This document shows, piece by piece, positions 1-64,000 of a stretch of DNA of 64,000 bases. The notes under the pieces were generated by a model, which saw only the letters and a list, made by a program, of their open reading frames with translations, did no database searches and was not told where the DNA came from. Location of the stretch: assembly GCA_022736205.1 (NCBI GenBank), contig DZAT01000002.1:19308-83307 (forward strand). The letters are read 5' to 3'. How positions within the stretch are numbered: the stretch's first letter is position 1; each line of letters starts with the position of its first letter. A program made the translations under genes and the position numbers. Source of the DNA: Thiomicrospira cyclica. GTDB taxonomy: Bacteria > Pseudomonadota > Gammaproteobacteria > Thiomicrospirales > Thiomicrospiraceae.

Positions 1-334
1 AAAGAATATGCTCGCGCCGAGCCACTGTTAATAACAGCGGAAACAATAGATAAATCGCATGCCGCTCAACCATATGTTGACCCCAAGCCATATCTTCCGT
101 CCACAACAAGGACAAAGGATAAATCAAGGCAAAAGCAAGCATCGGAAAGAAAATGGGATGCGCCTTCATTTGCGCCCATTTACGTGCAAAATCGGCTTCG
201 ACTAACCACAACACCAAAATCACTAACAAGATAAGATTAGGTGCGGCCGACGAAATCGGCAAAAAAAACACGAACGCAACCAACAACCACGACTGCCACA
301 ATCCGAGCTTTTCTTGCCAATTAACGAGATTCAT
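1..334 (-). CDS. O-antigen ligase (WaaL/Wzy_C-like) membrane protein, 5' part only (gene continues left of window)
   Basis: Not in the ORF track because the stop lies outside the window. The reverse complement from ATG 334-332 reads MNLVNWQEKLGLWQSWLLVAFVFFLPISSAAPNLILLVILVLWLVEADFARKW... and stays open to position 1. The hydrophobic multi-TM pattern is typical of O-antigen ligase N-termini. Lies near hldD (LPS core). Confidence 0.45.
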   Translation of the reverse strand, partial: MNLVNWQEKLGLWQSWLLVAFVFFLPISSAAPNLILLVILVLWLVEADFARKWAQMKAHPIFFPMLAFALIYPLSLLWTEDMAWGQHMVERHAIYLLFPLLLTVARREHIL

Positions 335-602
335 AATTTCTTGCCCTAAATACTGCTAACACAATAATCACCGTCTCATCGACCCGAATCACAATGGTAT
401 AGCCTCGAAAAATCATATCTCGATAGCGATTATCTTCAAAATAAATGCTTTTTCTGAAGCGAAACGGATTATTAATAGCCGATTCAATTTGCGATAGCAT
501 CTGCATTATAAAGTGATCCGCTCGCACTGTGAAATCAAGCGCAATAAAATCTCGTATGGCACGAAGATCGTTCAACGACTCATCCGAAAAAACGAGTTCC
601 AA
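321..602 (-). CDS. ParE/RelE-fold type II toxin
   Basis: 93 aa. The size and the C-terminal pattern RYRDMIFRGYTIVIRVDETVIIVLAVFRARN fit ParE/RelE toxins. A 4-nt gap separates it from the 68-aa partner gene upstream. The 3' end overlaps the start of the ligase gene by 14 nt. Confidence 0.7.
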   Translation of the reverse strand: MELVFSDESLNDLRAIRDFIALDFTVRADHFIMQMLSQIESAINNPFRFRKSIYFEDNRYRDMIFRGYTIVIRVDETVIIVLAVFRARNYESR

Positions 603-606
603 AAAA

Positions 607-813
607 TCAACCTAACAATAAAGATTTGACGCTAGCAAGTGAGTGCACCTTGCCTTGAGCAACATCCGACTCAGCTTTCTCTAGCTTATCCAGAATTTCC
701 TGACGATCGCATTCAGGGTAGCCAATCTGAACTTCATTACTGGGCAGCAATTTCAAAAAGTTAAGCACCGTCTGAGATACCGATTCATTCATCATTAATT
801 GTACACAAACCAT
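607..813 (-). CDS. Type II antitoxin (ParD/RelB/Phd-like, family tentative)
   Basis: 68 aa, directly upstream of the toxin. A strong SD (AAGGAGG, 5-nt spacer) precedes ATG 813 and overlaps the end of hldD. The small acidic C-terminal half is EKAESDVAQGKVHSL. Confidence 0.55.
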   Translation of the reverse strand: MVCVQLMMNESVSQTVLNFLKLLPSNEVQIGYPECDRQEILDKLEKAESDVAQGKVHSLASVKSLLLG

Positions 814-823
814 ACCTACCTCC

Positions 824-1771
824 TTACAATCCCTGCTCAGTCAACCATTGCAAATAGGCGCGAGTACCTGTCGCCACATCTGCAAATGGCTTGTCATAAC
901 CTGCTGTACGCAGACGTGCGATATTCGCTTGTGTAAAACTCTGGTAACGACCTTTGAGATGTTCGGGAAAATCAACGTAGGTAATCTCGCCTTTACCATG
1001 ATAAGCAATAACGGCTTCGGCGATATCGCGGAAAGGCTGTGCACGACCCGTACCCAAGTTAAAAATACCACTCACGCCCGATTGCCACGCCCACAAGTTA
1101 ACCGCAGCGACATCACCAACATAAACAAAATCACGCGACTGACCGCCCGCTTCATAGCCATCGTAAGTACCGAATAATTTCGGGTTTTCGCCCTTAAGAA
1201 TTTGCTGATGCAAATGAAAGGCAACACTCGCCATACTGCCTTTATGCTGTTCGCGTTCGCCATACACATTGAAATAGCGGAAACCGACAATCGGTGCAGT
1301 CGCATTGGGTAAAAGCTTGCGCACATGTTGGTCGAATAAAAACTTAGAATAGCCATATACATTAAGCGGCTTCTCATTCTCTAGCCCTTCACTAAAAACA
1401 GGACCATCACCATACACCGATGCCGACGAGGCATACATAAACGGGACTTTAGCATCCTGACACGCGGCTAACAATTCTTGCGAGTAAGCATAGTTATTAT
1501 CCATCATATACTTACCATTCCACTCGGTGGTTGCCGAACAAGCACCCTGATGAAATACCGCTTGTACGCCATGCAAAAAGCTCGCATCGGCTAGGCGTGC
1601 ACGAAAGTCATCCTTATCCATATAGTCACTGATTTGTAGATCGGCTAAATTGCGAAACTTAGTGCCATCGGTCAAATCATCCACCACTAAAATATCAGTG
1701 ACACCCTGAGCATTCAGAGCCTTGACGATATTACTGCCAATAAAACCCGCACCGCCTGTTACGATAATCAT
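824..1771 (-). CDS. hldD: ADP-L-glycero-D-manno-heptose 6-epimerase
   Basis: 315 aa. N-terminal Rossmann motif [14 protein letters not shown] and the SDR catalytic YGYSK. Length and overall pattern match HldD/RfaD. Confidence 0.9.
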
Positions 1772-1792
1772 TTTTTATTCCTTAACACGATA

Positions 1793-1897
1793 TTATTCAT
1801 AGTGACCACCAATCGCAATGATATCAATACGATCATCATCGAAGGTGTATATTAATTTGTCTTTTGCATTAAATGCAGTCACAGCATCCCTAACCCT
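1793..1897 (-). pseudogene. C-terminal remnant of a RelE/YoeB/ParE-superfamily toxin gene (no start codon, no partner)
   Basis: An open frame without an initiator reads RVRDAVTAFNAKDKLIYTFDDDRIDIIAIGGHYE followed by a stop. The ...LIYTFDDDRIDIIAIG.H.. pattern mirrors toxin C-termini (compare the ParE-like gene at 321-602). It is bounded upstream by an in-frame TGA and overlaps the ccoI stop. Confidence 0.3.
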
Positions 1898-4349
1898 TCA
1901 AAAACCGCCCACGAATACGCGCGGCATTACCAATCACTAATAATGATGAAATGGGCATGCCAATTGCCGCCATCAATGGCGTTAATTTCGCTGAAACTGC
2001 CAGAGGAACCATAATCGCGTTATACAACAAGCTCATGCCAATATTCTGTCGAATGGTACGCAGGGCAACGCGCGACAAATCAATACTGGTTAACACCGAC
2101 TGCAAACGATCGTTTAACAGCACCACCTGCGCGCTATCGACCGACACCTCTGTACCCGACCCCAATGCGATACCCACGTCGGCCCGAACCAAGGCTGGCG
2201 CATCGTTCACACCATCGCCCACAAAAACAACCACGCGACTTTCGCCTTGCAAGGCTCGTACGGCTGCTTCTTTATCCGCTGGTAGAACCTCGGCTTGCAC
2301 ATCCATACCGCCCAACTGCAACGCAAAGGCATCGGCAACACCTCGTCGATCACCTGTTACCATGCTCACAGCAATGCCACGTGCTTTGAGTGCCGTCACA
2401 ACAGCGAGTGCATCATCACGCAACACATCGCCAACAGCAACCGTGGCAACCAAATCACCCGCGCGAGTCAAACAAACAATGGTGCGTCCCTGTTGCTCTT
2501 GCGTCTCAATCCAGCTCAAAACACCCTGAGAAAAAGAAATCGACTGCTCGCGCATCCAACCAACACTACCAGCCTGCCAGATGACACCCTCTAACTGAGC
2601 CTGAACCCCTCGCCCCGACAGTGCTGTAAACCCTTGCGATTCGATAGGCTTTGCACTGTGTTTTTCGGCAAAAATACGCAAGGCACCTGCCAAAGCGTGC
2701 TCAGAACGCTGCTCCAAAGTCGCCATCGCCTCCCAAACTTGGGGTAAAGCTTCGTCAGCATGCCATACTTGCCAATCGGTAACCGACATTTTACCCGTGG
2801 TGAGCGTCCCCGTTTTATCGAACACCAGATGTGTTGCCTGCGATAAGCGTTCTAACACCGCACCATGTTTAATTAATATGCCCATACGCGCTCCGACACC
2901 CGATGCCACCGCAATCGCCATCGGCGTTGCCAAACCAAAGGCGCAGGGGCAGGTCACAATCAACACGGCAGTTGCAGCCATAATAGCCGTGTCTAAACCA
3001 CTCTGCCACCACCAGAAAATCAATGCAAACACAGCCAACGACAGCGTTGTTGCCACAAACCAAGGAATGACAGCGTCGCTAGTACGCTGGATCGGTGCTT
3101 TACTTCCCTGCGCCTCTTCGACAAGCGCAATAATCCGACCAAGCATCGAGTCGGCCAACAACTGCTGTACCTCAACCAATAACGCCCCTTCTTGGTTATG
3201 CGTACCTGCAGAAACCTTATCGCCCACGCGCTTATGCACCGAACGTGACTCGCCTGTTAGCATCGCCTCGTTAATATGACTTTCGCCTTCGACCACAACA
3301 CCATCAACAGGAATACGATCGGCTGGATGCACCCATACCAAATCGCCTGCTTTTAATAAGCGCACGGCTTCCAGCTTTTCGCTGCCATCATCCATCCGTT
3401 TACGCGCCACCTTCGGCTGAAGCGCCAACAAACGATGGGTAGCATCGACGGCCTTACTTTTAGAAATCGACTCCAAATAGCGACCCAGCAGCAAAAAGAA
3501 CATAAAATCGACCAAGGTATCGAAGTAGACCGCGCCACCCGAATCTGGTACAAGAGTCACATACAGCGAATAACAGTATGTGGTTAAAATACCCAAAGCG
3601 ATGGACACATCCATACCCAATCGCCGACCACGTAATGCCTGCCAAGCACCGACAAAGAAGGGCTGACCCGAATACAACAAGGTCGGCGTGGCTAACGCCA
3701 ATGCAACCCAATGAAAAAACTGCTTGTACTCGACATCATCCGACGCACCAAAGTACAAAGAAATAGACACCCACATAATATTCATCATGGCAAAAGCGGC
3801 AAATGCAAAGCGATACAACAAACCACGGTTGTAGTCTTCTAGCGCTTTCTGACTGAGCTGCGGATCGTAAGGCGTACTCGCATAGCCCAGCTCAGCCAGA
3901 ATATGCAAAATACGTGACAAGGCAATCACGCGATTATCCCAACGCAACTTAATGCGGCGCGTTGTGAAGTTGACGCTTGCCAACTGAACGCCAACTTCTT
4001 TAGCGAGTCGGTGTTCGATAAGCCACACACAAGCAGCACAATGAATGCCATCCGCCATTAGGGTGATTTCTCTCACATCTCCCATATTCGCAATAAACTG
4101 ACGCTGAATCTCATCATGATCAAACATCGCCAAATCATTAGGAACCGCTTGCGGGGGCTGCCAAGTCTCATCTTTATTGGCTCGCAGATAAAAGGCATCT
4201 AGCCCTGCATCATAAATGGCTTCGCACGCGCCCGCACAACCATGACAACAAAAATCACGTTGTTCACCACCAACATGACGCTGCACCAACCCCTCTGGCG
4301 CAATTGTCTGCCCACAGTGATAACAATTTTCTGCTGTCATTTTGCTCAT
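1890..4349 (-). CDS. ccoI: Copper-translocating P1B-type ATPase for cbb3 oxidase maturation (CcoI/FixI)
   Basis: 819 aa. Cys-rich N-terminus (CYHCG, CCHGCAG), TM6 CPC (TCPCAFG), DKTGTLT phosphorylation site and GDGVNDAP hinge. Lies downstream of ccoG-ccoH. Confidence 0.85.
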   Translation of the reverse strand: MSKMTAENCYHCGQTIAPEGLVQRHVGGEQRDFCCHGCAGACEAIYDAGLDAFYLRANKDETWQPPQAVPNDLAMFDHDEIQRQFIANMGDVREITLMADGIHCAACVWLIEHRLAKEVGVQLASVNFTTRRIKLRWDNRVIALSRILHILAELGYASTPYDPQLSQKALEDYNRGLLYRFAFAAFAMMNIMWVSISLYFGASDDVEYKQFFHWVALALATPTLLYSGQPFFVGAWQALRGRRLGMDVSIALGILTTYCYSLYVTLVPDSGGAVYFDTLVDFMFFLLLGRYLESISKSKAVDATHRLLALQPKVARKRMDDGSEKLEAVRLLKAGDLVWVHPADRIPVDGVVVEGESHINEAMLTGESRSVHKRVGDKVSAGTHNQEGALLVEVQQLLADSMLGRIIALVEEAQGSKAPIQRTSDAVIPWFVATTLSLAVFALIFWWWQSGLDTAIMAATAVLIVTCPCAFGLATPMAIAVASGVGARMGILIKHGAVLERLSQATHLVFDKTGTLTTGKMSVTDWQVWHADEALPQVWEAMATLEQRSEHALAGALRIFAEKHSAKPIESQGFTALSGRGVQAQLEGVIWQAGSVGWMREQSISFSQGVLSWIETQEQQGRTIVCLTRAGDLVATVAVGDVLRDDALAVVTALKARGIAVSMVTGDRRGVADAFALQLGGMDVQAEVLPADKEAAVRALQGESRVVVFVGDGVNDAPALVRADVGIALGSGTEVSVDSAQVVLLNDRLQSVLTSIDLSRVALRTIRQNIGMSLLYNAIMVPLAVSAKLTPLMAAIGMPISSLLVIGNAARIRGRFLKG

Positions 4350-4358
4350 CCTTGATGC

Positions 4359-4892
4359 TTACTTAACCACATCGCCCACAAATAAGTCACCTGCAATACT
4401 GCTCTTGTCTGTACCGATATGCGCCTCGGCAATCCAATCCCAGTTACCATGTTTAGGCACCGTTAATTGCGCTGTATACACACCAACGTGATCAGTCGGT
4501 GAAAATTTTAAAACAAAATCATCCTTAACATCTGCAGGACGATAGGCATACAATTCTATACCTTCGACAGCCAATGCGGCACCCTCTTTATCTTTTGCCT
4601 GCAGTGTAAGGGTTACGGGCGTGTTCACTTTCACCTCTGGCCAAGCAATCGAAAGTTGCCAACCTAACAATGCTTGTGCCTTGCGTGACGCTAAGATTTT
4701 TTCGTAATTTGCGCCATGCTTGTAAGGATTATCGTTCACAAAGCCAGGAGCGGTGACAATCGCCATACTGACCATAAAAAAGTTTACCGCCAAGACCGTA
4801 ACCAAAATCAAAATCCAAAAAATCACAAACGGGTTACGCCAAGGCTTACTCCAGTTTTTAACAACTTTGGGCGGCTGTTGAATATCAGACAT
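4359..4892 (-). CDS. ccoH: cbb3 oxidase assembly protein CcoH/FixH
   Basis: 177 aa with a single N-terminal TM ([20 protein letters not shown]) followed by a periplasmic domain. Its position between ccoG and ccoI fits CcoH/FixH. Confidence 0.7.
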
Positions 4893-4913
4893 TTTCTACT
4901 CCAGAACTACTGC

Positions 4914-4919
4914 ATTATA
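4914..4919 (-). promoter_or_regulatory. Candidate -10 box (TATAAT on minus strand) for ccoH-ccoI
   Basis: The + strand reads ATTATA, so the minus strand reads a perfect TATAAT. It lies 21 nt upstream of the ccoH ATG, immediately after the terminator hairpin. A GGAG SD follows. Confidence 0.3.
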
Positions 4920-4928
4920 ACCATAAAG

Positions 4929-4955
4929 AAAAGCCCAGTAGATTACTGGGCTTTT
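4929..4955 (-). terminator. Rho-independent terminator-like hairpin between ccoG and ccoH
   Basis: AAAAGCCCAGTA-GAT-TACTGGGCTTTT forms a perfect 12-bp stem. On the minus strand it is followed by TTTTCTTTATGG. Confidence 0.55.
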
Positions 4956-4992
4956 ACTTTCCCTAGTCAGGGATTATAGACGAAATTGACTT

Positions 4993-6462
4993 CTATTTAG
5001 GACCAATAAACATACTGTCGTAAGTTTGCGCCAATTCAGGATGCAACACATCTTGAGCATGAATTTGCACAGGCGTATTATCGCCCTTCAAATTGGCACG
5101 AGGGGCTTTAATAAGCATGGTTGTAGAGCCAACACTACCAGGCTCAACCAATAGCAGATCAGTATCTCCTTCAACGCGCATATTGGCAATACCGTCGGCA
5201 GACAATTTAACTTGCATCACTTTATTGGTTTTGTTCACAACCTTAATGGTCAATTTGTTCTGAATCGAACCATCCGACAACATCACAAATAAAGGTGCAC
5301 GTTCGTGCAACACGTTCAACTTCATCGGCGCAATCGTCGCCAAACCATATACCAATATTGCGCCCGCAAACGCCATAATACCGCCATAAACCAGCACACG
5401 AGGACGTTTAAACAAGGGAGGCTGCGTCTTGCCCTCAAACTCTTCTAACGAGGCATAACGAATCAATCCTAATGGCTTGTCGAGCTTCTCCATCACCGAA
5501 TCACAGGCATCAATACACAAACCGCACGTAATACAACCCAATTGTTGACCGCTTCGAATGTCGATGCCTGTCGGACAGACAGCCACACACAAGTTACAAT
5601 CGATACAATCACCCAATTTAGGCGCTTCTTCACCAGGACGAACGCGCTTCATACGACCACGTGGCTCGCCACGGTCGATGTCGTAGGTAGGAACCATGGT
5701 TTGCTTATCGAGCATCGCACCCTGAATACGTGCATATGGACAAACGCCCACACAGGTCTGCTCACGCAAAATCGCAGCAAAAAAGTAAGTTGCAAACCCG
5801 AGTACAAGAATCACCGTAACCGCTGTACTCGAAGCCGTGCCCGCAAAGATATCTTGCCACAACTGCAAAGAATCAGTGAAGAAGGCAACGAAACTAAAGC
5901 CTGTTAACATGCCGATACTTAAAAAGATCGAATGCGTTAACCCTTTTAGTTTAATTTTTTCCCACGTCCACGGTGCCTTATCTAACGCTGCTTGCTTGTT
6001 GGGGTTACCAATAATCTTCTCTTCGATCCATGTAAAGGTATCCATCCACACGGTCTGGAAGCAAAAATAACCACACCATAAACGCCCTGCAACGGCCGAG
6101 GCTGCAGCTAGCGCCATTGCAAAAAACAGTAGGATTAATGCCAACATCCAGATGTCTTGCGGCAAAATGGTCAGACCCAAAATATGAAACTGACGATTAG
6201 GAATGTCCCATAAAATTGCCTGATGTCCGTCCCATTGTAAATATGGACCTAAAAACAATAACAGCCAAATTGGTGCAATGATCGTTTTAATATTACGGAA
6301 AAAACCACCAATACGCTTAGCATGCACGGTTTCGCCACCAACACGAATTTGCAGCAACTCAACACCAATATTATCCAGTGTATTCGACACACCATGCTCT
6401 ACGTTTTGAATTCGTGATGGATCGTAATCCACCTTTTTAGTCATATTATTTTCTTCTGACAT
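4993..6462 (-). CDS. ccoG: cbb3 oxidase accessory protein CcoG/FixG (membrane 4Fe-4S ferredoxin)
   Basis: 489 aa with a multi-TM N-terminal half and two ferredoxin-type Cys clusters (CIDCNLCVAVCP, CITCGLCIDACD). Confidence 0.85.
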   Translation of the reverse strand: MSEENNMTKKVDYDPSRIQNVEHGVSNTLDNIGVELLQIRVGGETVHAKRIGGFFRNIKTIIAPIWLLLFLGPYLQWDGHQAILWDIPNRQFHILGLTILPQDIWMLALILLFFAMALAAASAVAGRLWCGYFCFQTVWMDTFTWIEEKIIGNPNKQAALDKAPWTWEKIKLKGLTHSIFLSIGMLTGFSFVAFFTDSLQLWQDIFAGTASSTAVTVILVLGFATYFFAAILREQTCVGVCPYARIQGAMLDKQTMVPTYDIDRGEPRGRMKRVRPGEEAPKLGDCIDCNLCVAVCPTGIDIRSGQQLGCITCGLCIDACDSVMEKLDKPLGLIRYASLEEFEGKTQPPLFKRPRVLVYGGIMAFAGAILVYGLATIAPMKLNVLHERAPLFVMLSDGSIQNKLTIKVVNKTNKVMQVKLSADGIANMRVEGDTDLLLVEPGSVGSTTMLIKAPRANLKGDNTPVQIHAQDVLHPELAQTYDSMFIGPK

Positions 6463-6548
6463 GATATTACCTATTTTTATACCTTAGCCCGCTTAAAACA
6501 ACAACGGCTCAGGAAAATCCCAAGCCGCATTGCTGACATCTTATTTAA

Positions 6549-6686
6549 TTATTTAACATCATCATGTTCCATGCCTTCCATGCCACGCCAAGTTTTCCAA
6601 CCCCACGCCACAACAGACAAGAAACTCAACCCCACAGCACCTAACGAAATCCACAATACGAAATCGCTATTGAGTCCACCCATCAT
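6549..6686 (-). CDS. Unlisted small single-TM protein (45 aa) between ccoP and ccoG
   Basis: Below the ORF-track size cutoff. A GAGGAG SD lies 8 nt upstream of ATG 6686. It translates to MMGGLNSDFVLWISLGAVGLSFLSVVAWGWKTWRGMEGMEHDDVK, one TM helix plus an acidic tail. Confidence 0.45.
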   Translation of the reverse strand: MMGGLNSDFVLWISLGAVGLSFLSVVAWGWKTWRGMEGMEHDDVK

Positions 6687-6740
6687 AATATACACTCCTC
6701 AGTTGATCTATTAGATTTTCACTTACTATCATACAAGCGA

Positions 6741-6775
6741 AAAAAAAAAGGGGAAGCATTTGCCTCCCCTTTTTC
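6741..6775 (-). terminator. Rho-independent terminator after ccoNOQP
   Basis: GGGGAAGC-ATTT-GCCTCCCC stem (one mismatch) flanked by an A9 run and a T run. On the minus strand the stem is followed by TTTTTTTTT. It lies 32 nt downstream of the ccoP stop. Confidence 0.6.
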
Positions 6776-6806
6776 GTCCTAAAATTGACTCACATCAATA
6801 ATTAGG

Positions 6807-7682
6807 TTATTGACCACCACCTAGGCTGTGAACATAGATCGCAAGGCGTTTAACTTCCTTGTCACCTAAGCGTTCTGCAAATGCTGGCATTAACGCTGGA
6901 CGCGTATTTTTGTCGCCAACCGCATTAACACCATGCTTAATGGTTTTCATCACTTCAGCTTTATCGCCAGAGAAACGCCATACTTTGTCATTGAGCTTAG
7001 CTGCGCCTAATGCTGCCATACCCGAACCATCGGGCATATGACAACCAGCACAACCGATCGTGTTGTAAACATCACGACCTGCAGCAACAGCAGCATCATC
7101 TGCCTTACCATTAGACATTGCAATCACAAAATCTGCAGCATCAGAAACCTGCTGCTCACTCAGCATTGCGCCATAACCAGGCATATTGCCAACGCGACCA
7201 TTTACCAACGTTTGGTAAAGTGCATTCACATCACCACCATACAACCAGTCATCGTCCGCTAAGATCGGATAACCCACGTTACCCATACCACCAGAACCGT
7301 GACAACCTGCACAGTAGTCGCCGAATAACGCCTTAGACGTTGCAACAGCATAGTTAACCAAGTTTTTATCAGCCAAAATCTCTTCAACTGATTTAGAGGT
7401 TAAAGCCTGCTCTTGTACAGCAAACTTTTCACTACGCCAATCCGTTAGTACTTTAAAGTCTTCGTGATACTCTTTGACCTGAGTCCAACCCGCCAAACCC
7501 GCTGTATGCGATGTTGGACCTGGAAGTGCTGGGTAATAAAGCACGTAAAAAATGATCATTACAAAGCCCGCGTAATAAGCAAGCATCCACCATAACGGCG
7601 GCGGATTGTCTAACTCACGGATATCTTCATCCCAAATATGGCCTGTATTGCCTTCATTCGGCCATGGATTGTCATGTGCCAT
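6807..7682 (-). CDS. ccoP: cbb3-type cytochrome c oxidase subunit III (diheme)
   Basis: 291 aa with an N-terminal TM and two heme-c motifs, CAGCHGSGG and CAGCHMPDG. Confidence 0.9.
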   Translation of the reverse strand: MAHDNPWPNEGNTGHIWDEDIRELDNPPPLWWMLAYYAGFVMIIFYVLYYPALPGPTSHTAGLAGWTQVKEYHEDFKVLTDWRSEKFAVQEQALTSKSVEEILADKNLVNYAVATSKALFGDYCAGCHGSGGMGNVGYPILADDDWLYGGDVNALYQTLVNGRVGNMPGYGAMLSEQQVSDAADFVIAMSNGKADDAAVAAGRDVYNTIGCAGCHMPDGSGMAALGAAKLNDKVWRFSGDKAEVMKTIKHGVNAVGDKNTRPALMPAFAERLGDKEVKRLAIYVHSLGGGQ

Positions 7683-7705
7683 AAAAATGTCTCCTCAATT
7701 CCTGA

Positions 7706-7888
7706 TTATTCGTCACGCAAGGGCGTCATGCGCTGGTCTTCTAACATCTTGGCATTTTTAGGACGCAAAGCGTAAAAGAAGGCGACTGCCATTGCGATAA
7801 ACACAGCGACAGTCATCAGCATACCCACCCAGTCTTGGGTTGTCATTGCAGCCCAATCCGTATGGAAATATGCTTCGATCTTATTCAC
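7706..7888 (-). CDS. ccoQ: cbb3-type cytochrome c oxidase subunit CcoQ
   Basis: 60-aa single-TM protein between ccoO and ccoP. It overlaps the ccoO stop by 8 nt. Confidence 0.7.
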
Positions 7889-8660
7889 GATAAGCCTTGC
7901 TGTCGTCCAATTTCACCATCGTACCCAATGCTTGCATATAAGCAATCAGTGCATCCATATCGGTATGTTCTTTGATGTGATCGTTTGCTGTTGCAATTTC
8001 ATCATCTGTATAAGGAACACCCATCAACTTCATTGCACTCAAGCGAGCACTCATATCACGCTTGGTACCTAAGAAATCGTTTTCGACTGAATTCTCAGCT
8101 AACCAAGGATATGCAGGCATAACAGACTCAGGAACCAATGACTGAGGACGTAACAAATGCATGGTGTGCCACTCGTTAGAGTACTTACCACCAACACGCG
8201 CTAAATCAGGACCAGTGCGCTTAGAACCCCATTGAAATGGGTGATCATACATAGACTCTGTTGCCAAAGAATAATGACCATAACGCTCACGCTCATCACG
8301 GAAAGGACGAATCATCTGACTATGGCAGTACATACAACCTTCGCGCAAATAAATATCTTTACCCGCTAACTCTAGTGGTGTGAAAGGACGAACCCCATCA
8401 CCTGCTTTCCAATCTGATGCCCAGTTACCTGACTCATCTTTATAGAACAAACGCTTACCTTCACGATTCCAGACTAACTCAGGGAACATTAAGTTACCCG
8501 ATTCGTCAACACGCGTATGCTCTTGGCTGTCGTTTAAATAAAACAAGGGAACGATCTCAACGATACCCGCCACTGAAACCATCAGCGCAGTACCTAGCAT
8601 TAACGCAAACACGTTACGCTCGAGCCATTCCTGGAAATTTTTCGGCTTATCAGCTGCCAT
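7881..8660 (-). CDS. ccoO: cbb3-type cytochrome c oxidase subunit II (monoheme)
   Basis: 259 aa with a TM anchor and the heme-c motif CMYCHSQ. Confidence 0.9.
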
Positions 8661-8736
8661 TATATCAACTCCTCAGTTGGTTGACGGAAGAGAGACCTGC
8701 ATCGAATGCTGTGTCTTCTTCCCGTGCTTTATTGTA

Positions 8737-10161
8737 TTAAGCGTGCGCTAATGCAGGCTGACGAGAACCAGCCATACGAATTGTCATCACCATGTTGTAT
8801 AACATGACAACTGCGCCTAATGTGAACAACACACCACCGACAGCACGCATTGCGTAGTAAGGATGCATTGCAGACACTGATTCAGCAAACGTATACGCTA
8901 ATGTACCGTATTCGTCATATGCACGCCACATCAAGCCCTGCATAATACCCGATACCCACATACCAACGATGTAGAATACAGTACCAATGGTAGCCAACCA
9001 GAAGTGGAAATTAATTAAAGACATAGAATACATTTCTGTTTTCCACAGCTTCATTGTCATATGATAAACAGCACCGATAGAAACCATCGCTACCCAACCT
9101 AATGCGCCAGAGTGAACGTGACCAACAGTCCAGTCAGTGTAATGCGACAACGCGTTCACTGTCTTAGCCGACATCACAGGACCTTCAAACGTAGACATCG
9201 CGTAGAAAGCCAATGCCATAATCAAGAAACGCAGGATGTAATCTGTACGCAAACGATCCCAAGCACCAGATAAGGTCAACATACCGTTCAATGCACCACC
9301 CCAAGAAGGGATAATCATCGCTAAAGAAACAACCGCAGCCAACGAACCAACCCAGTCAGGCAAAGCTGTGTACTGCAAATGGTGCGCACCTAACCAGACA
9401 TAACCAAACATCAATGCCCAAAAGTGAACAACTGACAAACGGTATGAATAAACAGGACGTTGCGCTTGCTTAGGCACGAAGTAGTACATGATGCCTAGGA
9501 AGCCTGCTGTTAGGAAGAAACCTACTGCATTATGACCCCACCACCATTGAATCATCGCATCCTGAACACCACCAAACATTGAGTAAGAACGGAACAGACT
9601 AACAGGCACTGACAAACCATTAATTACCCAAAGGTAAGTAATCATAATCATCATACCCAAGAAGAACCAGTTAGCCACATAAATATGAGGCACTTTCTCT
9701 TTGTTACGTGTCGCGATTGTCATCGTGAAGTTAAACGTGAACATTACCCAAACCAATGCAACTGCCAAATCTAGCGGCCACTCTAGCTCGTGATATTCTT
9801 TACCTTGCAACATACCCAAAGCCAGCGAAATAACCGCTAACAATAAGCCTGCTTGTAACGCAACGAACTGAATCCAAGCCAATGCATTGCTATACAATGG
9901 ACGACCACTCGTACGCTGAACAATGTAAAAACCAGTTGCCATCAATACGTTAGCACCAAACGCGTAAATTACCGTGTTGGTGTGAATGACACGTAAACGA
10001 CCAAAACTGATTTCAGCCATATCGAAGTTTAAAAACGGCCAAGCAAGCTCGGACGCCGCATAAGTACCCATCAGTGTACCTAGCACCAAAAAAACGATCG
10101 AAGCTAAAGCAAATGCTTTAATAACACCATCGTTATATTGCGGTTTTACCACAGTGTCCAT
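8737..10161 (-). CDS. ccoN: cbb3-type cytochrome c oxidase subunit I
   Basis: Polytopic heme-copper oxidase subunit with conserved His segments (WWWGHNAVGFF, GAHHLQYT, VGHVHSGALGW). I place the start at ATG 10161, which is preceded by a GAGAGGA SD. The track start at 10191 is 10 codons further upstream. Confidence 0.9.
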   Translation of the reverse strand: MDTVVKPQYNDGVIKAFALASIVFLVLGTLMGTYAASELAWPFLNFDMAEISFGRLRVIHTNTVIYAFGANVLMATGFYIVQRTSGRPLYSNALAWIQFVALQAGLLLAVISLALGMLQGKEYHELEWPLDLAVALVWVMFTFNFTMTIATRNKEKVPHIYVANWFFLGMMIMITYLWVINGLSVPVSLFRSYSMFGGVQDAMIQWWWGHNAVGFFLTAGFLGIMYYFVPKQAQRPVYSYRLSVVHFWALMFGYVWLGAHHLQYTALPDWVGSLAAVVSLAMIIPSWGGALNGMLTLSGAWDRLRTDYILRFLIMALAFYAMSTFEGPVMSAKTVNALSHYTDWTVGHVHSGALGWVAMVSIGAVYHMTMKLWKTEMYSMSLINFHFWLATIGTVFYIVGMWVSGIMQGLMWRAYDEYGTLAYTFAESVSAMHPYYAMRAVGGVLFTLGAVVMLYNMVMTIRMAGSRQPALAHA

Positions 10162-10293
10162 ATATGATTTCCTCTCTATAATTGAACACACTCATTTAAG
10201 TCTGCTGTCGACCTTAACAAAAAGACCAGATACCTCTAAAAGCCGTCTCATTACGATGCATTCATCGACATTTCGCCGATTTTTAGAGATACC

Positions 10294-10311
10294 TTGTCCC
10301 TTTAAGGACAA
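10294..10311. promoter_or_regulatory. Perfect palindrome TTGTCC-N6-GGACAA in the ccoN/hisB divergent intergenic region
   Basis: The sequence is TTGTCCCTTTAAGGACAA. It lies about 135 nt upstream of the ccoN ATG. It is a candidate operator; the binding protein is unknown. Confidence 0.25.
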
Positions 10312-10616
10312 CAACCTGATCATAAGTATAAGACCAGCAGACCACCTTTACTGAACAAGCTTAAGCAAAAGTAACCAAAACTTAACCAAAATCAAGTCGA
10401 GGCACCCAGTAGGTAAAGCCTTCCATTACTTATTCATTATTTTAACAAGCCTAGCACAGCATACCAACAGAAATTCTTTATACGACTCATAAGATATGAT
10501 TATGAGCATAGAAAAACTTTATATATTAGCAGCTCATCTTATGCAAAACATGACACTCATTATCTTGCAATGTTAAAATAAGAATATTACTTTTACTTAA
10601 AGACGAACATAGTACC

Positions 10617-11204
10617 ATGCGCCAAGCTCACATCGAACGCAAAACACTCGAAACGCAAATTAAAATTGACGTTAATCTTGACGGGTCAGGCAAAGCTCGT
10701 CTCACGACGGGCGTACCGTTTTTAGAACATATGATTGATCAAATTGCCCGCCACGGCATGATTGATATTACCATCGAAGCGATTGGCGATAATCATATTG
10801 ATGATCATCATACAGTTGAAGACATTGGTATTGCGCTCGGTTCGGCTTTAGCAAAAGCTGTAGGCGACAAGAAAGGGATTGCGCGTTATGGTCATTCATA
10901 TGTGCCATTAGACGAAGCCCTTTCTCGCGTGGTTATCGACTTATCAGGGCGTGCTGGCTTGCAATTCCACTGCGCATTTACGGCAGAACGTATCGGACAG
11001 TTTGATACGCAACTGGTGCAAGAGTTTTTCCAAGGCTTTGTGAATCATGCGCATGCAAGTTTACACATCGATAACATTCGTGGCATCAATGCCCATCACC
11101 AAGCCGAAACCATTTTTAAAGCATTTGGTCGAGCGCTACGCATGGCATTAACAGCCGATGAGCGCATGGCAGGCATTTTACCATCAACCAAAGGTGCGCT
11201 ATAA
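10617..11204 (+). CDS. hisB: Imidazoleglycerol-phosphate dehydratase (monofunctional)
   Basis: 195 aa with IGPD metal-binding motifs ([32 protein letters not shown]). Confidence 0.92.
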
Positions 11205-11858
11205 ATGGCGGTGCGTGAAATTGTTGTCGTTGACTACGGTATGGGTAATTTACGCTCAGTAAAGCAAGCACTGCTGCATGTTGCACGCGCCAATACACGC
11301 ATTAGCGTCAGCGAAAATGCGGAACAAATCGCCAATGCCGACGCGATTGTTTTTCCAGGACAAGGTGCGGCTAAAGCTTGCATGAAAGCGCTCAATAACA
11401 TCGAAGGCTTACGTGAAGCGGTATTAGAGAGCGCTAACAGCAAGCCTTTTTTAGGGATTTGTATGGGTATGCAGGTACTCATGACGCACTCGCAAGAAAA
11501 TGATGGTACTGACTGTCTAAACCTGTTGGCGGGTGATGTCACGGCATTTGCTAATCAGCCCAACTGGAAGCCCGAACATAAAATTCCACAAATGGGCTGG
11601 AACCAGATTAAGCAGACACAAGCGCATCCATTGTGGCATGGCATCGAAGATGCGAGTCGTTTTTATTTTGTGCACAGCTATTTTGTAACACCAGAAAACA
11701 AAGCGTTGATTGCTGGTGAAACCGATTTTGGGCTGAATTACTGCTCTGCCATTGCCCAAGACTCATTATTTGCGATTCAAGCCCATCCTGAAAAAAGTAG
11801 CGATGCTGGCTTACAATTATTGCGCAATTTTTGCGCATGGAACGGAAAATCCTGTTAA
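11205..11858 (+). CDS. hisH: Imidazole glycerol phosphate synthase, glutaminase subunit
   Basis: 217 aa. Class I amidotransferase with the nucleophile Cys in LGICMGMQ and HPEKS near the C-terminus. Its start abuts the hisB stop. Confidence 0.92.
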   Translation: MAVREIVVVDYGMGNLRSVKQALLHVARANTRISVSENAEQIANADAIVFPGQGAAKACMKALNNIEGLREAVLESANSKPFLGICMGMQVLMTHSQENDGTDCLNLLAGDVTAFANQPNWKPEHKIPQMGWNQIKQTQAHPLWHGIEDASRFYFVHSYFVTPENKALIAGETDFGLNYCSAIAQDSLFAIQAHPEKSSDAGLQLLRNFCAWNGKSC

Positions 11859-11882
11859 ATTCTTTAGAGGTTGCTAAATTTT

Positions 11883-12623
11883 ATGTTACTAATCCCCGCT
11901 ATCGACCTTAAAGACGGTCAATGTGTTCGCCTTAAACAAGGTCGCATGGAAGATGCCGATGTGTTTTCGGGCGATGTATTGGCTACAGCTACCCGTTGGG
12001 TAGAAGCTGGCTGCCGTCGTTTACATATGGTTGACCTTAATGGTGCTTTTGCTGGTGAACCTGTTAACGCCAAGGCGGTACTCGAAGTCACCAAAGCTTT
12101 CCCGAATCTACCTGTACAGATTGGTGGTGGCATTCGTGACTTCGACACCATCCAACGCTATTTAGATGCAGGCGTGAGCTATGTCATTATCGGTACCAAA
12201 GCAGCGAAAGAGCCTGAGTTTGTGGCTGCTGCTTGCGCGAAGTTCTCAGGAAAAATCATTGTCGGACTCGATGCACAAGACGGCATGGTCGCCATCAATG
12301 GCTGGGCAGAAATTACTGAGCATCATGTCATCGACCTCGCTAAGCGTTTTGAAAACGATGGCGTGAACGAAATTATCTACACCGATATTGGTCGTGACGG
12401 CATGATGCAAGGCGTCAATATCGAAGCCACAAAAGCATTGGCTGAAGCCGTGAACATTCCCATCATTGCCAGTGGCGGCATCACCAACCTAGACGACATT
12501 CGGGGTTTATGCGCGGTTGCCGGCAGCGGCATTTCTGGCGCAATCACAGGTCGTGCCATTTACGAAGGCAGTCTTGATTTTGCACAGGGACAGGCTTTGG
12601 CTGATCAGTTGATGGGACGATAA
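11883..12623 (+). CDS. hisA: ProFAR isomerase
   Basis: ATG 11883 gives [22 protein letters not shown] and IASGGI motifs are present. The track start at 11871 is a TTG 4 codons upstream. Confidence 0.9.
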
Positions 12624-12630
12624 GGTAACA

Positions 12631-12918
12631 ATGCTTACGTTTGAATGGGACAAAGCAAAATACCATGCCAACGTGAGCAAGCATGGCATTTGCTTCGAAG
12701 AGGCAGAAACAGTCTTTGCTGATGATTATGGTTTATTGATGCCCGATCCAGATCATTCTATGGGTGAATCACGCGCTATTTTACTGGGCAAAAGCAATCA
12801 GTCTAACCTGCTCATTGTTTGTCATTGTGAATATATTGAAAATCATATTAGAATTATTTCGGCACGAAAAGCGACAATACACGAAAGAAAGCGTTATGAA
12901 GGAGCACACCATGCGTGA
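12631..12918 (+). CDS. brnT: BrnT-family (DUF497) type II toxin
   Basis: 95 aa. The N-terminus MLTFEWDKAKYHANVSKHGICFEEAETVF and the C-terminus IRIISARKATIHERKRYEG are hallmarks of BrnT. The SD overlaps the hisA stop. Confidence 0.8.
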   Translation: MLTFEWDKAKYHANVSKHGICFEEAETVFADDYGLLMPDPDHSMGESRAILLGKSNQSNLLIVCHCEYIENHIRIISARKATIHERKRYEGAHHA

Positions 12919-13171
12919 TGAATATGATTTTACCAATGCGGTTCGCAACCCCTATGCCCAAAAATTACGAGAACAAGCGATGGTTTCCTTAGAGCCTGAC
13001 GTGTATCAAGCAATGCAACAAAAAGCAACGGCAGACAATCAGAGCTTACAGCAAGAAATTAATCAGGCTTTACGTCATTATCTGCAAAACCAAGGCACGA
13101 AACTTGAAGATTTAATCCGTAAAGTCATTCGTGAAGAACTTCATCCCGAACAAACATTAGGACGCGCATAA
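12911..13171 (+). CDS. brnA: BrnA-like antitoxin
   Basis: ATG 12911 is preceded by an AAGGAG SD. It reads MRDEYDFTNAVRNPYAQKLREQ... with a C-terminal helical/RHH-like part. It overlaps brnT by 8 nt, and its stop abuts the hisF ATG. Confidence 0.6.
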   Translation: MRDEYDFTNAVRNPYAQKLREQAMVSLEPDVYQAMQQKATADNQSLQQEINQALRHYLQNQGTKLEDLIRKVIREELHPEQTLGRA

Positions 13172-13930
13172 ATGGCACTGGCAAAACGTATTATCCCCTG
13201 CTTAGATGTCGATAACGGTCGCGTGGTTAAAGGTGTTCAGTTTTTAGACATCCGAGACGCAGGCGACCCTGTCGAAGTAGCACGCCGCTACAACGAACAA
13301 GGCGCGGATGAAATTACCTTTTTGGACATTACCGCTACCGCTGATGACCGAGACACCATCGCGCATGTGGTCGAACAGGTTGCCAGCCAAGTCTTTATTC
13401 CGCTGACCGTTGGCGGCGGTATTCGCACCTTAGACGACATTCGCAGAATGCTGAATGCCGGCGCAGACAAAGTATCCATTAACAGTGCGGCTGTGTTTCG
13501 ACCAGAATTTGTACAAGAAGCCAGCGATCACTTTGGCTCGCAGTGCATTGTGGTTGCTATTGATGCCAAACGCGTCGATGACCACTGGGAAATCTTTACC
13601 CACGGTGGTCGTAAAGCCACAGGGATTGATGTCGTCGAATGGGCAAAAAAGATGCAGGCCTTTGGCGCTGGCGAAATCCTGCTCACCAGCATGGATGGCG
13701 ACGGCACAAAAAAAGGCTACGATTTAGCCTTGACGCGTGCGGTATCCGATGCGGTATCAATTCCTGTCATTGCCTCTGGTGGCGTGGGTAATTTGCAAGA
13801 CTTAGCTGATGGCATTATCCAGGGTGGTGCTGAGGCGGTACTCGCTGCCAGTATTTTCCACTTTGGCGAGTACACACTAGAGCAAGCGAAACGGCATCTG
13901 CAGGGACAAGGGATTGAAGTGAGGCTTTAA
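13172..13930 (+). CDS. hisF: Imidazole glycerol phosphate synthase, cyclase subunit
   Basis: 252 aa. It begins [22 protein letters not shown]... and has the typical HisF barrel motifs (GGGIR, ASGG). Confidence 0.93.
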
Positions 13931-13938
13931 CGAAACCG

Positions 13939-14631
13939 TTACCAATCGGAAGTGTTAACCACCGCTGGCTTTGTTGGCGGTTGGTGCCATGCGCCACTCG
14001 CGCCCCACACCGCTAAAACAGCGATCACACACGCCACAATCACAGCGATCATGCCACCGCCTTGCGTAGACGCATCGTTATCCGATTCGGCAGGAGCATC
14101 ACCTTTAAGCATGGGTGACACCAAGTCTTTTGCTAATACAATTTTGTAGAAAAAAATGGCAGCAATATGAACTGCAACCACCACCAACAACAGCTTAAAT
14201 AATAAATGATGTGCCGATGTTAATAGCGAACTGAAGCTATCGGAAACCAAAAAGGTTAGCGGAGCGGTAAAGTCGGCATCATTATTAGCAAATAAGCCAG
14301 TAACCGTCATCGCGACGAGCAAAGTCAGCATCGCAATAACCGACCAGCCACCCAAAGGATTATGTCCAACCCCTTGCCAACGACCATTGAGGTAGTCGCT
14401 CACCGCTTCCTTGCCACGAACAAACTGATTAAACCGCGCCGTTGTCGAACCAACAAAGCCCCAAACAAGACGAAAACTGAGCAAGAAGACCATTGACAAG
14501 CCAATCCATTGGTGCGGCTCTAAAAGGTCAAAGACATCACCTGTTAGATATGCACCAACAAAAGCCGCTAACAACGACCAGTGAAAAAGTCGCGTAGGCA
14601 AGTCCCACACGCGAATGCGTTTTGATTCCAT
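13939..14631 (-). CDS. Cytochrome b561 / Ni-Fe-hydrogenase-type b cytochrome family membrane protein
   Basis: 230 aa, 4 predicted TMs. The N-terminal VWDLPTRLFHWSL motif is characteristic of the family. Confidence 0.7.
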   Translation of the reverse strand: MESKRIRVWDLPTRLFHWSLLAAFVGAYLTGDVFDLLEPHQWIGLSMVFLLSFRLVWGFVGSTTARFNQFVRGKEAVSDYLNGRWQGVGHNPLGGWSVIAMLTLLVAMTVTGLFANNDADFTAPLTFLVSDSFSSLLTSAHHLLFKLLLVVVAVHIAAIFFYKIVLAKDLVSPMLKGDAPAESDNDASTQGGGMIAVIVACVIAVLAVWGASGAWHQPPTKPAVVNTSDW

Positions 14632-14843
14632 TACGTCTTCTCTATGATTAAGCGAACAGCAGCACCGCCCAGCAGATGTTGCAACGACAGTATAATGTCC
14701 ATTTCTTGCTGCCCCCTCGTGAGCGGATCTTGTGCTTTCGCACCCATAACATGGACAACGAAAACATCATCTGCTGTTTCTACCGAGACAGACACTTGCC
14801 AACCCAAAACGCGCTGGCAAATATCAATGATTGCGTCTTGCAC
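14631..14843 (-). CDS. Hypothetical 70-aa protein
   Basis: No recognisable motif. I keep it because its stop overlaps the cytochrome b561 start as TAATG and it begins 5 nt after the phnA stop, which implies operon coupling. Confidence 0.35.
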   Translation of the reverse strand: MQDAIIDICQRVLGWQVSVSVETADDVFVVHVMGAKAQDPLTRGQQEMDIILSLQHLLGGAAVRLIIEKT

Positions 14844-14848
14844 GCTAT

Positions 14849-15430
14849 TTAGGCTTTTTTGGTAAAGGCTGACACAATCACAATGGTCGAACCATTGATC
14901 TTACCTTCGATGTGCTTAGGATTACTGGTTAGGTGAATGTTTTTTACCAGTGTGCCACGCTTTGCGGTAAAGTTCATGCCCTTCACATCCAAGTCTTTAA
15001 TCAGCGTGACACTATCGCCTTCAGCCAATTCAGAACCATTACTGTCGCGTGGCTTAGGATCATCGTCGTCAGTTGCTTGTGCAATACCCGACTCTGCCCA
15101 TGCCTTGACATCGTCTTCTAAGTAAGCTGTGTCTAACAATTCCTGCGCCCAAGACTCGCCTTTAGCGGCTAGGGTATGCAACATACGATAAGCGACCACT
15201 TGCACAGCTGCCGTTGGCGACCAAATCGCTTCATTCAAACAACGCCACTGATTGGCATCAATGGTATCGGGGTTCTCGATTTGGCTTTTGAAAGACTCGC
15301 AAATATAGACACTGCTATCGGCAGAATCATCATTGCCAGAAACCGTCATGACGACTAAGGTGCCACAGGCATCGCCACAGAGTTCACACACGTTGTTACT
15401 ACGTTCTTTTAAGCTTTGTTCGATAGACAT
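14849..15430 (-). CDS. phnA: PhnA/YjdM family zinc-ribbon protein (long form)
   Basis: 193 aa. N-terminal zinc ribbon (CELCGD ... C) and C-terminal PhnA domain (GDSVTLIKDLDVKG...TLVKNIHL). Confidence 0.75.
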   Translation of the reverse strand: MSIEQSLKERSNNVCELCGDACGTLVVMTVSGNDDSADSSVYICESFKSQIENPDTIDANQWRCLNEAIWSPTAAVQVVAYRMLHTLAAKGESWAQELLDTAYLEDDVKAWAESGIAQATDDDDPKPRDSNGSELAEGDSVTLIKDLDVKGMNFTAKRGTLVKNIHLTSNPKHIEGKINGSTIVIVSAFTKKA

Positions 15431-15469
15431 TATTTTTCCTTTATTAAATCAAGAGTAACACTAAAAATA

Positions 15470-15494
15470 CGTCATTCCCGCAAAAGCGGGAATC
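15470..15494 (+). repeat. REP-like palindromic element (CGTCAT-TCCCGC-N4-GCGGGA-ATC)
   Basis: The sequence is CGTCATTCCCGCAAAAGCGGGAATC, an 8-bp stem palindrome ATTCCCGC/GCGGGAAT. It lies in the phnA-greB intergenic region. Confidence 0.55.
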
Positions 15495-15511
15495 TATCTC
15501 TTTGACTTCTT

Positions 15512-15537
15512 GGATCCCCGCATGCGCGAGGATGACG
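15512..15537 (-). repeat. Second REP-like element, inverted relative to the first
   Basis: The reverse complement reads CGTCATCCTCGCGCATGCGGGGATCC, the same architecture as 15470-15494. The two copies form a BIME-like inverted pair. Confidence 0.5.
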
Positions 15538-15550
15538 ACGAAGCGAGGTT

Positions 15551-16042
15551 TTATAAGTTTTGATATATGACATTCAACACGGTGTAAGTCACGCCTGCGA
15601 CAACAATATCATCATCAACAGATTTACCCAATAGGGCTTTTGCCATAGGGGCATTCAAACTGACATAAACACAGTCCGATTCGGGCAATAGCTCACCCAC
15701 ACCAACAAGCCGCAAATAGAGTTCAACGCCGTTATCATCTTCGAGCAACACCCGTGCACCGAAAAAAATGCGCTGACGCTCCGCTGGCAATGTGTCGATA
15801 ATTTTTGCGCCATCCAAACGCATTTGCAATCGTCGAATCTCGCGGTCGATTTCACGCAGTTTACGTTTACCGTAAATATAATCAGCATTTTCACTGCGAT
15901 CGCCCAATGCCGCTGCTTCTGATACCGCCTGCGTCGTTTGTGGACGATCATTGTACAACAGCTGATTTAAACGCGCTTTCATATACGCATAACCATCTGG
16001 GGTGAGGTATTTATGAATAGGATTATCCTGCATCGTTATCAA
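15551..16042 (-). CDS. greB: Transcription elongation factor GreB (GreA/GreB family)
   Basis: 163 aa. N-terminal coiled coil with GDRSENADY and a C-terminal Gre domain. It overlaps the ygiQ stop by 4 nt. The GreB versus GreA call is tentative. Confidence 0.8.
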
Positions 16043-18276
16043 CTATCCTTGGAATGATGCCTCGGCTTACGTACTTTATCGGTTTTAACCTGATCGCCAG
16101 CACGCTCGGTGTACTTGGTTAAGAACTGCTGCTGACCGAACTTTTTACCTGTACGTTTGCCTTCACCACCCGCGTCCCCAGTGCCTGCTGGCTGCCAAGT
16201 GGGAATTAGGTGATTTTTGCCATTGCCGATTAAATCGGCACGCCCCATGCGCTTGAGTGCTTCGCGCAACAATGGCCAATTCTCAGCATCGTGATAACGC
16301 AAAAAGGCTTTATGTAAGCGTCGCTGCTTCATGCCTTTCGGGCTAAAGACTTCTTCGCGTTCATCGCCTTCACGCAAGATTTTGCGCAATGGATTGCGTC
16401 CGCTGTAGTACATGGCAGAAGCTAATGCCATCGGGCTGGGCAAGAAGGCTTGCACTTGATCGGCTCTAAAGCCATTACGCTTGAGCCATAATGCCAAGTT
16501 CATCATGTCTTCGTCGTTGGTACCAGGATGCGCTGCAATAAAGTAAGGGATAAGATATTGCTCTTTGCCCGCCTCGGCAGAAAACTTATCGAACATGGCT
16601 TTGAAGCGATCATACGCCCCCATGCCAGGTTTCATCATTTTCGAAAGCGGGCCTGTTTCGGTATGCTCTGGAGCGATTTTGAGATAGCCACCCACATGAT
16701 GCTGCACCAATTCTTTGACGTATTCTGGCGTTTCAACCGCTAAGTCGTAGCGTAATCCCGATGCAATCAATACCTTCTTAATGCCTGGCAAGGCTCGCGC
16801 TTTACGATACAAATTCACTAAAGGCGTTTGGTCGGTATTTAAGTAACGACAAATAACAGGATGCACACAGGATAGGCGGCGACAGTTTTGTTCGATACGC
16901 TCATCTTTACAGGCTAATCGCCACATATTCGCCGTCGGACCACCTAAGTCGGAAATAATGCCTGTAAAGCCTTTCACCTTGTCGCGAATATCTTCGACTT
17001 CGCGCAAAATGGATTTTTCGGAACGGTTTTGAATAATCCGCCCTTCGTGCTCGGTAATCGAACAGAAAGTACAGCCACCAAAACAACCACGCATAATATT
17101 GACTGAAAAACGAATCATCTCCCACGCAGGAATTTTCGCATTGCCATACACAGGATGCGGTGCGCGTGCGTAAGGCAAATCGAAAACACCATCCATCTCA
17201 GGCGTGGTCAGCGGAATGGGCGGTGGATTAACCCACACCTCGCGATTACCATGACGCTGTACCAGCGCACGCGCATTACCTGGATTGGTTTCGAGATGAA
17301 ATACGCGCGAAGCATGGGCGTAAAGCACAGGGTCTTCGCTCACCTGCTCAAACGAGGGCATGCGAATGACGGTCAAATCGCGCGGATGAAAACGCGGAAT
17401 TTGACTGGTTAAATGCACCACCGTAATGCCATTCTGTTCATCGACCGTTTGCTTAGGCTTAGGATTATTCGCAGCCAACTCAGCGGTTTGTTCTTTGTTT
17501 GTTTCGCAACTTGCTTCGCTTTGCATGGCATATGGGTCAATATGGGCATCGACTTTACCTGGTGTGTCGACCTCTGTCGAATCGAGCACCACAAAACCTT
17601 CTGGCACACGGTTACGCACAAAGACCGTACCGCGCACATCGGTGATGTCTTTCGGATGCTCGCCTTTGGCAATACGGTGACTGATTTCAACCAAAGCACG
17701 TTCGGCATTACCATACAGCAGAATATCCGCCTTACTGTCTAAAATGACCGAGCGACGCACCTTGTCCGACCAATAATCGTAATGGGCAATACGGCGCAAA
17801 CTGCCCTCGATACCACCGATGACCACGGGCACATCTTTGAAGGCTTCGCGACAACGCTGCGCGTAAACCGTGAGCGCACGATCGGGGCGTTTACCATGCT
17901 CATCGTTAGGCGTGTAAGCATCGTTATGACGCAAGCGACGGTCGGAAGTGTAATGATTGATCATCGAGTCCATGTTGCCAGCGGTCACCCCAAAATACAG
18001 GTTCGGCTTGCCCAATGCACGGAAAGCTTCAGCCGATGTCCAATCGGGCTGGGCAATAATGCCGACCCGAAAACCCTGCGCTTCGAGCGCTCGTCCAATC
18101 ACCGCCATACCAAAGCTGGGCTGATCGACGTAGGCATCGCCAGTAACCAAAATAATATCGCAGCTATCCCAACCTAAGGCATCCATTTCTGCCTTTGACA
18201 TGGGCAAAAAAGGCGCTGTACCAAAGCGGTGCGCCCAGTACTTGCGATAAGAAAAGATATTTTTGGCATTAAACAT
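16039..18276 (-). CDS. ygiQ: YgiQ family radical SAM protein (UPF0313)
   Basis: 745 aa. The N-terminus [34 protein letters not shown], the radical-SAM cluster CFGGCTFC and a basic C-terminal tail are typical of YgiQ. Confidence 0.85.
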
Positions 18277-18400
18277 GATGAATCCTTGGGGTAGCCCATA
18301 AACATTTTATTATTGATATTTAGCGTATTTTAATTGATTTGCGCTATGATATTTTAACTAAAAAATATTTATATTTCGCCACAAAAAAGGGATCGCTATT

Positions 18401-18850
18401 ATGATGATCAAATCAACCGCCCTAGCGCTCGCGCTTGCCTTCGCCAATGTAGCACAAGCTGACTATGTTCAGCCTAATATTCAACATGATCCATATGGCA
18501 TGCAGCGCGTGGCTTATCAAATGAACACAGGCGATGACCAAGAGCAATTGCAAATTATTAAGTACGCCAACAATCACATTCAAACCGTCGGCAAAGAGCA
18601 AATTGAACTGCAAGTGGTTATCTTTGGCGCAGGCATGAGCTTATTGCAATCGAACGATGAAAAACTGAACAAAGCGGTGGATGATTTGCGTGCCAAAGGC
18701 GTTAAAATTGCGATTTGCAATAACACGCTACGCAATAAAAACATCGACTGGCACACTTTACGTGGCGTTCAGGAAGCAGACATCGTTCCGGGTGGCGTGG
18801 CAGAGTTAGCGTTTTTACAACAACGTGGTTTTGCTTATATCAAGCCTTAA
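18401..18850 (+). CDS. DsrE/DsrF-like (COG1416-type) protein with signal peptide
   Basis: 149 aa. Signal peptide MMIKSTALALALAFANVAQA. The core IELQVVIFGAGMSLL...GVKIAICNNTL...VPGGVAELAFLQQRGFAYIKP matches the DsrE-like fold family. Confidence 0.65.
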   Translation: MMIKSTALALALAFANVAQADYVQPNIQHDPYGMQRVAYQMNTGDDQEQLQIIKYANNHIQTVGKEQIELQVVIFGAGMSLLQSNDEKLNKAVDDLRAKGVKIAICNNTLRNKNIDWHTLRGVQEADIVPGGVAELAFLQQRGFAYIKP

Positions 18851-18862
18851 ATGCGCCCTGAT

Positions 18863-18882
18863 GTGCGCGATTAATCGCGCAC
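18863..18882. terminator. Perfect 20-nt palindrome between convergent dsrE-like and rimO genes
   Basis: The sequence is GTGCGCGATTAATCGCGCAC. It includes the last codons and the stop of rimO. It may act as a bidirectional terminator hairpin, but no strong U-tract is present. Confidence 0.4.
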
Positions 18883-20202
18883 CTTAGCAAACAAGTCGTA
18901 GGTATCCGACCCCGTAATATCCACTTCGACAAACTCACCTACTGGCAAGTGCGCACCATTTTTGATGATCACAGTACCATCAATTTCGGGCGCATCGGCA
19001 GCCGAGCGGGCAATCGCACCCTGCTCACCAATGGTATCGACCAACACCGTCATACGCGAGCCGACTTTAGCTTTCATCTTCTCTTCCGAAATATCCATCT
19101 GCAATGCCATCAACTCTTCCCAACGCTCTTGCTTAACGTCATCAGGCACATGAGTGGCTAAATCATTGGCAACCGCACCATCGACGGGTGAGTATGGGAA
19201 ACATCCCACACGATCCAGCTCGGCTTCATCTAAGAAATCCATCAACATTTCGAAGTCTTCGTCCGTTTCACCTGGAAAGCCGACAATAAAGGTGCTACGG
19301 ATGGTGAGTTCTGGACAAATATCGCGCCATTTCTTAATGCGATCCAATAGGCGATTGACATCGCCTGGTCGCTTCATCATTTTTAAGATGCGTGGACTAG
19401 CGTGCTGGAAAGGAATATCTAAATAAGGCAGAATTTTGCCCTGCGCCATCAGCGGAATGATGTCGTCGACATTCGGATAAGGGTAAACATAGTGCATCCG
19501 TGTCCAGATACCCAAATCGCCTAAAGCACTTGCCATATCGTATAGATTGGTTTTGAGCGGACGACCACCCCAGAAATCCAACTTATGTTTTAAGTCGACC
19601 CCGTAGGCGCTGGTGTCTTGCGACACAACCAATAACTCTTTCACGCCAGCGTTCGCCAAATTTTGTGCTTCCGTCATCACATCGCTAATCGAACGAGACA
19701 CCAATTTACCGCGCATGCTGGGGATAATGCAGAAGGTGCAGTTATGGTTACAGCCTTCCGAAATCTTAAGATAGGCGTAGTGTTTCGGTGTTAACTTTAC
19801 GCCCGTGTTAGGCATTAAATCCAAAAACGGTTCGTGCGGTTTGGGAACATATGTATGCACCGCATTCATCACTTCTGTGTAAGCTGCTGCGCCCGAAATG
19901 GCTAATACATTCGGGTGCTCCGCCATAATCACTTCAGGACGCGCACCCAAGCAACCCGTCACAATCACTTTACCGTTTTCGTTCAAGGCTTCACCAATGG
20001 TATCGAGCGACTCGGCAACAGCAGAGTCGATAAAGCCACAGGTGTTCACCACCACCAAATCTGACCCTTTATAATCGGGCGAAATGTCATAACCTTCGCT
20101 ACGCAACTGCGTCAGAATACGTTCAGAGTCCACCAACGCCTTGGGGCAACCGAGGCTAACAAAGCCAATTTTTGGCGCTTGTGTTACGATTTTATTAGTC
20201 AT
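18871..20202 (-). CDS. rimO: Ribosomal protein S12 methylthiotransferase
   Basis: N-terminal MTTase domain ([12 protein letters not shown]), radical-SAM CNHNCTFC and a C-terminal TRAM domain. I place the start at ATG 20202 (MTNKIV...). The track start at 20226 is 8 codons upstream. Confidence 0.9.
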
Positions 20203-20815
20203 GAGATGCGTCCTTAAGCTCGGCAAGTGCCGTAAATGATGAGTTGTCTATTAGCGCCATCGCAGGTGCAATAATCGCTGAAAAATAAGTAGGAAAGTCC
20301 GTAATTGGTTTTGCTAAAGAAACAGACTCACCCAATTCAAACAACCAATAAGCCTCGTCACTGGCTTTTAAGCTACCAGCCTGTTCTACGGTTAGAACAT
20401 GACGCGGCACAAGCTGAACCGAACTAACTGCCCACAAATAGTTAGCACTACGCTCACCCATACCCGTGACGGTCGTACCCAAGGCACAATAACGAATCGA
20501 CTCAATCAGTGCGTCGTCATAACCTTGCAAAGATGTCGCTGGGATGTGATACCAGCATGCTGTACCTTGCTCAAAACGACGATTGTAATCACTATTACGG
20601 TGATTTTTGGGTGCTGCTGACGCGATCAGTACCTTAGCAGGGCGAAATGACAGTTGATTAGCCTTCTTTACGGGTGCTTGTTTACGAACTTGTGTTTTGA
20701 GCCATGCCTTACAATTGCAAGGCTCTGGGGAAATAGGCAGTGCATGACGTTCGGCAATCTGTCTTAACCGTCGTTCAAACTTTAAGCTTTGAGTTTTGGC
20801 TTTTAAAGAATTCAT
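20195..20815 (-). CDS. Hypothetical protein with basic N-terminus (last gene of the aroB-rimO cassette)
   Basis: 206 aa. The first ~80 residues are K/R-rich ([13 protein letters not shown]..., [12 protein letters not shown]). No motif recognised. Its start overlaps the upstream gene stop as ATGA, and its stop overlaps the rimO start by 8 nt. Confidence 0.5.
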
Positions 20816-21414
20816 GATGCATCTCTCTCCAACGTAGATAATGAGACAAAATTGCGCTTAAATTTCTCGTGATTTTGAATGTTTCGCTGAACATCTTGCT
20901 CATCCCAAATTTGAAGTTCCCAAGGAAAGTAAAAGTTGTTTTTGTTTTTAAAATAAATATGCAAACCACGATAGCCTTCTTTCTCACGCAAATACCAGTT
21001 TTTCAGGTTCAACACATCTTGCCAATCATCCAGCATATCCATCACCGATGCTATGTCATCGCGCTTTAGCGTAATGCGTGCACCAAAAATATCATTCAGC
21101 CAGTTGTTGACAGGGTACTGATCGTCACGTTCAGAAAATCGCACGATCTTGTCATCAATACTTTCGCGCGTTTTAACGCGATAAAAATATCTAAGGTCAA
21201 TGTCAGCGATCATCAAGTAATCATTGATGCTTTCGTGCAGCGTTAAACGATAGTGATAAATATGAGAAATCGGTACAGACTTAATCGTTCTGGAAAGGTT
21301 AACTTTCTCTACCTTTCCTGTCTCGAAGTAGTCATTCGAAAAAGCAAAATGCAAGCGATTAATTTCACTCACAAGTTGTTTGACTAAATCAATTTTATTC
21401 ATTGTTAAATGCAT
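20812..21414 (-). CDS. Small RelA/SpoT-type nucleotidyltransferase (small-alarmone-synthetase-like, possible toxSAS)
   Basis: 200 aa. All synthetase-fold motifs occur in order: RVKTRESIDDKIVR, NDIFGARITL, EGYRGLHIYF, WELQIWDEQ, NHEKFKRN. No HD hydrolase, TGS or ACT domains. Confidence 0.65.
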   Translation of the reverse strand: MHLTMNKIDLVKQLVSEINRLHFAFSNDYFETGKVEKVNLSRTIKSVPISHIYHYRLTLHESINDYLMIADIDLRYFYRVKTRESIDDKIVRFSERDDQYPVNNWLNDIFGARITLKRDDIASVMDMLDDWQDVLNLKNWYLREKEGYRGLHIYFKNKNNFYFPWELQIWDEQDVQRNIQNHEKFKRNFVSLSTLERDAS

Positions 21415-21420
21415 ACCCTA

Positions 21421-21927
21421 CTAATAACCAACCAGCAAAATGCCTTTTAACGGCAAATGTAACCTACTTGATATGTAAAGCGTTTCTAAAAAAGAATAAA
21501 CGATCTCAAAGTCTGCATGCCCTCGATAAGTATTTCTTACTGCAATAACCAGATACTCAACCTTGTGCATCATACAAGCCTGAAAAATATCTTTTAGAAA
21601 TTGATTGTTCTCAGTGGCACGACCAGCTTCAATTTCAATAACGATCTTCCCGTCTCGGCTAAGCGCATCAGCATAAAAAGACTTATCAATTTTATTGTTA
21701 TGCCCAAACAATACAGGAACATGTATTTTATCTTTATTACTTTTTCCAGCCTCTACAAGAAAATCAGCACTTTCTAAATTCGATCTTATTGCAGATAACA
21801 CTTCATTGCTTGACAAGTTATTAGCGTCAGAAGAGATGAGATGATTCACCGCATCAAAACATTGCACGATTTGCTCTAGTTCTGTCGACAACCCAATCGA
21901 ACGAGGAAATAGCTGATAATTTATCAT
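21421..21927 (-). CDS. BglII/BamHI-like restriction-endonuclease-fold protein (tentative)
   Basis: 168 aa. Putative catalytic core DALSRDGKIVIEIEAGRATENNQFLKD, followed by YLVIAVRN and the C-terminal LPLKGILLVGY. This resembles the D...E-x-E/Q layout of BamHI/BglII-type enzymes, recalled from memory. Confidence 0.4.
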   Translation of the reverse strand: MINYQLFPRSIGLSTELEQIVQCFDAVNHLISSDANNLSSNEVLSAIRSNLESADFLVEAGKSNKDKIHVPVLFGHNNKIDKSFYADALSRDGKIVIEIEAGRATENNQFLKDIFQACMMHKVEYLVIAVRNTYRGHADFEIVYSFLETLYISSRLHLPLKGILLVGY

Positions 21928-22769
21928 GACTTAAAATGCAGTAATTTAGCTGGAAGAAAATTAGTTGAATGATTGGGATTTCGTATTTCTACGTCAACAA
22001 TAGTAAACGCTTCAGATTGAGCAGATAGAATATTTTTCCTATCACTTTCAGGCAGCGAGTTAAATTTTTCTTTTGTTATCAGGCAGCTTAACTGAAATGA
22101 TTCTGTATTTTCTATTGTGTGAACATCTGAAAAAATATTCGTTGGATTATCGACAATACACTTACTACGAATAGGTATTTTTGTAACGTTTAGGTAATCT
22201 ACGCTACCCAAACAACCGATGTCATCCAATGTCTTACAATCAACCTCGACACCAGAATAAGAACTAGGATCAACAATTTTAATTATACGCTCGTATACTG
22301 TTGCATTAGCAACAAAACAATCACCATAAATCAGCCATAAATGGCGTAGATATTCTTCTTTTTCGATTGTACCAATTGCATAAATTAAATCCTTTTCTTG
22401 CCAGTCTTCGGCGCTTCGACAAAACGAGTTAATTTTGGAACTATTCGCAAGCAACTTTGCCTTCGGATACAAACTATTAAATACAATATTACCATCGATG
22501 CTATCAAGCTCGAACAGTTCAATCGCATCGCCACCTTTTAGCATCATATCAGGCGGATTGTTTTGATTTCCTGTATAACTAAAAACGGATTGATGTTTAG
22601 CTCTCTTTTGGATTCCTTCCAATGTAAAACTATCCGCAAACGAATCTTTAATGAAATCCTCTAACGCAACTCCCATCGCATTCATGCGATTCGCATGATC
22701 AGAATTGTTGATTAAGGCTTGGTCATAATGTTGAACTATTGCTTGAATCGCCGTTAAAAAACTTGCCAT
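21924..22769 (-). CDS. NgoPII-like type II restriction endonuclease homolog (orphan, possibly inactive)
   Basis: 281 aa. The segments NRMNAMGVALEDFIKDSF, VFSYTGNQNNPPDMMLKGGDAIE, FNSLYPKAKL, AEDWQEKDLIYAIG and VEIRNPNH match my recollection of the RE_NgoPII family. Its ATG overlaps the aroB stop as TAATG. Confidence 0.5.
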   Translation of the reverse strand: MASFLTAIQAIVQHYDQALINNSDHANRMNAMGVALEDFIKDSFADSFTLEGIQKRAKHQSVFSYTGNQNNPPDMMLKGGDAIELFELDSIDGNIVFNSLYPKAKLLANSSKINSFCRSAEDWQEKDLIYAIGTIEKEEYLRHLWLIYGDCFVANATVYERIIKIVDPSSYSGVEVDCKTLDDIGCLGSVDYLNVTKIPIRSKCIVDNPTNIFSDVHTIENTESFQLSCLITKEKFNSLPESDRKNILSAQSEAFTIVDVEIRNPNHSTNFLPAKLLHFKS

Positions 22770-23881
22770 TACCCTACCTCACCCCGATAGGCATGCCACT
22801 CAACCAATGTTCTATCTAGTAGGCTGGCATCGTAATCGCCCGTCATATAGGCTTTACCGATTGATTGCAGCAGCACCAAACGAATATGCCCTGCATCTGC
22901 CTTCTTATCCACAGCCATCATATCTAAAAACTGTGCAGGCTTAATTTGGGGTGGCGGATATAACGGCAAACGCGCACGACTGACGATATCTGCCATGCGG
23001 TCTAAGTCGACCTCACTGATATTGCCCATGATTTTGCTCATGTAGCCCGCCATCATCATCCCAGCACCGACAGCCTCGCCATGCAACCATTCGCCATATC
23101 CCATACCAGTTTCGATGGCATGACCAAAGGTGTGTCCCAAATTGAGTAAGGCACGCACATCGGCTTCTTTTTCATCGGCGGCAACAATATCGGCTTTATC
23201 TTGGCACGAACGCGCAATGGCATAAGCCAAGGCTGCAGGTTCGCGTGCAAGCAATGCATCCATATTGACTTCTAACCAGTCAAAGAAAGGAGCATCGCAC
23301 AGCAAGCCATATTTAATGATTTCTGCCACACCTGCCGACAGTTCACGATCGGGCAAGGTATTGAGCGTGAGCGTATCAATCAGCACCACTTTCGGCTGAT
23401 GAAAAGCGCCAATCATGTTTTTACCCAGTTCGTGATTAACCCCAGTCTTACCCCCAACAGACGAATCGACTTGCGATAACAAAGTGGTTGGAATTTGGAT
23501 AAAATCAACGCCACGCTGATAAATAGACGCAGCAAAACCAACCATATCACCAATCACACCACCACCGAGCGCGACCAGCATGCACTTACGATCAAAACGC
23601 GCCTCGAGCAGGGCAGTAAAAATTTTATTCAACTCGCTCAGCGTTTTGTATTCTTCGCCGTCATCCAAAATACAGGTAGCGACTCTTTTACCTGTGCCTT
23701 CAAAGAGCGCAATGGCTTGTGCCATATACAAAGGCGCAACCGTGGTATTAGAAACAATCATCACTTGCTTGGCTGGCACGTGCGGCAACACTAACGCTGG
23801 CTGATTCAATAATCCTTCGCCAATATGAATCGGGTAAGAACGCTCGCCCAAGGCGACGGTTAAGGTTTGCATATCAGACAT
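22769..23881 (-). CDS. aroB: 3-dehydroquinate synthase
   Basis: 370 aa with the motifs [27 protein letters not shown] and HGEAVGAGM. Confidence 0.93.
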
Positions 23882-23893
23882 GATGATTCTCCA

Positions 23894-24445
23894 TTAGGCT
23901 CGAGCGCCTTTTGCTTCTGGCCAGCCACGATCGGCCAAGGCATTTAAAATTTCTTGTACCACACGGGTAATGGATTTTCGCTCGGTATGCAGCACAATAT
24001 CCGCCACCTGACGGTAGAACGGTTCGCGCACTTTCATTAATTCGGTCAGTACACGCTCACTATCAACGTTTTGTAATAACGGACGCGTGGTATCGTGACG
24101 TGTTCGTTCGACAAGTTGCTTAACAGGCGACGATAAATAAATAACCGTGCCGTATTCTTTGAGCGCTAACCGATTCTCTTCACGAATCACCGCACCACCG
24201 CCTGTTGCTAACACCTTGCGCGCACCATGCTCAACTAGGTCGGCGATAACTTGCGTTTCACGCACACGAAATCCATCCTCACCCTCGACATCGAAAATGG
24301 TGCTAATCGATACCTTTAAGCGTGCTTCAATTTCATGGTCTGAGTCGACAAATGGCAAGTCCAATACCTGAGCCAGACGCTTACCAACCGATGATTTTCC
24401 TGCCCCCATGGGGCCAACTAAAATGACGTTTCGTTTCTTATTCAT
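23894..24445 (-). CDS. aroK: Shikimate kinase
   Basis: 183 aa. P-loop GPMGAGKSSVGK. Its position upstream of aroB fits. Confidence 0.9.
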   Translation of the reverse strand: MNKKRNVILVGPMGAGKSSVGKRLAQVLDLPFVDSDHEIEARLKVSISTIFDVEGEDGFRVRETQVIADLVEHGARKVLATGGGAVIREENRLALKEYGTVIYLSSPVKQLVERTRHDTTRPLLQNVDSERVLTELMKVREPFYRQVADIVLHTERKSITRVVQEILNALADRGWPEAKGARA

Positions 24446-24451
24446 GTATGA

Positions 24452-25114
<663 letters not shown>

Positions 25115-25124
25115 AACGAACAGA

Positions 25125-27470
25125 ATGATGATTGATCGAACAGCAAAGGAACCGTGTATGAAAAGCGCGTGCGTTAGCAAACAAAACTCCCAATGCGCAG
25201 CACCACACAGACTGCTTTACACGGCGCTACTTTTCTGTTTAGTCATGACGCAAACCGCACTGGCAAATCAATCTACCAACGTCTTAATCATTCACTCGTA
25301 TAGCCAAGAGTACGACTGGACCAAGCGCCAACATCAAGGATTTGTTTCCGCACTCAGTCAAGACCCACTGAATACGCCCATTTTTAGTACCGAATATCTT
25401 GATACCAAACGGGTTACCTACGATAACAACTATGCCCAAACATTCGATAACATTCTGGCGCAAAAGTATCAACATTATCAACCCGATCTTATTTATGTCA
25501 GTGATGACAATGCAATGCAGTTTGCGCTAACCTACCTACAAAAACGCTACCCTAAAACCCCCTTATTTTTCTCAGGCGTGAACGATTTTGCCTTACTCAA
25601 TCGTATCGACAAAAATACCAGCACAGGTACTTTCGAAAAGAAAGACATAGCGACTAACCTCTCGCTCGTCAAACAGCTTTCGCTGTCTAACAAGGTGGTG
25701 ATGCTGCTAGGCGATAACAGCAGTACCGACAAAGCAATCGCTCAAGAAGCACAAAGTATTTTATTACAGTATAAAGACATCCACAGCACCATCAACGCTT
25801 TTGAGCAGCTTAATGACGCAATTGAAGCGGTTAAACAGCAAACCAATGCCTTGGTTATTCTCACAACCATTGGCGGTTGGAAAGACAACAAGGGTCAGAT
25901 TATGCCGATTCATCAGGCAATCAATCAACTCACAAAGCTGAACGTTCCTATCTTAGCAATGGAAGATGGTTATATTGTCGATGGCGTTATTGGTGGTCAT
26001 GTAACCAGTGGCTTCAGTCAGGGAAATCATACTGGGAAAATGGCGCATGCGTATCTAACGGGAACCAGCATTCAGCAAATGCCACCGATATTAACCAGCC
26101 CCAACGAACTCATTCTGGATGTTCAGGCACTCACAATGCAACATATCGCTTTGCCAGATACGTTAGCTCAAAATGCACAACTCCTGAATCCGAAACAGAG
26201 TTTTTACCAACGCGAAAAATCGTTGATTATCGGCAGTATTTACACCCTTGTGGTTTTATTGCTGGCAGGAGGTATATTGGCACTACGTATTTTATCGAAT
26301 AAAAATAAAGCGCTTCAACAAGCACAACAACAAACCGAAGCAGCCAGCCAAGCAAAAAGTGAGTTTCTGGGCAGTATGAGCCACGAATTGCGCACACCAC
26401 TCAACGCCATTCTAGGGTTTGCACAATTGATTAATTTAGAAGCCAGTGACCAACCCGAAATCAATGATTTTTCACTCGAAATTGAACGTGCTGGCAATCA
26501 TTTATTGTCTTTGGTTAACGATCTCATCGATTTATCGCGCATCGAATCAGGCAGACTTGATATTGTTGTCGAGCCTGTTTTATTAAGTCAGTTAGAACGT
26601 GACTGTCTTGCACTGGTTGCGCCGCTTGCCGAAAAGTTTCATGTCCAAATCATCGAACAGCCATCTGTTGAAGCCATTACCATTTTGGCGGATGCTGTAC
26701 GTCTACGCCAAGTTATCATTAATTTCTTATCTAATGGGATTAAATACAACAAGGCGCTGGGCAGTGTGAGTCTGCAAATCCTGCGATTAGAAAATAATAT
26801 CGTGCGCATTCAAGTTGTTGATACGGGCGTGGGCATACCACTCGACAAACAAAATCGTATTTTTAGTGCTTTTGATCGTTTGGGTGCTGAATGTGGAACA
26901 ATCGAAGGATCGGGTATTGGTTTGGTTATTACCAAACAACTGATCGAAGCCATGAATGGCAGCATTGGCTTCAGTAGTGAAGCTCATAAAGGCTCGCGCT
27001 TCTGGGTTGATTTCCCCATTCATGACATTGCTCATACAACTGACGAGATACCACTTTCGCAGACACAAAATGCAGCGATATTATCGCCAACACATAACAC
27101 TCAGCCCATCATTTTGTGTATCGAAGACAACCCCGTCAACATGAAGCTGATACACAGAATTCTGGCTAAAAATGGCGACTACCGCATTATTGAAGCTAGC
27201 ACAGGAGCTGAAGGCATTCGATTGGCAAAACGCGAAAAGCCTAACCTTATTTTAACGGACATTAACCTACCTGATATGAATGGCTATCAGATTTTAGCCA
27301 CGCTTCAAGAAAACCCGCAGACTCAGCAGATACCTGTTATCGCCCTCACAGCCGATGCGATGAAAGAGGATATCGAGCGGGCAAAACGGGCTGGATTTTC
27401 GGGCTATGTTACCAAGCCCATCGACATACCTGCACTGTTCGCTTTGATCAATCCACTTCTGCCTGCATAA
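25125..27470 (+). CDS. Hybrid sensor histidine kinase/response regulator with periplasmic ABC-substrate-binding-like sensor domain
   Basis: 781 aa. Signal/TM segment plus a periplasmic domain ([15 protein letters not shown]...) and a second TM. H-box [14 protein letters not shown], ATPase N/G boxes (NGIKYN, DTGVGI, GSGIGL) and a C-terminal receiver ([21 protein letters not shown]). The exact start is uncertain. Confidence 0.8.
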
Positions 27471-27473
27471 ACG

Positions 27474-27503
27474 CAGAAACCCGCAGGTGACTGCGGGTTT
27501 CTG
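27474..27503. terminator. Perfect 13-bp stem hairpin between convergent kinase and chemoreceptor genes
   Basis: The sequence is CAGAAACCCGCAG-GTGA-CTGCGGGTTTCTG. The U-tracts are weak on both strands. Confidence 0.5.
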
Positions 27504-27534
27504 ACGACGACGTTACCAAATCAGGTTAACAACT

Positions 27535-29969
27535 CTAACGAGATATCAACTTCATGCCTGAAGCCGTACCATTCGCAAGCGTAAAACGTGCCACACGCGC
27601 TTGTACTTCTTGCGCCTGATTGCGCATGGTTTCAGCAGCAGATGACGTTTCTTCGACCAATGCCGCATTTTGCTGCGTTGACTGATCAATATCAGCAACA
27701 GAGCGGTTCACCTGCACCACACCCTCGCGTTGCTCATTCATGGCAGCAGCGATGGTCACAATAGCGGCATCGGTTTCGGATAGGCGTGCTTGAATGGCTG
27801 CAAAAGCATCAACTGTCTGAGCAACCAACTTGTCACCCGTATCCACTTTAACAACAGTTTGATCGATTAACACTTTAATATCCTTGGCTGCATCTGCCGA
27901 TTTACCTGCCAAGGCACGCACCTCAGAGGCCACGACAGCAAAACCACGACCATGTTCACTCGCGCGAGCTGCCTCTACCGCAGCATTGAGCGCCAACAGA
28001 TTCGTCTGGAAAGCAATCGAATCAATTAACGATACAATTGCGGTGATTTTTTGGTTTGCTTCGCCAATTTCACGCATCGCTTGTACCGTCTGATTCATTA
28101 AGACCACGCCACTTTGTGCGGCTGTTTGTGTATTAGCAGCCAGTACACGCGCTTGTTGTGCATTGTCTGCTGTTTGGGCGATGCCATGCGTCATATGCGT
28201 CATGGCTGTTGCTGTTTTTTCGACTGACTGCGCTTGTGTCTGTGTGCGACTCGACAAATCAGTATTACCCGTTGCCACTTCTTCCGCTGCATGCGCCACC
28301 ACACCCGATGCTCGAGCAATGTCTAGCATACTGTCGTGAATACTGCGCACACCATTGTTGAATGCCTGCGTAATATTACCTAACTCGCCTTGATACTGCC
28401 CCTTAATCTGAGCCGTTAAATCGCCATGCGACATAGCACCAGCGGCATTACTCAACTCGTCCATACTGGCACGCAAGGCACGAACAGAACCGTTCACACT
28501 GTCTTTCAAACCAACCCAGTCACCCTGAGCTTGCATTGTCAACTCACGACTAAAATCACCCGCTGCAACCGCACGCATGCTATCGTTAATCTGAGCAATG
28601 GTCGTACCCAAGTTTTGTAATGCAGAATCGACTTGCGCACGCATATGCGCTTCAACACTGGTATCCATTCGATAGTCGAATTGACCGCGACCCAGCGCAT
28701 CCATCGCATGCGACAAGGCTTTCATATTGTCTTGCAATGCAACGACAGCCGTATTTAAGTTTGTTTTCAGCACACCCAAATCACCGGGCAAGTCAGCTTC
28801 GATGCGCTGACGGAAATCACCCTCTGCAACCTTATTCAGCACACTGTTAACACTGCCCAACGACTGCGACAACATGGTAAGCAATCCATTAACAGCGCCA
28901 GCCATTCGACCCATTTCATCATCTGGCATACCCATAATATGATGATCGAACCGTCCCGACTGTTGAATGTCTGCCAACTGACGTTGCATTAAGCCAATCG
29001 GCTTAGAAACCTGAACGCGTACTGCCAGCCAAACAACCAGCATAATACCCAAAACTAAGACAAGCATAATGCCCTCTAGCATGGTCGCCACAGAATCCAA
29101 TTCGGCAAAACGTTCTGCCAGTACCGATTTATCGAAACCGATCAATTGATAACCAATATTCTCGCCTTTGGCGTTGGTAATCGGCAACACACTAACCACA
29201 CGTGTCGCATCTTGCCATTGATCTTTTGCCACAATGGCATCAATCGGTAAAGTGGCATACCACTGTTGAGACTTTTCTCTAAAATGTTGATTGTGCGCAA
29301 TGTAATAACGACCAAAACGCGTATTGTCCTTGCCTTTCTTGAACGTCTCGAGTGCTTTGTCGTTTAGTAAGGCAATATGATAAATATTTTCTTGTAACAA
29401 CTTATCGTTAATAGAGCCAAAACCCGAACGAAACTCGAGCACACCAACGGGTTTGCCCTTGGCTTCTACACCCACCATGCTCGATAAAACCAAACCGCCA
29501 CTGGAAAGATCGATGCCCATATGAGAACTTTTTGTACCCGCTAAGATTTCTTTGATACCCGCAAGGTTGCATCCTTGCCACGTCCTGTATCAGGCTCGGT
29601 AACGTAAGTACGTAACAAGAAATTACCGTCGGCATCAACAATAAGAAACTGAATATTCTTATTCTCTGTTTTTTTAGCGTAACTATCCGAAACGTCTTTG
29701 AGTACTTCTGCCAACGCCTCGTGGTCTTGCAAAGCGACGTTAGTCTTAATGGTCTGACTGGTTGCAATAGACACAGCACCACCCACACCAGCAATCAATT
29801 TTTCTTGTACCGTTCCATTAAAAGAAGCAATCACTTGCAGTCGATAACCATCAACCGCTGACGCAAGCATGCCCTGCTTAACCTGATTGGTAACCAGAAC
29901 GCCTGCAATGAACAAAATCGCAGCGGTTGCACCAATCCAAAGCAACATTTTTGACGAGATATTACGCAT
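27535..29969 (-). pseudogene. Methyl-accepting chemotaxis protein (Cache-like sensor, multiple HAMP) split by a 1-nt frameshift
   Basis: The upstream frame (29541-29969) reads MRNISSKMLLWIGATAAILFIAGVLV..., giving TM1 and the start of the sensor. The downstream frame (27535-29559) gives the rest of the sensor, TM2, HAMP repeats and the signalling hairpin [31 protein letters not shown]. The frames join as ...[23 protein letters not shown]... if one G is added to the GGG run (CCC 29558-29560 on the + strand). Confidence 0.7.
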
Positions 29970-30255
29970 TATTTTAACAATCCTTATACTATTATTATTG
30001 TCCATGACACCTAGCACAAAACGCACAAAAAAGCGTGCCCTGCTAATGGACTTAAAACATGATGTTACATCATTATTGATTTGAGTATAGCCCAAACGAA
30101 AACACAAATCTAGCACAGCTAATGGGTGAATAAGCATTCATTTTGTAAAGACAGCAATACCCGCACAGAGAACCCAACACAACCACCAAAACTTACTGGT
30201 TTTGGTTCGGTTATTACGTTATAATATAAGGTCATACTGTTTAAATGAGGTTTAT

Positions 30256-30480
30256 ATGGCACGCGTCACCGTAGAAGATTGCCTAGATCAGGTAGAAAAT
30301 CGTTTTGAATTGGTGCTGGTTGGTGCTAAACGCGCTCGTCAATTATCACGTGGTGCTTCTGCAACCATAGAATGGGAACAAGACAAGCCGACGGTTGTCG
30401 CCCTACGCGAACTGGCTGCACACAAAATCACGCCTAAAACGATTTTGGCTGACGAAGAAACACCTCCCTACTTTTATTAA
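30256..30480 (+). CDS. rpoZ: RNA polymerase omega subunit
   Basis: ATG 30256 follows a GAGG SD and gives [30 protein letters not shown], the canonical RpoZ N-terminus. Confidence 0.92.
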
Positions 30481-30494
30481 GAGCGCACTGGCAG

Positions 30495-32660
30495 ATGGAC
30501 AAAGACTGCGGTGTTGCGCCGTCAAACCAACAAGACTGTCTGCCAGACCCGCTTTGTCTGCAAAGGCTGCTTCAGAAAGCCTGCTACCTTAAAACCGATC
30601 AGCAAGATCGGCTACGTTCTGCATTTTGGTTCGGTGCACAGGCACACCAAGGGCAAATGCGTAAAAGTGGCGAACCTTATATTACCCACCCCCTCGCTGT
30701 TGCTGGCATTTTAGCTGACATTCATTTAGATGTTGATAGCTTAACGGCTGCTATTTTGCACGATGTGGTCGAAGATACCGTCATCAATCGCGGCGATGTT
30801 GCGGTTCACTTTGGCGAAGATGTTGCTAATCTTGTCGAAGGGGTTACTAAACTGGGTAAACTCGAGTTTTCTAATCCTCAAGAAGCACAAGCCGAAAACT
30901 TCCGTAAAATGCTGATGGCAATGGCGCGCGATTTACGTGTCATTCTCATTAAACTGGCTGACCGCTTACATAACATGCGCACCATCGGTAGCATGCGTCC
31001 TGATAAACGCCGACGCATCGCACGTGAAACACTCGACATCTATGCCCCTATTGCCGCTCGCCTAGGTATTAATGCTTGGCGAATGGAGTTGGAAGATTTG
31101 TGTTTTACCGCCAAGTTTCCCATTCGTGCACGTGTTCTTGCCGACGGTGTGCGTAAAGCACGCGGCAACCGCAAAGAGTTGGTGGAACAAATCACCGATG
31201 CTATCGCTCATCGATTGATGCAAGAAGGTCTTGTCTGTGACGTTAAAGGACGCGAAAAACACCTGTTTAGTTTATATAAAAAAATGAAGCAAAAGCGATT
31301 GCATTTCAATGAAGTGATGGATATTTACGCTTTTCGCATCATTGTTGATAATGCCGATGCCTGTTATCGCACCTTAGGCATGATTCATTCGTTGTATAAA
31401 CCCGTACCAGGTAAGTTTAAAGATTATATCGCCATCCCTAAACCCAATGGCTACCAATCGTTACACACCGTGTTATTTGCGACACAAGGCGTGCATATCG
31501 AAGTGCAAATTCGCTCTAACGATATGCATACACTTGCCGAACATGGTGTTGCAGCGCATTGGTCTTATAAGCTCAATGGTTCTTCTCGTGTTGCAGCAGC
31601 CGACCAACGCGCACAAGAATGGGTTAAGCATTTGCTCGAAATGCAACAGAGCGCGGGCAACTCACTCGACTTTTTAGAAACGGTTAAAATCGACTTATTC
31701 CCTGATAGCTTATATGTATTTACACCCGATGGCGATATCAAAACCTTACCGCGAGGCGCAACTGTTGTCGATTTTGCCTACGCAGTACACACCAAACTAG
31801 GGCACACCTGTATTGGGGCGCGTGTCAACAGAATGCCTGTACCGCTCAAAACCCAACTACAAAATGGTCAAACCGTTGAAATTGTTCGTGGTAGTGCGCC
31901 CGCTCCCAACCCCAACTGGCTTGACTTTGTCACCACTGCAAAAGCGCGCAGCCAAATTCGCCACTATCTTAAAAACCAACACAGTGAGCATGCCATCGCT
32001 CTAGGCGATCGACTGCTTAAAAAAGCACTGCACGCTTTGGGCATACCCAGCACGCCCATTCCGACGAAGCAACAACAACATTTATTGCTCGAACTTAAAG
32101 CAGCCGACTGGAGCGAGCTGTTAATGACCATTGGTTTAGGAAATCGCTTACCCGCACTGGTTGCCAAACAAATCGCCGACGGCTTAAATGAAAGCAACCC
32201 CATACCGACCTTGTCACAACCATTGCACATATCGGGTACTGAAGGTTTAGCATTAAGTTACGCGCACTGTTGTCACCCCATTCCAGGCGACTCCATTATG
32301 GGGTTTATTAGCAGTGAACGGGGGTTGGTCATTCATCGTACCAGCTGTCCAAACCTACTCAACTTCCGTAAGCACCCCGAAAAGTGGCTCGATGTACAGT
32401 GGGAGGAAGGCATTAATAGCGAGCTCCCCGTGGCGATTACAATTGAAACGCACAATAAGCGTGGTGTGCTCGCAATGGTTGCCAATACCATTGCAACGGA
32501 AGGGTCAAACATTGAAAGTGTCGATAATGCCGATAAAGACAACCATCACAGCGTCATGCATTTTACCATTACCGTACGCGATCTTGATCATATACACAGT
32601 GTGTTGCGTCGTTTGCGCAATATGCCAGACGTGCTCAGTGCTGAACGAGATGCAAGCTAA
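30495..32660 (+). CDS. spoT: Bifunctional (p)ppGpp synthetase/hydrolase
   Basis: 721 aa. HD hydrolase domain (ITHPLAVAGILADIHLD...HDVVEDT), RelA/SpoT synthetase domain, TGS and C-terminal ACT-like domains. It follows rpoZ as in the gmk-rpoZ-spoT arrangement. The exact start is uncertain. Confidence 0.9.
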   Translation: MDKDCGVAPSNQQDCLPDPLCLQRLLQKACYLKTDQQDRLRSAFWFGAQAHQGQMRKSGEPYITHPLAVAGILADIHLDVDSLTAAILHDVVEDTVINRGDVAVHFGEDVANLVEGVTKLGKLEFSNPQEAQAENFRKMLMAMARDLRVILIKLADRLHNMRTIGSMRPDKRRRIARETLDIYAPIAARLGINAWRMELEDLCFTAKFPIRARVLADGVRKARGNRKELVEQITDAIAHRLMQEGLVCDVKGREKHLFSLYKKMKQKRLHFNEVMDIYAFRIIVDNADACYRTLGMIHSLYKPVPGKFKDYIAIPKPNGYQSLHTVLFATQGVHIEVQIRSNDMHTLAEHGVAAHWSYKLNGSSRVAAADQRAQEWVKHLLEMQQSAGNSLDFLETVKIDLFPDSLYVFTPDGDIKTLPRGATVVDFAYAVHTKLGHTCIGARVNRMPVPLKTQLQNGQTVEIVRGSAPAPNPNWLDFVTTAKARSQIRHYLKNQHSEHAIALGDRLLKKALHALGIPSTPIPTKQQQHLLLELKAADWSELLMTIGLGNRLPALVAKQIADGLNESNPIPTLSQPLHISGTEGLALSYAHCCHPIPGDSIMGFISSERGLVIHRTSCPNLLNFRKHPEKWLDVQWEEGINSELPVAITIETHNKRGVLAMVANTIATEGSNIESVDNADKDNHHSVMHFTITVRDLDHIHSVLRRLRNMPDVLSAERDAS

Positions 32661-32673
32661 AGGGGTCTAAACC

Positions 32674-34113
32674 ATGCTCTTAGCCTTCGTTGTTGTGTAT
32701 ATTCTCATGTCGCTTGCTGTTAGTTTGTGGGCAGCGCGACGCGTTCATTCTGCACGCGATTTCTATACAGCGGGGCGATCGTTACCGCTGAGCATGGTAA
32801 CCGCCATGATGTTTGCAGGATGGTTTGGCGCAGAAACCGTACTGGGCATTCCCGCTACCTTTATGGAAGACGGCGTTATTGGTTTAATTTCTGACCCCTT
32901 AGGTGCTGCCGCATGTTTGATTATTTTTGGTGTCTTTTTTGCACGCCGTTTATATCGTTTAAACATGATGACCATTGGCGACTTTTATCGTCGTCGCTAT
33001 GATCGGGGCATCGAAGTCCTGACAGGGTTTGCCATTGCCTTGTCTTATTTGGGCTGGGTTGCTGCACAGATTACCGCACTTGGCATGATGATTCATTTGC
33101 TTTCTGGCAACCTTGTTAGCGTCGAGCAAGGTATTATGCTCGGCACTGGCATCGTGTTAATCTATACCATTGTTGGCGGCTTGTGGTCGGTAGCGATTAC
33201 CACCTCGATTCAAATTGTCATTACCGTTATCAGCCTCAGCTGCATTGCTTGGTTATTAGCCAGCCAAGTTGGCGGCATCGAACCTGTCATCGACCATGCG
33301 ATTGCAAACAACGCCTTTAGCCTAAAGGAAGAGGTTACACCCCTACTGGCACTGGCAATGCTGACTTCTTTTATTACCCTTGCGTTTGGTTCGGTGCCCC
33401 AACAAGATGTTTTCCAACGCGCCAATGCTGCGCGTAACGAAAACATTGCGGTATGGAGTGCGATATTAGGTGGCAGCCTGTATCTACTGTTTACAGCCGT
33501 ACCGCTGTTTATGGCTTACACCGCCAATTTAATTAATCCTGAATTCGTCAGTCACATCATGCAAACCGATGGAGAGTCGCTGTTACCGCGAGTGATCGAG
33601 CAGCAGTTACCCCTATTTGCCCAAGTCATTTTTTATGGTGCACTGGTTGGTGTGATTATGGGAACATCTGCCAGTACTTTGCTCGCACCGAGCTTTATGA
33701 TTACCGAAAACTTACTCAAAGGACTGTTCACCAGACCACTAAGCGATAAACAGTTACTATTGCTAACACGCGCGGTCTTAACGGGTTTTGCTGTATTGGT
33801 TTGTTGGTATGCACTTTGGTCGCGCGAACAAGATACCGGCATTCATGCCATGGTCGAGGCAGCCTATAAAGTTACCTTAGTTGTTGCTTTTGTGCCTTTG
33901 GTGGCGGGACTATTTTGGGCAAAAGCCAATAAAGTCGGTGCTTGGTGGTCAATCTTATTAGGACTAAGTGTCTGGATTGGCTGCGAGTTGGCATTTCCCG
34001 ATGCGCTTGTTGGCGCACAATGGTGGGGTCTATTAGCCAGCACACTGGGCATGGTAGTGGGGAGTCGCTTTGCTTGGAAAGAGACTCAAACGCTGCAGCA
34101 GTACCGTCTTTAA
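32674..34113 (+). CDS. Sodium:solute symporter (SSF) family transporter
   Basis: 479 aa, polytopic. The N-terminus ...AARRVHSARDFYTAGRSLPL... is typical of SSF. The substrate is unknown. Confidence 0.7.
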   Translation: MLLAFVVVYILMSLAVSLWAARRVHSARDFYTAGRSLPLSMVTAMMFAGWFGAETVLGIPATFMEDGVIGLISDPLGAAACLIIFGVFFARRLYRLNMMTIGDFYRRRYDRGIEVLTGFAIALSYLGWVAAQITALGMMIHLLSGNLVSVEQGIMLGTGIVLIYTIVGGLWSVAITTSIQIVITVISLSCIAWLLASQVGGIEPVIDHAIANNAFSLKEEVTPLLALAMLTSFITLAFGSVPQQDVFQRANAARNENIAVWSAILGGSLYLLFTAVPLFMAYTANLINPEFVSHIMQTDGESLLPRVIEQQLPLFAQVIFYGALVGVIMGTSASTLLAPSFMITENLLKGLFTRPLSDKQLLLLTRAVLTGFAVLVCWYALWSREQDTGIHAMVEAAYKVTLVVAFVPLVAGLFWAKANKVGAWWSILLGLSVWIGCELAFPDALVGAQWWGLLASTLGMVVGSRFAWKETQTLQQYRL

Positions 34114-34202
34114 AAAACGCACAGCAAACAAAAAATAATCAATAAGCTACAAAAAGCCTATCGTATTTGATGATCTTCTGATTTTACGAAGTGCTCTACG
34201 CA

Positions 34203-34228
34203 GCAACTCCCGCGTTCGCGGGAGTTGC
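34203..34228. repeat. REP-like palindrome related to the 15470/15512 elements
   Basis: GCAACTCCCGC-GTTC-GCGGGAGTTGC forms an 11-bp stem. The core TCCCGC-N4-GCGGGA and a nearby CGTCAT (minus strand, 34234-39) are shared with the other copies. Confidence 0.45.
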
Positions 34229-34267
34229 AAGTTATGACGACAAAGGATACAACTAATGGAGTTTAAT

Positions 34268-34423
34268 CTACTTAGAAATAGCACCAATCGCAAGCAACGC
34301 TGGCCATATAATACCTTTTCCTATTGCATTCCAGAAGCCTAAATATGGGGTATACTCAAGAGCACTAACGCCTAATACTCCAATCACATATATGGTCATT
34401 AAATATTGTTTAATTTTTACCAT
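34268..34423 (-). CDS. Unlisted small membrane protein (51 aa)
   Basis: It begins 5 nt after the stop of the DUF2628-like gene and translates to MVKIKQYLMTIYVIGVLGVSALEYTPYLGFWNAIGKGIIWPALLAIGAISK, two hydrophobic segments. The SD is weak. Confidence 0.3.
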   Translation of the reverse strand: MVKIKQYLMTIYVIGVLGVSALEYTPYLGFWNAIGKGIIWPALLAIGAISK

Positions 34424-34428
34424 GCTTC

Positions 34429-34815
34429 TTACTGATTTTTAGTTGCAAATGCCGATATAGCAGCATCCTTATTAACTGCTAGTGTTATTTCTTTTTGCAC
34501 ATAACCATCCTTAATCAATCTTGCAATCTGAAGCGATGATGCTTTTGTAGAAAAATAAATGTGATATACCAATACCAACATAAACATAATGCCTGTGCCA
34601 CCTGGAATTTGCGCCAGTTCAGACGATACTGCAGGATCTGGCGATCCTTGATATCCCAATATAAGCAAATCAAATAGTGCCGTAACCGCTGCTATAACCC
34701 AAAGCTTATTTAAGCCTGCCCAAACTGGGGTCAAGAAAAAAGCAAAATAACTCTTTCCAAGTTGTACAGCTTCAATCGCACCATCATTGTTTTTTAAAAT
34801 GGCATATTGCTTCAT
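34429..34815 (-). CDS. DUF2628-like small membrane protein
   Basis: 128 aa. The N-terminal soluble segment is followed by KSYFAFFLTPVWAGLNKLWVIAAV, which fits the DUF2628 pattern (GfsW.AFfF.p.W.l...W). Two TMs. Confidence 0.5.
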   Translation of the reverse strand: MKQYAILKNNDGAIEAVQLGKSYFAFFLTPVWAGLNKLWVIAAVTALFDLLILGYQGSPDPAVSSELAQIPGGTGIMFMLVLVYHIYFSTKASSLQIARLIKDGYVQKEITLAVNKDAAISAFATKNQ

Positions 34816-34827
34816 AATACTCTCCTA

Positions 34828-35724
34828 CTATTTAGTTAATCTTGCAATAATTTTATTGCTTATTTCTTGAGATACCGATCTGCCTTCTTCCTTCGTTGTT
34901 GCAAGCAACCCTTGCAGCATAATTTCTAGCCTTATCAGTAATTGTTCATCATGAATTTTATTAAATCCAGAAACCATCTTTTCTACTTGTAGCTTGTATA
35001 AAGCTTGCGCTTTGTTCTTACTTGAAATTAATTTTTCTAATCCGGCCTCCAGATCCTTAATAGCTTTGTGCTTATCTTCTATTAGCTCTTCTTCATTAAT
35101 AAATTCAATGGCCAGATCTATTTCAGATTCTTCAATTTCACCATCAGCAGAAATCATTAGAGCCATGCACGAAATTAGATTATTAGCATAGGCTGATTTG
35201 TCATTTGTATTAGGCAATATTTTTATTTCTTGCTCTATATAGTTGTTTTCCTGAGAGGCTTTGGGTTTATGCTCATGAACGATTTCTACTTCTGCTATGT
35301 TGTTAGACTCTTGAATTAAAATTTTTTCAATAGCACCTATTAGCTCATGAATAACATTAAACAGCTTTGCTGGTTTAACATTAGATCCTGCCAGACATAT
35401 TACCGCTCCATACCCAAGCTGAAGATCATATTGATCAACTTTAATTTCATTTTTTCTTTCCAATAATTCTTGCCAATACAGTCTATTAACACTTGTTGGT
35501 GTTGTCCAAGAATTATTCCAAGAGATACCAGATGATGTAAAAGCTAAACCATTTTCACATGACCCGAAAATAGTCACGTCAATAATTCCCAATATCTCAT
35601 CATCTCGATCTATTGGATAATATGCTCGTGCTGCTTCTCTTTTTTTATGCGGAATATTATCCACATAAAAATCTCTATCTTGATGTTTCTTTAATAATTG
35701 ATAAATTATCTCCAGCGGCGACAT
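34828..35724 (-). CDS. TerB-domain protein with N-terminal bPH/GRAM-like segment
   Basis: 298 aa. The C-terminal half LISCMALMISADGEIEESEIDLAIEFI... fits the TerB fold. The N-terminal ILGIIDVTIFGSCENGLAFTSSGISW resembles membrane-proximal bPH/GRAM-like modules. Confidence 0.5.
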   Translation of the reverse strand: MSPLEIIYQLLKKHQDRDFYVDNIPHKKREAARAYYPIDRDDEILGIIDVTIFGSCENGLAFTSSGISWNNSWTTPTSVNRLYWQELLERKNEIKVDQYDLQLGYGAVICLAGSNVKPAKLFNVIHELIGAIEKILIQESNNIAEVEIVHEHKPKASQENNYIEQEIKILPNTNDKSAYANNLISCMALMISADGEIEESEIDLAIEFINEEELIEDKHKAIKDLEAGLEKLISSKNKAQALYKLQVEKMVSGFNKIHDEQLLIRLEIMLQGLLATTKEEGRSVSQEISNKIIARLTK

Positions 35725-35734
35725 TTCCTAACCC

Positions 35735-36553
35735 CTACTGCATTTTGTACTGATTTTTAATATAATCGTAAACGCACAATTTGTCTTTTGAATTGACTAA
35801 TTTAACTTTGTTGCCATAAATATATTTTGGATCATCTATAATTTTAAGATCAGTTCCAGATGTTAATACCATTAGATCTGGCAGAATTTGTTTATTGTTT
35901 TCTCTTAACTTTAATTTCGCTGTGTAACTGTAGCAAGGCTTTGTATAGTCTACGCCATCAATAATGATTGGTGTATCACAACCAGCATATTTATTATCAT
36001 CTGCAATATCAATTTGACCAGCTGATAACCAAACATCATCCATTCTAACAATTATAGTCGCTATCTTTCGTTCGTGACCTTCATAATCACTAGAATTTAT
36101 ATCGGCCAATATATGATATTGTTTATTTATCGTTCCTGTTACTCCAATCAATTGAGTATTATTTGGCTGTATTCCAGGTAAGTCGAAGTTACCCATAGGC
36201 GTTGATTTGTTTTTCTCTTTAAATGCCCACTCACCATTAGACTGCAACATATATGTCAATGAATAAATATGAAATCTGCAAGAGTCTTGATTACTTGCAC
36301 AGTTTTGTTTGGGATTAAAGTTTAGACTAAATGCCAAAGTATAAAAAACTTGATCGTCTAATACATATTGATAGTCGATCATTTTTTTAACTGTAGCCAA
36401 TTTTTTTAGAGATTGAATATCGTATTTGCTTTCTAAGTCTTGTGCAATTAACTTTACTAGCCTTTCTTCTGCGCCAATATTTGGCTGTGTTGCAGCCATT
36501 GCAGATGAAGTGAGAATAACAAAAGCAACCACAAAAATAATAAAATTTAACAC
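35735..36553 (-). CDS. Secreted hypothetical protein
   Basis: 272 aa. Signal peptide MLNFIIFVVAFVILTSSAMA. Several Cys residues. No recognisable family. AT-rich codon usage. Confidence 0.5.
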   Translation of the reverse strand: MLNFIIFVVAFVILTSSAMAATQPNIGAEERLVKLIAQDLESKYDIQSLKKLATVKKMIDYQYVLDDQVFYTLAFSLNFNPKQNCASNQDSCRFHIYSLTYMLQSNGEWAFKEKNKSTPMGNFDLPGIQPNNTQLIGVTGTINKQYHILADINSSDYEGHERKIATIIVRMDDVWLSAGQIDIADDNKYAGCDTPIIIDGVDYTKPCYSYTAKLKLRENNKQILPDLMVLTSGTDLKIIDDPKYIYGNKVKLVNSKDKLCVYDYIKNQYKMQ

Positions 36554-36592
36554 TTAGCACCCTATTCTGATTTTTTGACGCACGCTAAGAAC

Positions 36593-36605
36593 TATATATA
36601 TATAT
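36593..36605. repeat. (TA)6.5 dinucleotide repeat in the promoter region of the 272-aa gene
   Basis: TATATATATATAT lies about 40 nt upstream of ATG 36553. Confidence 0.6.
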
Positions 36606-36687
36606 GCGACGAGTCAACATTTTTATCCTTTATTTTGCAAATAATTTTAACGATCAATAACAACACAAGATGACAACACCATGAGTC

Positions 36688-37458
36688 TTACTGCAACTGA
36701 TAACGAATCGGCAATGACAGCGTCCACTCGCTTTTATTCAACTCAGGAGGAATCGGCGGGAGTTGACCATTAAGCCCTTGCATAAAGATATCGACGGCAG
36801 CGACATCTAAACTCTGTGATCCACTCGACTCCATAATCACAACATTGCTGATTTTACCCGATGCCAAAATGGTAAAACGTACCAATACCGTTCCCTCTTC
36901 CCCCATGCGTCTTGCTAATATAGGATACTGTTGCAAGGTAGCAATTCGTCCATGCACCATTGCTCGATAAGCCGACGCAATATCTTTGATCGCCGATGCC
37001 GACAAACTGGGGGGCTGTGCTGAAGGCACCGCTTCAACTTGCGTCTGACTGCTTGTAATTGTAGGTGTCATGGCTTCGGGAGGCTGTGGTGCAGTGGGTA
37101 AAGGACGCGTCATTTGTTCTGCAATACTGGCTGGCACACTGGGCTGCGCTTTGGTCGCAACCGCTTTATGCGCCTTACGATCACTGATCGCTTTACGAGG
37201 AGCGGCAGGAACAGGTTGTTTTTGTATGACTTTATCGTGTTTCACAGGAGGCGCTGCCGATAATTCGGGCAAAGAAATCGCTTTTGGCAACACTGGGGCA
37301 GTCGTTATCAGTGTCACCAAAGGCGTAACATCTTTTAGTGGCTCTACTGCTTGAGACCACTGCCAGTTGTGCCACAAGGCAAAAACCACGGCTACATGAA
37401 AGCTCAGTGCCATCAAAAAAGACAGGCTGCTACGCCCAAACACACCTTGATGCTGCAT
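36688..37458 (-). CDS. tonB: Energy transducer TonB
   Basis: 256 aa. N-terminal TM, Pro-rich spacer and a C-terminal TonB_C domain (GTVLVRFTILASGKISNVVIMESSG). It follows exbB-exbD. Confidence 0.75.
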   Translation of the reverse strand: MQHQGVFGRSSLSFLMALSFHVAVVFALWHNWQWSQAVEPLKDVTPLVTLITTAPVLPKAISLPELSAAPPVKHDKVIQKQPVPAAPRKAISDRKAHKAVATKAQPSVPASIAEQMTRPLPTAPQPPEAMTPTITSSQTQVEAVPSAQPPSLSASAIKDIASAYRAMVHGRIATLQQYPILARRMGEEGTVLVRFTILASGKISNVVIMESSGSQSLDVAAVDIFMQGLNGQLPPIPPELNKSEWTLSLPIRYQLQ

Positions 37459-37841
37459 TATTTGGGTTGTGTGTGAACGGACAACAAAGGCAGTTTCATG
37501 CCTTGCAACACATCCAGCACGCTCACAACCGTGCCAAAAACACAGCGCTGATCGATAAACACATCTACCGCTGTTTCTCGACTCACAGGAGACAAACGTG
37601 TTGCCAAGGCTTCTAGTGCGACCACCTCTCCTGCTACACGAACCACACCTGCGCTATCGAGCGTAATGGCTAATCGCTCACCTTGGGTTTGCACAGCACT
37701 GCCATGCTCTGCTGTTGCCAAGTCGACATCGAGCTGTTGTTGTACCACAAAAGTCGCTGTCACCAACACCATCGCTAATAATACCAACATCACGTCAATC
37801 AACGGGACGACATTAATCTCATCAAATTTCTTCATTGCCAT
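37458..37841 (-). CDS. exbD: Biopolymer transport protein ExbD/TolR
   Basis: 127 aa. EINVVPLIDVMLVLLAMVLV is the canonical ExbD N-terminus. Confidence 0.85.
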   Translation of the reverse strand: MAMKKFDEINVVPLIDVMLVLLAMVLVTATFVVQQQLDVDLATAEHGSAVQTQGERLAITLDSAGVVRVAGEVVALEALATRLSPVSRETAVDVFIDQRCVFGTVVSVLDVLQGMKLPLLSVHTQPK

Positions 37842-37859
37842 CGTATTGTGCTTCTTAAA

Positions 37860-38303
37860 TTACTGCTGAAGTCTGCGCACTTCTTGCCAGCGCAGCGTCA
37901 GCACTTCAACCTTGCGATTGAGCGCATTGTAGCTAAACATACCCAAAATCGCTAACGAAATACCTGCAGCAGTCGCCTTGAGTGCAAAGGCCAATCCCAA
38001 CATCACAGCAGCAGTATCGAACTTACCCCCTTGAGCCAAATCGAAAAAGGCAACCAGCACACCGAGCACCGTACCCAGTAAACCAACGTAGGGCGCGTTA
38101 GAAGCAACCGTTGCTACCAAAGTTAGGTTCTCAGTCAAGGCAATTTGCAAAGATTCGGGCGTGGCAAATTGCATCAAGCTTCCTTTTAAACCACGATAAA
38201 ACCATAACCGCTCGATAACTGCCCATAACCACAACAGACTCATACAACCCAATAAGCCAAAAATAGCAGGATCTAATACCGATTTTAACGTTTCTATCCA
38301 CAT
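37860..38303 (-). CDS. exbB: MotA/TolQ/ExbB proton channel protein (short form)
   Basis: 147 aa, 3 TMs. The segment APYVGLLGTVLGVL is typical of ExbB. Confidence 0.8.
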   Translation of the reverse strand: MWIETLKSVLDPAIFGLLGCMSLLWLWAVIERLWFYRGLKGSLMQFATPESLQIALTENLTLVATVASNAPYVGLLGTVLGVLVAFFDLAQGGKFDTAAVMLGLAFALKATAAGISLAILGMFSYNALNRKVEVLTLRWQEVRRLQQ

Positions 38304-38337
38304 CGCGTTCTTTGTTCCTTTTAACGGTGTTACTGAA

Positions 38338-39252
38338 TTACTTTACTTTTTTAGGGGTTACTTCGGTTGCTGTCATCACTTCCACCATAACGGTAGAGTC
38401 AGCGCCATCGTAGTCTTCTAGCTGATTTTCATGCATAATTTTAATCAAAAAATTAACGTAGCGTTGTCCTAATTCTGAATAGTTTAACAATGTCTTCGCT
38501 AAATTCAGTCCAGAAGGCACATCGCCCAATAAACGATTACGCATGCGCTCCATGCGTGCTGCTCGATAAGCACCTTTGGTATTTAAAATACGCATATACG
38601 CAGAAACAGAGTCTTGTGCCGACTCAAAACGACGAAACTCACCAAGGGTATTCACACCTTTGACACCACACCCCGCCTTAAAACACATAATACCGAAGAA
38701 GTTATTCGCATCTTTTGCCAAACGCGAGGTACCCCATCCTGTTTCAATCGCTGCTTGAGTGAGCACCAACGACGGCGGTACCCCATCAACCCGATGCAGT
38801 AAGTTTTGCCAAAAAGCCAAATTAAACCCTTTACGTTCAACTTCTACTTCATAATCGGTTGCAACATCAACCAGCCATTCTTTTTGCTCTAACGACAACT
38901 TACCTTTTTGCCAGAGTGCGTATAAACGCACCGCTTCTTTACGCTTGAGCGCTATGCGTGCATTCTCGTGACTAATCAACGGCAATAAAGAGGCGACAAA
39001 CACTTGTTTTCGACCATCGGACAAACTAATCGAAGCAAAATTGGGAGCGGGAACGAGTGTAACGGTTAAGGCAACTTCATCATTTTCAGAGCCATCTAAA
39101 GCAATCGTTTCTTGAGAAATGGGCGCACTATCAAATGAAATCAATGCCAAATCACCACGAGGGGCAGGCAAAGCAAACCACCAAGCCAATAAAGCAAAAC
39201 CGACCGCAACGTAAGGCATTGCGGGTGCCCAGCAACGCCAACAAGTTGTCAT
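38338..39252 (-). CDS. Bax-like glucosaminidase-domain protein
   Basis: 304 aa. N-terminal TM. The glucosaminidase motif LTQAAIETGWGTSRLAKDANNFFGI matches E. coli Bax and the FlgJ C-domain. Confidence 0.65.
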   Translation of the reverse strand: MTTCWRCWAPAMPYVAVGFALLAWWFALPAPRGDLALISFDSAPISQETIALDGSENDEVALTVTLVPAPNFASISLSDGRKQVFVASLLPLISHENARIALKRKEAVRLYALWQKGKLSLEQKEWLVDVATDYEVEVERKGFNLAFWQNLLHRVDGVPPSLVLTQAAIETGWGTSRLAKDANNFFGIMCFKAGCGVKGVNTLGEFRRFESAQDSVSAYMRILNTKGAYRAARMERMRNRLLGDVPSGLNLAKTLLNYSELGQRYVNFLIKIMHENQLEDYDGADSTVMVEVMTATEVTPKKVK

Positions 39253-39253
39253 A

Positions 39254-39958
39254 TCACGTTGCTCCCAACCAAACAGAACCCATTAAAGCTTGCCACAAGG
39301 TCAACCCTCCAAACAGCGCAATACCTGCTGCCGCGACGTGTCGTAACCAACGCTGTTGCTGCAGACGCGTTAACCAAAAAGCACTCACGCCCATCAGCAT
39401 CAAATTGGGCAAGGTTCCCAAACCAAATGCCAACATAACCAAACCACCTTCTAGCACCGACCCACTGGATAATGCCAACAACAGCGTGGAGTAGACCAAG
39501 CCACAAGGCAAACACCCCCACAGCAAACCAAACCAGTAAGCACGACTGAGACGGCAAAGTGGTAAAAATCGTGTACGCCATCGCGCCGACACCCCGCCCC
39601 ACCAGCCACCAGAAAGACGCTCTAAACGAGAAGGCAAGGATGACCATCCCAGCAACCAAGCTGCTAAAATGAGCATCCATACCCCTGCAAATGCCAACAA
39701 CCAGCGTTGGACTGAAAGCAAAGAACCCGCTTCTACCAACACCATACCCACAGCACCAGCGATACCACCCAATAACACATAACTGCTCATACGACCTAAG
39801 TTATAGGCTAATTGCATGCTCGCTAAACGCGCGGGGCTTTTCTGAATGTCACTTGCCAGCGCAAAGGTAAATGCGCCCGCTAAAGGGCCACACATACCCA
39901 GACAATGCACACCGCCTAAAAACCCAACCATTAATGCTGTTAGCAATAACTCAAACAT
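39254..39958 (-). CDS. DsbD_2 / TauE-SafE-like membrane protein
   Basis: 234 aa, polytopic. The N-terminal GGVHCLGMCGPL motif is characteristic of the DsbD_2 family, which is often linked to cbb3 and metal-centre assembly loci. Confidence 0.6.
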   Translation of the reverse strand: MFELLLTALMVGFLGGVHCLGMCGPLAGAFTFALASDIQKSPARLASMQLAYNLGRMSSYVLLGGIAGAVGMVLVEAGSLLSVQRWLLAFAGVWMLILAAWLLGWSSLPSRLERLSGGWWGGVSARWRTRFLPLCRLSRAYWFGLLWGCLPCGLVYSTLLLALSSGSVLEGGLVMLAFGLGTLPNLMLMGVSAFWLTRLQQQRWLRHVAAAGIALFGGLTLWQALMGSVWLGAT

Positions 39959-40511
39959 CGGTATTGCTCTGCTTTAATAAACAAAGCCAGTGTGCTAAAG
40001 CGTGCTCCAGTGTACCCGAATTATCAATGACCAGCGCGCCCTCTGGTGCAACAAACTGAGTCGCACGCGATAAACGCTCTTGAATTTGCACTTCTGTCTC
40101 CCGACCTCTTGCACGCAACCGCTGCGCCAATACCTGCGGTTCACAGTGTACCCACACAGGAATCAGTCGAACACCAGACACCTCACAGTGTTGTTGCGCC
40201 TGTAATAAATAAGCTCTAGAACCGTTCAACACCACGGTCAGTCCTTGCTGTAACCAAGACAAAACCTCACGACCAATCGCATACTGTAAATCATGCGATG
40301 CCCAAGTTAGCCAAAAAAGTCCATTAACATCGCGTAGTGCAAACTCAGCTCGACTTAGGCTAATAAAGTTTTCACTCGTGGCATCGGCAGGGCGCGTGAT
40401 GTAACGATGGGCAAAAATAAAAGCGTCGCCATCGAGTGCATGGCGTGCTGCCAACATCAGCGAATCTTTACCCGCGCCAGAAGGCCCCATAACATAAAAT
40501 AGTTGGCGCAT
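39951..40511 (-). CDS. phnN: Ribose 1,5-bisphosphate phosphokinase PhnN
   Basis: ATG 40511 gives MRQLFYVMGPSGAGKDSLM...AHRYITRPADATSENFISLS...VLNGSRAYL, which follows E. coli PhnN closely. The track start at 40529 is a GTG 6 codons upstream. Confidence 0.8.
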   Translation of the reverse strand: MRQLFYVMGPSGAGKDSLMLAARHALDGDAFIFAHRYITRPADATSENFISLSRAEFALRDVNGLFWLTWASHDLQYAIGREVLSWLQQGLTVVLNGSRAYLLQAQQHCEVSGVRLIPVWVHCEPQVLAQRLRARGRETEVQIQERLSRATQFVAPEGALVIDNSGTLEHALAHWLCLLKQSNTDV

Positions 40512-40657
40512 AATCACAAACAGCCGCACTCAAAAAGTTGAATAAGTGAACATTATAATGACTTAGGCGTTAACATGCATTTTTGCCTTGCTATTGTCAT
40601 CCAATTGTCACCTCTTCATGAGATAATCATGTGATAAATCGTAAAAGAGAAAACACC

Positions 40658-42760
40658 ATGAACACGCCAAATTGTCCTGCAATTGACAAAAGTTATAACC
40701 CGTTTATCAACAGAGAAACGTCTGTACTGGCGTTTAATCGTCGGGTGTTAAGCATGGCATTTAATGAACAGTTTCCGCTATTAGAACGCCTACGTTATCT
40801 CTGCATTTCATCGAGTAATTTAGATGAGTTTTTCGAAATTCGCTATGCCAGTTTACTCGAATTAGCGAAAGACCCCGATGCACGTACCAAGCCCGATGGC
40901 ATGCGCCCAGTCGATGCGATTGCCTTGGTAAACGAAACAGCACACAAACTGGTCAACGATCAATACGACACCTTACAAAATACCGTACTACCCGCATTAG
41001 AAAATGCAGGTGTGCGTTTTTTGCGCCGCGATCGCTGGACAAACGAAATCACAGCATGGGTTGCCAATTATTTCGATAACGAGCTACAGCCATTATTAAC
41101 GCCATTGGGTTTAGACCCATCGCACCCCTTCCCACGCTTATTGAATAAATCCCTTAACTTTATCGTCCCCATGTCTGGGCACGATGCTTTTGGTCGAATG
41201 GGTGAACTTGCTGTGGTACAAGTGCCACGCGCCTTACCGCGCATTATTCAACTTCCCGAAAGCATTACGGGCGAAGCGCACGACTTTATTTTCTTATCGT
41301 CTGCCATTCATGCCAATGTACAAAAACTGTTTCCTGGTATGACCGTCAAAGGCTGCTATCAATTTCGCGTCACACGCAACTCCAACTTGTTTGTCGACGA
41401 AGAGGAAGTGGACGACTTGCTCACCGCCTTGCAAGGCGAGCTGTCATCGCGAAAATACGGCAATGCCGTTCGTTTAGAAGTTGCTGATAATTGTCCAGAT
41501 AGCGTTGCGGACTATCTACTGCAACGTTTTCGTTTACCTGCCAATGCGTTATTTAAAGTGAACGGCCCTGTCAACCTGCACCGTCTGTCTGCCATTCCTG
41601 ACATGGTTAGCAACCGACCTGATCTGCTATTCCCACCTTACACGCCGAGCATTCCCAGTGCTTTTGAAGATGCGGGCAGTTTAGAGTGTAAGAGCTGTAG
41701 CATTTTTGAAACCCTTAAAGCGCAAGACATTCTATTGCACCATCCCTTCCAGTCTTTTGCACCTGTGGTCAATTTCATTCGTCAAGCCTCGTCAGACGAT
41801 CAAGTGCTCGCCATTCGCATGACGCTTTATCGCACGGGCACTAACTCTGCCATTGTCGAAGCGTTAGAACAAGCAGCAAAGCGCGGTAAAGAAGTCACCG
41901 CTGTCATCGAACTGCGTGCACGCTTCGATGAAGACAACAACATTCAGCAAGCCACGCGTTTACAAGAAGCTGGTGCACATGTTGTCTATGGTGTCGTTGG
42001 CTACAAAACACATGCCAAAATGATTTCGGTATTACGCAAAGAAAGTGATGGTTTGCGTTATTACACACACCTAGGCACAGGCAACTATCATGCAGGTACA
42101 GCCCGCGTTTATACCGACTTTGGCTTAATGACCAGTGCTGCCGACATCGGACGTGATGTAAACCGTATTTTTCAACAGCTCACCAGCTTCGCCAACGCAA
42201 CCGACCTCGAAGTGCTATGGCAAGCACCGCACAGCCTGCATCGCAATATCAAAGCCGCTATTGCTCAAGAAACAGCGAATGCCCTTGCAGGCAAGCCTGC
42301 TCGCATTGTGGCTAAAATGAATGGACTGCAACAACGCGATGTGATTGAAGCACTGTATACAGCCAGTCAGGCAGGTGTGCAAATCGACCTGATTGTGCGT
42401 GGCTTGTGCAGCCTACGCCCAGGTGTTGTGGGACTATCTGAAAACATTCGTGTGCGTTCTATTTTAGGACGCTTCTTAGAACATCACCGTGTGTTCTATT
42501 TTCAAAACGACGAAAAACCAACCATTTGGCTGGCAAGTGCCGACTGGATGAGTCGAAACCTGCTCTCTCGTGTCGAAACCTGCTTCCCTATTCGCAATCC
42601 CGAACTGGCAAAGCGTGTGTTCGAAGAGTCACTCGAAAACTACCTAAAAGATACCAATAGCTGGCAACTCTGCTCAAACGGTGATTATATTCAGCACCAA
42701 GCACAAGGCACTGAACACATTAGCGCCCAGCAGCTAATGATAGAAAAATACCAAAAATAA
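40658..42760 (+). CDS. ppk1: Polyphosphate kinase 1
   Basis: About 700 aa. YNPFINRETSVLAFNRRVL and LERLRYLCISSSNLDEFFEIR, plus two PLD-like HKD-type domains (YKTHAKM). I chose ATG 40658; the track start at 40631 is a GTG. Confidence 0.93.
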   Translation: MNTPNCPAIDKSYNPFINRETSVLAFNRRVLSMAFNEQFPLLERLRYLCISSSNLDEFFEIRYASLLELAKDPDARTKPDGMRPVDAIALVNETAHKLVNDQYDTLQNTVLPALENAGVRFLRRDRWTNEITAWVANYFDNELQPLLTPLGLDPSHPFPRLLNKSLNFIVPMSGHDAFGRMGELAVVQVPRALPRIIQLPESITGEAHDFIFLSSAIHANVQKLFPGMTVKGCYQFRVTRNSNLFVDEEEVDDLLTALQGELSSRKYGNAVRLEVADNCPDSVADYLLQRFRLPANALFKVNGPVNLHRLSAIPDMVSNRPDLLFPPYTPSIPSAFEDAGSLECKSCSIFETLKAQDILLHHPFQSFAPVVNFIRQASSDDQVLAIRMTLYRTGTNSAIVEALEQAAKRGKEVTAVIELRARFDEDNNIQQATRLQEAGAHVVYGVVGYKTHAKMISVLRKESDGLRYYTHLGTGNYHAGTARVYTDFGLMTSAADIGRDVNRIFQQLTSFANATDLEVLWQAPHSLHRNIKAAIAQETANALAGKPARIVAKMNGLQQRDVIEALYTASQAGVQIDLIVRGLCSLRPGVVGLSENIRVRSILGRFLEHHRVFYFQNDEKPTIWLASADWMSRNLLSRVETCFPIRNPELAKRVFEESLENYLKDTNSWQLCSNGDYIQHQAQGTEHISAQQLMIEKYQK

Positions 42761-42809
42761 AGGCAGGTAAAGTAGAATGGTATCATCGTACTTTGTAAGA
42801 CTTTAAACC

Positions 42810-44306
42810 ATGCCATCAACCAGCTATGCCGCCATCGACTTAGGGTCAAACAGCTTCCATATGATCATTGCGCGCGAAGTGGATGGTCAGTTACAACTCC
42901 TTGATCGGCACAAAGAGACAGTACGCTTGCGCATGGGGCTAGACGCGCAAGGCAATTTAGACAACCATGCACAAGAGCGTGCACTGGCTTGTTTAACGCG
43001 CTTTGGACAACGCTTACGTGGCATTCAGTCGCAAAACATTCGGGCGGTTGGCACCAACACCCTACGACTTGCCAGCAATGCAGGGGACTTTTTGTTGCGT
43101 GCAGAAGCGGCTTTGGGCGCACAAATCGATATTATTGCTGGTCACGAAGAAGCACGTTTGATTTACCTAGGCGTATCGCATTTTTTACCCAGCGATGACA
43201 GTCAGCGGCTTGTGGTTGATATTGGTGGTGGCAGCACCGAATTTATTATTGGCACACATTTTAACCCCCACACCATGACCAGTACCGAAATGGGCTGTGT
43301 TGCCATCAGCCAAACCTTCGATCTCACGGCTCATATCGACAAAGCGCAGTTTTTTCATGCCGTTAATGCGTGTCAATTGGTGTTACGCCCACATGTTGCT
43401 AAACTTCGCGCGCTCGGCTGGGATAAAGCCATTGGTGCCAGTGGCAGTATTAAAGCCATCTGCGACATACTGAACCAAAACAACTGGTCGAACGATGGCA
43501 TTAGCCTAGAGGGTATGTATGCGCTACGTGATGCCCTCACCAGCGGTAAAAAACTGAGCGAGATTAAACTTTCTGGGTTATCCGACGATCGCAAACCTGT
43601 TATTGGTGGCGGCTTAGCCGTTTTAATCGCTGCATTTGAGTTGCTCGATATTAAGCGCATGCAAGTATCGGCTGGCGCACTGCGTGAAGGGCTGATTTTG
43701 GATAAACTTGGGCGTGTCCACCACACCCAAGATGCGCGTGAAGCGAGCATCCTGTCTCTCATCGCCTCTAGCCGTATCGACAGCGCTCAGGCAAATCGTG
43801 TTGCCGACTGCGCAGCGCGTTTTTTTAAACAAGTGCACATCGCTTGGCAACTACAACACCCAACACTGCCATTAGAACAATTATTACGCTGGGCGGCACT
43901 GTCACATGAAGTCGGCTATTTTATTTCGAGTCGCAAATACCGTCAACACAGTGCCTACATACTAGAACACGCCGACTTGGCAGGATTTAATCAGGAAGAA
44001 CAAAAACTCGTTGCTTGGTTAGCACTGTATCACCGCTCAAAATTCAACAGCAAAGATATGATGCCGCTACCCGAAGAAGTGAGCGATGTCATGCTTAAAC
44101 TACTGGTCGTACTTCGTCTCGCAACCCGACTACATCGTGGAAGAGAAAACAACCTAACCTTGCCCAACCTACATGTTGACGGTCGGCAGATGACGTTGCA
44201 ATTTCCACCCAACTGGTTAACCGAAAACCCACTGACGCAATTAGATTTAGAAATCGAAGCAAAGCGATTAGAAGGTGCAGGCTTTAACTTAGTATTGACC
44301 GAGTGA
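42810..44306 (+). CDS. ppx: Exopolyphosphatase (Ppx/GppA family)
   Basis: 498 aa. N-terminal ASKHA motif AAIDLGSNSFHMIIAR, then DIGGGSTE. Lies downstream of ppk1. Confidence 0.88.
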   Translation: MPSTSYAAIDLGSNSFHMIIAREVDGQLQLLDRHKETVRLRMGLDAQGNLDNHAQERALACLTRFGQRLRGIQSQNIRAVGTNTLRLASNAGDFLLRAEAALGAQIDIIAGHEEARLIYLGVSHFLPSDDSQRLVVDIGGGSTEFIIGTHFNPHTMTSTEMGCVAISQTFDLTAHIDKAQFFHAVNACQLVLRPHVAKLRALGWDKAIGASGSIKAICDILNQNNWSNDGISLEGMYALRDALTSGKKLSEIKLSGLSDDRKPVIGGGLAVLIAAFELLDIKRMQVSAGALREGLILDKLGRVHHTQDAREASILSLIASSRIDSAQANRVADCAARFFKQVHIAWQLQHPTLPLEQLLRWAALSHEVGYFISSRKYRQHSAYILEHADLAGFNQEEQKLVAWLALYHRSKFNSKDMMPLPEEVSDVMLKLLVVLRLATRLHRGRENNLTLPNLHVDGRQMTLQFPPNWLTENPLTQLDLEIEAKRLEGAGFNLVLTE

Positions 44307-44359
44307 CATTGCGCTGAAAGAACAGCGCAGCTGCAACGCCAGCGTGCTGTGCTGCTAGT

Positions 44360-45265
44360 TTAGGCTGGCATCTCGTCAGCTAACTCCAGCCAGCCCTCTT
44401 GACTCACCAATAAGCCAACACGTTTTGCCGTCTGTTTAAAGTCATCTGCGGTTAAGCCGATCGCAACCAAACGCAACTGCGTTAACTCGGGCAACACACC
44501 AGGGGTCGATGCACAAATGCCGTTATTAAAACCCAAATAGAAAGTCATGCTTTCGGCTGCAAGCAACACGTCTGCCCAAGGCTGCATGTCTTTAGACAAG
44601 CGTGCGGGAAAATGATGCCCTGCAACGGCCATAACCCACTCTTCAGGAAAATGCCAAGAACGCAATAGAACAGCGCCTGCAATCGCATGATTGACCCCTA
44701 ATTCTTGTTGCTCAATCTGTGCTAAAGCAGTCGGATTGTCTCTGGCTAATAGCGCAACCTCACGATAACGATCAGCGCAACAACTGTCTAACAGAAAAAT
44801 ACCCAAATCATGTGCAAGCCCTAAGGTAAAAGCGGTCGATGTATCTAATTGTCGACCCTGTTTTTGCATCAGCAACACCAATTCACGAGCAGCGACGGCT
44901 GCAACAAAGGCGTTACGCCAAAACTGTCTTGCCGAAAATGTCTGGGGAATTGTCATCATATTCATAAATGCAGCAGCGCAGGCCAACATTCGGGTTGTCG
45001 AAAAGCCCAATCGACGTACCGCCTCCTCTAGCGTTTGTGCGGGTGCATGCATCACATACTTTGCCGAATTGACGGTTTTCATGATCCGCGCAACCACACC
45101 TACGTCTGCTTCGAGTACCGCCGTCACCGAATCGACCGAAACACTGGGGTCTTGCAATGCGGCATCTAATCGAGAAATCACCGATGGAAACATCGGCAAT
45201 GCCTTATGCTCTTCTAGCCAACGATTAAGTAACTGAGCGGTTAATTTAGGTTGACTGTCACTCAT
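44360..45265 (-). CDS. HDOD domain protein
   Basis: About 301 aa from ATG 45265 (MSDSQPKL...). The HDOD pattern is LPMFPSVISRLDAAL, VNSAKY and AVRRLGF. Its ATG overlaps the upstream paralog stop as ATGA. Confidence 0.75.
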   Translation of the reverse strand: MSDSQPKLTAQLLNRWLEEHKALPMFPSVISRLDAALQDPSVSVDSVTAVLEADVGVVARIMKTVNSAKYVMHAPAQTLEEAVRRLGFSTTRMLACAAAFMNMMTIPQTFSARQFWRNAFVAAVAARELVLLMQKQGRQLDTSTAFTLGLAHDLGIFLLDSCCADRYREVALLARDNPTALAQIEQQELGVNHAIAGAVLLRSWHFPEEWVMAVAGHHFPARLSKDMQPWADVLLAAESMTFYLGFNNGICASTPGVLPELTQLRLVAIGLTADDFKQTAKRVGLLVSQEGWLELADEMPA

Positions 45266-46155
45266 TGCACACTGTCCGCCAATTCTAACCAACCTTCTGC
45301 TTGTAAACCATCCGCAACATCAGCCGACAGATCGGTTAATATCGCCCCTGAAATACCATATGCCTCACCACGCGAAAGAACCAAATCGTGCATGGCAGCA
45401 GAAGGCGCATCATAAACCCCATTACCAAATCCCAGAGTAACAGCAATGTATTCGGCAAATAACACCACGTCAGCCAAAGGCTGTAACTCGGGTTGCAACC
45501 TTGCAGGAAAATGATGCGCAGCAACAGCCATCGCCATATAATCAGCAAAGCCCCACTGCTTCAACAAAGCAGCGCCGATAATGGCATGCGTTGTACCCAG
45601 TATTTTCTGTTCCATCATGCTCTGCTCTTCGTTTGCCACCGATGCCAATACCTGTGCAAATTCGTTTGGACTAAACAGATCTAACAAGAGCACGCCGACT
45701 TCGTGCGACAACCCCATCAGAAAAGCCGTTGGCGCATCGCAAACACGCTGCTGTTTGACACGTAAAAACCACCCCGCCAGCTCACGAGCCGCGACTGCGG
45801 AAGCAAATGCATGACGCCAAAAAACGCTCACATTAATATGGGTCGGCTTCATAAAACCAGCCGTGTAAGAAACCGCAAAAGCGACTGCGCGGACTTCGGC
45901 GAATCCCAAGCGCGATACCGCATCCAACAGGTCTTTGGGTGGCTTCATACCATATCGAACCGAACAGGCAGCACGCATAATACGAGAAGCAATCAGCATA
46001 TCCGCCGCAACGATGGTAACCACCTGATCAACGTTCACATTGTCTTGAGCAAGCACCTCGTCCAGCTTCAGGATAACCGCTGGGAAAACAGGCAATGCTT
46101 TACGTTCGTGCAATGAACGCAACACCATACTGCTCGACACTTTTGCACCTTGCAT
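45262..46155 (-). CDS. HDOD domain protein (tandem paralog)
   Basis: 297 aa with the same architecture: LPVFPAVILKLDEVL, AVSRLGF, GLSHEVGVLLLD. Confidence 0.75.
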   Translation of the reverse strand: MQGAKVSSSMVLRSLHERKALPVFPAVILKLDEVLAQDNVNVDQVVTIVAADMLIASRIMRAACSVRYGMKPPKDLLDAVSRLGFAEVRAVAFAVSYTAGFMKPTHINVSVFWRHAFASAVAARELAGWFLRVKQQRVCDAPTAFLMGLSHEVGVLLLDLFSPNEFAQVLASVANEEQSMMEQKILGTTHAIIGAALLKQWGFADYMAMAVAAHHFPARLQPELQPLADVVLFAEYIAVTLGFGNGVYDAPSAAMHDLVLSRGEAYGISGAILTDLSADVADGLQAEGWLELADSVQ

Positions 46156-46293
46156 GATACTTCCTTGTATAAAAACCCAGCTTAAACCCCATCAAAATTC
46201 GCAAGATATTAGAAAAAATAGTTACGAATGATTATTTTGCTTCATTTATAATGTTGGTGCAAGCATAACGCATCAAGAGGTCATAAAAGCATC

Positions 46294-47085
46294 ATGAATC
46301 CACTTAACCCCATTCTGATTATCCTAGCAAGTGCATTGCTTTCGGCTTGTGCAACCAGTCCATTAGGACGCTCGCAACTGCTCATGCAAAGCGAAAGCGG
46401 ACTCGCAACTGCTGCGACTCAAGAATACGATCAAATGAAAAAAGAAACGCCCGTCAGTAAAAACAAAGCACTGACCGCTTACGTGCAATGCGTCGTGCGT
46501 CCTTTAACCAGTGAAGTTGTAGGGGATTGGGAAGTGACTTTATTTGAATCAGAACAGGCAAACGCCTTTGCCCTACCTGGTGGTAAAATTGGGGTTTACA
46601 CGGGCATGCTATCGGTTGCCAACAACCAAGACAGACTCGCAGCGGTGGTTGGTCACGAAATTGCCCATGTGTTATCCCACCATGCCAACGAACGCGCCAG
46701 CGCAGCGACCCTTGCAAACATCGGACTGGTTGTGGTCGGGATTGCCGCTAACAGTCGCAACCAAAGCAATCAGCTTGCTGTTGCTGCGCTGGGCTTGGGT
46801 GTGCAATATGGCATTATTATGCCTTACTCGCGCACACACGAAAGTGAGGCAGATTTATTAGGATTAGACATCATGGCAAAAGCTGGCTTTAACCCAGCAG
46901 AAGCCCCTAAACTTTGGGAAGTGATGAAATCAGGAAAAAAAGAAAGCATCCCCGAATGGATGTCCACGCATCCATCTGAAGACAGCCGCATTCAGGCGTT
47001 ACAAGATCGACAAGGCGAAGCACTATCACTGATGCAAGCCGCACATGCTGCGGGTAAACATCCTAACTGTGTCATGCCAAAATAA
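46294..47085 (+). CDS. M48-family zinc metallopeptidase lipoprotein
   Basis: 263 aa. Lipobox LLSAC, HEIAHVLSHH zinc motif and a downstream ESEAD. Confidence 0.8.
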   Translation: MNPLNPILIILASALLSACATSPLGRSQLLMQSESGLATAATQEYDQMKKETPVSKNKALTAYVQCVVRPLTSEVVGDWEVTLFESEQANAFALPGGKIGVYTGMLSVANNQDRLAAVVGHEIAHVLSHHANERASAATLANIGLVVVGIAANSRNQSNQLAVAALGLGVQYGIIMPYSRTHESEADLLGLDIMAKAGFNPAEAPKLWEVMKSGKKESIPEWMSTHPSEDSRIQALQDRQGEALSLMQAAHAAGKHPNCVMPK

Positions 47086-47089
47086 AAAA

Positions 47090-47108
47090 GGGCTGCAACT
47101 TGCAGCCC
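47090..47108. terminator. Bidirectional terminator hairpin between convergent M48 and PBP-like genes
   Basis: GGGCTGCA-ACT-TGCAGCCC forms a perfect 8-bp stem, preceded by an A-run. Confidence 0.55.
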
Positions 47109-47128
47109 TACTTGCGAGATAAACAGAA

Positions 47129-47533
47129 TTACTTTTTCAGTAATACTTTAACGCTCGCATCGACCTTACTCTCATCAATATAACCGACAGCACCAGGTGT
47201 TGTCGCAACGAATAGCTTCACGGCAGCATCGTCTGCAACTTCTTTTGGTGGCGTGCCCTTACCTGTAAAGACCATTTCGGTACGGTAAGCTTTAACTTCA
47301 TCTTCTGTCTGACCCACAACACCTTCATAAAAAGCTTTGCGCGAAGCCGAGCCTTCTTTTTGATCAACAGGTGTTACAACACCGCCAGCTAGTTCTGACT
47401 TTTTACCCATAAACACTTTTTTAATGTCTTTATCGGTAGCGCCATCACCCACACTCGGATTCGCAATCACCGCCACACCCGCTTGAGCAGTGAAAGAAGC
47501 AACCAATAAAGAAAGCAATACGAATTTGTTCAT
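47129..47533 (-). CDS. Small periplasmic PBP-like (PstS-superfamily) domain protein
   Basis: 134 aa. Signal peptide MNKFVLLSLLVASFTAQA. The C-terminal ...TPGAVGYIDESKVDASVKVL resembles phosphate-binding-protein-like domains. Confidence 0.5.
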   Translation of the reverse strand: MNKFVLLSLLVASFTAQAGVAVIANPSVGDGATDKDIKKVFMGKKSELAGGVVTPVDQKEGSASRKAFYEGVVGQTEDEVKAYRTEMVFTGKGTPPKEVADDAAVKLFVATTPGAVGYIDESKVDASVKVLLKK

Positions 47534-47545
47534 TATGGTTACTCC

Positions 47546-48673
47546 TTAAAACATCAGGTTATAGTTAAGACGGTAAACAGCGATATCTTTGCCCGCAATA
47601 GTCGTACCATTATTGAAAAATTCATTCGAGTTATTAGCAGAACCTACGGATACCTGTGAGGCTTCTGCCTTGATATTCGAGTTACCATTCACCGCATAAA
47701 CAACACCTGCTGCTTTAGTAGACTGATCTAAATTAGGTGCCATGCCACCCATCTTAGCCTTGTCTGAACTAATCACAGCGTAAGAAAGATATGGCGTAAA
47801 TGCACCTAACTTATGATCAACCGATAAATAACGACCATCCGTATCAGCGAACATCATGCTGTCCACACGACGTTGTCCATATTCACCTGTGATGGTGGTA
47901 TGACCTAAGCGCAATTGTGCACCCAAAGAAGCAAAGCTTGCGTCAACATTGCTAACCATGCCTGCAATCATGCCACCGAGCACGCTGCTACGCTCATCTT
48001 TATAAGATAGCTTTGTTGCCATGTAGCCAGCTCTTAGGCGTAGAATCTCGTTATAATCAAATAGAACATTTAAACCCCTAACACTATCTGCTTCAAAAGT
48101 CTTAAACATCACATTGCTATCCAACGGATTAATGCCGCGCCCGTCAAAGCGTGTCATCCCTGCATATGGCTGAATCGTTAACTCACCATCTTCGCCAACT
48201 TCAAAACGCTTCAACAAATCAGCACCGACATAACCATTGGTGGGTGCTTGACCATACATTTCTAGTGGCAATTTAGCCAAAATATACGCTTTGCCTACAT
48301 CCAATTGTTCAGACATCATAAACAAGGGTAAACGCAATTTACCCGCTCTAATTTTGGTCGAATCATTCAGCGCGTAAGAGCCAAACAACCATTCGCCTTG
48401 CACCGACATGCGGTCATCATCCGTTGTTGATTGCTTCGCCACAACCTGACCAGTAATGCTGAAGTGTGGGTTAATTTTAACGTCGGCTTGAATACCCGCT
48501 TTCGTATCGTTAATCCATTCTGCATTGTTTTTATCTAAGCCACGATCATACGCCTGCGACGAATCTGTTGACGCTGCGCCAATGGTACCAAAACCAGACA
48601 CCTGACCTTCTAACGCACGCGCTGTTACTGGCAACAAACTGGCAATACACAATGATAATAATATTTTATTCAT
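47546..48673 (-). CDS. Outer-membrane beta-barrel (porin-like) protein
   Basis: 375 aa. It has a signal peptide, an alternating beta-strand pattern and a terminal ...YRLNYNLMF with the C-terminal Phe typical of OMPs. Confidence 0.6.
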   Translation of the reverse strand: MNKILLSLCIASLLPVTARALEGQVSGFGTIGAASTDSSQAYDRGLDKNNAEWINDTKAGIQADVKINPHFSITGQVVAKQSTTDDDRMSVQGEWLFGSYALNDSTKIRAGKLRLPLFMMSEQLDVGKAYILAKLPLEMYGQAPTNGYVGADLLKRFEVGEDGELTIQPYAGMTRFDGRGINPLDSNVMFKTFEADSVRGLNVLFDYNEILRLRAGYMATKLSYKDERSSVLGGMIAGMVSNVDASFASLGAQLRLGHTTITGEYGQRRVDSMMFADTDGRYLSVDHKLGAFTPYLSYAVISSDKAKMGGMAPNLDQSTKAAGVVYAVNGNSNIKAEASQVSVGSANNSNEFFNNGTTIAGKDIAVYRLNYNLMF

Positions 48674-48810
48674 GATCCAATCCCCAAAACACTAATCAAT
48701 AATAATGAAGGCGATGCAGTATGTTGCAAAGCACTTTTTCATTTCCTATTCTATGCAATTTTACGAATTAAATCAGCAAATATGGTGATTAATTTTTATA
48801 ATCGACAACA

Positions 48811-48850
48811 AAAAAGCCCACAATAACAAAGATATTGCTTGCGGGCTTTT
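48811..48850 (-). terminator. Terminator-like hairpin after the eight-gene operon
   Basis: On the minus strand, AAAAGCCCGC...GTGGGCTTTT (about 9-bp stem, 19-nt loop) is followed by TTGTTGT. It lies 30 nt downstream of the GTPase stop. Confidence 0.4.
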
Positions 48851-48879
48851 AATAAAACGACTTGTAACCGTTGCTTAAC

Positions 48880-50286
48880 CTAGCGAATGGACTCTCCAGC
48901 TGGCTTCGCAAACTGATCGTTGAGTTTTTGAATCGCACGACGCGCCTGATCACGCACATTGGCTAAACGCTTACGCGCACCATTGCCCCAACCACGCGGC
49001 GATTGCGCAAACATCGGACGCCAGAAAACGGTATTGCGAGCCAAGGCACGCGCCAAGTTTCCTGTTTCGTCTTCACGCTGCAACCGACGCATTATAATAC
49101 CTGCCCATAATTGACGGAAATAATAATGCGGCACGAACAAAACAGCCAATACAACACCCGCAACTGTCAATCCTGCAATAGGGTTGTCAATCAAGCCAGA
49201 CAAATCGATGTTGGTAAACAAATAGGTATTGAGCGATAACCACATCAAAAGCACGCTCACGAATGATGCCAAAACAATATCACTAATCGCAACCCGCTTT
49301 GCCCATTGCAAGCGAACATCATCAACTTTAGGTAACCACTCGTTTTCTAACTGATCAGACAAGGTTTCTAAGGCAAAGCTGATGCGATAGGCACGCTCGA
49401 CGCTCACCTTATCCATGCGGTTATAAATTTCTGCTAAGTCGATGTCTTTTTTTCGCTTGAAGCGTTCAGCTAAGGTTTCGTCTTTAATTGCTACAGCTGC
49501 TTTTTCATTGTAAATCATATAAAACTTGCCACCGACTAAGCCGCTCGCCGCTAAAGCACGTTGCCATGCACCCATAATCGCTTCAGGATTGTCTTCGTTA
49601 GCAGCTGTGTCGATTTGATTTAAAATGAACAAAAATTTATCCGCATCATGACGCTGGTGTGTACCTTCTACCAAATGCTTCAGCGTATCACGCATGGCAC
49701 CAGGTTCAGGATGACGCGCATCAAAAAAGACCAATACCAAATCTGACATACCAATAATATGATCAGCAATTTTTAACACCGTATCACGCTGACTGTCTGC
49801 ATCAAAACCGGGTGAGTCGATCAGAATGCGCCCTTTTAAGCTGTTTTCTGGAACAGTCTTGAGTTGCAAGTAGCTATCAATTCGATTGCCTTCACCCTGA
49901 GCGACGCGCTCAATCTCATGACGAATGCCATAAAAAGGAAAGCGCGGGTCAGCATCGAGTGCCAAACCTGGTAAGGTCATCGTTTCGTCGCCACCACCGT
50001 AGCAAATGACGCTGAAGCGATCATCCACTGCTTGATTTCCTGTGTCCTGTACACGACGCCCAACAAACTGATTAATGAAAGACGATTTACCAGCCGAAAA
50101 AGTACCCAATACAGCAATCAGAGGCCACCAAGAAATCTGTTCGACATATGAAGCGTTCGTATCTAATATGCCCAAACCCTGCGCCACCTGATCGAGCTGA
50201 CGATAAGTACCGACAACCTCCAACAAAACAGGATTTTCTTGCACCAAACTTTGCTGCAATTTATGAATACGCTCTTGAATATGCAT
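48880..50286 (-). CDS. Dynamin/EHD-like GTPase with C-terminal membrane hairpin
   Basis: 468 aa. G1 GTFSAGKSSFIN, G3 DSPG, G4 NQID. Two C-terminal hydrophobic segments (ISDIVLASFVSVLLMWLSL, IAGLTVAGVVLAVLFV). Confidence 0.7.
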   Translation of the reverse strand: MHIQERIHKLQQSLVQENPVLLEVVGTYRQLDQVAQGLGILDTNASYVEQISWWPLIAVLGTFSAGKSSFINQFVGRRVQDTGNQAVDDRFSVICYGGGDETMTLPGLALDADPRFPFYGIRHEIERVAQGEGNRIDSYLQLKTVPENSLKGRILIDSPGFDADSQRDTVLKIADHIIGMSDLVLVFFDARHPEPGAMRDTLKHLVEGTHQRHDADKFLFILNQIDTAANEDNPEAIMGAWQRALAASGLVGGKFYMIYNEKAAVAIKDETLAERFKRKKDIDLAEIYNRMDKVSVERAYRISFALETLSDQLENEWLPKVDDVRLQWAKRVAISDIVLASFVSVLLMWLSLNTYLFTNIDLSGLIDNPIAGLTVAGVVLAVLFVPHYYFRQLWAGIIMRRLQREDETGNLARALARNTVFWRPMFAQSPRGWGNGARKRLANVRDQARRAIQKLNDQFAKPAGESIR

Positions 50287-50308
50287 GATAACTCCTATGC
50301 AACCGCAC

Positions 50309-51034
50309 TCATCGCGCTGGCTGTACTACTGCTGGCGGTGTTTGTGCAGGTTGCTGCTGTGGCTGAGCCGTTTGGGGCGCAGGAATACCGTAATAATAAG
50401 GATAAGACGAAGGTGGAACCGCTTGTGGCGGTGGCGGCGGCTCTTTACGACCACCCAACATGCGCCAAGGTGCGACGTTGTTAATGGTGCTCATTGGTCC
50501 TGAAATACTCCGATTCAAATCCCATAAATCCGTGCCCATGCGGCTCGTACTCATCGCCATCTGCGCAACACTGTCATTAATTTTACTCATGCTCTCGTTC
50601 ATATGTAGCATGGTTTCGTTAATCTTCAAAATGTGGTCATCCATCGTAACCACTTCATCCGTCATGATTTTGACTTCTTTTTGGATACCACGAATTTCTT
50701 GCGCAATCACCGTCATGTTGCGATCAACCGTCATTGTCATTTGAGCCATGTTGTTAGACATCATGCCAATATCGTAAGTGAGGTGATAAATTAAATAAAA
50801 GCCGTATCCAGCCAATACAATGAATCCAGCCATCATTGGCAACAACACCTTTTCCCAACGACGCATCGCCGAGCTGATGGTTGTCACTGCCATTGACATT
50901 GTTAAAACCGTATCTTCAAGTAAAAATACTTGCTTTTGCATGTAATGAACATCTGGTTCAGGCATTGCAAACAACGGGGGCGTTGTTTGCTGTCCTTGTT
51001 CAGAGCCAGTTACGCGCGGTTGCGCTTCGGTCAT
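50309..51034 (-). CDS. Single-TM protein with Met-rich coiled-coil repeats and Pro-rich tail
   Basis: 241 aa. TM VLLPMMAGFIVLAGYGFYLIY. Periodic Met-rich helices follow (MSNNMAQMTMTVDRNM...INETMLHMNESMSKINDSVAQM), then a C-terminal PPPPPQAVPPSSYPYYYGIPAPQ. No known family recognised. Confidence 0.45.
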   Translation of the reverse strand: MTEAQPRVTGSEQGQQTTPPLFAMPEPDVHYMQKQVFLLEDTVLTMSMAVTTISSAMRRWEKVLLPMMAGFIVLAGYGFYLIYHLTYDIGMMSNNMAQMTMTVDRNMTVIAQEIRGIQKEVKIMTDEVVTMDDHILKINETMLHMNESMSKINDSVAQMAMSTSRMGTDLWDLNRSISGPMSTINNVAPWRMLGGRKEPPPPPQAVPPSSYPYYYGIPAPQTAQPQQQPAQTPPAVVQPAR

Positions 51035-51053
51035 AGTGGTTTTTCTCGCTCAA

Positions 51054-51911
51054 TTAATTGTTTTGAGGATACATGGTCGCACGCAGGTTCATCATCGCTT
51101 TTTGACCCATATCAGGATTAATTTGCATCAAAAACCCTAACACATATTGAGCCTGTAAAAAACGACCTTGTGCGCTTAACCCTTCAACAGCTGCTGCATA
51201 TTCAATGGCAGCATCTTGCCAGTTTTGTTGCGCAAAATACACATTACCCAACTCACCATGTAAATCTGGATCATTCGTGCGGGTTAATTCTGCCTGATAA
51301 GCCTGCTTTGCCACATCCAAATTACCCTCGTAAAGTGCTGTACGCGCAATTTCGAGGTTCGTTTGAGCTGGCATCATCTGTGCTGGCTGGTAAACGGGCT
51401 GAGGCATCGTTTCTGACTGCTGCATTGGCGCCACTGTTGCTGGCACGTCCATTGGTGCCTGATAAGGCATCATGGGTGGCATAGACGGCATCTGCGGCAG
51501 ATTCATCGGCGCTTGATGAGCAACCATAGGAGGTGGCATCTGCGGTTCTGGCATGGGCATCATACCTTGATAAGGCATCATGGGTGGCATATCAGATTGG
51601 CTGTATGCAGGCGGTTGTGTTTCGAAAGCAGGCTCGACCTGAATAGGCTCTTGCGCTATGACGGCAGGCGTGGCTGCAACAACCGTTTCGCTAACAACTT
51701 GTGGCTCTGGTGCAGCAGCAAGCGGTGTTTGCACAGCAACAGGTGACGACACAACTGCAGGCATTTCTGCCACTGCGGGGGATGACTCATTCACAGCATC
51801 AAGACCATGATCACGCTTAATGGTATCAGAGTAAACCAAATACAGCGTTGCTGCTGCGAGGAGAATAATCATGAACACACCACTATTAAGCAGCGCACGT
51901 AAAAAACGCAT
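51054..51911 (-). CDS. Membrane-anchored Pro/Met/Gln-rich protein with C-terminal TPR-like repeats
   Basis: 285 aa. N-terminal anchor VFMIILLAAATLYLVY, a low-complexity middle (MPPMMPYQGMMPMPEPQMPPPM...) and C-terminal TPR-like helices (YEGNLDVAKQAYQAEL..., GNVYFAQQNWQDAAIEY). Confidence 0.5.
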   Translation of the reverse strand: MRFLRALLNSGVFMIILLAAATLYLVYSDTIKRDHGLDAVNESSPAVAEMPAVVSSPVAVQTPLAAAPEPQVVSETVVAATPAVIAQEPIQVEPAFETQPPAYSQSDMPPMMPYQGMMPMPEPQMPPPMVAHQAPMNLPQMPSMPPMMPYQAPMDVPATVAPMQQSETMPQPVYQPAQMMPAQTNLEIARTALYEGNLDVAKQAYQAELTRTNDPDLHGELGNVYFAQQNWQDAAIEYAAAVEGLSAQGRFLQAQYVLGFLMQINPDMGQKAMMNLRATMYPQNN

Positions 51912-51922
51912 CTTCGTTCTCC

Positions 51923-52549
51923 TTATACATATTGCGGATAAAGTAGGGCCGCAAGGGTAAGTACCTCTTGCGCGGCCTTATCATATGCATTTAATTCAAA
52001 CACAGCCAATCCTTCGCTAAATGAGCGACGGTAAGCTGTTCGTTGATATAAACGAACAGGAAGACGTTTAACGCCTTTTAGCATATCTAATGCCTCTTCA
52101 GCTTCCTGTGTTTCAACAACCATATGATGGGTATCAGCACGATTGATAAAAGCAAAGATTTTTTTATCACCCACTTCTGTTTCAATCATGCTTAAAAATT
52201 TTTGCGTTGACCAGATGTCAGCTTGGCTAGGCGCACAAGGTATAACAACACGATCGGCACGCTTAATCGCAGCCAACATAGCAGCTTTGTCAGCAATACT
52301 GACATCAATTACCACTTCTGCGCTGGGTTTTTTGGCGAGGCTTTCCAGTGCAATAAGGTCACCAGCTGAAGACAAACAAGGTTCGTAACCTTCTTCTAAA
52401 CGTACATCGAGCACATCTTTGAATGTATTTTGCGGATCGAGATCAAACAAAGCTGTTTTTTTGCCTTGTTTTGCCAACCAAACCGCCAAATTAAACGCTA
52501 CGGTGCTTTTTCCTGTTCCGCCTTTTAGATTACCAACGACGGTGATCAT
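51923..52549 (-). CDS. ParA/MinD-family P-loop ATPase (short, about 208 aa)
   Basis: ATG 52549 follows an AAGGAAG SD and gives MITVVGNLKGGTGKSTVAFNLAVWLAKQGKKTALFDLDPQ, a deviant Walker A with the signature Lys. The track start at 52597 is 16 codons upstream. Confidence 0.8.
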   Translation of the reverse strand: MITVVGNLKGGTGKSTVAFNLAVWLAKQGKKTALFDLDPQNTFKDVLDVRLEEGYEPCLSSAGDLIALESLAKKPSAEVVIDVSIADKAAMLAAIKRADRVVIPCAPSQADIWSTQKFLSMIETEVGDKKIFAFINRADTHHMVVETQEAEEALDMLKGVKRLPVRLYQRTAYRRSFSEGLAVFELNAYDKAAQEVLTLAALLYPQYV

Positions 52550-52621
52550 AATAACTTCCTTGCAATGGGGTACTCCACTATGACACAAGTGTGCCATAGC
52601 GAAGTACCGCCCGAACCTAAG

Positions 52622-53176
52622 TTACTGCTTAGCTGGTGCTTGAGCAGGTGCTTGTGGCATCATCATGCCTGGTGCTGGCATTGGGTATGGCATTGGCGCG
52701 CCCATCTGTGGCGCAGCTGGTGCACCATATGGCGCTGGACCGTAGTAAGGACCGTAGTAAGGAGCGTTAGCGCCATTACCGTAACCCTGACCATTGAAGC
52801 CATTGTAACCATTACCATAACCTTGGCCTTGACCGTAGCCATTACCGTTACCTTGCGTATAACCGTTGCCGTTGCCGTTGCCGTTCCAGTTTTGCTGATT
52901 CTGCGCACGACCTTTACCTTTCATGTTGAAAGACATGCCGCCATCAAACTCACCATCACCTTCGCCTTTGCCTTCACCACGGCCTTCACCGCGACCTTCA
53001 CCGCGACCTTCACCACGTGAATCGCCACGACCGTAGCCGTTACCATTGCTGTAGCCATTGCCGTTACCATTTTGATAGCCGTTACCAGCGTTATCCCATG
53101 GTGCTGCGAAAGCACTTGCTTGTACAGAAAGACCCAAACCAGCTGCAATTGCTAAAGTTAATGTCATTTTATTCAT
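52622..53176 (-). CDS. Secreted Gly/Asn/Tyr-rich low-complexity protein with (RGEG)n block and Pro/Met-rich tail
   Basis: ATG 53176 follows an AGGAG SD. Signal peptide MNKMTLTLAIAAGLGLSVQASAFA. The mature part reads NGNGNGYSNGNGYGRGDSRGEGRGEGRGEGRGEGKGEGDGE...NGNGNGNGYTQGNGNGYGQGQGYGNGYNGFNGQGYG...PYYGPYYGPAPYGAPAAPQMGAPMPYPMPAPGMMMPQ. Confidence 0.55.
   Translation of the reverse strand: MNKMTLTLAIAAGLGLSVQASAFAAPWDNAGNGYQNGNGNGYSNGNGYGRGDSRGEGRGEGRGEGRGEGKGEGDGEFDGGMSFNMKGKGRAQNQQNWNGNGNGNGYTQGNGNGYGQGQGYGNGYNGFNGQGYGNGANAPYYGPYYGPAPYGAPAAPQMGAPMPYPMPAPGMMMPQAPAQAPAKQ
52863..52885. repeat. (CCGTTG)3.8 hexanucleotide tandem repeat inside the Gly/Asn-rich CDS
   Basis: The sequence is CCGTTGCCGTTGCCGTTGCCGTT. 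It encodes NGNGNGNG on the minus strand. Confidence 0.8.
52959..53018. repeat. Five tandem 12-nt units (CCTTCACCRCGR-like) inside the same CDS
   Basis: The units are CCTTCGCCTTTG, CCTTCACCACGG, CCTTCACCGCGA, CCTTCACCGCGA and CCTTCACCACGT. They encode (R/K)GEG x5 on the minus strand. Confidence 0.8.
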
Positions 53177-53279
53177 ATATGAAACTCCTATTATCGTCAA
53201 ATTTAAACACTCTTGGTCAATTAGGGAATACGCAAGCCAAGAGACATCCTCACGTTTCCCATTCTTAATAGATTACCGC

Positions 53280-53795
53280 TTAGTATCCAAAACCAAACGG
53301 CATCCCGCTAAAACCATTCCCACCGGGGAAAGGCATCATATTCCCAAAGCCACCATTGGGGAAGCTACCCGAATTGAAAGGCATACTGCCATAATTAGGC
53401 ATCATACTTGGCATCGAAGGGACTGTTACAGTCGGTACTGAAAAGCTCGGTAGTGACGTGGGAAATCCCTGCGGCATTCCTTGTGGCATTTGAGGCATAA
53501 AGCCAGAAGGCGCATTAGGAAAACCTTGCGGCTGTGATGGCGCGGGGCGATAACCCATTTGCGGCTGCGTATATTGCGGCGCTGGCATCATGGCTGGCAC
53601 CGCTAACGCCCCTCCCTGAACAGGATACGTATATGTACTAACAGCTGCGGGTTCTACCATGCGTCGACTCTGTGTCGCCGCTTTAGAATCATAAAACGTT
53701 TCTGACTGCGGCCAAACAAGTACTTGTGCAGGCTCTGACCATGCGGTTAAAGGCGACAGTGCTAACATCCAAAATGCGAAAAGAGATGGTTTCAT
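53280..53795 (-). CDS. Secreted Met/Pro/Gly/Phe-rich low-complexity protein
   Basis: ATG 53795 lies 1 nt after the RND stop. Signal peptide MKPSLFAFWMLALSPLTAWS. The mature part includes ...GFMPQMPQGMPQGFPTSLPSF...PSMPSMMPNYGSMPFNSGSFPNGGFGNMMPFPGGNGFSGMPFGFGY. The track start at 53825 is 10 codons upstream. Confidence 0.5.
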   Translation of the reverse strand: MKPSLFAFWMLALSPLTAWSEPAQVLVWPQSETFYDSKAATQSRRMVEPAAVSTYTYPVQGGALAVPAMMPAPQYTQPQMGYRPAPSQPQGFPNAPSGFMPQMPQGMPQGFPTSLPSFSVPTVTVPSMPSMMPNYGSMPFNSGSFPNGGFGNMMPFPGGNGFSGMPFGFGY

Positions 53796-53796
53796 A

Positions 53797-56700
53797 TCAT
53801 TCTTGTCCTTTAATTCTAATACCACGACGGGGGCGCTTCGACAGATTTTTAGGCGCTTCTGTCACTGACGGTGGAACAACAGCTCGCTCCGCTTTCGCTT
53901 TCGCTACGGTATCGACGACAGTACTAGCCTGTGTTGCTACCTTTACAGTACGCGCATTTCTCTTTGGCTGTATTGGCTTTTCTAGCGATTGCTCTGCCGT
54001 CTTAGCCTGAGTCACAGCGGCATCTGTTGTTGCGAAAGCAGGCTCGGGTATTGGTTGAGACACAATGGGTGCCACAACAACAACGTTTGGCGTGCCCATT
54101 TCTTCTGGCAGGACAACAGATGCTTTTATTTCTGTCGATGCGCCTGCCTGCGACTGCGCTTCAAGTGGCTTAACGACATCGGCGGGCATCGGTGTTGGTT
54201 CTGCAGCATGAGATTCGGTTAGCTCGACACGTGCTGGCTCTGCCATCACAACATGCACTTCCAAAGGCGTAACCAGATGATCTGTTGTCGCTTTTTCTTG
54301 TTCTACACTCACCAGTTCTATTTCATGGCGCTGATAATATGCGGGCGCGGGCGTAGAGACAAGTTCATTTTCAATCTTGTCCGTTGGCTTCGAAACCTTG
54401 CTAAACACATCAGCAGGAGCCACGGTAAGGGGTTGCAGTGCGTGAACAGGATGAACGTGAATGTCACCTGCATGCGCAGGACTTTCTAACTTAACATCAA
54501 GTGAACCAGAACAACCTGCAGCAGGTGGGTTGGTCATACCCTGATTCATGGTCGAACACATCGCAGCACGGGCACTCACACAACCCAATGGAATCACAAT
54601 CAGTGTCAACATCGTCGACACAATGACCCCAAACATTAAGGACACAGCCATACCTTGGAAAATTGGATCGAACAAAATAACGCTCGAACCTAGCACCAGC
54701 GCCGCCCCTGTAATTAGGATAGGACGTGTTCGTGCTTGACACGAATAAATCACCGCATCAACGATGGGCACGCCCTTAGCGATTTCTTGTCGCGCAAAAT
54801 CAACCAACAGTAGTGAGTTGCGAACAATAATCCCTGCCAAGGCAATAAAGCCGATCATCGAGGTTGCGGTAAACTCAGCACCAATAATCCAATGTCCAGG
54901 AATAATACCAATAAGCGTTAACGGAATCGGTGCCATCACAATGACAGGAACCATAAAGTTCTTAAATTCCCAAACAACCAGCATATAAATAAGTACCAAG
55001 GCAACACCGAATGCCAATCCCATATCTCGGAAAGTTTCGTAGGTTACTGTCCACTCACCACCCCATTCAAACCCTGAGCGGTAAGTATCGACAGGCACAC
55101 CTGCGTAACTGCCTTTAACCGTAACGCCATCAGGAGACACATAGTCTTCCAAAAAGTCGCTTACTTGCAACATACCATAGATTGGTGCGCCCAAACGACC
55201 TGTTGTATTGGCAATCACGTACTCTAGTGGCTGCAAATCTTTGTGATAAATCACCTGTTGTTGCGTATCTTTAATAAAGTGCCCTAGCTCTGCCAAAGGA
55301 ACCGTACCACCCATTTGCGAGGGAACGGGAATCTGACCTAAACGAGCGAACTCGGTGCGATAAGCTTGAGGCACTTGTAAAACAATATAAACCGCCTCAC
55401 GAACTAACCCTTGCTTGGCATCCCCAACACGGAAATTACCCATTGCCATTGCTAAGGTTTTGTTAATCACATCAATTGAAATACCGCGACGAACCGCCTT
55501 ACTAACATCGACTTCAAAGCGCCAAATGTCATATGGGGACTGCAGTAAGTTATCCACATCTGTGATGTTGTCCGATTTTTTGAAAATCGCGGTCAAGTCT
55601 TCGGCTACTTTGCGACGCGTATCGGCATCTGGTCCATAGACCTCAGCAACCACCGCTTGTAACACAGGAGGCCCAGGAGGCGCTTCAACAATTTGAATAC
55701 GAGCACCCGCACGATCCGCTAAAGGTTGCAATAAAGGACGCACCGCTTCGGCAATTTCATGACTGGGTCGCAGACGGTCTTTTTTACCCAGCAAGTGAAC
55801 CTGAATATCTGCTTGCCAAGGCTCATCGCGCAAATAATAATGACGCACCAGCCCATTGAAATCGAAGGGCGCGGCTGTACCAACATAAGTTTCCATCGAA
55901 GTGATTTCTGGTACTTGACGCAACGCTTGCACAATCTCTTCTGTCAGGCTTGCCGTCACGGGTAAGGCAGTTCCCTCTGGAAAGTTAACCACCACAGAAA
56001 AATCTGATTTGTTGTCGAAAGGCAGTAATTTAACGGTTACTGCCGTTGAAACCAACAGTAAAACAGAAACAAAAAAAGCAACCAGAATAACCCCTAAAAA
56101 CATCCATCCTTTTGCTTTATCTAAAATTAAGCTACCCAACAGTCTACGGAAAAAACGCTCAATCTTTTCTGATTGTTTATGTTCCTTAATGGCATCTTTT
56201 TGAAGCTGCTCCATTGATGGCTTAATACGTGCCGCCAACCAAGGGGTAAAGGCAAAGGCAGCAAATAACGAAAACGCCATCGCAGCAGAACCTAAAGAGG
56301 GGATGGGTTCCATATAAGGACCCATCATGCCCGACACGAACGCCATCGGCATCAGTGCAGCGATCACCGCCAAGGTAGCCACAATCGTAGGGTTGCCAAC
56401 TTCGGCGGTCGCATCAATCGAAATTTCATCACGTGTCGAGCCATCAATCAACCAGCGTCGATAGATGTTTTCAAGAACAACAACCGCATCGTCAACCAAA
56501 ATACCGATCGAGAAAATCAGTGCAAACAGTGACACACGATCAATGGTGTAATCACCCAGCCAAGCAATAAAGACAGTGACCAAAATAACAACAGGAATCA
56601 CGATAGCCACAACCAAAGCAGGGCGCCAGCCCAAGAAGAACCAGACCAATAACGTGACTGCGCCCGTGGCAATAAACAACTTAAAGATTAACTCGTTAAC

Positions 56701-57801
56701 CTTAGCATTAGCAGACTTACCATAGTCACGTGAAATGGTCACGCTCACATTATCAGGAATCAGTCGACCTTTGAGCTGTTGTAACTTATCGAGTGCTGCA
56801 TTAGCAACAGAAACACCATTCGTGCCGTGCTTCTTAGCAATCGCGACCGTAACAGAAGGAATACCTTCTGACAGTGGCTTGCCTTCCGCATCAAACAAAG
56901 GATAATGCATCACCATATCAGCAATATCTTTATCGCCTTCTGTCACCAAAGCGACATCTCGTACATAAATGGGTGCGCCATCATGCACTGCAACCATCAG
57001 ATTCGCGACATCTCGCGAAGAACGCAAAAAAGAACCTGTATAAACGTTGAAGGATTTATTCCAACCTTCAATTTTACCTAAATCCGTTTCAGAGTTAGCC
57101 GCTTCAATGGTACGCCCGAGCTGATCAAGCGTTACGCCATAACCAGAAAGACGTTCGGGTAACACTTCTACTTTAACCTGACGCGACTGCCCACCCACAA
57201 CAAAACCCTGCGACACACCATCGTTAATCGATAGTTCTTGTAGCACATCTTGACCGAGTAAGCGTAACTCACTGCCAGTTAAGTCTTTTGATGACAAGGT
57301 AAACGTGATGACAGGAACATCGTCAACGCTTTTAGGCTTAACAATCGGCTCCATTGTACCGGGCGGTACAACATCGCGATGCGAACTCAGCTTATCGTAG
57401 ACCTTAACCAAGGACTCTTCTAACGGTTCGCCCACATTGAACTGCACAGCAACCAACGCTTGTCCACGTCTGGCAACAGAATAAACATGATCGACACCAG
57501 GAATTTCGTGCAACGCACGCTCTAGCGGCTGTGCAACCAAAGCATTCGCTTGCTCTGCTGACGAACCTGGATAAGCGACCATAATGTCGACAAGCGGAAC
57601 AGAAATTTGAGGATCTTCTTGTCGTGGTGTTAGCATCAAGCCGACAATACCAACAAACAAACTCAACAATAACAACAGTGGCGTAATGGGTGACCGAATA
57701 AAAGATCTTGCCGTCTTGCCTGCCAACCCTTGATCGTCAAAGGATTCTGCCGATTTTCCGAGCAAGTCTTGTAATGATTTATCTTCTACGTGTGCGCTCA
57801 T
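53797..57801 (-). CDS. AcrB-type RND efflux permease with about 280-aa disordered C-terminal extension
   Basis: 1334 aa with 12-TM RND topology. The TM4 motif is SIGILVDDAVVVLENIYRR. The last ~280 residues (A/V/P/T/E-rich, ending KRPRRGIRIKGQE) have no counterpart in standard ~1040-aa RND pumps. Confidence 0.85.
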   Translation of the reverse strand: MSAHVEDKSLQDLLGKSAESFDDQGLAGKTARSFIRSPITPLLLLLSLFVGIVGLMLTPRQEDPQISVPLVDIMVAYPGSSAEQANALVAQPLERALHEIPGVDHVYSVARRGQALVAVQFNVGEPLEESLVKVYDKLSSHRDVVPPGTMEPIVKPKSVDDVPVITFTLSSKDLTGSELRLLGQDVLQELSINDGVSQGFVVGGQSRQVKVEVLPERLSGYGVTLDQLGRTIEAANSETDLGKIEGWNKSFNVYTGSFLRSSRDVANLMVAVHDGAPIYVRDVALVTEGDKDIADMVMHYPLFDAEGKPLSEGIPSVTVAIAKKHGTNGVSVANAALDKLQQLKGRLIPDNVSVTISRDYGKSANAKVNELIFKLFIATGAVTLLVWFFLGWRPALVVAIVIPVVILVTVFIAWLGDYTIDRVSLFALIFSIGILVDDAVVVLENIYRRWLIDGSTRDEISIDATAEVGNPTIVATLAVIAALMPMAFVSGMMGPYMEPIPSLGSAAMAFSLFAAFAFTPWLAARIKPSMEQLQKDAIKEHKQSEKIERFFRRLLGSLILDKAKGWMFLGVILVAFFVSVLLLVSTAVTVKLLPFDNKSDFSVVVNFPEGTALPVTASLTEEIVQALRQVPEITSMETYVGTAAPFDFNGLVRHYYLRDEPWQADIQVHLLGKKDRLRPSHEIAEAVRPLLQPLADRAGARIQIVEAPPGPPVLQAVVAEVYGPDADTRRKVAEDLTAIFKKSDNITDVDNLLQSPYDIWRFEVDVSKAVRRGISIDVINKTLAMAMGNFRVGDAKQGLVREAVYIVLQVPQAYRTEFARLGQIPVPSQMGGTVPLAELGHFIKDTQQQVIYHKDLQPLEYVIANTTGRLGAPIYGMLQVSDFLEDYVSPDGVTVKGSYAGVPVDTYRSGFEWGGEWTVTYETFRDMGLAFGVALVLIYMLVVWEFKNFMVPVIVMAPIPLTLIGIIPGHWIIGAEFTATSMIGFIALAGIIVRNSLLLVDFARQEIAKGVPIVDAVIYSCQARTRPILITGAALVLGSSVILFDPIFQGMAVSLMFGVIVSTMLTLIVIPLGCVSARAAMCSTMNQGMTNPPAAGCSGSLDVKLESPAHAGDIHVHPVHALQPLTVAPADVFSKVSKPTDKIENELVSTPAPAYYQRHEIELVSVEQEKATTDHLVTPLEVHVVMAEPARVELTESHAAEPTPMPADVVKPLEAQSQAGASTEIKASVVLPEEMGTPNVVVVAPIVSQPIPEPAFATTDAAVTQAKTAEQSLEKPIQPKRNARTVKVATQASTVVDTVAKAKAERAVVPPSVTEAPKNLSKRPRRGIRIKGQE

Positions 57802-57819
57802 AATCTTATATTCACTTTT

Positions 57820-58959
57820 TTAATGAGGAATGACATCGTCGCCACGCACAACCCAACCAGAGGCTGCTGCTTTGGGAGGTTGCGTTAGGATACGCTCACC
57901 TTCTTTTACACCAGACAACACCATAATACGATCATTACCCACATCACGACCCAAACGCACAACTCGCATTTCTAACGTATCTTGACTGTTGACCACATAG
58001 ACACTAGGCAAACTACCTCTTTTGACGATGGCACTCTTAGGTAATACAGGCATTACCTCGCGCATATCCATCGCATTAGGAACCATTACCTCGGCATACA
58101 TACCAGGACCAGCACTCACACCAACAGGCAAATCAAACTTAACTTTAACCGTGTGCTGCTGCGCATCAGCAACAGGGTAAACCTGAGCGACGCGTGCCTG
58201 TGTATCGCCAACTTGATCAAGGTGCGCACGAACCACATCGCCACGCTCCATTTTACCCATCAGGCGCACAGGAACGTTAACCTCAATGCACAAATGACCA
58301 CTCTGAGCATATTTAACCAATGGCTGACCTGGCGAGACAGTATCACCCGCTTCAACCATTTTCTTAATAATCAAACCAGAAAAAGGCGCTTGAGAGCGTG
58401 CATCACGGATTTTAGTATCTAAGGCTTCCAGCGATGCTTGCGCACTCATCACATCAGCATTGGCTTGCTGCACACCCGAATTACGGCTGTACAAGTCGGC
58501 TTGACGCGTCACCCGATCATCTTCGTAGCCCATAATGCGTCCCATAGGACGAGAAAAGGTTTGATCAAACATGCCTGGCATAGCAAACCCAGGTGCTTTG
58601 CTAACACTGCGACTCTGCGGACTCCATAATTCACGTTGATATTCTGTTTGGGCATTTGCCAAGCCTGCTTGCGTTTTATTAATACCTGCAACCAGCGCAC
58701 GACGTTGCGCTTGCAAATCACCATCTTCTATGGCAACCAGCAATTCACCTGCGTTGAAACGATCCCCTTCAATCCCACCTAAATAATTAACACGTCCAGG
58801 AACTTGAGCTGTTAGAACCACCTCACGATAAGGAACAACTGTGCCGCCCAAAACAACATATGCATCATATGATTCAATTTTGACTGACTCAATGGCTGCT
58901 GTTGCCATTTGTGCTGACAACGACAAACTTGCAGCGACCAACAGTGTTAACAGGTGCAT
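57820..58959 (-). CDS. RND efflux periplasmic adaptor (MFP/HlyD-like)
   Basis: 379 aa. It has a signal peptide, the lipoyl/barrel-sandwich motifs VPGRVNYL and FSGLIIKKMVEAGDTVSPGQPL, and a coiled-coil hairpin. Confidence 0.85.
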   Translation of the reverse strand: MHLLTLLVAASLSLSAQMATAAIESVKIESYDAYVVLGGTVVPYREVVLTAQVPGRVNYLGGIEGDRFNAGELLVAIEDGDLQAQRRALVAGINKTQAGLANAQTEYQRELWSPQSRSVSKAPGFAMPGMFDQTFSRPMGRIMGYEDDRVTRQADLYSRNSGVQQANADVMSAQASLEALDTKIRDARSQAPFSGLIIKKMVEAGDTVSPGQPLVKYAQSGHLCIEVNVPVRLMGKMERGDVVRAHLDQVGDTQARVAQVYPVADAQQHTVKVKFDLPVGVSAGPGMYAEVMVPNAMDMREVMPVLPKSAIVKRGSLPSVYVVNSQDTLEMRVVRLGRDVGNDRIMVLSGVKEGERILTQPPKAAASGWVVRGDDVIPH

Positions 58960-59243
58960 TCTATTTTCTCCTTTGCTTACCCTTTAGTTTTAGCGCCATG
59001 CTAGACAATAAAGGGAACTGTAATTTAATACTATATTAGCGATACTCGTACAAAACGCATACCTAAATATTTTTATTGCGCTATAAGCACGATCAAAAGC
59101 AAGTCAAAAACAGAGAAAAAAATAGTCAAATCATAAACAATAAAATGGCAATAGCTAACAGATTCAAAACACTAAAACATAAAACATGCGCAAAAATAGC
59201 ACTAGGTACAATTAAAGACTGACATCAAATTAATTGATTTAGC

Positions 59244-60191
<948 letters not shown>

Positions 60192-60317
60192 CTACACTAA
60201 AACCGTTATGAGCAGCCAGAGTAGGCGGCGCAAGGCGCGCAACACAAGGAGCCTACATCAGTAGGTGACGCAGTGTGAGCACTGAAGCAACAAACTAATC
60301 TGGGTGCGCAATAGGTT

Positions 60318-60635
60318 TTAACGACGGCAGTTGTAAATCCCGAATCGCTGCTTACCATCAGCCAAACGCTCTTCGCGTACAACCGCATCACCACCAATAT
60401 CAGGCGCACTATTGCGCGCCAATATCGCAAGCTCAGCATCCATTTTTTCAATACTACGATCAATGCCTGCAACGGTATCTTTTACCGCAACAATCGTTGA
60501 ACCCAAACGATCACAACCAGAAACTTCTGATTGCTTTAATAAAACAACTTTCTCACCTTTCTCGCTAACGTTCACAAATGAACAGCCCGCAATTAAAGAT
60601 GTTGCCAAGACAACCGATAGTGCTAATAAACGCAT
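60318..60635 (-). CDS. Small lipoprotein (DUF4156-like)
   Basis: ATG 60635 gives MRLLALSVVLATSLIAGCSF (lipobox). About 105 aa ending FGIYNCRR. The longer track ORF (to 60824) would overlap uppP. Confidence 0.55.
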   Translation of the reverse strand: MRLLALSVVLATSLIAGCSFVNVSEKGEKVVLLKQSEVSGCDRLGSTIVAVKDTVAGIDRSIEKMDAELAILARNSAPDIGGDAVVREERLADGKQRFGIYNCRR

Positions 60636-60646
60636 GTCAATGCCCC

Positions 60647-61465
60647 TTATAAAAAATACCATAAAACAAATACACCAAAAACAATACGATACCAAGCGAA
60701 AACCGTAAAGGTATGACTGGCAACGTAACGCAATAATGCCTTTACGGCAATCATCGCCGCAATAAAAGACATAATAAAACCGAGTGCAAACATCGGCAAG
60801 TCTGCCAACGTAAACAGTTCCCAACTTTTATGCACATCATAGACAGTTGCTGCAATCATGGTCGGAATGGCCAAGAAGAAGGAAAACTCAGTTGCAGCGG
60901 TGCGTGATAAGCCAAAAATCAATCCGCCCATAATCGTAGCACCCGAACGAGACGTACCAGGAATCAGCGCTAACGACTGAGCCGCACCCACTTTAAGTGC
61001 GTCGTGCCATTGCATGTCATCGACGGTTTGAATTCGTGGCGGTACATGCGCCATACGTTTTTCGACCAACAAAATAACAAAGCCACCGATAATGAGTGCC
61101 ACGGCAACCGTAATCGGACTCCACAATAAGGTTTTAATCGCACCATGAAACAGTAATCCCAGTATCGCCGCTGGCAAAAAAGCGATCATTAAGTTGGTGG
61201 CAAAACGCCATGCAGCCGCATCGCGCTGCACCATGCCGATGGTAACGCTGGCTACCTTTTGTCGATACGCCCAAACAATCGCTAAAATGGCTGCCAATTG
61301 AATGGCGATTTCGAAAACCTTACCTTTTTCGTCATTGAAGTTGAGCATGTCACCAAAAATGATGAGATGCCCTGTGCTTGAAATCGGCAAAAATTCGGTT
61401 AGCCCTTCGACAACACCTAATAGCGCCGCCTTAAGCAATAAAACAATATCTAATTCCATCATCAC
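60647..61465 (-). CDS. uppP: Undecaprenyl-diphosphate phosphatase
   Basis: 272 aa. [11 protein letters not shown] and [10 protein letters not shown] are the BacA/UppP signature motifs. Confidence 0.92.
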
Positions 61466-61469
61466 TCTC

Positions 61470-62216
61470 TTATACGTAACCGACTGGTTTTTTGACTTTA
61501 ATCACCGTTTCTTGTAGTCGAGATAAGGCAAACAACAGCATGGTTAATGCATCTGCTGGTTCTTCCAGTGCTTCGCTCACTTCTTCTTTCATCAACTCAA
61601 GCAAATCCGCTTTACTGTGCATCAGTTCTAATTCACCGCCATCTAAGTCGTCAGAGATAATGATATTTCCCGCTGCATCGGCATCTTTAAGCGCCTGAAT
61701 AACATAAATTTCTGTCCATGCATCTTCATCGCTACGCTCTGCCCATTTTTCTTCTTGCGCTTCGATACCTAAGGCGAACCCCGTGCACCAAGCAGCAACG
61801 TCAGCGGCTTCATCATCATCTTCGCCCACCGAAATGCAAGGAAAGTAGTCACTTAAATCGGTTTTGCGAAACTGATGTACCGCACTATTGTAATGACGAA
61901 TCAATAAATTACGCGTACGCTGAGTGGTTTCCTTATTGGACAGTGTCCCTTCACCAAAGATCACTGTCATCCAGTCGGCAATCGGCATAATGGAAGGGCT
62001 TAACGCTAAAGCAGCAAATAAACCATCGACGGCATCGAGCCGTAGTGGCTGATGCGCATCATGATCATCTGGATCGACACTATTGGCAAGCGCTTCTAAC
62101 AGTGCCTCTAATACATCGAGTTCGTTATCCGTTAAGGGATTGTACACCGCTTTAACAGGTTTGGGTTTTTGACCTAACTGAGTGGCGACAACTGGTTTTT
62201 TATGGGATACACTCAT
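61470..62216 (-). CDS. UPF0149 (YgfB/YecA N-domain-like) family protein without SEC-C motif
   Basis: 248 aa. The acidic segment [24 protein letters not shown]...WCTGFALG parallels the downstream paralog. Confidence 0.55.
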
Positions 62217-62253
62217 ACTAGACTATTGATCCTTCGTTAAAATTTGATTGGCA

Positions 62254-63027
62254 TTAATGCAACTGGCGATTGCTAGACCCACAACATTCTGTAAACACCT
62301 TGCCGCTGCCACAAGGGCACACGTTTACCTTATTGGGATGCAATAAATGATCACGTAAATGCATCACGCACGTCTCTAAAAGCACATCCCATCCTGCTAA
62401 GGGGTCGAAATGAGCACGATAATCATCTAGCGCATCATGCGCCATGCGTCGCATGGCAATAGACGTTTGATCCACTTCGTCCTCACCGACTTCATCGTCT
62501 GCAGGACGCTTCTCGAAATCGGGCGGAGCGAGAATGGTCATGGCGTAAATTAAATCGAGCATCGCACCATCACCTTCATGCCGAATCACATCTAACCACG
62601 CATCGGTGCGTAAATGCACACCTGCAATAAAGCCATGACACCAATCGGATACCCAAGGCTGTTCGACATTATGTTGACTGAACAAAAACAAAGGCGCGTA
62701 ATCAGGTGGACTCGCCTCGCGCATACCCAATTGCACTTGATGGTAATGACGCATGAGTAACGCGATGATTGATGTTGCTTCTTGCTCACTGGAAAAAGCT
62801 GGCAACTCGCCCAATACCCAAGCCATCCACTCTGTGGGTGAAATCAGTTCGGGGCTGATGGCAAGTGCATTAAAAAAGCCATCAACAGCAGACAAAGACA
62901 GTGACTCATCGTGATGTTCAAGCGTGCTTAAAAAGTCGGCAAGCATATCCAGTTCATCGTCGCTCAATGGCAAATCGCTACTGGGCACATCAATGCTTAA
63001 TGTATACTTTTCTGGCATATCGCTCAT
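62254..63027 (-). CDS. YecA-like UPF0149 family protein with C-terminal SEC-C metal-binding motif
   Basis: ATG 63027 overlaps the tsaC stop as ATGA. It has LSAVDGFFNALAISPELISPTEWM...WCHGFIAG and a C-terminal CPCGSGKVFTECCG. Confidence 0.7.
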   Translation of the reverse strand: MSDMPEKYTLSIDVPSSDLPLSDDELDMLADFLSTLEHHDESLSLSAVDGFFNALAISPELISPTEWMAWVLGELPAFSSEQEATSIIALLMRHYHQVQLGMREASPPDYAPLFLFSQHNVEQPWVSDWCHGFIAGVHLRTDAWLDVIRHEGDGAMLDLIYAMTILAPPDFEKRPADDEVGEDEVDQTSIAMRRMAHDALDDYRAHFDPLAGWDVLLETCVMHLRDHLLHPNKVNVCPCGSGKVFTECCGSSNRQLH

Positions 63028-63578
63028 GTTCTTACCCACGCCCCCGTTAACAAGTCTCGAATGGGTGTAGGACGGTCATCGACACCTAATGCACCCATCA
63101 ACACGCCTGCAAAAGCAGACTGTGTCGCAAAAGTCTGTTCCACGCAAGCAGCATGAAGACAAGGCGGTTGACCATGAGTGTTAGCACTGGTCGATACAAC
63201 TGCCCCACCAAACGCATCGCATAACGCACACACGTCAGGATGCTTTGTCCAACGCAATGCAATCGTATCTCTGCCACCCGTCAACCATAAAGGCACATCC
63301 GTAGCAACAGGAACAATCCACGTTAAGGCATCGGGCCAGCTCGATACCAGTGTTGCTTGCTGAAAGTCACTGAGTGGCGACATGTAAGCAATCAGTTGTT
63401 GCCAGTTCGACCCAACCACAATCAAGCCCATACCTTGAGGGCGTTGCTTGAGTTGCCAAATGTCAGCAACCGATTGCTCATTCATCGGATCACAGCCTAA
63501 ACCATACACCGCTTCTGTGGGGTAAGCAACGACTTTCCCAGCCTGCAGGGCGTTAGCTGCCTGAACAACACTCAACAT
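63024..63578 (-). CDS. tsaC: L-threonylcarbamoyladenylate synthase (Sua5/YrdC/TsaC family)
   Basis: ATG 63578 gives MLSVVQAANALQAGKVVAYPTEAVYGLGCDP, the canonical YrdC N-terminus. The track start at 63638 is 20 codons upstream. Confidence 0.8.
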   Translation of the reverse strand: MLSVVQAANALQAGKVVAYPTEAVYGLGCDPMNEQSVADIWQLKQRPQGMGLIVVGSNWQQLIAYMSPLSDFQQATLVSSWPDALTWIVPVATDVPLWLTGGRDTIALRWTKHPDVCALCDAFGGAVVSTSANTHGQPPCLHAACVEQTFATQSAFAGVLMGALGVDDRPTPIRDLLTGAWVRT

Positions 63579-63579
63579 C

Positions 63580-64000
63580 TCAACCGACCAAAGGTGGACA
63601 ATGCTCACGCAACCACAATAATAAGCGTTGAAAAACAAGCGGATCTTTGGTCTGGGTTAACTCGCCCGCCCTAGGCATTAACTGATCGTGTAAACGAGAT
63701 AAGAAAAAGCGTAAAGCAGCACGACGCGCTACCGCAGGCCAAAGCCGCTTTTCTGCATCCGTCCATGCGCGCTCACTGGCATAACTTAATAACAACTCAC
63801 GCGCCCAAACCGTGTTAATCGTTAGATCTGGCGCTCGACACCAATCGTTCATGGCTACGGCGACATCGTAGAGCCAAACACCATGACAGGCATAGTAAAG
63901 GTCGATAATGCCTGTCAGCGCTTCGCCATCAAACAGCGCATTATCTAAAAACAAATCGGCATGAATCACACCCATCGGTAAAACCGAAAAATCGTGTTGC
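63580..64000 (-). CDS. thrB: Homoserine kinase type II (APH-fold ThrB), 3' part; the gene start lies right of the window
   Basis: GVIHADLFLDNALFDGEALTGIIDLYYAC is the kinase catalytic and Mg-binding segment of the ThrB-type APH family. The frame is open to the window end. Confidence 0.7.
   Translation of the reverse strand, partial: QHDFSVLPMGVIHADLFLDNALFDGEALTGIIDLYYACHGVWLYDVAVAMNDWCRAPDLTINTVWARELLLSYASERAWTDAEKRLWPAVARRAALRFFLSRLHDQLMPRAGELTQTKDPLVFQRLLLWLREHCPPLVG

Follow-up and report, generated by a model that had tools for sequence, protein, structure and literature searches.

A probable composite of selfish and defence remnants between aroB and rimO of Thiomicrospira cyclica

Four minus-strand genes fill the interval between aroB and rimO in the 64,000-nucleotide stretch of Thiomicrospira cyclica DNA analysed here (the window). 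Do they form one system, or were they brought together from unrelated parts? The original prediction preferred a single four-gene module with sensor, nucleotide-signal and effector functions, and named as an alternative a decayed restriction-modification (R-M) system combined with a toxSAS toxin-antitoxin pair. We found three foreign genes behind aroB and a native fourth gene after them; the cassette therefore appears to be pieced together from remnants of selfish and defence elements and not to be a single novel defence system. The composite alternative proved largely right for genes 1–3, but gene 4 is not the antitoxin of gene 3.

Open reading frames of 281, 168, 200 and 206 aa were found where predicted, on the minus strand like their native neighbours aroB (3-dehydroquinate synthase, 22769..23881, from the ORF call and DHQ_synthase Pfam matches on orthologues) and rimO (18871..20202). 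The latter has its ATG at 20202 and in contig L001 is a 443-aa gene with UPF0004, Radical_SAM and TRAM_2 domains. Each predicted junction was verified: TAATG between aroB and gene 1, ATGA between genes 1 and 2 and between genes 3 and 4, a 6-nt gap between genes 2 and 3 (18 nt when counted to Met5, the start used by homologues of gene 3) and an 8-nt overlap, ATGACTAA, between gene 4 and rimO. Genes 1–3, judged AT-rich by eye in the original prediction, have 35.5–37.3% GC, against 45–50% in the flanks and 45.9% in the window, and make up a foreign insert at 20812..22769 (minus strand), bounded precisely by the aroB stop on one side and the start of gene 4 on the other. No terminal repeats were found at this insert, and neither promoter-like sites (8 versus 11.8 ± 3.8) nor terminator-like sites (8 versus 5.9 ± 2.6) were in excess. 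Co-transcription with the housekeeping genes is plausible, but the stronger claim that it is obligatory is not established. Three more contigs from this organism (L001–L003) carry the full arrangement too.

Gene 4 (20195..20815, minus strand) is basic, as had been noted, with a pI of 9.2 overall and 11.3 over its N-terminal 80 aa. At 45.2%, its GC content is near that of the host. Its 51 homologues all belong to Thiotrichales or other Gammaproteobacteria, and the order aroK-aroB-gene 4, with the gene 4 homologue directly after aroB, is found both in relatives whose insertion site is empty (L013–15) and in relatives just 50% identical (L141–143). By gene order and composition, gene 4 belongs ancestrally to the aroKB operon of this clade and lies outside the insert, contrary to the notion of a four-gene cassette. 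Nucleotide identity of aroB to L013–15 is 97.9% up to the stop codon and about 72% thereafter; the stop codon bounds the insert on its upstream side and marks a sharp breakpoint of recombination.

Comparison of the junction among relatives revealed three states of the site: empty; a decayed R'-G2-M' allele; and the window allele, R-G2-gene 3, where R, M and G2 denote the restriction endonuclease (REase) gene, the methylase gene and gene 2. In the second (L128–131), R' is reduced to 83 aa by an in-frame internal deletion and M' to 80 aa holding motifs IX–X only, with an intact G2 of 95% amino acid identity to that of the window. The aroB/R junction sequence is common to the window and L128. Because the sister allele carries a methylase stub in its place, gene 3 would be a late replacement at this site. 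The arrangement R.NgoPII-G2-truncated M recurs in nine loci from metagenomes, each time immediately after a housekeeping gene (gltX, ptsI, an amidase, Fe-ADH), whereas the canonical MthTI and NgoPII loci consist of R then M, without G2. Insertion of R-M units into operon-like clusters is documented (PMC2993543, PMC2853133).

Gene 1 (21924..22769, minus strand) is a full-length homologue of the GGCC-specific NgoPII family, as predicted (Pfam RE_NgoPII, 6.9e-80; PADLOC REase_II, 2.6e-75), and retains 30 of 36 near-invariant family columns. At the catalytic motif, PD...(D/E)xK, codons 84–87 (22509..22520, minus strand) read E-L-F-E where the family has E-x-K-K (K86F, K87E). All 12 other family members compared, gonococcal NgoPII and MthTI among them, have E-[VI]-K-K; E-L-F-E is identical in the independent contigs L001–L003. 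The protein is, on this comparison, probably catalytically dead. Loss of the catalytic lysine would explain why the cell tolerates gene 1 with no methylase, whose predicted absence from the 64 kb was upheld by tblastn with ten C5-methyltransferases or fragments and HsdM, by catalytic-motif scans and by PADLOC on all 62 ORFs that reach 90 aa. With a complete reading frame and 30 near-invariant positions kept, gene 1 may still be under selection for something other than catalysis, for instance binding of GGCC, or may tolerate K86F. The missing methylase, the lost lysine and the more decayed sister allele at the same site bear out the suggestion of a decayed R-M system, and genes 1 and 2 appear to be the remnant of an NgoPII-type GGCC unit.

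The 168-aa product of G2 (21421..21927, minus strand) matched no Pfam sequence family. An AF2 model (pLDDT 87.6) searched with Foldseek gave BglII, OkrAI and BamHI as best structural matches, in line with the predicted BglII/BamHI-like nuclease, albeit modestly, at TM about 0.5 (probability 0.92–0.99, E 4.5e-3 at probability 0.99, TM 0.51–0.57). The invariant residues follow the pattern D...ExE...K, and the predicted active site (D87, E98, E100, K112) is wholly intact. Homologues at about 70% identity number 3,475 and span several phyla, and clustering at 50% identity gives 715 clusters; G2 belongs to a large uncharacterised family of predicted nucleases with a BglII/BamHI/OkrAI-like fold. Its dN/dS is 0.064; in one genome pair its dS is 0.36, versus 1.2–1.8 for aroB, gene 1 and gene 4, and it is 65–71% identical across loci whose REases share just 30–40%. 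Of the 38 loci that allowed a verdict on the adjacent GGCC methylase, 35 have it truncated, with co-oriented N- or C-terminal stubs, and a relative at 35% identity sits alone among housekeeping genes. G2 thus appears to be the sole part of the unit kept under strong purifying selection. Tentatively, we propose that it could be a selfish homing-type nuclease with GGCC methylase genes as its target or its vehicle. The positions of methylase truncation vary between loci, which seems unlike precise homing.

GGCC itself is five-fold depleted in the window, with 37 sites observed and 182 expected (observed/expected 0.20). The deamination products GGTC and GACC are not enriched there, so the depletion is not driven by deamination; the combination indicates a history of GGCC restriction pressure. 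That pressure, together with the full length and good conservation of gene 1 outside its active site, could be read as the mark of a working orphan REase protected by a GGCC methylase elsewhere in the genome. G2, physically tied to GGCC methylase genes, would then be a Vsr-like T:G nickase or a second REase sharing the methylase, and the MthTI plasmid does carry a T/G-mismatch glycosylase beside its GGCC system. We consider this unlikely: the catalytic Lys-to-Phe change occurs in gene 1 only, G2 has no Vsr match in Pfam or Foldseek, the methylases neighbouring it are mostly broken, it is kept by purifying selection at loci with R and M both destroyed and also occurs alone among housekeeping genes, and the depletion does not stem from deamination. 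Among the other R-G2-truncated M loci, REases keep E-x-K-K beside truncated methylases. Survival of such cells is not explained by simple decay and would need a second GGCC methylase elsewhere, or protection by G2.

The broken methylases could instead mean that G2 is a methylation-dependent, type IV-like nuclease acting on GG(m5C)C, whose arrival selects for destruction of the GGCC methylase and then of the REase. That methyl-specific nucleases and methylases come into conflict is an accepted idea (PMC2993543), and G2 does survive without any methylase. Such an activity leaves unexplained why G2 lies in or beside the methylase gene and not elsewhere in the genome; in several loci (L123–125) an intact second C5-methylase lies 0.3–1.3 kb from it; and the structures that match it best come from conventional type IIP enzymes, with MspJI and PvuRts1I matching poorly. 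We judge this explanation improbable.

Gene 3 (20812..21414, minus strand) encodes a small RelA/SpoT-homologue nucleotidyltransferase, as predicted, scoring 28.8 bits against Pfam RelA_SpoT (cutoff 27) and containing all five synthetase motifs quoted for it. A family profile matches RelP/YwaC at 4e-5 and FaRel2 at 7e-5, and hits also include RelQ. The nearest solved relative, by a modest Foldseek match (3.2e-5; pLDDT 72.7, TM 0.43), is FaRel2, a toxSAS enzyme, which accords with that part of the composite proposal. The likely start is Met5, at 21402, and about 11 C-terminal residues read through into the gene 4 start where homologues stop at ...KFKRNF[IVLM]. Homologues of gene 3 number more than 835. 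Their neighbours are mainly Methylase_S, ResIII, HSDR_N, T1R_D3 and EcoR124_C, followed by TA, AbiEii-like, Fic and YhcG families; the usual place is between hsdS and hsdR of type I R-M operons, and several loci show an 8-nt overlap of the gene 3 start with the hsdS stop. Others occur in Streptococcus prophages (in the order cI, gene 3, int), on plasmids and in phage satellites. No conserved partner accompanies gene 3 in its loci, and from this distribution it appears to be an independent passenger from a separate, highly mobile family.

The ATGA overlap and the likeness to a toxin-antitoxin toxin could suggest that genes 3 and 4 form a toxSAS pair. Gene 4 homologues, however, follow aroB without gene 3 in all relatives examined, so gene 4 is not its antitoxin. 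No gene 4-like neighbour is present at gene 3 homologues (31 loci), the two families differ greatly in size (51 versus more than 835) and the overlap itself stems from the 11-residue extension absent from the family; the pairing has next to no chance of being right. Neither an antitoxin nor an autoinhibitory domain is visible for gene 3, and its pI, 6.3, is near neutral; gene 3 may therefore not be a toxin at all. That it acts as a guardian, or abortive-infection enzyme, is a serious possibility short of being probable. Here, beside a dead type II enzyme and with no type I complex, a guardian role could not operate as proposed.

Could the genes nevertheless work together? An integrated anti-phage module of three or four genes would have the dead REase or G2 sense foreign DNA, gene 3 make a nucleotide signal or modify tRNA, and another product execute. 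Tight packing with overlapping junctions, the defence-associated families of genes 1–3, a dead yet well-preserved REase that could serve as a GGCC-binding sensor, and the recurrence in three further contigs all speak for it. The check on co-occurrence argues otherwise: among independent loci sampled from hundreds to thousands, genes 1–2 adjoin gene 3 in 0 of 31 gene-3 loci, and gene 3 is present in 0 of 83 gene-2 loci. Gene 4 is native, the sister allele has a methylase stub in the slot of gene 3, and close-packed junctions are the rule in every host operon that contains gene 3 or the R-G2 cassette. We therefore consider a single module, the reading first preferred for this locus, highly improbable.

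For the patchwork that we favour, we propose the following history. A promoterless NgoPII-type GGCC R-M unit, already colonised by G2 in the order R-G2-M, would have entered at the precise boundary of the aroB stop codon and the start of gene 4, a position that probably gave it read-through expression from the aroKB operon. Decay would have followed, with the methylase wholly lost and the REase left at full length but, through K86F, presumably unable to cut unmethylated GGCC. This composite, decaying architecture and the independence of gene 3 we regard as likely from gene order and sequence comparison. G2 would have been kept, most likely as a selfish, homing-type or otherwise methylase-independent nuclease. 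Gene 3 would then have taken the slot that holds a methylase stub in the sister lineage. It may best be read as a latent growth-arresting (abortive-infection) enzyme that would pyrophosphorylate tRNA 3' ends as FaRel2 does, or make an alarmone, and that might be unleashed once a phage disables restriction, following the PrrC/Ronin 'guardian' model. As a system the cassette is ordinary; the families of genes 2 and 3 merit further study.

Among known systems, the GGCC R-M units NgoPII, MthTI and FnuDI are matched by the full-length RE_NgoPII homology of gene 1 and by an order and orientation that fit R then M. The window unit differs in having no methylase, E-L-F for the catalytic E-x-K, G2 where R meets M, and a place inside a housekeeping operon. 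With the type IIP enzymes BglII, BamHI and OkrAI, G2 shares its predicted fold, a BamHI-like D...E-x-E acidic triad and small size (OkrAI has 194 aa), but no detectable sequence similarity (9–11% identity) and no cognate intact methylase, and its conservation at about 70% across phyla is unusual beside normally fast-diverging REases. Free-standing homing endonuclease genes, of the phage T4 seg/mob type, offer another parallel. G2 is likewise a small nuclease gene lying in or beside members of a single, specific family of target genes. It is better conserved than its flanks, was exchanged more recently than they were, and persists as host genes decay; its fold, however, is PD-(D/E)xK and BamHI-like, not GIY-YIG, HNH or LAGLIDADG, and its insertion points vary.

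Gene 3 shares the full synthetase motif set of toxSAS FaRel2/CapRel and is close in size to FaRel2 (206 aa), its top solved match, although the likeness is remote (19% identity, E about 1e-5). Its carriers, like those of CapRel, include prophages and further kinds of mobile element (PMC9712102, PMC11782079). It differs in having no adjacent antitoxin, no fused antitoxin domain, a near-neutral pI and a home in type I R-M operons. That home recalls PrrC and Ronin (RonA), guardians embedded in R-M systems (PMC12707154; 10.1101/2023.04.06.535777): the gene 3 family is likewise co-directional in type I operons, mostly in the hsdS/hsdR interval that prrC occupies. The enzyme class is unrelated, an RSH nucleotidyltransferase as against an anticodon nuclease or a membrane peptide; gene 3 of the window adjoins a dead type II enzyme, and its activation by anti-restriction proteins is putative. 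The insertion as a whole resembles those described by Furuta, Abe and Kobayashi in 2010, in which a type II unit with partial R and M lies between two housekeeping operon genes (PMC2853133, PMC2993543); here the junctions are stop and start codons, and the cassette adds passenger genes.

Four minus-strand ORFs fill the interval between aroB (22769–23881), their upstream flank, and rimO, their downstream flank: gene 1 (21924–22769, 281 aa), gene 2 (21421–21927, 168 aa; hereafter G2), gene 3 (20812–21414, 200 aa) and gene 4 (20195–20815, 206 aa). All four lie where the original prediction placed them and are real genes with strong homologues. The junctions on the minus strand likewise agree: TAATG joins aroB to gene 1, ATGA joins gene 1 to gene 2 and gene 3 to gene 4, and gene 4 overlaps rimO by 8 nt (ATGACTAA). 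Genes 2 and 3 are separated by 6 nt, or by 18 nt counting from Met5, the start used by homologues. The AT-richness noticed by eye is borne out by GC contents of 35.5, 36.1 and 37.3% for genes 1, 2 and 3, against 45.2% for gene 4, 45–50% for the neighbours and 45.9% for the window. Co-transcription with the housekeeping genes had been thought unavoidable; since neither promoter-like sites (8 versus 11.8 ± 3.8) nor terminator-like sites (8 versus 5.9 ± 2.6) were in excess over shuffled sequence, transcription of the inserted genes together with aroKB is plausible at most. Rfam and repeat scans revealed no RNA element and no terminal repeats, and NCBIfam was uninformative on all four proteins.

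The cassette proved smaller than proposed. Only 51 homologues of gene 4 were found, all in Thiotrichales-like Gammaproteobacteria. Close relatives with an empty site (L013–15) and relatives of only 50% identity (L141–143) share the order gmk / aroK-aroB-gene 4, without any insert between the last two. Because gene 4 sits directly behind aroB in both groups, the insert consists of genes 1–3; gene 4 is native, and the original prediction, otherwise sound as an observation, erred in the number of genes. The aroB gene is 97.9% identical to that of L013–15 up to its stop codon, after which identity falls to about 72% in gene 4, and downstream the window continues with rimO-ygiQ where L013 and L128 have a CheW/CheA/GGDEF cluster. 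The break in identity and the altered synteny together mark the aroB stop as a recombination breakpoint. The break is sharp (22767 / 20805), and this endpoint of a recombination or rearrangement coincides with the cassette site. No terminal inverted or direct repeats suggestive of a transposon or integron occur at the insert borders, and neither the ORF list nor PADLOC shows a transposase or integrase gene in or adjoining the insert. The gene 4 family itself is lineage-specific, 203–207 aa long and always found behind aroB in the clade (L013–15, L128, L141–143). Its product, which has no Pfam family, combines a very basic N-terminal 80 aa (pI 11.3) with an acidic C-terminal part (pI 4.5), and its position corresponds to that of damX in the aroK-aroB-damX-dam operon of E. 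coli.

Gene 1 encodes an NgoPII-like protein, as had been proposed from motifs, with a full-length match to Pfam RE_NgoPII (6.9e-80; residues 4–262 on profile positions 3–261 of 262). PADLOC, one of the suggested checks, identified it as REase_II (2.6e-75); its other calls in the cassette were a weak PDC-S33 match for gene 3 and a spurious OloA match for gene 2. The protein keeps 30 of 36 near-invariant family columns. At the catalytic site it reads E84-L-F86-E87 (K86F, K87E), a departure from the PD...(D/E)xK pattern, whereas all 12 other NgoPII-family proteins compared, including NgoPII and MthTI, both characterised by experiment, have E-[VI]-K-K within the motif PPD...[DS][AV]I[ED]-[VI]-K-K, the classical form of that pattern. 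Three further contigs of the organism carry the same double substitution. Since loss of the catalytic lysine abolishes catalysis in PD-(D/E)xK nucleases, the K86F change implies that the enzyme is most likely dead, judging from its sequence, which would resolve the apparent paradox of a restriction enzyme without a methylase.

The predicted lack of any methyltransferase in the 64 kb was upheld by tblastn with ten C5-methylases or fragments and an HsdM, by six-frame motif scans (FxGxG, PCQ, ENV and (D/N/S)PP(Y/F/W)) and by PADLOC on all 62 window ORFs of at least 90 aa; the cognate C5 (GGCC) methyltransferase expected beside gene 1 is thus absent from the whole stretch. GGCC is depleted five-fold in the window (37 observed, 182 expected, ratio 0.20) and CCGG ten-fold (9 observed, 90 expected, ratio 0.10), while GCGC, GTAC and TCGA occur at expectation. 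The products of 5mC deamination (GGTC, GACC, CTGG, CCAG) are not enriched in the window, and together with the depletion this suggests a lineage with a history of restriction pressure and long-standing avoidance of GGCC and CCGG. No CCGG restriction system is visible in the window.

Genes 1 and 2 are the remnant of a GGCC restriction-modification (R-M) unit. Two arrangements recur among 83 independent G2 loci: arrangement A, [HTH]-M5C-77-aa ORF-G2-R.HaeIII, and arrangement B, R.NgoPII-G2-M5C, where M5C is a C5-methylase and R a restriction enzyme. The window matches arrangement B, whose cassettes stand directly behind housekeeping genes (gltX, ptsI, amidase, Fe-ADH) as this one stands behind aroB. 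The canonical MthTI and gonococcal NgoPII loci contain R followed by M only. A sister lineage (L128–131) carries an alternative allele at the identical aroB/gene 4 site, and its junction of aroB with R has the same sequence as in the window; here R.NgoPII is reduced to 83 aa by an in-frame internal deletion, G2 is intact (95% amino acid and 92% nucleotide identity to the window copy) and the methylase is an 80-aa stub with only motifs IX–X, occupying the slot that gene 3 holds in the window. The allele series at this site catches R-M decay in the act.

Several further features of these loci deserve mention. In seven arrangement-B loci (L048, L053, L068, L084, L091, L096 and L101), R.NgoPII keeps its catalytic E-x-K-K and the methylase behind G2 is without motifs I and IV, which points to another GGCC methylase in the genome or to a protection linked to G2. 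A five-gene unit, HTH-M5C-77-aa ORF-G2-R.HaeIII, occurs in two cultured isolates of different phyla, Galbibacter sp. BG1 (CP058364, L005 6669–9546) and Cyclonatronum proteinivorum (CP027806, L007 4654–7546), and in two metagenomes (L088, L108); its M5C is 263–266 aa long, ends before motifs IX–X and coexists with a full-length HaeIII-family enzyme. The 77-aa ORF (L005 7771–8004; L007 5771–6004; about 75 other G2 loci too) belongs to a family of 77–90 aa (clusters m77 and c2) with the conserved motif ...Y.S.EA..IDE.IFYF..., lies directly upstream of G2 in most arrangement-A loci and is absent from the window. Other small ORFs recur downstream (c5, 98 aa) and upstream (c7, 67 aa) of G2. These small proteins may be partners or inhibitors of G2.

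G2 has no Pfam match at E ≤ 1, the BamHI and BglII models included, and no NCBIfam family. Its AlphaFold model (pLDDT 87.6, pTM 0.86) nevertheless supports the proposed BglII/BamHI-like core: Foldseek ranked BglII first (E 4.5e-3, probability 0.99), followed by OkrAI and BamHI, matches of modest strength with TM-scores of 0.51–0.57 overall and 0.53–0.57 for OkrAI and BamHI, at 9–11% identity. Residues D87, E98, E100, K112 and D113 never vary within the family, the first three across 29 sequences; the catalytic residues of BamHI are D94, E111 and E113. The family is large, with 3,475 clusters at 90% identity and 715 at 50%, and its conservation is unusually high. PF26497 is listed for two G2 homologues in a precomputed table, and a Pfam search with the homologue P0040 gave no match to it. 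Pfam gave no Vsr match and the 50 best Foldseek matches included no Vsr structure, no G2 match was present in viral contigs or a phage collection, and plasmids gave a single match.

G2 has a history apart from its neighbours. The window copy is 65–71% identical to G2 proteins whose neighbouring restriction enzymes are only 30–40% identical to gene 1. Between the window and L128, a single genome pair, dS is 0.36 for G2 as against 1.2 for aroB, 1.5 for the N-terminus of gene 1 and 1.8 for gene 4; with a dN/dS of 0.064, this indicates purifying selection on G2 and an exchange of G2 more recent than that of the genes around it. An M.NgoPII-like sequence lies within 1 kb of G2 at 45 of the 83 loci. 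A contig end interrupts seven of these sequences, leaving 38 that can be assessed; 35 of the 38 are truncated in other ways. All stubs are co-oriented with G2, those upstream keeping the N-terminus and those downstream the C-terminus, and at one locus the two methylase halves flank the 77-aa ORF and G2. As a homing endonuclease should, G2 resides within or beside a single family of target genes and is exchanged without its flanks. Our preferred reading, though less likely than not, is that G2 acts as a selfish nuclease of the homing type, with GGCC methylase genes as the sites it colonises. Left unexplained are the varying truncation points of the methylases and the several arrangement-B enzymes with an intact E-x-K-K beside a broken methylase, and two rivals have to be weighed, namely that G2 is a methyl-dependent nuclease or an accessory of the GGCC system. 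G2 is not regularly paired with an intact cognate methylase: it is solitary in L128 and L144–146, persists in L128 where R and M are both destroyed, and has a 35%-identical relative standing alone among housekeeping genes. A role for G2 as the missing part of a split methylase was rejected, since motifs IX–X have no likeness in G2 or in the 77-aa ORF. For a conventional 6-bp enzyme with GGCC in its site, which was also considered, TGGCCA, CGGCCG and AGGCCT all occur in the window and only GGGCCC is absent, in counts too low to favour or disfavour it.

Gene 3 is a small RelA/SpoT-type (RSH) protein, as predicted, scoring just above the Pfam RelA_SpoT cutoff (28.8 bits versus 27). Its five synthetase motifs (RVKTRESIDDK at 79, DIFGARI at 108, GYRGLH at 147, ELQIW at 166 and HEKFKR at 182) are invariant in the family. 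Among solved structures, the family profile matches RelP/YwaC (4e-5) and the toxSAS protein FaRel2 (7e-5), and the model (pLDDT 72.7) is nearest to FaRel2 (Foldseek E 3.2e-5), then RelQ. Homologues from Proteobacteria, Cyanobacteria and Bacteroidota, most of them 186 aa long, share about 80% identity; the window copy ends in 11 extra residues added by read-through, from which its ATGA overlap with gene 4 results. PADLOC PDC-S33, for which we found no mention in the searchable literature, matches a second window ORF (30202–32657) more strongly (8.4e-14) than gene 3. Its size of 721 aa and the synteny in L128, where rpoZ is followed by a 721-aa HD/RelA_SpoT/TGS/ACT protein, suggest that this ORF is probably the housekeeping long RSH (SpoT/Rel), in which case the PDC-S33 model would recognise RSH domains in general.

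The company kept by gene 3 homologues speaks against the two assemblies that had been envisaged. Neither gene 1 nor gene 2 stands beside a homologue at any of 31 genome loci and gene 4 is native, so a single four-gene defence system is unsupported. No partner recurs across these loci, where the neighbours vary, and the model has the architecture of FaRel2 with no extra or fused antitoxin domain, so there is no toxSAS toxin-antitoxin pair either. The alternative of a composite was right in outline, as a decayed R-M system plus an RSH passenger. The family is instead embedded, co-directionally, in type I R-M operons at no fewer than 11 of the 31 loci and at Halomonas loci, although the window copy is not; the usual order is hsdS-X-hsdR, often with an 8-nt overlap of the hsdS stop. 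Within two genes of the homologues, the commonest Pfam families are Methylase_S, ResIII, HSDR_N, T1R_D3 and EcoR124_C, followed by YoeB/Phd, AbiEii-like AAA_21, Fic and YhcG. Plasmids of Streptococcus and Bacillus carry homologues as well, with RelBE, LPD11, Fic and conjugation genes alongside, and others occur in 28 phage records and in phage satellites. The gene's place in Streptococcus prophages is ahead of the integrase, with its start 2 nt behind a cI-like repressor.

Outside type I systems, a further link between the RSH family and a DNA modification gene was seen in a Thiomicrospira cyclica MAG (SulCav_PC08, L020 8001–9829), where a gene 3 homologue adjoins a 402-aa C5-methylase on the opposite strand. 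Another homologue, 58.6% identical and in an unannotated context, lies in a gonococcal chromosome (NZ_CP119140.1). PLSDB lists this record and its companion (L136, L137; Neisseria gonorrhoeae, about 2.17 Mb) as plasmids, but both are evidently chromosomes; the same strain has an intact M.NgoPII and an R.NgoPII that a frameshift near codon 125–130 splits in two.

The positions of the gene 3 family are also those of the R-M guardians PrrC and Ronin (PMC12707154, 10.1101/2023.04.06.535777) and of the prophage defence gene CapRel (PMC9712102). These positions lead us to favour, tentatively and at somewhat less than an even chance, a latent effector of abortive infection, of the kind represented by FaRel2 (PMC11782079). 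Gene 3 may instead be a non-toxic alarmone synthetase, a reading for which the missing antitoxin and a pI of 6.3 leave room.

Both families can be brought into one picture, which we regard as unlikely as a whole. A small BamHI-fold nuclease, with or without the 77-aa partner, would home into or colonise GGCC methyltransferase genes, a new kind of selfish element and a parasite of R-M systems, which destroys the unit it has entered and persists after it. Restriction systems would be guarded by the gene 3 family, a new RelA/SpoT-type abortive-infection effector and PrrC analogue acting through tRNA pyrophosphorylation or alarmone synthesis, and the window would be a site where the two had both accumulated. 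In the searchable literature we found no description of an R-M-embedded RSH or of a nuclease inside GGCC systems, and G2 and the R-M- and prophage-borne small RSH are two large families without one. The tie between G2 and broken genes for GGCC methylases suggests that selfish elements are here engaged in a conflict not yet described, and a compact RSH placed where R-M guardians and prophage defence genes sit is a candidate new abortive-infection effector. The locus itself is a variant of known phenomena, as the insertion of R-M units into operon-like clusters and the occurrence of partial R and M genes have been described before (PMC2853133, PMC2993543).

Follow-up and report, generated by a model that had tools for sequence, protein, structure and literature searches.

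The gene at 20812..21414 on the minus strand of the 64,000-nucleotide stretch of Thiomicrospira cyclica DNA analyzed here (the window) most plausibly, with a probability of about 0.6, codes for a solitary enzyme with a FaRel2-like RelA/SpoT synthetase fold that is carried as cargo in defense settings, and does not form a toxin-antitoxin pair with the adjoining gene for the 206-aa protein P206 (20195..20815, minus strand). The original prediction had proposed such a pair, and much of its description of the two ORFs holds: both are present on the minus strand, with lengths of 200 and 206 aa, they overlap by the 4 nt ATGA at 20812-20815, and the product of the first (the SAS-like gene) is a synthetase domain only, with RelA_SpoT as its sole and marginal Pfam match (28.8 bits vs. 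a cut-off of 27), no HD, TGS, or ACT domains, and the DIFGAR and ELQI motifs, which are invariant across its family. Likewise, the N-terminus of P206 is basic (net +11 across 58 residues), domain searches including Pfam returned zero family matches for this protein, the GC content is approximately 0.34-0.41 over 20800-22750 vs. approximately 0.46-0.49 over the P206 gene and its flanks, and the ORF that had been taken for SpoT (30495-32660) does encode a long RSH, with its RelA_SpoT domain at 31248-31577. The start of the SAS-like gene, which had been placed at 21414, needs revision, the family alignment favoring the ATG at 21402 (MNKIDL...) as the probable start. The window copy has a weak Shine-Dalgarno context. 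The low-GC block further contains two genes, at 21421-21927 and 21924-22769, which the earlier description had left out.

The 186-aa core of the synthetase family corresponds to 20845-21402 and is followed in the window by a 10-codon C-terminal tail (20815-20844) and the stop codon (20812-20814). Because the family, as judged from its alignment, terminates about 10 codons short of this stop, the ATGA overlap is a product of the extra tail, which is seen within the family only at the aroB|P206 island of this genus, where a congener (L114/P0002) shares it. Overlapping genes are common in this string: aroB and the restriction endonuclease (REase) gene overlap by 1 nt, the latter and the gene for P168 by 4 nt, and P206 and rimO, which lies 3' of it on the same strand (18871..20226, minus strand), by 8 nt, provided that rimO begins at its likely true start, the ATG at 20202.

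Both the ATGA overlap and the tail derive from a former junction between a C5 methylase gene and P206. Upstream of the SAS-like gene and on the same minus strand lie the gene for P168 (21421..21927), a member of a large family, always 168 aa in length, that is found inside HaeIII/NgoPII-type (GGCC) R-M cassettes and for which a PDB sequence search returned nothing significant; a gene for a full-length NgoPII-family type II restriction endonuclease (21924..22769; Pfam 7e-80), whose start overlaps the aroB stop; and aroB itself (3-dehydroquinate synthase; 22769..23881), which flanks the insertion hotspot on the left. The order aroB-REase-methylase-P206 is intact in G007, whereas the window endonuclease has no adjacent methylase with which to make up an NgoPII/HaeIII R-M pair, the slot being held by the SAS-like gene; elsewhere in the genome, the best C5 methylases reach only 33-39% identity to that of the G007 cassette. 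Homology to another relative (L058) covers 23991-22626, 21952-21422, and 20824-20328 of the window, and the gap in it corresponds to the SAS-like gene in the window and to a methylase remnant in the relative. The left breakpoint (21403..21423, minus strand) is defined by the end of homology to the island of the relative at the P168 stop codon (21421-23), with an 18-nt spacer between it and the SAS start at 21402, and the right one coincides with the ATGA overlap (20812..20824, minus strand), where the end of the SAS ORF (GAG AGA GAT GCA TCA TGA) aligns with the end of the former C5 methylase in a relative (GAG GTA GAC GCG TAA). The SAS-like gene has replaced, with exact breakpoints, the C5 methylase of an NgoPII-type cassette, and five alleles are found at this single aroB|P206 junction. 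As a sequence of events, an NgoPII-type (GGCC) restriction cassette first inserted between aroB and the resident P206, and the SAS-like gene then took the slot of its C5 methyltransferase.

P206, in turn, is a vertically inherited genus-core gene, which follows aroB with or without the synthetase. Its homologs (n=51) show identities graded from 100% down to 44%, are all Thiotrichales-like, include representatives in 10 of the 11 congeners, and were not found outside the genus. The protein combines a basic disordered N-terminus with a PUA-like (ASCH/EVE/YTH-like) domain, whose fold also occurs fused to a nuclease, and its gene has the GC content of the host. At several loci (L002-4, L039, L041-46) aroB runs directly into P206, the stop of the one overlapping the start of the other, and there is no SAS gene between them; rimO comes next in L042-44. 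The closest P206 (89% identical) follows the end of a methylase gene and not a SAS gene. A type II toxin-antitoxin pair of a 200-aa toxSAS and a 206-aa basic protein would be in keeping with the ATGA overlap, the proximity of the synthetase to a validated toxSAS, the recurrence of the SAS-P206 adjacency in one diverged congener (L114), and the diversity of toxSAS antitoxins (PMC7229694). However, the SAS-free aroB-P206 order of most congeners, the occurrence of P206 on a separate contig from SAS in G008, the methylase/P206 origin of the overlap, the host-like GC content and nuclease-associated fold of P206, and its absence from all 83 sampled SAS loci elsewhere argue against this, and we regard the pairing as very improbable. 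P206 is in all likelihood not the antitoxin of the SAS-like gene, and their adjacency is an accident of insertion.

The sampled contexts outside the aroB|P206 site comprise 32 genome, 18 metagenome/genome, and 33 viral loci. These samples are redundant: three seed proteins yielded the 18 places, and the viral set is essentially a single phage group. None of P206, P168, or the REase adjoins SAS in the 32 genome loci, no P206-like gene occurs beside it in the 18 metagenome/genome places or the 33 viral loci, and no recurrent neighbor of any sort is found across the three sets. A toxSAS toxin-antitoxin module is defined by a bicistron conserved across lineages (PMC7229694); the present 186-aa family has the single RelA_SpoT domain of such toxins, but instead of a conserved two- or three-gene unit it has P206 as a neighbor only at the aroB site of this genus. 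There is no conserved small ORF that might encode an ATfaRel2-type small antitoxin, the DNA similarity between loci stopping at the ORF boundaries, and an RNA or small ORF conserved in the flanks was likewise dismissed on the grounds that this similarity ends with the ORF and that dS is saturated. Individual candidates also fell away: P168 belongs to the GGCC-type R-M cassettes and is missing at the other SAS loci and in the SAS-bearing L114; a 48-49-aa ORF overlapping the SAS start at some type I loci is what remains of a Fic N-terminus, is confined to two related locus sets, and is absent from the window; a 110-aa upstream ORF is a RhuM fragment; the downstream 186- and 182-aa genes in L006 and L028 code for a resolvase and an AhpC-like protein; a 189-aa gonococcal ORF is lipoprotein-like and a singleton; and the small phage ORFs are not common to different phage groups. 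A CI-type HTH+S24 protein as the dedicated partner in prophages was rejected given that the CI alleles are 57-100% identical vs. 99-100% for SAS. The synthetase family is thus solitary, without a detectable conserved partner.

This family is discrete, old, and strongly constrained, and moves as a single ORF: its members are about 186 aa long, with at least 835 homologs at 75-82% identity in unrelated phyla, and it is under purifying selection, with a dN/dS of 0.04-0.09 and dS mostly saturated. Within the genus its distribution is patchy (two of the 11 congeners, at other sites), and at the SAS/P206 junction itself an 86%-identical SAS copy is retained in L114, which lacks P168 and a full REase and in which P206 is only 63% identical while its junction with SAS is unchanged. 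We give very little credence to the SAS-like gene being an inert passenger that landed here by chance and lost its function in this genome; its weak ribosome-binding context, a promoter and terminator scan of the locus with nothing exceeding chance, and the C-terminal read-through tail would fit such a fate, but the window copy has kept all invariant residues of the family, and the low dN/dS and the retention of the copy in the diverged congener likewise speak against it.

Two settings recur among the sampled loci. Type I R-M genes clearly flank SAS in 11 of the 32 genome loci, with remnants in three more, and the order hsdS-...-SAS-hsdR is found in 18/18 of the further metagenome/genome places; the hsdS stop often overlaps the SAS start, the neighboring HsdR carries the EcoR124_C domain (type IC-like operons), and the cargo enclosed by hsdS and hsdR varies and can be interchanged. 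In the viral set the order is cI-SAS at 33/33 loci, with int downstream in 32, this being the repressor-integrase interval of streptococcal prophages and satellites. Copies without nearby R-M genes include those at the prophage cI-int position, at a Streptococcus parE-parC site (a parE/parC flank was sought in the viral contigs, with no matches), after gonococcal rsmA, and at Thiomicrospira ilvA-hicAB, and at other sites the gene stands alone among housekeeping genes.

By both profile and fold, the nearest characterized relative of the SAS-like protein appears to be the toxSAS FaRel2, a toxin that blocks tRNA by pyrophosphorylating it. A profile search against PDB recovers FaRel2 with an E-value of 3e-8 (37 bits) vs. 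2e-3 for RelP (21 bits) and 5e-3 for RelQ-like proteins (20 bits for RelQ), and in Foldseek FaRel2 fills the top five ranks (best E 5e-7). The likeness is distant (21-25% identity, TM about 0.5-0.6), with uncharacterized 200-220-aa proteins forming a closer tier, and because of this distance the substrate is not confidently transferable from FaRel2. Its catalytic and substrate residues R64, K66, S70, K74, R77, D90, R95, and Y128 (PMC11782079) nevertheless align, in order, with the family-invariant R75, K77, S81, K85, R88, D104, R109, and Y144, so that the active site is intact and the enzyme, on the best reading, catalytically competent. The protein is near neutral overall (pI 5.8-9.0), which lends no support to tRNA binding and is uninformative on the substrate. 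Of the original prediction, support is found for a bare synthetase-fold RSH nearer to a validated toxSAS than to RelP or RelQ, with an intact active site and defense-type contexts, but not for the toxin-antitoxin pair.

Since a potent toxin without an antitoxin would be hard to maintain, the protein may simply be non-toxic. It could then be an accessory alarmone synthetase making a (p)ppGpp or (pp)pApp signal, either like RelQ, RelP, and RelV or like the activator-dependent GRel/Pag1B, for which no antitoxin would be needed; the want of an antitoxin at every sampled locus, the neutral charge, the continuum of toxicity formed by the SASs (PMC7229694), and the precedent of a toxSAS that is non-toxic by itself (bioRxiv 10.64898/2026.04.06.716658) are all consistent with this. 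We hold it to be fairly unlikely, as FaRel2, to which the family is nearer than to RelP/RelQ, does not make an alarmone, RelA and SpoT are already present in the genome, and the patchy horizontal spread through R-M operons and prophage lysogeny modules does not fit a housekeeping regulator, the gene being found in two of the 11 congeners at differing sites and not lineage-wide.

We instead favor the SAS-like protein as probably a defense effector without an antitoxin. The family, which travels as one ORF, settles in always-on operons, typically between hsdS and hsdR, between cI and the integrase, or among housekeeping genes. With ATP as the donor, the enzyme would pyrophosphorylate the 3' ribose of an acceptor carrying adenine; homology points to the tRNA CCA end as the likeliest acceptor, with a purine nucleotide as the alternative. 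Its role might be that of a phage-defense or abortive-infection effector, and a low level of expression, an inherent lack of activity, or dependence on a trigger would render it harmless in place of a dedicated antitoxin encoded next to it. A further elaboration, unlikely as a whole, would see it as a minimal antitoxin-less toxSAS that is silent until triggered and backs up restriction or prophage systems in the manner of PrrC, though via tRNA 3'-end pyrophosphorylation, with its extreme conservation due to a universal target that it contacts, and perhaps to host or R-M proteins as well, and with the window copy having displaced the methylase from a type II R-M cassette whose endonuclease is intact. 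Also unlikely, by analogy to PrrC, is a guard silenced by the co-encoded restriction proteins themselves (HsdMS/HsdR, or here the REase or P168), which would fire once restriction is knocked out by a phage. PrrC is found embedded in type I R-M loci almost without exception (bioRxiv 10.1101/2024.01.29.577857; PMC3458546), in type IC-like operons the family takes the hsdS-X-hsdR position that prrC also holds, and the window copy is likewise within an R-M cassette, but many copies have no R-M genes nearby, being solitary or in prophages, and the hsdS-hsdR cargo is exchangeable.

Under the favored reading of a solitary synthetase, the family gains interest from the fact that, before the activator-dependent PANGU, all characterized toxSASs were under the control of an antitoxin, either as a separate protein or as a fused domain; here, a large, strongly conserved, FaRel2-like family with an intact active site and no detectable antitoxin recurs at hsdS-X-hsdR and cI-X-int, the two classic defense-cargo positions. 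A toxic family would call for an explanation of its antitoxin-less control; a non-toxic one would mark where SAS chemistry passes from toxic to benign. In addition, the locus offers a clean natural case of allele turnover at a defense hotspot, and it illustrates how an ATGA overlap handed down by a replaced gene can mislead the prediction of toxin-antitoxin systems.

Among known systems, PrrC (E. coli prr, type IC locus) shares the hsdS-hsdR position with many family members, and both would disable tRNA if the family acts like FaRel2; PrrC is, however, an anticodon nuclease of unrelated fold and chemistry that is always R-M-linked, whereas the family is frequently solitary or prophage-borne. 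FaRel2 (Coprobacillus sp. D7; PDB 8PU1, 8PU3, 8PU4), the toxin of the type II faRel2/aTfaRel2 system, is the top profile and fold match, and like the family has one toxSYNTH domain, about 190-205 aa in size, whose N-terminal helical extension is ordered; the residues for the ATP donor, Mg, and the acceptor base are all conserved in the family. The canonical motif of long RSHs and of RelQ/RelP is EVQIRT, and both FaRel2 and the family have an ExQ motif without the following R-T. Unlike FaRel2, the family has no ATfaRel2-like or other conserved neighbor, lacks the C-terminal region that folds upon antitoxin binding, and resides in R-M operons and prophage lysogeny modules and not in a bicistron. 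The fused toxSAS CapRel (e.g., CapRel-SJ46) is comparable in being a RelA/SpoT-fold defense gene that travels as cargo on its own, in prophages among other places and often nested within type I R-M operons, but is about 350 aa long with a C-terminal pseudo-zinc-finger antitoxin/sensor domain, whereas the 186-aa family stops directly after the toxSYNTH core. CapRel structures are absent from the sequence and fold search matches, the match to PADLOC PDC-S33 is weak and partial, covering only the catalytic core (profile positions 50-152 of 349), and membership in CapRel or PANGU was rejected, their defining parts being missing. PhRel (mycobacteriophage Phrann gp29) has an adjacent antitoxin (gp30), in contrast to the family, and resembles it as a toxSAS deployed from a prophage. 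Type I PANGU (GRel/Pag1B with a YejK-like NAP) requires a partner of about 333 aa and a DNA-mimic domain on the synthetase, whereas P206 is a PUA-like protein of 206 aa with no Pfam match and the SAS-like protein has no extra domain; its likeness to the family lies in its showing that a toxSAS may be harmless by itself and governed by activation in place of an antitoxin.

Both ORFs behind the original prediction of a toxSAS toxin-antitoxin pair are real: on the minus strand of the window, the gene for a 200-aa bare RelA/SpoT synthetase fold (SAS; 20812-21414) overlaps by 4 nt (ATGA) that for the 206-aa protein P206 (20195-20815), cast there as its antitoxin, and the GC contrast claimed for the two genes likewise holds. 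The sole Pfam match of the SAS protein is RelA_SpoT, barely above threshold (28.8 bits vs 27), and P206 does lack recognizable motifs (zero matches in Pfam, NCBIfam, and PADLOC) and has a basic N-terminus (net +11 across 58 residues). The prediction omitted two low-GC, co-directional genes directly upstream of SAS, viz., P168, a 168-aa ORF (21421-21927, minus strand), and a full-length NgoPII-family restriction endonuclease (REase; 21924-22769, minus strand; Pfam 7e-80), whose start overlaps the aroB stop. The resulting string, aroK-aroB-REase-P168-SAS-P206-rimO, is entirely co-directional and tightly packed with several overlapping junctions; hence, overlap is not peculiar to the SAS/P206 junction. 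The rimO ORF as listed has a TTG start at 20226; an ATG at 20202 (MTNKIV...) is likelier and would overlap the P206 stop by 8 nt, as expected if translation is coupled along the operon.

The 51 homologs of P206 are Thiotrichales-like throughout, with identity declining smoothly from 100% to 44%; it is found in 10 of the 11 other genomes of the genus (the lone exception being 81% complete) and is absent outside the genus. In relatives (loci L002-L004, L039, and L041-L046), P206 directly follows aroB, whose stop overlaps the P206 ATG; several have rimO downstream, and none has a synthetase gene at this position. SAS-like genes occur in just two of the 11 congeners, at sites other than aroB-P206, and in one genome of the genus (G008) the SAS-like gene and P206 are on different contigs. 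Upstream of the closest P206 homolog (89% identical) lies not SAS but a methylase gene, whose end overlaps its start. P206 is a resident gene of the genus and not a partner of SAS: as it stands after aroB without SAS, and SAS stands elsewhere without P206, we reject the toxin-antitoxin pairing with high confidence. The basic N-terminus of P206 is modeled with low confidence; its ordered domain best resembles PUA-like nucleic-acid readers (ASCH, YTH, EVE, and the VcaM4I and McrB reader domains), with weak but coherent matches (E 6e-3 to 0.1, TM about 0.5), and P206 could be a reader module of this PUA-like kind that stands alone. The window's own genome also has an 871-aa open frame (contig C137:211-2823, minus strand) with the McrC-like nuclease architecture DUF2357 + PD-(D/E)xK_7, whose C-terminal domain is 38% identical to the P206 folded domain. 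The P206 homolog of one congener (G006:C22:2408-3019, L045) contains an in-frame TAA, possibly marking a pseudogene or a sequencing error.

The aroB/P206 junction (20815-22769 in the window; compared loci L002-4, L058-60, L113, L114, and L115) exists in five alleles within the genus, viz., empty; an intact NgoPII-type R-M cassette in the congener G007 (281-aa REase and 357-aa C5 methylase); a decayed cassette at L058-L060 (83-aa REase fragment, P168 with 95% identity, and 80-aa methylase fragment); REase, P168, and SAS in the window; and an REase N-terminal stub followed by SAS at L114. By blastn, the window shows homology to L058 at 23991-22626, 21952-21422, and 20824-20328, and the SAS gene fills exactly the stretch from the P168 stop codon to 9 nt before the P206 ATG; the L058 equivalent of this interval is a methylase remnant 95% identical to the C-terminus of the G007 methylase. 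The window copy extends 10 codons beyond the usual end of the SAS family (...KFKRNF(I/V)), and its last codons (GAG AGA GAT GCA TCA TGA) align with the methylase end (GAG GTA GAC GCG TAA). The SAS/P206 ATGA overlap is a relic of the replaced C5 methylase, whose place in an NgoPII-type cassette the SAS gene has taken. The SAS/P206 junction at L114 is identical to that of the window, yet its P206 is just 63% identical, which points to island alleles being swapped through conserved flanks; since start/stop overlaps are kept at every boundary across the five alleles, the junction is an insertion hotspot.

No methylase adjoins the window REase (GGCC, NgoPII-family). Across the window's genome, GGCC (observed/expected 0.21) and CCGG (0.18) are strongly underrepresented, a sign suggestive of long-term restriction pressure. 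Four other C5 methylases are encoded there (contigs C172 twice, C160, and C59), sharing just 33-39% identity with the cognate-type methylase of G007. The P168 family comprises >3,400 proteins, all exactly 168 aa long, with about 70% identity between phyla. P168 occurs between methylase and endonuclease in HaeIII/NgoPII-type R-M cassettes (Galbibacter, L061), is intact in the L058 cassette despite the decayed R and M genes, has zero matches in Pfam and PDB, and could have a Vsr-like or other accessory function.

SAS-like homologs number >835, typically of 186 aa and 75-82% identical, from Gamma- and Betaproteobacteria, cyanobacteria, Bacteroidales, Fibrobacteria, and streptococci. Among 1.84 billion representatives searched, 508 reached E<=1e-3 and only 31 of these E<=1e-30, with a second tier of full-length 200-220-aa relatives at 80-100 bits; the family is small and discrete. 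Its low dN (0.10-0.15) with dS saturated or >1 (dN/dS 0.04-0.09 where measurable) indicates an ancient family in which strong purifying selection acts along the full length, and the window SAS retains all its invariant residues. The toxSAS-like part of the original prediction is supported, in that FaRel2 is the best match by both family profile (8PU1/8PU3/8PU4; E 3e-8, whole core covered; RelP 2e-3 and a RelQ-like protein 5e-3 being weaker) and fold, with its residues kept. A fold search with the AlphaFold model (pLDDT 80.9) placed FaRel2 chains as the top five (E 5e-7 to 6e-6, TM 0.46-0.59), followed by RelQ/RelP (E at least 2e-4), and recovered no CapRel or Tas1 structures. FaRel2 binds the donor ATP via R64, K66, S70, K74, and R77 and Mg via D90, and holds the acceptor adenine with R95 and Y128 (PMC11782079); these correspond to the family-invariant R75, K77, S81, K85, R88, D104, R109, and Y144, so that the SAS enzyme is very probably catalytically active. 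Its substrate may be tRNA or a nucleotide; overall charge is uninformative.

Neither P206, P168, nor REase occurs near SAS in 32 named genome loci. Type I R-M genes are clear in 11 of these, with remnants in three more, in the layout hsdM-(RhuM)-Fic/DOC-(KilA-N)-hsdS-SAS-(Phd/YoeB)-hsdR, where the hsdS stop often overlaps the SAS start and HsdR has an EcoR124_C domain. Each of 18 further places, a redundant sample seeded by three widely seen proteins, has the order hsdS-(variable cargo)-SAS-hsdR. All 33 viral-contig loci, again redundant and essentially of one phage group, carry SAS in the lysogeny module (cI(HTH+S24)-SAS-...-int), as do annotated Streptococcus agalactiae prophages and satellite phages; the cI alleles vary, with SAS remaining 99-100% identical. 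Solitary copies lie among housekeeping genes, e.g., ilvA/hicAB (Thiomicrospira), parE-parC (Streptococcus), or following rsmA (N. gonorrhoeae), as well as next to resolvase/DUF1173, to AhpC, or to a GGDEF-EAL protein, and streptococcal megaplasmids carry versions annotated as GTP pyrophosphokinase. DNA similarity between SAS loci begins and ends at ORF boundaries. The small upstream ORFs, considered as partners, proved to be Fic and RhuM remnants, and no downstream ORF recurs among the SAS loci compared.

A single highly conserved type IC-like R-M backbone is seen at L005, L007, L010, L011, L020, and L062-L079, its HsdM and HsdR sharing 80-90% identity among Methylococcaceae, Azonexus, cyanobacteria, and Neisseriaceae, and with interchangeable cargo between its genes (Fic/DOC, RhuM, KilA-N, AAA_13, DUF1016/YhcG, Phd/YoeB, and SAS). 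In Streptococcus suis (L031), SAS lies beside Fic and DUF1232 genes, the flanking ORFs matching parE/parC by size alone, and in S. pseudopneumoniae (L032) between parE and parC, adjoining an ANT(6)-type streptomycin adenylyltransferase. The N. gonorrhoeae copy (L118), right after rsmA/ksgA, encodes an intact family member of 189 aa (59% identical) for which the partial gene table of PLSDB lists nothing; its record is a 2.17-Mb chromosome labeled a plasmid.

The best-supported reading of SAS is that of a solitary FaRel2-like enzyme, assigned by profile and fold, that is catalytically competent and travels as defense-type cargo; we infer a role as a phage-defense effector, as we do its substrate and control. 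What defines a toxSAS module is a lineage-conserved arrangement of two or three genes that includes a SAS, together with demonstrated neutralization (PMC7229694); here the SAS is present, and the loci compared show no such conserved arrangement with a partner. CapRel has a fused antitoxin/sensor domain, and FaRel2 an antitoxin and a C-terminal region, whereas the SAS family lacks all of these. In PANGU the toxSAS is harmless alone and activator-controlled (bioRxiv 10.64898/2026.04.06.716658); the defining parts of that system are absent from the SAS locus. Defense functions are overrepresented among the genes that type I R-M operons harbor, PrrC being the classic example (bioRxiv 10.1101/2024.01.29.577857; PMC3458546).

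Follow-up and report, generated by a model that had tools for sequence, protein, structure and literature searches.

The minus strand of the window analyzed here (the whole stretch of DNA, 64,000 nucleotides in length) carries eight co-oriented ORFs at positions 48880 to 58959, all of which were confirmed at their coordinates. In order of transcription, the cluster and its bordering elements are as follows.

58960..59243, minus strand: AT-rich upstream spacer of 284 bp separating the hemF stop codon from the MFP start, presumed promoter/leader
57820..58959, minus strand: MFP, periplasmic membrane-fusion (adaptor) protein, 379 aa, with an N-terminal signal sequence (HlyD_D23, RND_mfp)
54571..57801, minus strand: RND permease core, residues 1 to ~1077 (ACR_tran)
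53797..54570, minus strand: disordered cytoplasmic tail of the RND permease, ~255 aa, stop codon included, Ala/Val/Pro/Glu-rich
53809..53829, minus strand: terminal peptide RRGIRIK of the RND tail, residues 1325-1331, conserved among orthologues
53280..53795, minus strand: LC1, secreted Pro/Ser/Gly/Met/Phe-rich protein, 171 aa (signal-peptide-like N-terminus, biased composition)
52622..53176, minus strand: LC2, secreted Gly/Asn/Tyr-rich protein with an (RGEG)n block, 184 aa (SGP-type profile)
51923..52549, minus strand: ParA/MinD-family ATPase, 208 aa from ATG 52549 (CbiA, MipZ, AAA_31, and ParA family matches)
51054..51911, minus strand: N-terminally anchored Ala/Pro/Gln/Met-rich protein with a weak C-terminal TPR region, 285 aa (TM 8-26)
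50309..51034, minus strand: CC protein, single-TM Met-rich coiled coil with a Pro-rich tail, 241 aa (TM 64-82)
48880..50286, minus strand: DLP, dynamin-superfamily (EHD-like) NTPase with a C-terminal TM hairpin, 468 aa (Dynamin_N, 62 bits)
about 48806..48850, minus strand: intrinsic terminator at the cluster end, hairpin plus T-tract (folding energy compared with shuffles)

Using the most plausible start codons (ATG 53795 for LC1, ATG 53176 for LC2, and ATG 52549 for ParA, for which a longer ORF begins at 52597), the successive intergenic gaps are 18, 1, 103, 72, 11, 19, and 22 nt. This agrees with the range of 1-103 nt given in the original prediction, which had also described a 284-bp AT-rich leader upstream and a hairpin plus T-tract downstream (at 48811-48850). 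The leader has the predicted length and a GC content of 30.6%, compared with 47% for the cluster, while the hairpin is a strong fold (dG -21.4 kcal/mol, z = -5.4) that was matched in 0 of 200 shuffles. A generic promoter/terminator scan returned no confident promoter in the upstream spacer and no excess of sites in the cluster interior. Together, the short gaps, AT-rich leader, and strong terminator suggest an operon-like layout, and the 11-22 nt gaps among the ParA, anchored protein, CC protein, and DLP genes suggest co-translation.

Proteins encoded by the cluster

The first two genes encode a pump pair. The MFP matches HlyD_D23 (2e-15) and, with 149 bits against a cut-off of 94.9, TIGR01730 RND_mfp. 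Its matches include the barrel-sandwich model of CusB/HlyD and a weak one to the CzcB family. Residues 32-1072 of the RND permease match Pfam ACR_tran with 488 bits, and its closest solved structures are 6vej (1e-66) and MdtB. Its TM4 reads GILVDDAVVVLEN, an Asp-Asp proton relay that by sequence is of the drug/amphiphile type. In NCBIfam, it scored 447 bits on multidrug-type models vs 256 bits on CusA/CzcA models, and 447 bits is far short of the cut-offs that define the named pump subfamilies (1250 bits). The arrangement of an MFP with a 12-TM RND protein containing a TM4 Asp-Asp relay is shared with AcrAB-TolC, MexAB-OprM, MdtABC, and TriABC. However, unlike these tripartite pumps, no outer-membrane factor gene was found in any cluster examined, and the permease tail ends in a conserved basic peptide. 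No family match was found beyond residue 1072, where the tail is composed largely of A (14%), V (13%), P (11%), and E (9%). RND orthologues range from 1158 to 1436 aa, indicating that long and variable tails are present there too, and the disordered tail of the permease ranges from 200 to 350 aa. The tail ahead of the terminal motif is not conserved among orthologues, whereas (R/K)RGI(R/Q/K)LK occurs near the C-terminus in 31 of 34, followed by a few, mostly acidic, residues. We consider this peptide a candidate docking or ATPase-stimulating motif, for which the cluster's own ATPase is the putative partner.

That ATPase has a deviant Walker A motif (KGGTGKST) and orthologues of 206-217 aa. It scored 132 bits against NCBIfam NF041546 ParA_partition, under the 180 cut-off, and gave a partial match to BcsQ (TIGR03371, 5.9e-12); among solved structures, it is nearest to ParF of TP228 (2e-10) and ParA 5u1g. 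As in ParF-ParG of TP228, ParA-ParB, McdA-McdB of carboxysomes, and BcsQ of cellulose secretion, the protein is a small deviant-Walker-A ATPase, and as in the basic-peptide ParA systems, its neighbor is a candidate partner with an Arg/Lys-rich terminal peptide on a flexible region. In contrast to these systems, the candidate partner would be an integral-membrane RND pump rather than a DNA-binding or cargo-coat protein, and the cluster encodes no ParB, ParG, or McdB homologues.

Immediately after parA, the ORF has a TM anchor within ~10 residues of its start in nearly all loci, and a loose starting pattern (a basic residue, then W/A/N and L/I) is found in 27 of 39. In the window, the TPR scores of this protein fall under the Pfam cut-offs (TPR_16 28.2 vs 32.7 bits; TPR_2 23.3 bits), and while the matches themselves are real, the TPR assignment is weak. 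The CC protein contains 10% Met and an EPPPPPQ tail, has heptad autocorrelation of 0.28 at lag 7 and 0.36 at lag 14, and was modeled by AF2 as a single helix at residues 29-184. Judged by sequence, it belongs to a small uncharacterized family, with 269 relatives among 1.84 billion representatives at E <= 1e-3 and a consensus of kRWE, TM(YGFYLIY), a Met-rich coil, and MQrDmw.lN.nIS.P..Mn.FmPW.

The DLP has an EHD-like fold. EHD4 was the top hit of its profile among PDB sequences (3.7e-5) and also of its AF2 model (pLDDT 78, pTM 0.71) in Foldseek (5mtv, 1.6e-9), followed by EHD2, Cj-DLP1/2, BDLP, IniA, and mitofusins. The motifs G1 GTFSAGKS, G3 DSPG, and G4 NQ.D are invariant, and hydrophobic C-terminal segments lie at 332-350 and 370-388. 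It shares the dynamin-type G domain and long helical domain of EHD ATPases, BDLP, DynA, LeoA, IniA, and Campylobacter DLP1/2, but at 468 aa it is much shorter than most bacterial DLPs, its C-terminal TM hairpin anchor is more like that of mitofusin or atlastin, and its G4 is NQ.D vs N/TKxD. It also has no LeoB/LeoC-type partner, and the PADLOC match to LeoA is weak and partial.

Much of this had been predicted: the deviant-Walker-A ParA/MinD ATPase, the dynamin/EHD-like GTPase with a TM hairpin, the single-TM Met-rich coiled-coil protein with a poly-Pro tail, and two secreted proteins of biased composition, with (RGEG)n in the second, were all borne out. Two descriptions needed adjustment. The disordered RND tail is present but measures ~255 rather than ~280 aa, and the membrane-anchored Pro/Met/Gln-rich TPR protein kept its anchor and composition but not a firm TPR domain.

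Conservation of the cluster and its variable secreted slot

A check of gene-neighborhood conservation had been proposed, and our census comprised 82 loci, of which 74 were informative. The cluster genes (MFP, RND, secreted genes, ParA, anchored protein, CC protein, and DLP) were linked in 55 of the 74. The RND-type pump gene adjoins the DLP gene in 42 loci, 36 of them with ParA (27 colinear and 9 with a divergent DLP) and 6 with RND and DLP only, while 13 further loci showed the linkage on partial contigs. MFP orthologues adjoin the RND gene in every full locus, and the DLP is transcribed divergently in Sedimenticolaceae-type loci. In another 19 loci, among them all Campylobacterales, a DLP gene is present but the other cluster genes are missing from the surrounding 6-10 kb. 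Thiosulfativibrio zosterae encodes the proteins in the order MFP, RND, 169 aa, 179 aa, ParA, 454 aa, 220 aa, and DLP, an order shared by a metagenome contig of 75% identity. The parts are also co-inherited, with correlations of r = 0.84-0.92 between the pairwise identities found for MFP, RND, ParA, and DLP. The flanks contained no recurrent partner genes and were unrelated between loci; none of sox, dsr, sqr, or fcc was adjacent in the window or recurrent among 97 neighboring flank ORFs. Chance does not account for an arrangement that recurs between unrelated flanks in dozens of independent genomes.

Named carriers include Thiomicrorhabdus, Thiosulfativibrio, Thiosulfatimonas, Thiothrix, Cocleimonas, Sedimenticola, Ca. 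Thiodiazotropha, the Solemya and Bathyaustriella symbionts, Ectothiorhodospiraceae, Thiohalomonadaceae, and Chromatiaceae. SpoT of the window organism shares ~60% identity with its Thiomicrospiraceae counterparts. In two homologue searches, every taxon named below class level was a sulfur-oxidizer lineage, and the fetched loci contained few exceptions. Among the loci sampled, the cluster is thus nearly restricted to sulfur oxidizers, although the taxon sample consists of the best 80 of at least 545 loci by similarity to the query and is consequently not an unbiased estimate of this restriction. Homology searches with Pfam, NCBIfam, and PADLOC placed the set in no characterized pathway, and, in keeping with the original prediction, which could name no described system of this composition, no description of the cluster was found in the full-text literature searched. 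Those checks proposed with the original prediction that are computational were in its favor.

The slot between RND and ParA always encodes Sec-secreted low-complexity proteins in the examined loci, and these differ greatly between lineages. LC1 (P 17%, S 11%, G 11%, M 9%, F 8%) had no match in Pfam or NCBIfam, and relatives that begin with WPQ(P)E(S/T)F and have an aromatic C-terminus are found in this slot at L001, L002, L004, L006, and L019. Elsewhere, the secreted proteins are P/R/G/Y-rich, Met-richness is lineage-specific, and LolA-like DUF4412 proteins occur among them in other lineages. In four loci, slot genes exceeded the Pfam SGP cut-off of 26.7 (47.8, 39.4, 39.2, and 32.9 bits), which by profile score makes them members of the sulfur globule protein family. 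At some loci, including Cocleimonas and a MAG labeled Leucothrix, an Sgp-like slot gene is absent. LC2 (G 26%, N 12%, A 11%, P 8%, Y 8%, with GRGDSRGEGRGEGRGEGRGEGKGEG) itself scored 17 bits against Pfam SGP, under the cut-off. A profile built from five cluster-embedded proteins, four above the Pfam cut-off and one just under, matched LC2 alone among the window ORFs (E = 4e-8); the bias term was 69 bits, and low-complexity bias inflates such scores. LC2 and these proteins have a common architecture and internal motif, GDGEFDGGMSFNMKGKG. LC2 is a divergent relative of sulfur globule proteins, and the early impression that the Gly/Tyr-rich protein resembles sulfur-globule envelope proteins in composition now has the backing of homology, from both the slot matches and this profile.

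The SgpA, SgpB, and SgpC proteins of Allochromatium vinosum (Pfam PF17228, SGP) are likewise small, Sec-secreted, and Gly/Tyr-rich. LC2 has their architecture and central GDG(D/E)FDG...FNM(S/K)G.GRG motif, but differs in its (RGEG)n insert, Asn-rich repeats, and subthreshold SGP score. The sgp genes of A. vinosum are described as separate single-gene units, and to our knowledge they have not been described within any pump/ParA/dynamin cluster. The sgpD locus (Alvin_2515) places a globule-localized secreted protein gene beside that of an RND-type exporter of hydrophobes or amphiphiles (PMC10386293), the sole published hint of an Sgp-RND association found in the literature searched, with the exporters compared by description only. 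There, sgpD reportedly forms its own transcription unit, the next gene is unresponsive to sulfide, and neither ParA nor dynamin is mentioned (PMC10386293). In Azospira suillum, Dsui_3440-3443 encode an unknown protein, an RND pump, SQR, and an MFP, which ties RND/MFP genetically to globule-yielding sulfide oxidation with strong H2S induction (PMC5358917). Unlike our cluster, this operon has SQR and lacks Sgp, ParA, and dynamin; the RNDs were again compared by description only.

A candidate system for zero-valent sulfur

We consider the cluster a conserved, self-contained system of sulfur-oxidizing Proteobacteria that may serve trans-envelope handling of zero-valent sulfur, i.e., sulfur-globule biogenesis or organization, and we place the probability of this reading at about 0.5. 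What we infer is the substrate, all contacts between the proteins, and the connection to sulfur deposition itself. The MFP/RND pair, powered by the proton gradient and without a dedicated outer-membrane channel, would take a hydrophobic form of sulfur, or some other hydrophobic constituent of the globule, out of the inner membrane and into the periplasm. There, Sec-secreted low-complexity proteins (Sgp-type Gly/Tyr- and Pro/Met-rich, or LolA-like DUF4412 in other lineages) would coat and stabilize the sulfur phase, and the two membrane-anchored proteins would tether it to the inner membrane. In the cytoplasm, ParA would space or localize these assemblies by binding to the basic peptide, conserved among orthologues, that terminates the long, flexible tail of the pump, much as the basic peptides of partner proteins drive ParF, ParA, or McdA, while the hairpin-anchored EHD-like dynamin may shape or repair the inner membrane around deposits. 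We counted in favor of this reading the operon-like layout, the conserved linkage and co-inheritance, the sulfur-oxidizing carriers, the SGP-type slot genes, the conserved motif of the pump tail, the structural relatives of ParA and the DLP, the exporter gene adjoining A. vinosum sgpD (PMC10386293), and the H2S induction of the A. suillum RND/MFP/SQR operon (PMC5358917). Counted against it were the unchanged H2S oxidation rate after deletion of that operon (PMC5358917), the lack of an adjacent sulfur-oxidation gene, the subthreshold score of LC2, the DLP-only loci, the slots without an Sgp-like gene, and the bias of the taxon sample toward query-like loci.

An unlikely alternative is a system for general envelope maintenance or stress response that has no specific connection to sulfur. 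The pump would expel hydrophobic toxicants, the dynamin would repair or vesiculate the inner membrane like DynA or IniA, the secreted proteins would form a protective periplasmic matrix, and the association with sulfur oxidizers would reflect shared habitat and ancestry. This fits the drug/amphiphile-type RND core (DD in TM4, nearest the TriC-like and MdtB pumps), the solitary DLP of 19 loci, the lack of adjacent sulfur genes, the high variability of slot proteins between lineages, and the membrane repair and vesicle release known for bacterial DLPs (PMC10240201). However, it leaves unexplained the bona fide SGP-family genes in the cluster, the retention of ParA and the pump tail peptide, and the sulfur-oxidizer identity of the taxa named below class level. 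Still more doubtful, in our view, is a role in secreting and organizing a structural matrix outside the cell or in the periplasm, for example an adhesive, a sheath, a holdfast, or the protein layer of a biofilm. Its Gly/Tyr/Asn- and Pro-rich building proteins would be placed at the pole or at intervals by ParA, as BcsQ does for cellulose synthase. The partial BcsQ match, the filamentous or attached carriers (Thiothrix, Cocleimonas, and the Leucothrix-labeled MAG), and the published view of Sgps as resembling structural, keratin-like, or cell-wall-like proteins all suit it, but the cluster also occurs in non-filamentous, non-sheathed Thiomicrorhabdus and Thiosulfativibrio and in intracellular symbionts, the Sec signals make an RND pump unneeded for export of the slot proteins, and the SGP family matches point toward globule envelopes.

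Copper/silver (soft-metal) handling, with Met-rich periplasmic proteins binding Cu(I) and a Cus-like MFP/RND exporting it, would account for the 9-10% Met of LC1, the anchored protein, and the CC protein, the conserved Met positions of the CC family, and the CusB/HlyD and weak CzcB matches of the MFP. We find it highly improbable, as the RND protein favors multidrug-type over CusA/CzcA models and has the TM4 DD pair, CusF, CopA, and metal-sensor genes were absent from every cluster examined, Met-richness is restricted to some lineages, and ParA, DLP, and the SGP proteins would be left unexplained. Equally little credence goes to two or three unrelated neighboring modules (pump with secreted proteins, ParA with anchored proteins, and DLP). 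The divergent or solitary DLP genes and the reported separate transcription of A. vinosum sgpD would be expected of such modules, but adjacency holds across lineages at 42-56% protein identity with differing flanks and outlasts DLP inversion, and the window gaps from ParA through DLP suggest co-translation.

Returning to zero-valent sulfur handling, SUP05 bacteria store sulfur globules and reportedly lack dynamins (PMC6509183), so the cluster cannot be a universal requirement. The machine first envisaged, which would build or position a structure associated with the envelope, remains a well-motivated proposal. Because the genes are kept together in many sulfur oxidizers and are undescribed in the literature searched, the cluster would be the first candidate machinery for depositing and organizing elemental sulfur in sulfur-oxidizing bacteria.

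Layout and components of the eight-gene cluster

The ORF list of the window bore out the predicted arrangement of eight minus-strand genes at 48880-58959, encoding a membrane fusion adaptor (MFP), an RND permease, two secreted low-complexity proteins (LC1 and LC2), a ParA-like ATPase, an anchored protein, a single-TM Met-rich coiled-coil protein (CC protein), and a dynamin-like protein (DLP). With start codons picked by ribosome-binding sites and orthologue lengths, the intergenic gaps are 18, 1, 103, 72, 11, 19, and 22 nt, which agrees with the range of 1-103 nt originally described. The AT-rich leader and the downstream hairpin with T-tract were likewise recovered, as the 284-bp upstream spacer has 30.6% GC vs 47% for the cluster, while the structure behind the last gene folds with -21.4 kcal/mol (z = -5.4). 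A scan for consensus promoters and terminators yielded no excess of sites and missed this real terminator because of its long stem, and searches of the 64 kb with Rfam (gathering threshold) and ARAGORN gave no match. The domain calls that had been made by eye were all confirmed by family searches, with the TPR assignment of the anchored protein being weak, given that its matches are all sub-threshold.

Family searches identified the MFP gene product as an RND adaptor protein. The permease matches ACR_tran over its full length (488.5 bits; residues 32-1072, model positions 3-1015 of 1021), and its core is closest to drug/amphiphile pumps (6vej at 1e-66, then MdtB). None of the named multidrug subfamilies (NCBIfam RND_permease_1/2, MdtB, MdtC, and AcrB) reaches its cut-off, the best being RND_permease_2 at 447.5 vs 1250, and all NCBIfam equivalog models for RND proteins score far under theirs. 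The heavy-metal model TIGR00914 (CusA/CzcA) scores 256 bits vs a cut-off of 701, which is below the multidrug-type scores, and TM4 reads GILVDDAVVVLEN, an Asp-Asp-containing motif that, from what is known of AcrB and CusA, we take to be of the drug/amphiphile type. No outer-membrane factor (OEP family, TolC/OprM type) was found among the eight genes, the called genes of Thiosulfativibrio zosterae (L001) and of a metagenome contig with a 75% identical DLP (L002), or the ORFs lying between the RND and ParA genes (hereafter the slot) of 36 RND+ParA loci; it is possible that a TolC is encoded elsewhere. The family match ends at residue 1072 of 1334, and the remainder is the predicted disordered tail, albeit of ~255 aa rather than 280 aa. 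All RND orthologues are long-tailed (totals of 1158-1436 aa) with unconserved tail sequences, and 31 of 34 terminate in the motif (R/K)RGI(R/Q/K)LK plus a short run of mostly acidic residues (RRGIRIK in the window). A docking site would be expected to take such a form, a conserved basic peptide carried on a flexible tether, and the peptide is a candidate for one.

The ParA protein (~208 aa) is closest to ParF of TP228 and the ParA of 5u1g, has the deviant Walker A motif KGGTGKST, and exceeds the cut-offs of CbiA (58.2 vs 25.4 bits), MipZ (48.5 vs 20.7), and AAA_31 (46.4 vs 27). It falls under the cut-off of the partition equivalog NF041546 (131.9 vs 180 bits), and the clusters of the window, L001, and L002 include no ParB, ParG, or HTH gene. 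ParF itself is driven by a flexible, Arg-bearing tail of its partner. The anchored protein has an N-terminal anchor and is Ala/Pro/Gln/Met-rich, with TPR scores of 28.2 vs 32.7 (TPR_16), 23.3 vs 27 (TPR_2), and 17.8 vs 25 (TPR_19) relative to the Pfam gathering thresholds; its C-terminal region has tblastn matches in only about a dozen loci. In nearly all loci, the ORF after ParA has a TM anchor inside its first ~10 residues, and therefore most of this protein is probably periplasmic. The CC family combines a conserved cytoplasmic juxtamembrane ..kRWE and a conserved TM segment YGFYLIY with a heptad-periodic Met-rich helix, the motif MQrDmw.lN.nIS.P..Mn.FmPW, and a Pro-rich tail. A single-sequence AF2 model of the CC protein consists of one long helix (residues 29-184). 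At E <= 1e-3, only 269 matches occur in 1.84 billion representative proteins, by which measure this is a small, specific family that is without annotation.

The DLP scores 62.4 bits against Dynamin_N (cut-off 27) and has two C-terminal hydrophobic segments. Its AF2 model, of fair confidence (pLDDT 78, pTM 0.71), comprises a G domain and a long helix at 270-353, and the top 36 Foldseek matches all belong to the dynamin superfamily, with EHD4 first at 1.6e-9. EHD4/EHD2 are the best matches by both profile (3.7e-5) and fold, followed by Campylobacter DLP1/2, BDLP, IniA, and mitofusins. In place of the canonical G4 motif (N/T)KxD, all 63 of the 63 aligned members have NQ.D (NQID in the window, with invariant N223, Q224, and D226); therefore, the preferred nucleotide may be GTP or, as in EHDs, ATP. 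PADLOC searches for LeoABC/'Dynamins' defence returned a partial LeoA match (28.9 bits, residues 152-234), no LeoB/LeoC, and no other defence model. A defence role was rejected, as the match is weak and partial.

Synteny, co-inheritance, and taxonomic spread

Relatives of the DLP number >5000 among 90%-identity sequence clusters; the first to bear names come from Thiomicrorhabdus, Thiosulfativibrio, and Thiosulfatimonas, with 52-57% identity. The complete genome of T. zosterae has the order MFP, RND (1274 aa), 169 aa, 179 aa, ParA, 454 aa, 220 aa, and DLP. Gene order in L002, an 88-kb contig, matches that of the window, as do its flanks, with hemF upstream and genes for an M48 peptidase, HDOD, ppx, and ppk downstream. 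In a scan of one genome per species, at least 545 contigs encoded a DLP relative. The best 80 of these were taken into a census of 82 loci, a sample biased towards the query, and the eight proteins of the window were mapped onto each.

Arrangements found in the census of 82 loci
Full colinear cluster: 27 loci
Full cluster, with the DLP gene divergent from the MFP gene: 9 loci
RND and DLP genes, with the ParA position outside the fetched DNA: 6 loci
Partial clusters on short contigs: 13 loci
DLP gene alone: 19 loci
Too short for judgement: 8 loci

The cluster flanks vary between loci, and the only families recurring in 97 flanking ORFs are GGDEF, HDOD, and NrtR/NUDIX, with 5-6 each. Pairwise identities of MFP, RND, ParA, and DLP are correlated across 29 clusters (r = 0.84-0.92), and therefore these four components have been inherited together. 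Synteny in other genomes was the main check proposed for the original prediction, and its outcome, linkage in many loci and co-inheritance of four parts, was favorable.

Other parts of the window also hold features of note. At 47129-48673 on the minus strand, between the cluster terminator and the M48 peptidase gene, are two genes for secreted proteins of 134 and 375 aa, neither of which has a Pfam match. The larger has a C-terminal Phe and looks like an outer-membrane beta-barrel. Both are missing from the otherwise syntenic L002, and the pair therefore looks like a lineage-specific insertion. The window's lowest-GC region (34000-37000, 32-38%) includes ORFs at 34828-35724 and 35735-36553 without a Pfam match; the TonB and SSF genes that flank it are adjacent in L002, which indicates that it is probably an inserted island. 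In the segment 40631-46155, genes for polyphosphate kinase and exopolyphosphatase precede two for tandem HDOD-domain proteins, a block that also follows the cluster in L002; of the 97 ORFs next to other clusters, 5 are HDOD genes as well. An NgoPII-type restriction endonuclease gene (21924-22769, 268 bits) sits next to aroB in a 37-39% GC stretch of a low-GC patch at ~21000-23000, and no methylase was identified in the searches made. A Pfam survey of the first 25 large ORFs of the window located a cbb3-type oxidase set with assembly genes (COX1, FixO, Cytochrome_CBB3, FixG_C, FixH, and E1-E2 ATPase) at estimated coordinates of ~13900-20800, which fits a microaerophilic lifestyle.

In the homologue searches and fetched loci, the taxa named below class level are almost all recognized sulfur-oxidizer lineages, a status that is general knowledge. 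The carriers comprise Thiomicrorhabdus, Thiosulfativibrio, Thiosulfatimonas, Thiothrix, Cocleimonas, and Thiotrichales; Sedimenticola, Sedimenticolaceae, Ca. Thiodiazotropha, Ca. Vondammii, and the Solemya and Bathyaustriella symbionts; and Ectothiorhodospiraceae, Thiohalomonadaceae, Chromatiaceae, and Chromatiales. Stand-alone DLP genes are carried by Campylobacterales, Helicobacteraceae, and Hydrogenimonas. Single MAGs carrying the labels Competibacteraceae, Methylococcales, Rhodobacteraceae, Leucothrix, and Francisella depart from this pattern. A search seeded with the DLP of a Chromatiaceae-labelled MAG returned Sedimenticola, Thiodiazotropha, and symbiont proteins and no Allochromatium. 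The window comes from an uncultured organism, whose SpoT shares ~60% identity with the SpoT proteins of Thiomicrorhabdus, Thiomicrospira, Hydrogenovibrio, and Thiosulfativibrio and whose exact DLP sequence is present on a 94.7-kb public contig.

Several of these loci merit separate mention. The cluster of L004 (CAMCGI010000016.1), titled as a Francisella tularensis subsp. holarctica MAG, is 86% (DLP) to 91% (ParA) identical to that of the window, and its Francisella label is almost certainly wrong. The DLPs of the Campylobacterales, Helicobacteraceae, and Hydrogenimonas loci (L020, L024, L027, L028, L048, L065, and L081) are 49-54% identical to that of the window, which is the level of Gammaproteobacteria from other orders and suggests that the protein is under strong constraint or has crossed between phyla. 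In several of these loci the lone DLP gene is preceded by a gene for a membrane-anchored protein of 644-647 aa and followed by an ORF of 603 aa that is htpG-like in appearance. DLP-alone Thiotrichales-like MAGs (L023, L025, L026, L046, L053, L060, L070, and L076) encode a conserved ~310-370-aa secreted protein directly upstream of the DLP, with two small c-type-cytochrome-like ORFs nearby and, by appearance, mreBCD- and gatCAB-like genes downstream. The same dynamin may have an alternative set of partners in these neighbours.

Slot proteins and their relation to sulfur globule proteins

Each locus has one to five slot ORFs, all of extreme composition and with N-termini resembling signal peptides or those of lipoproteins. 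One kind is Pro/Met/Asn/Gln-rich with aromatic motifs at its end, another is Gly/Asn/Tyr/Ala-rich with an APAAPA.K end, and a third, present in many loci, is ~250 aa and DUF4412/LolA-like. Neither LC1 nor LC2 of the window has a family match in Pfam/NCBIfam at cut-off. When 79 slot proteins were compared with Pfam, seven matched SGP, the sulfur globule protein family (PF17228; best E 2.6e-12), eight matched DUF4412, and two matched LolA_like. Four exceed the SGP gathering threshold of 26.7 bits (L035, 47.8; L066, 39.4; L061, 39.2; L079, 32.9), while LC2 of the window lies below it at 17.1-17.4 bits (E ~0.01). A profile built from five cluster-embedded SGP-type proteins, the four over the cut-off and one at 22.8 bits, finds LC2 as the only matching ORF of the window (E = 4e-8; 30 bits after a 69-bit bias correction). 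LC2 and the SGP-type proteins have a common plan, consisting of a signal peptide, (W/F)xGPW, Gly/Asn/Tyr repeats, the central motif GDG(D/E)FDG..FNM(S/K)G.GRG (GDGEFDGGMSFNMKGKG in LC2), further Gly/Tyr repeats, APYYGPY, and the APAAPA.K end. The compositional likeness of LC2 to sulfur-globule proteins that the original prediction had remarked upon is, judged from this profile and the common motif, real, if distant, homology, with LC2 itself below the Pfam cut-off. Presence in globules was examined for SgpD by proteomics of purified globules or fluorescent fusions (PMC10386293). Fused to SgpD, mCherry was shown to fold in the periplasm.

The ~250-aa secreted slot protein, which starts (Q/E)FSA(N/D/T)AV, occurs in L007, L009, L010, L013-L015, L017, L021, L040, L059, L061, L067, L068, L074, and others. 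The slot of the window is without such a protein, though it is frequent in other loci. This protein could be a periplasmic carrier for hydrophobic cargo.

Proposed function, alternatives, and significance

We put the probability that the cluster is a trans-envelope system depositing and organizing zero-valent sulfur at about one half. Of this reading, the association of the genes, their pattern among taxa, and the homology to SGP are all that is shown, and the substrate and all of the protein contacts are inferred. Its periplasmic layer would consist of the adaptor, the secreted low-complexity/Sgp-type proteins, and probably most of both anchored proteins; its inner-membrane layer of the pump, the two anchors, and the dynamin hairpin; and its cytoplasmic layer of the pump tail, ParA, the dynamin G domain, and the conserved N-terminus of the CC protein. 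The pump would deliver hydrophobic sulfur species or another globule component, Sgp-type proteins would coat the delivered material, and the anchored proteins would tether it. ParA would space the assemblies via the tail peptide of the pump, and the dynamin would shape or repair the inner membrane round the deposits. Assembled in full, the arrangement would amount to the first genetic module for the biogenesis of sulfur globules, with an RND pump feeding hydrophobic zero-valent sulfur to an Sgp-coated periplasmic or extracellular deposit, ParA spacing that deposit across the inner membrane via the tail peptide, and a hairpin EHD-like dynamin moulding the membrane, a conjunction that we regard as tentative and rather doubtful. 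If true, a nucleoid-based ParA system would be placing an inclusion that lies outside the cytoplasm. In A. vinosum, sgpD adjoins a hydrophobe/amphiphile exporter gene and its product co-localizes with globules (PMC10386293), while an RND/MFP/SQR operon of Azospira suillum is strongly induced during H2S oxidation (PMC5358917); both fit the proposal. Deletion of the latter operon left the H2S oxidation rate unchanged (PMC5358917).

Several observations count against the sulfur reading. No sulfur-oxidation gene is adjacent in the window or recurs among the 97 flanking ORFs, and sox, dsr, and sqr are absent among the matches listed for the other 47 large ORFs of the window (first search: 25 of 55 families), which include the cbb3 oxidase, his, and aro genes, ppk/ppx, and spoT. 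With no recurrent sulfur genes nearby, the sulfur link does not rest on the neighbourhood. Some lineages are also without an Sgp-like slot gene, the DLP stands alone in 19 loci, and SUP05 bacteria form globules and are reported to be without dynamins (PMC6509183). A general envelope-stress, efflux, and membrane-repair system would leave the SGP genes, ParA, and the tail motif unexplained and seems unlikely. We think it less probable still that the cluster makes a secreted structural matrix, adhesive, or sheath, since it is also found in free-living single-celled genera and intracellular symbionts. The Met-richness of the proteins would suit copper or silver handling; however, the pump does not belong to the metal type and Met-rich secreted proteins are confined to particular lineages, so copper was rejected as the main reading and a metal system is very improbable. 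There is a similarly slim chance that independent modules are adjacent by accident, as the linkage outlasts divergence to 42-56% identity, flank changes, and one inversion. Polyphosphate positioning was dropped because the ppk/ppx neighbourhood, found in L002, is absent in T. zosterae and is not among the recurrent flank families, as was carboxysome or magnetosome positioning, for which no such gene was seen near the clusters examined.

Each protein falls in a known superfamily. No curated family model (Pfam, NCBIfam, PADLOC) names the gene set, and the combination is undescribed in the full-text literature searched, which covered few subscription papers and is not proof of absence. Irrespective of sulfur, three features are unusual: an RND transporter whose long, disordered cytoplasmic tail has a conserved end peptide, a ParA encoded together with an envelope-spanning pump, and a compact, hairpin-anchored EHD-like family with >5000 sequence clusters in public data. 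For a specialist, the surprise would lie in finding genes for a ParA and a dynamin alongside those for Sgp-type proteins and a tailed RND pump.

Few bacterial inclusions are as conspicuous as sulfur globules, which are also a major intermediate in sulfur cycling worldwide, and to our knowledge only their envelope proteins (SgpA-D) are known. The cluster may bear on how insoluble sulfur is delivered to the deposit and how globule number, size, and place are controlled. With cultured carriers such as Thiosulfativibrio zosterae, Thiomicrorhabdus species, Cocleimonas flava, and Sedimenticola hydrogenitrophicus, it gives concrete, deletable candidates for the building and placement of globules.
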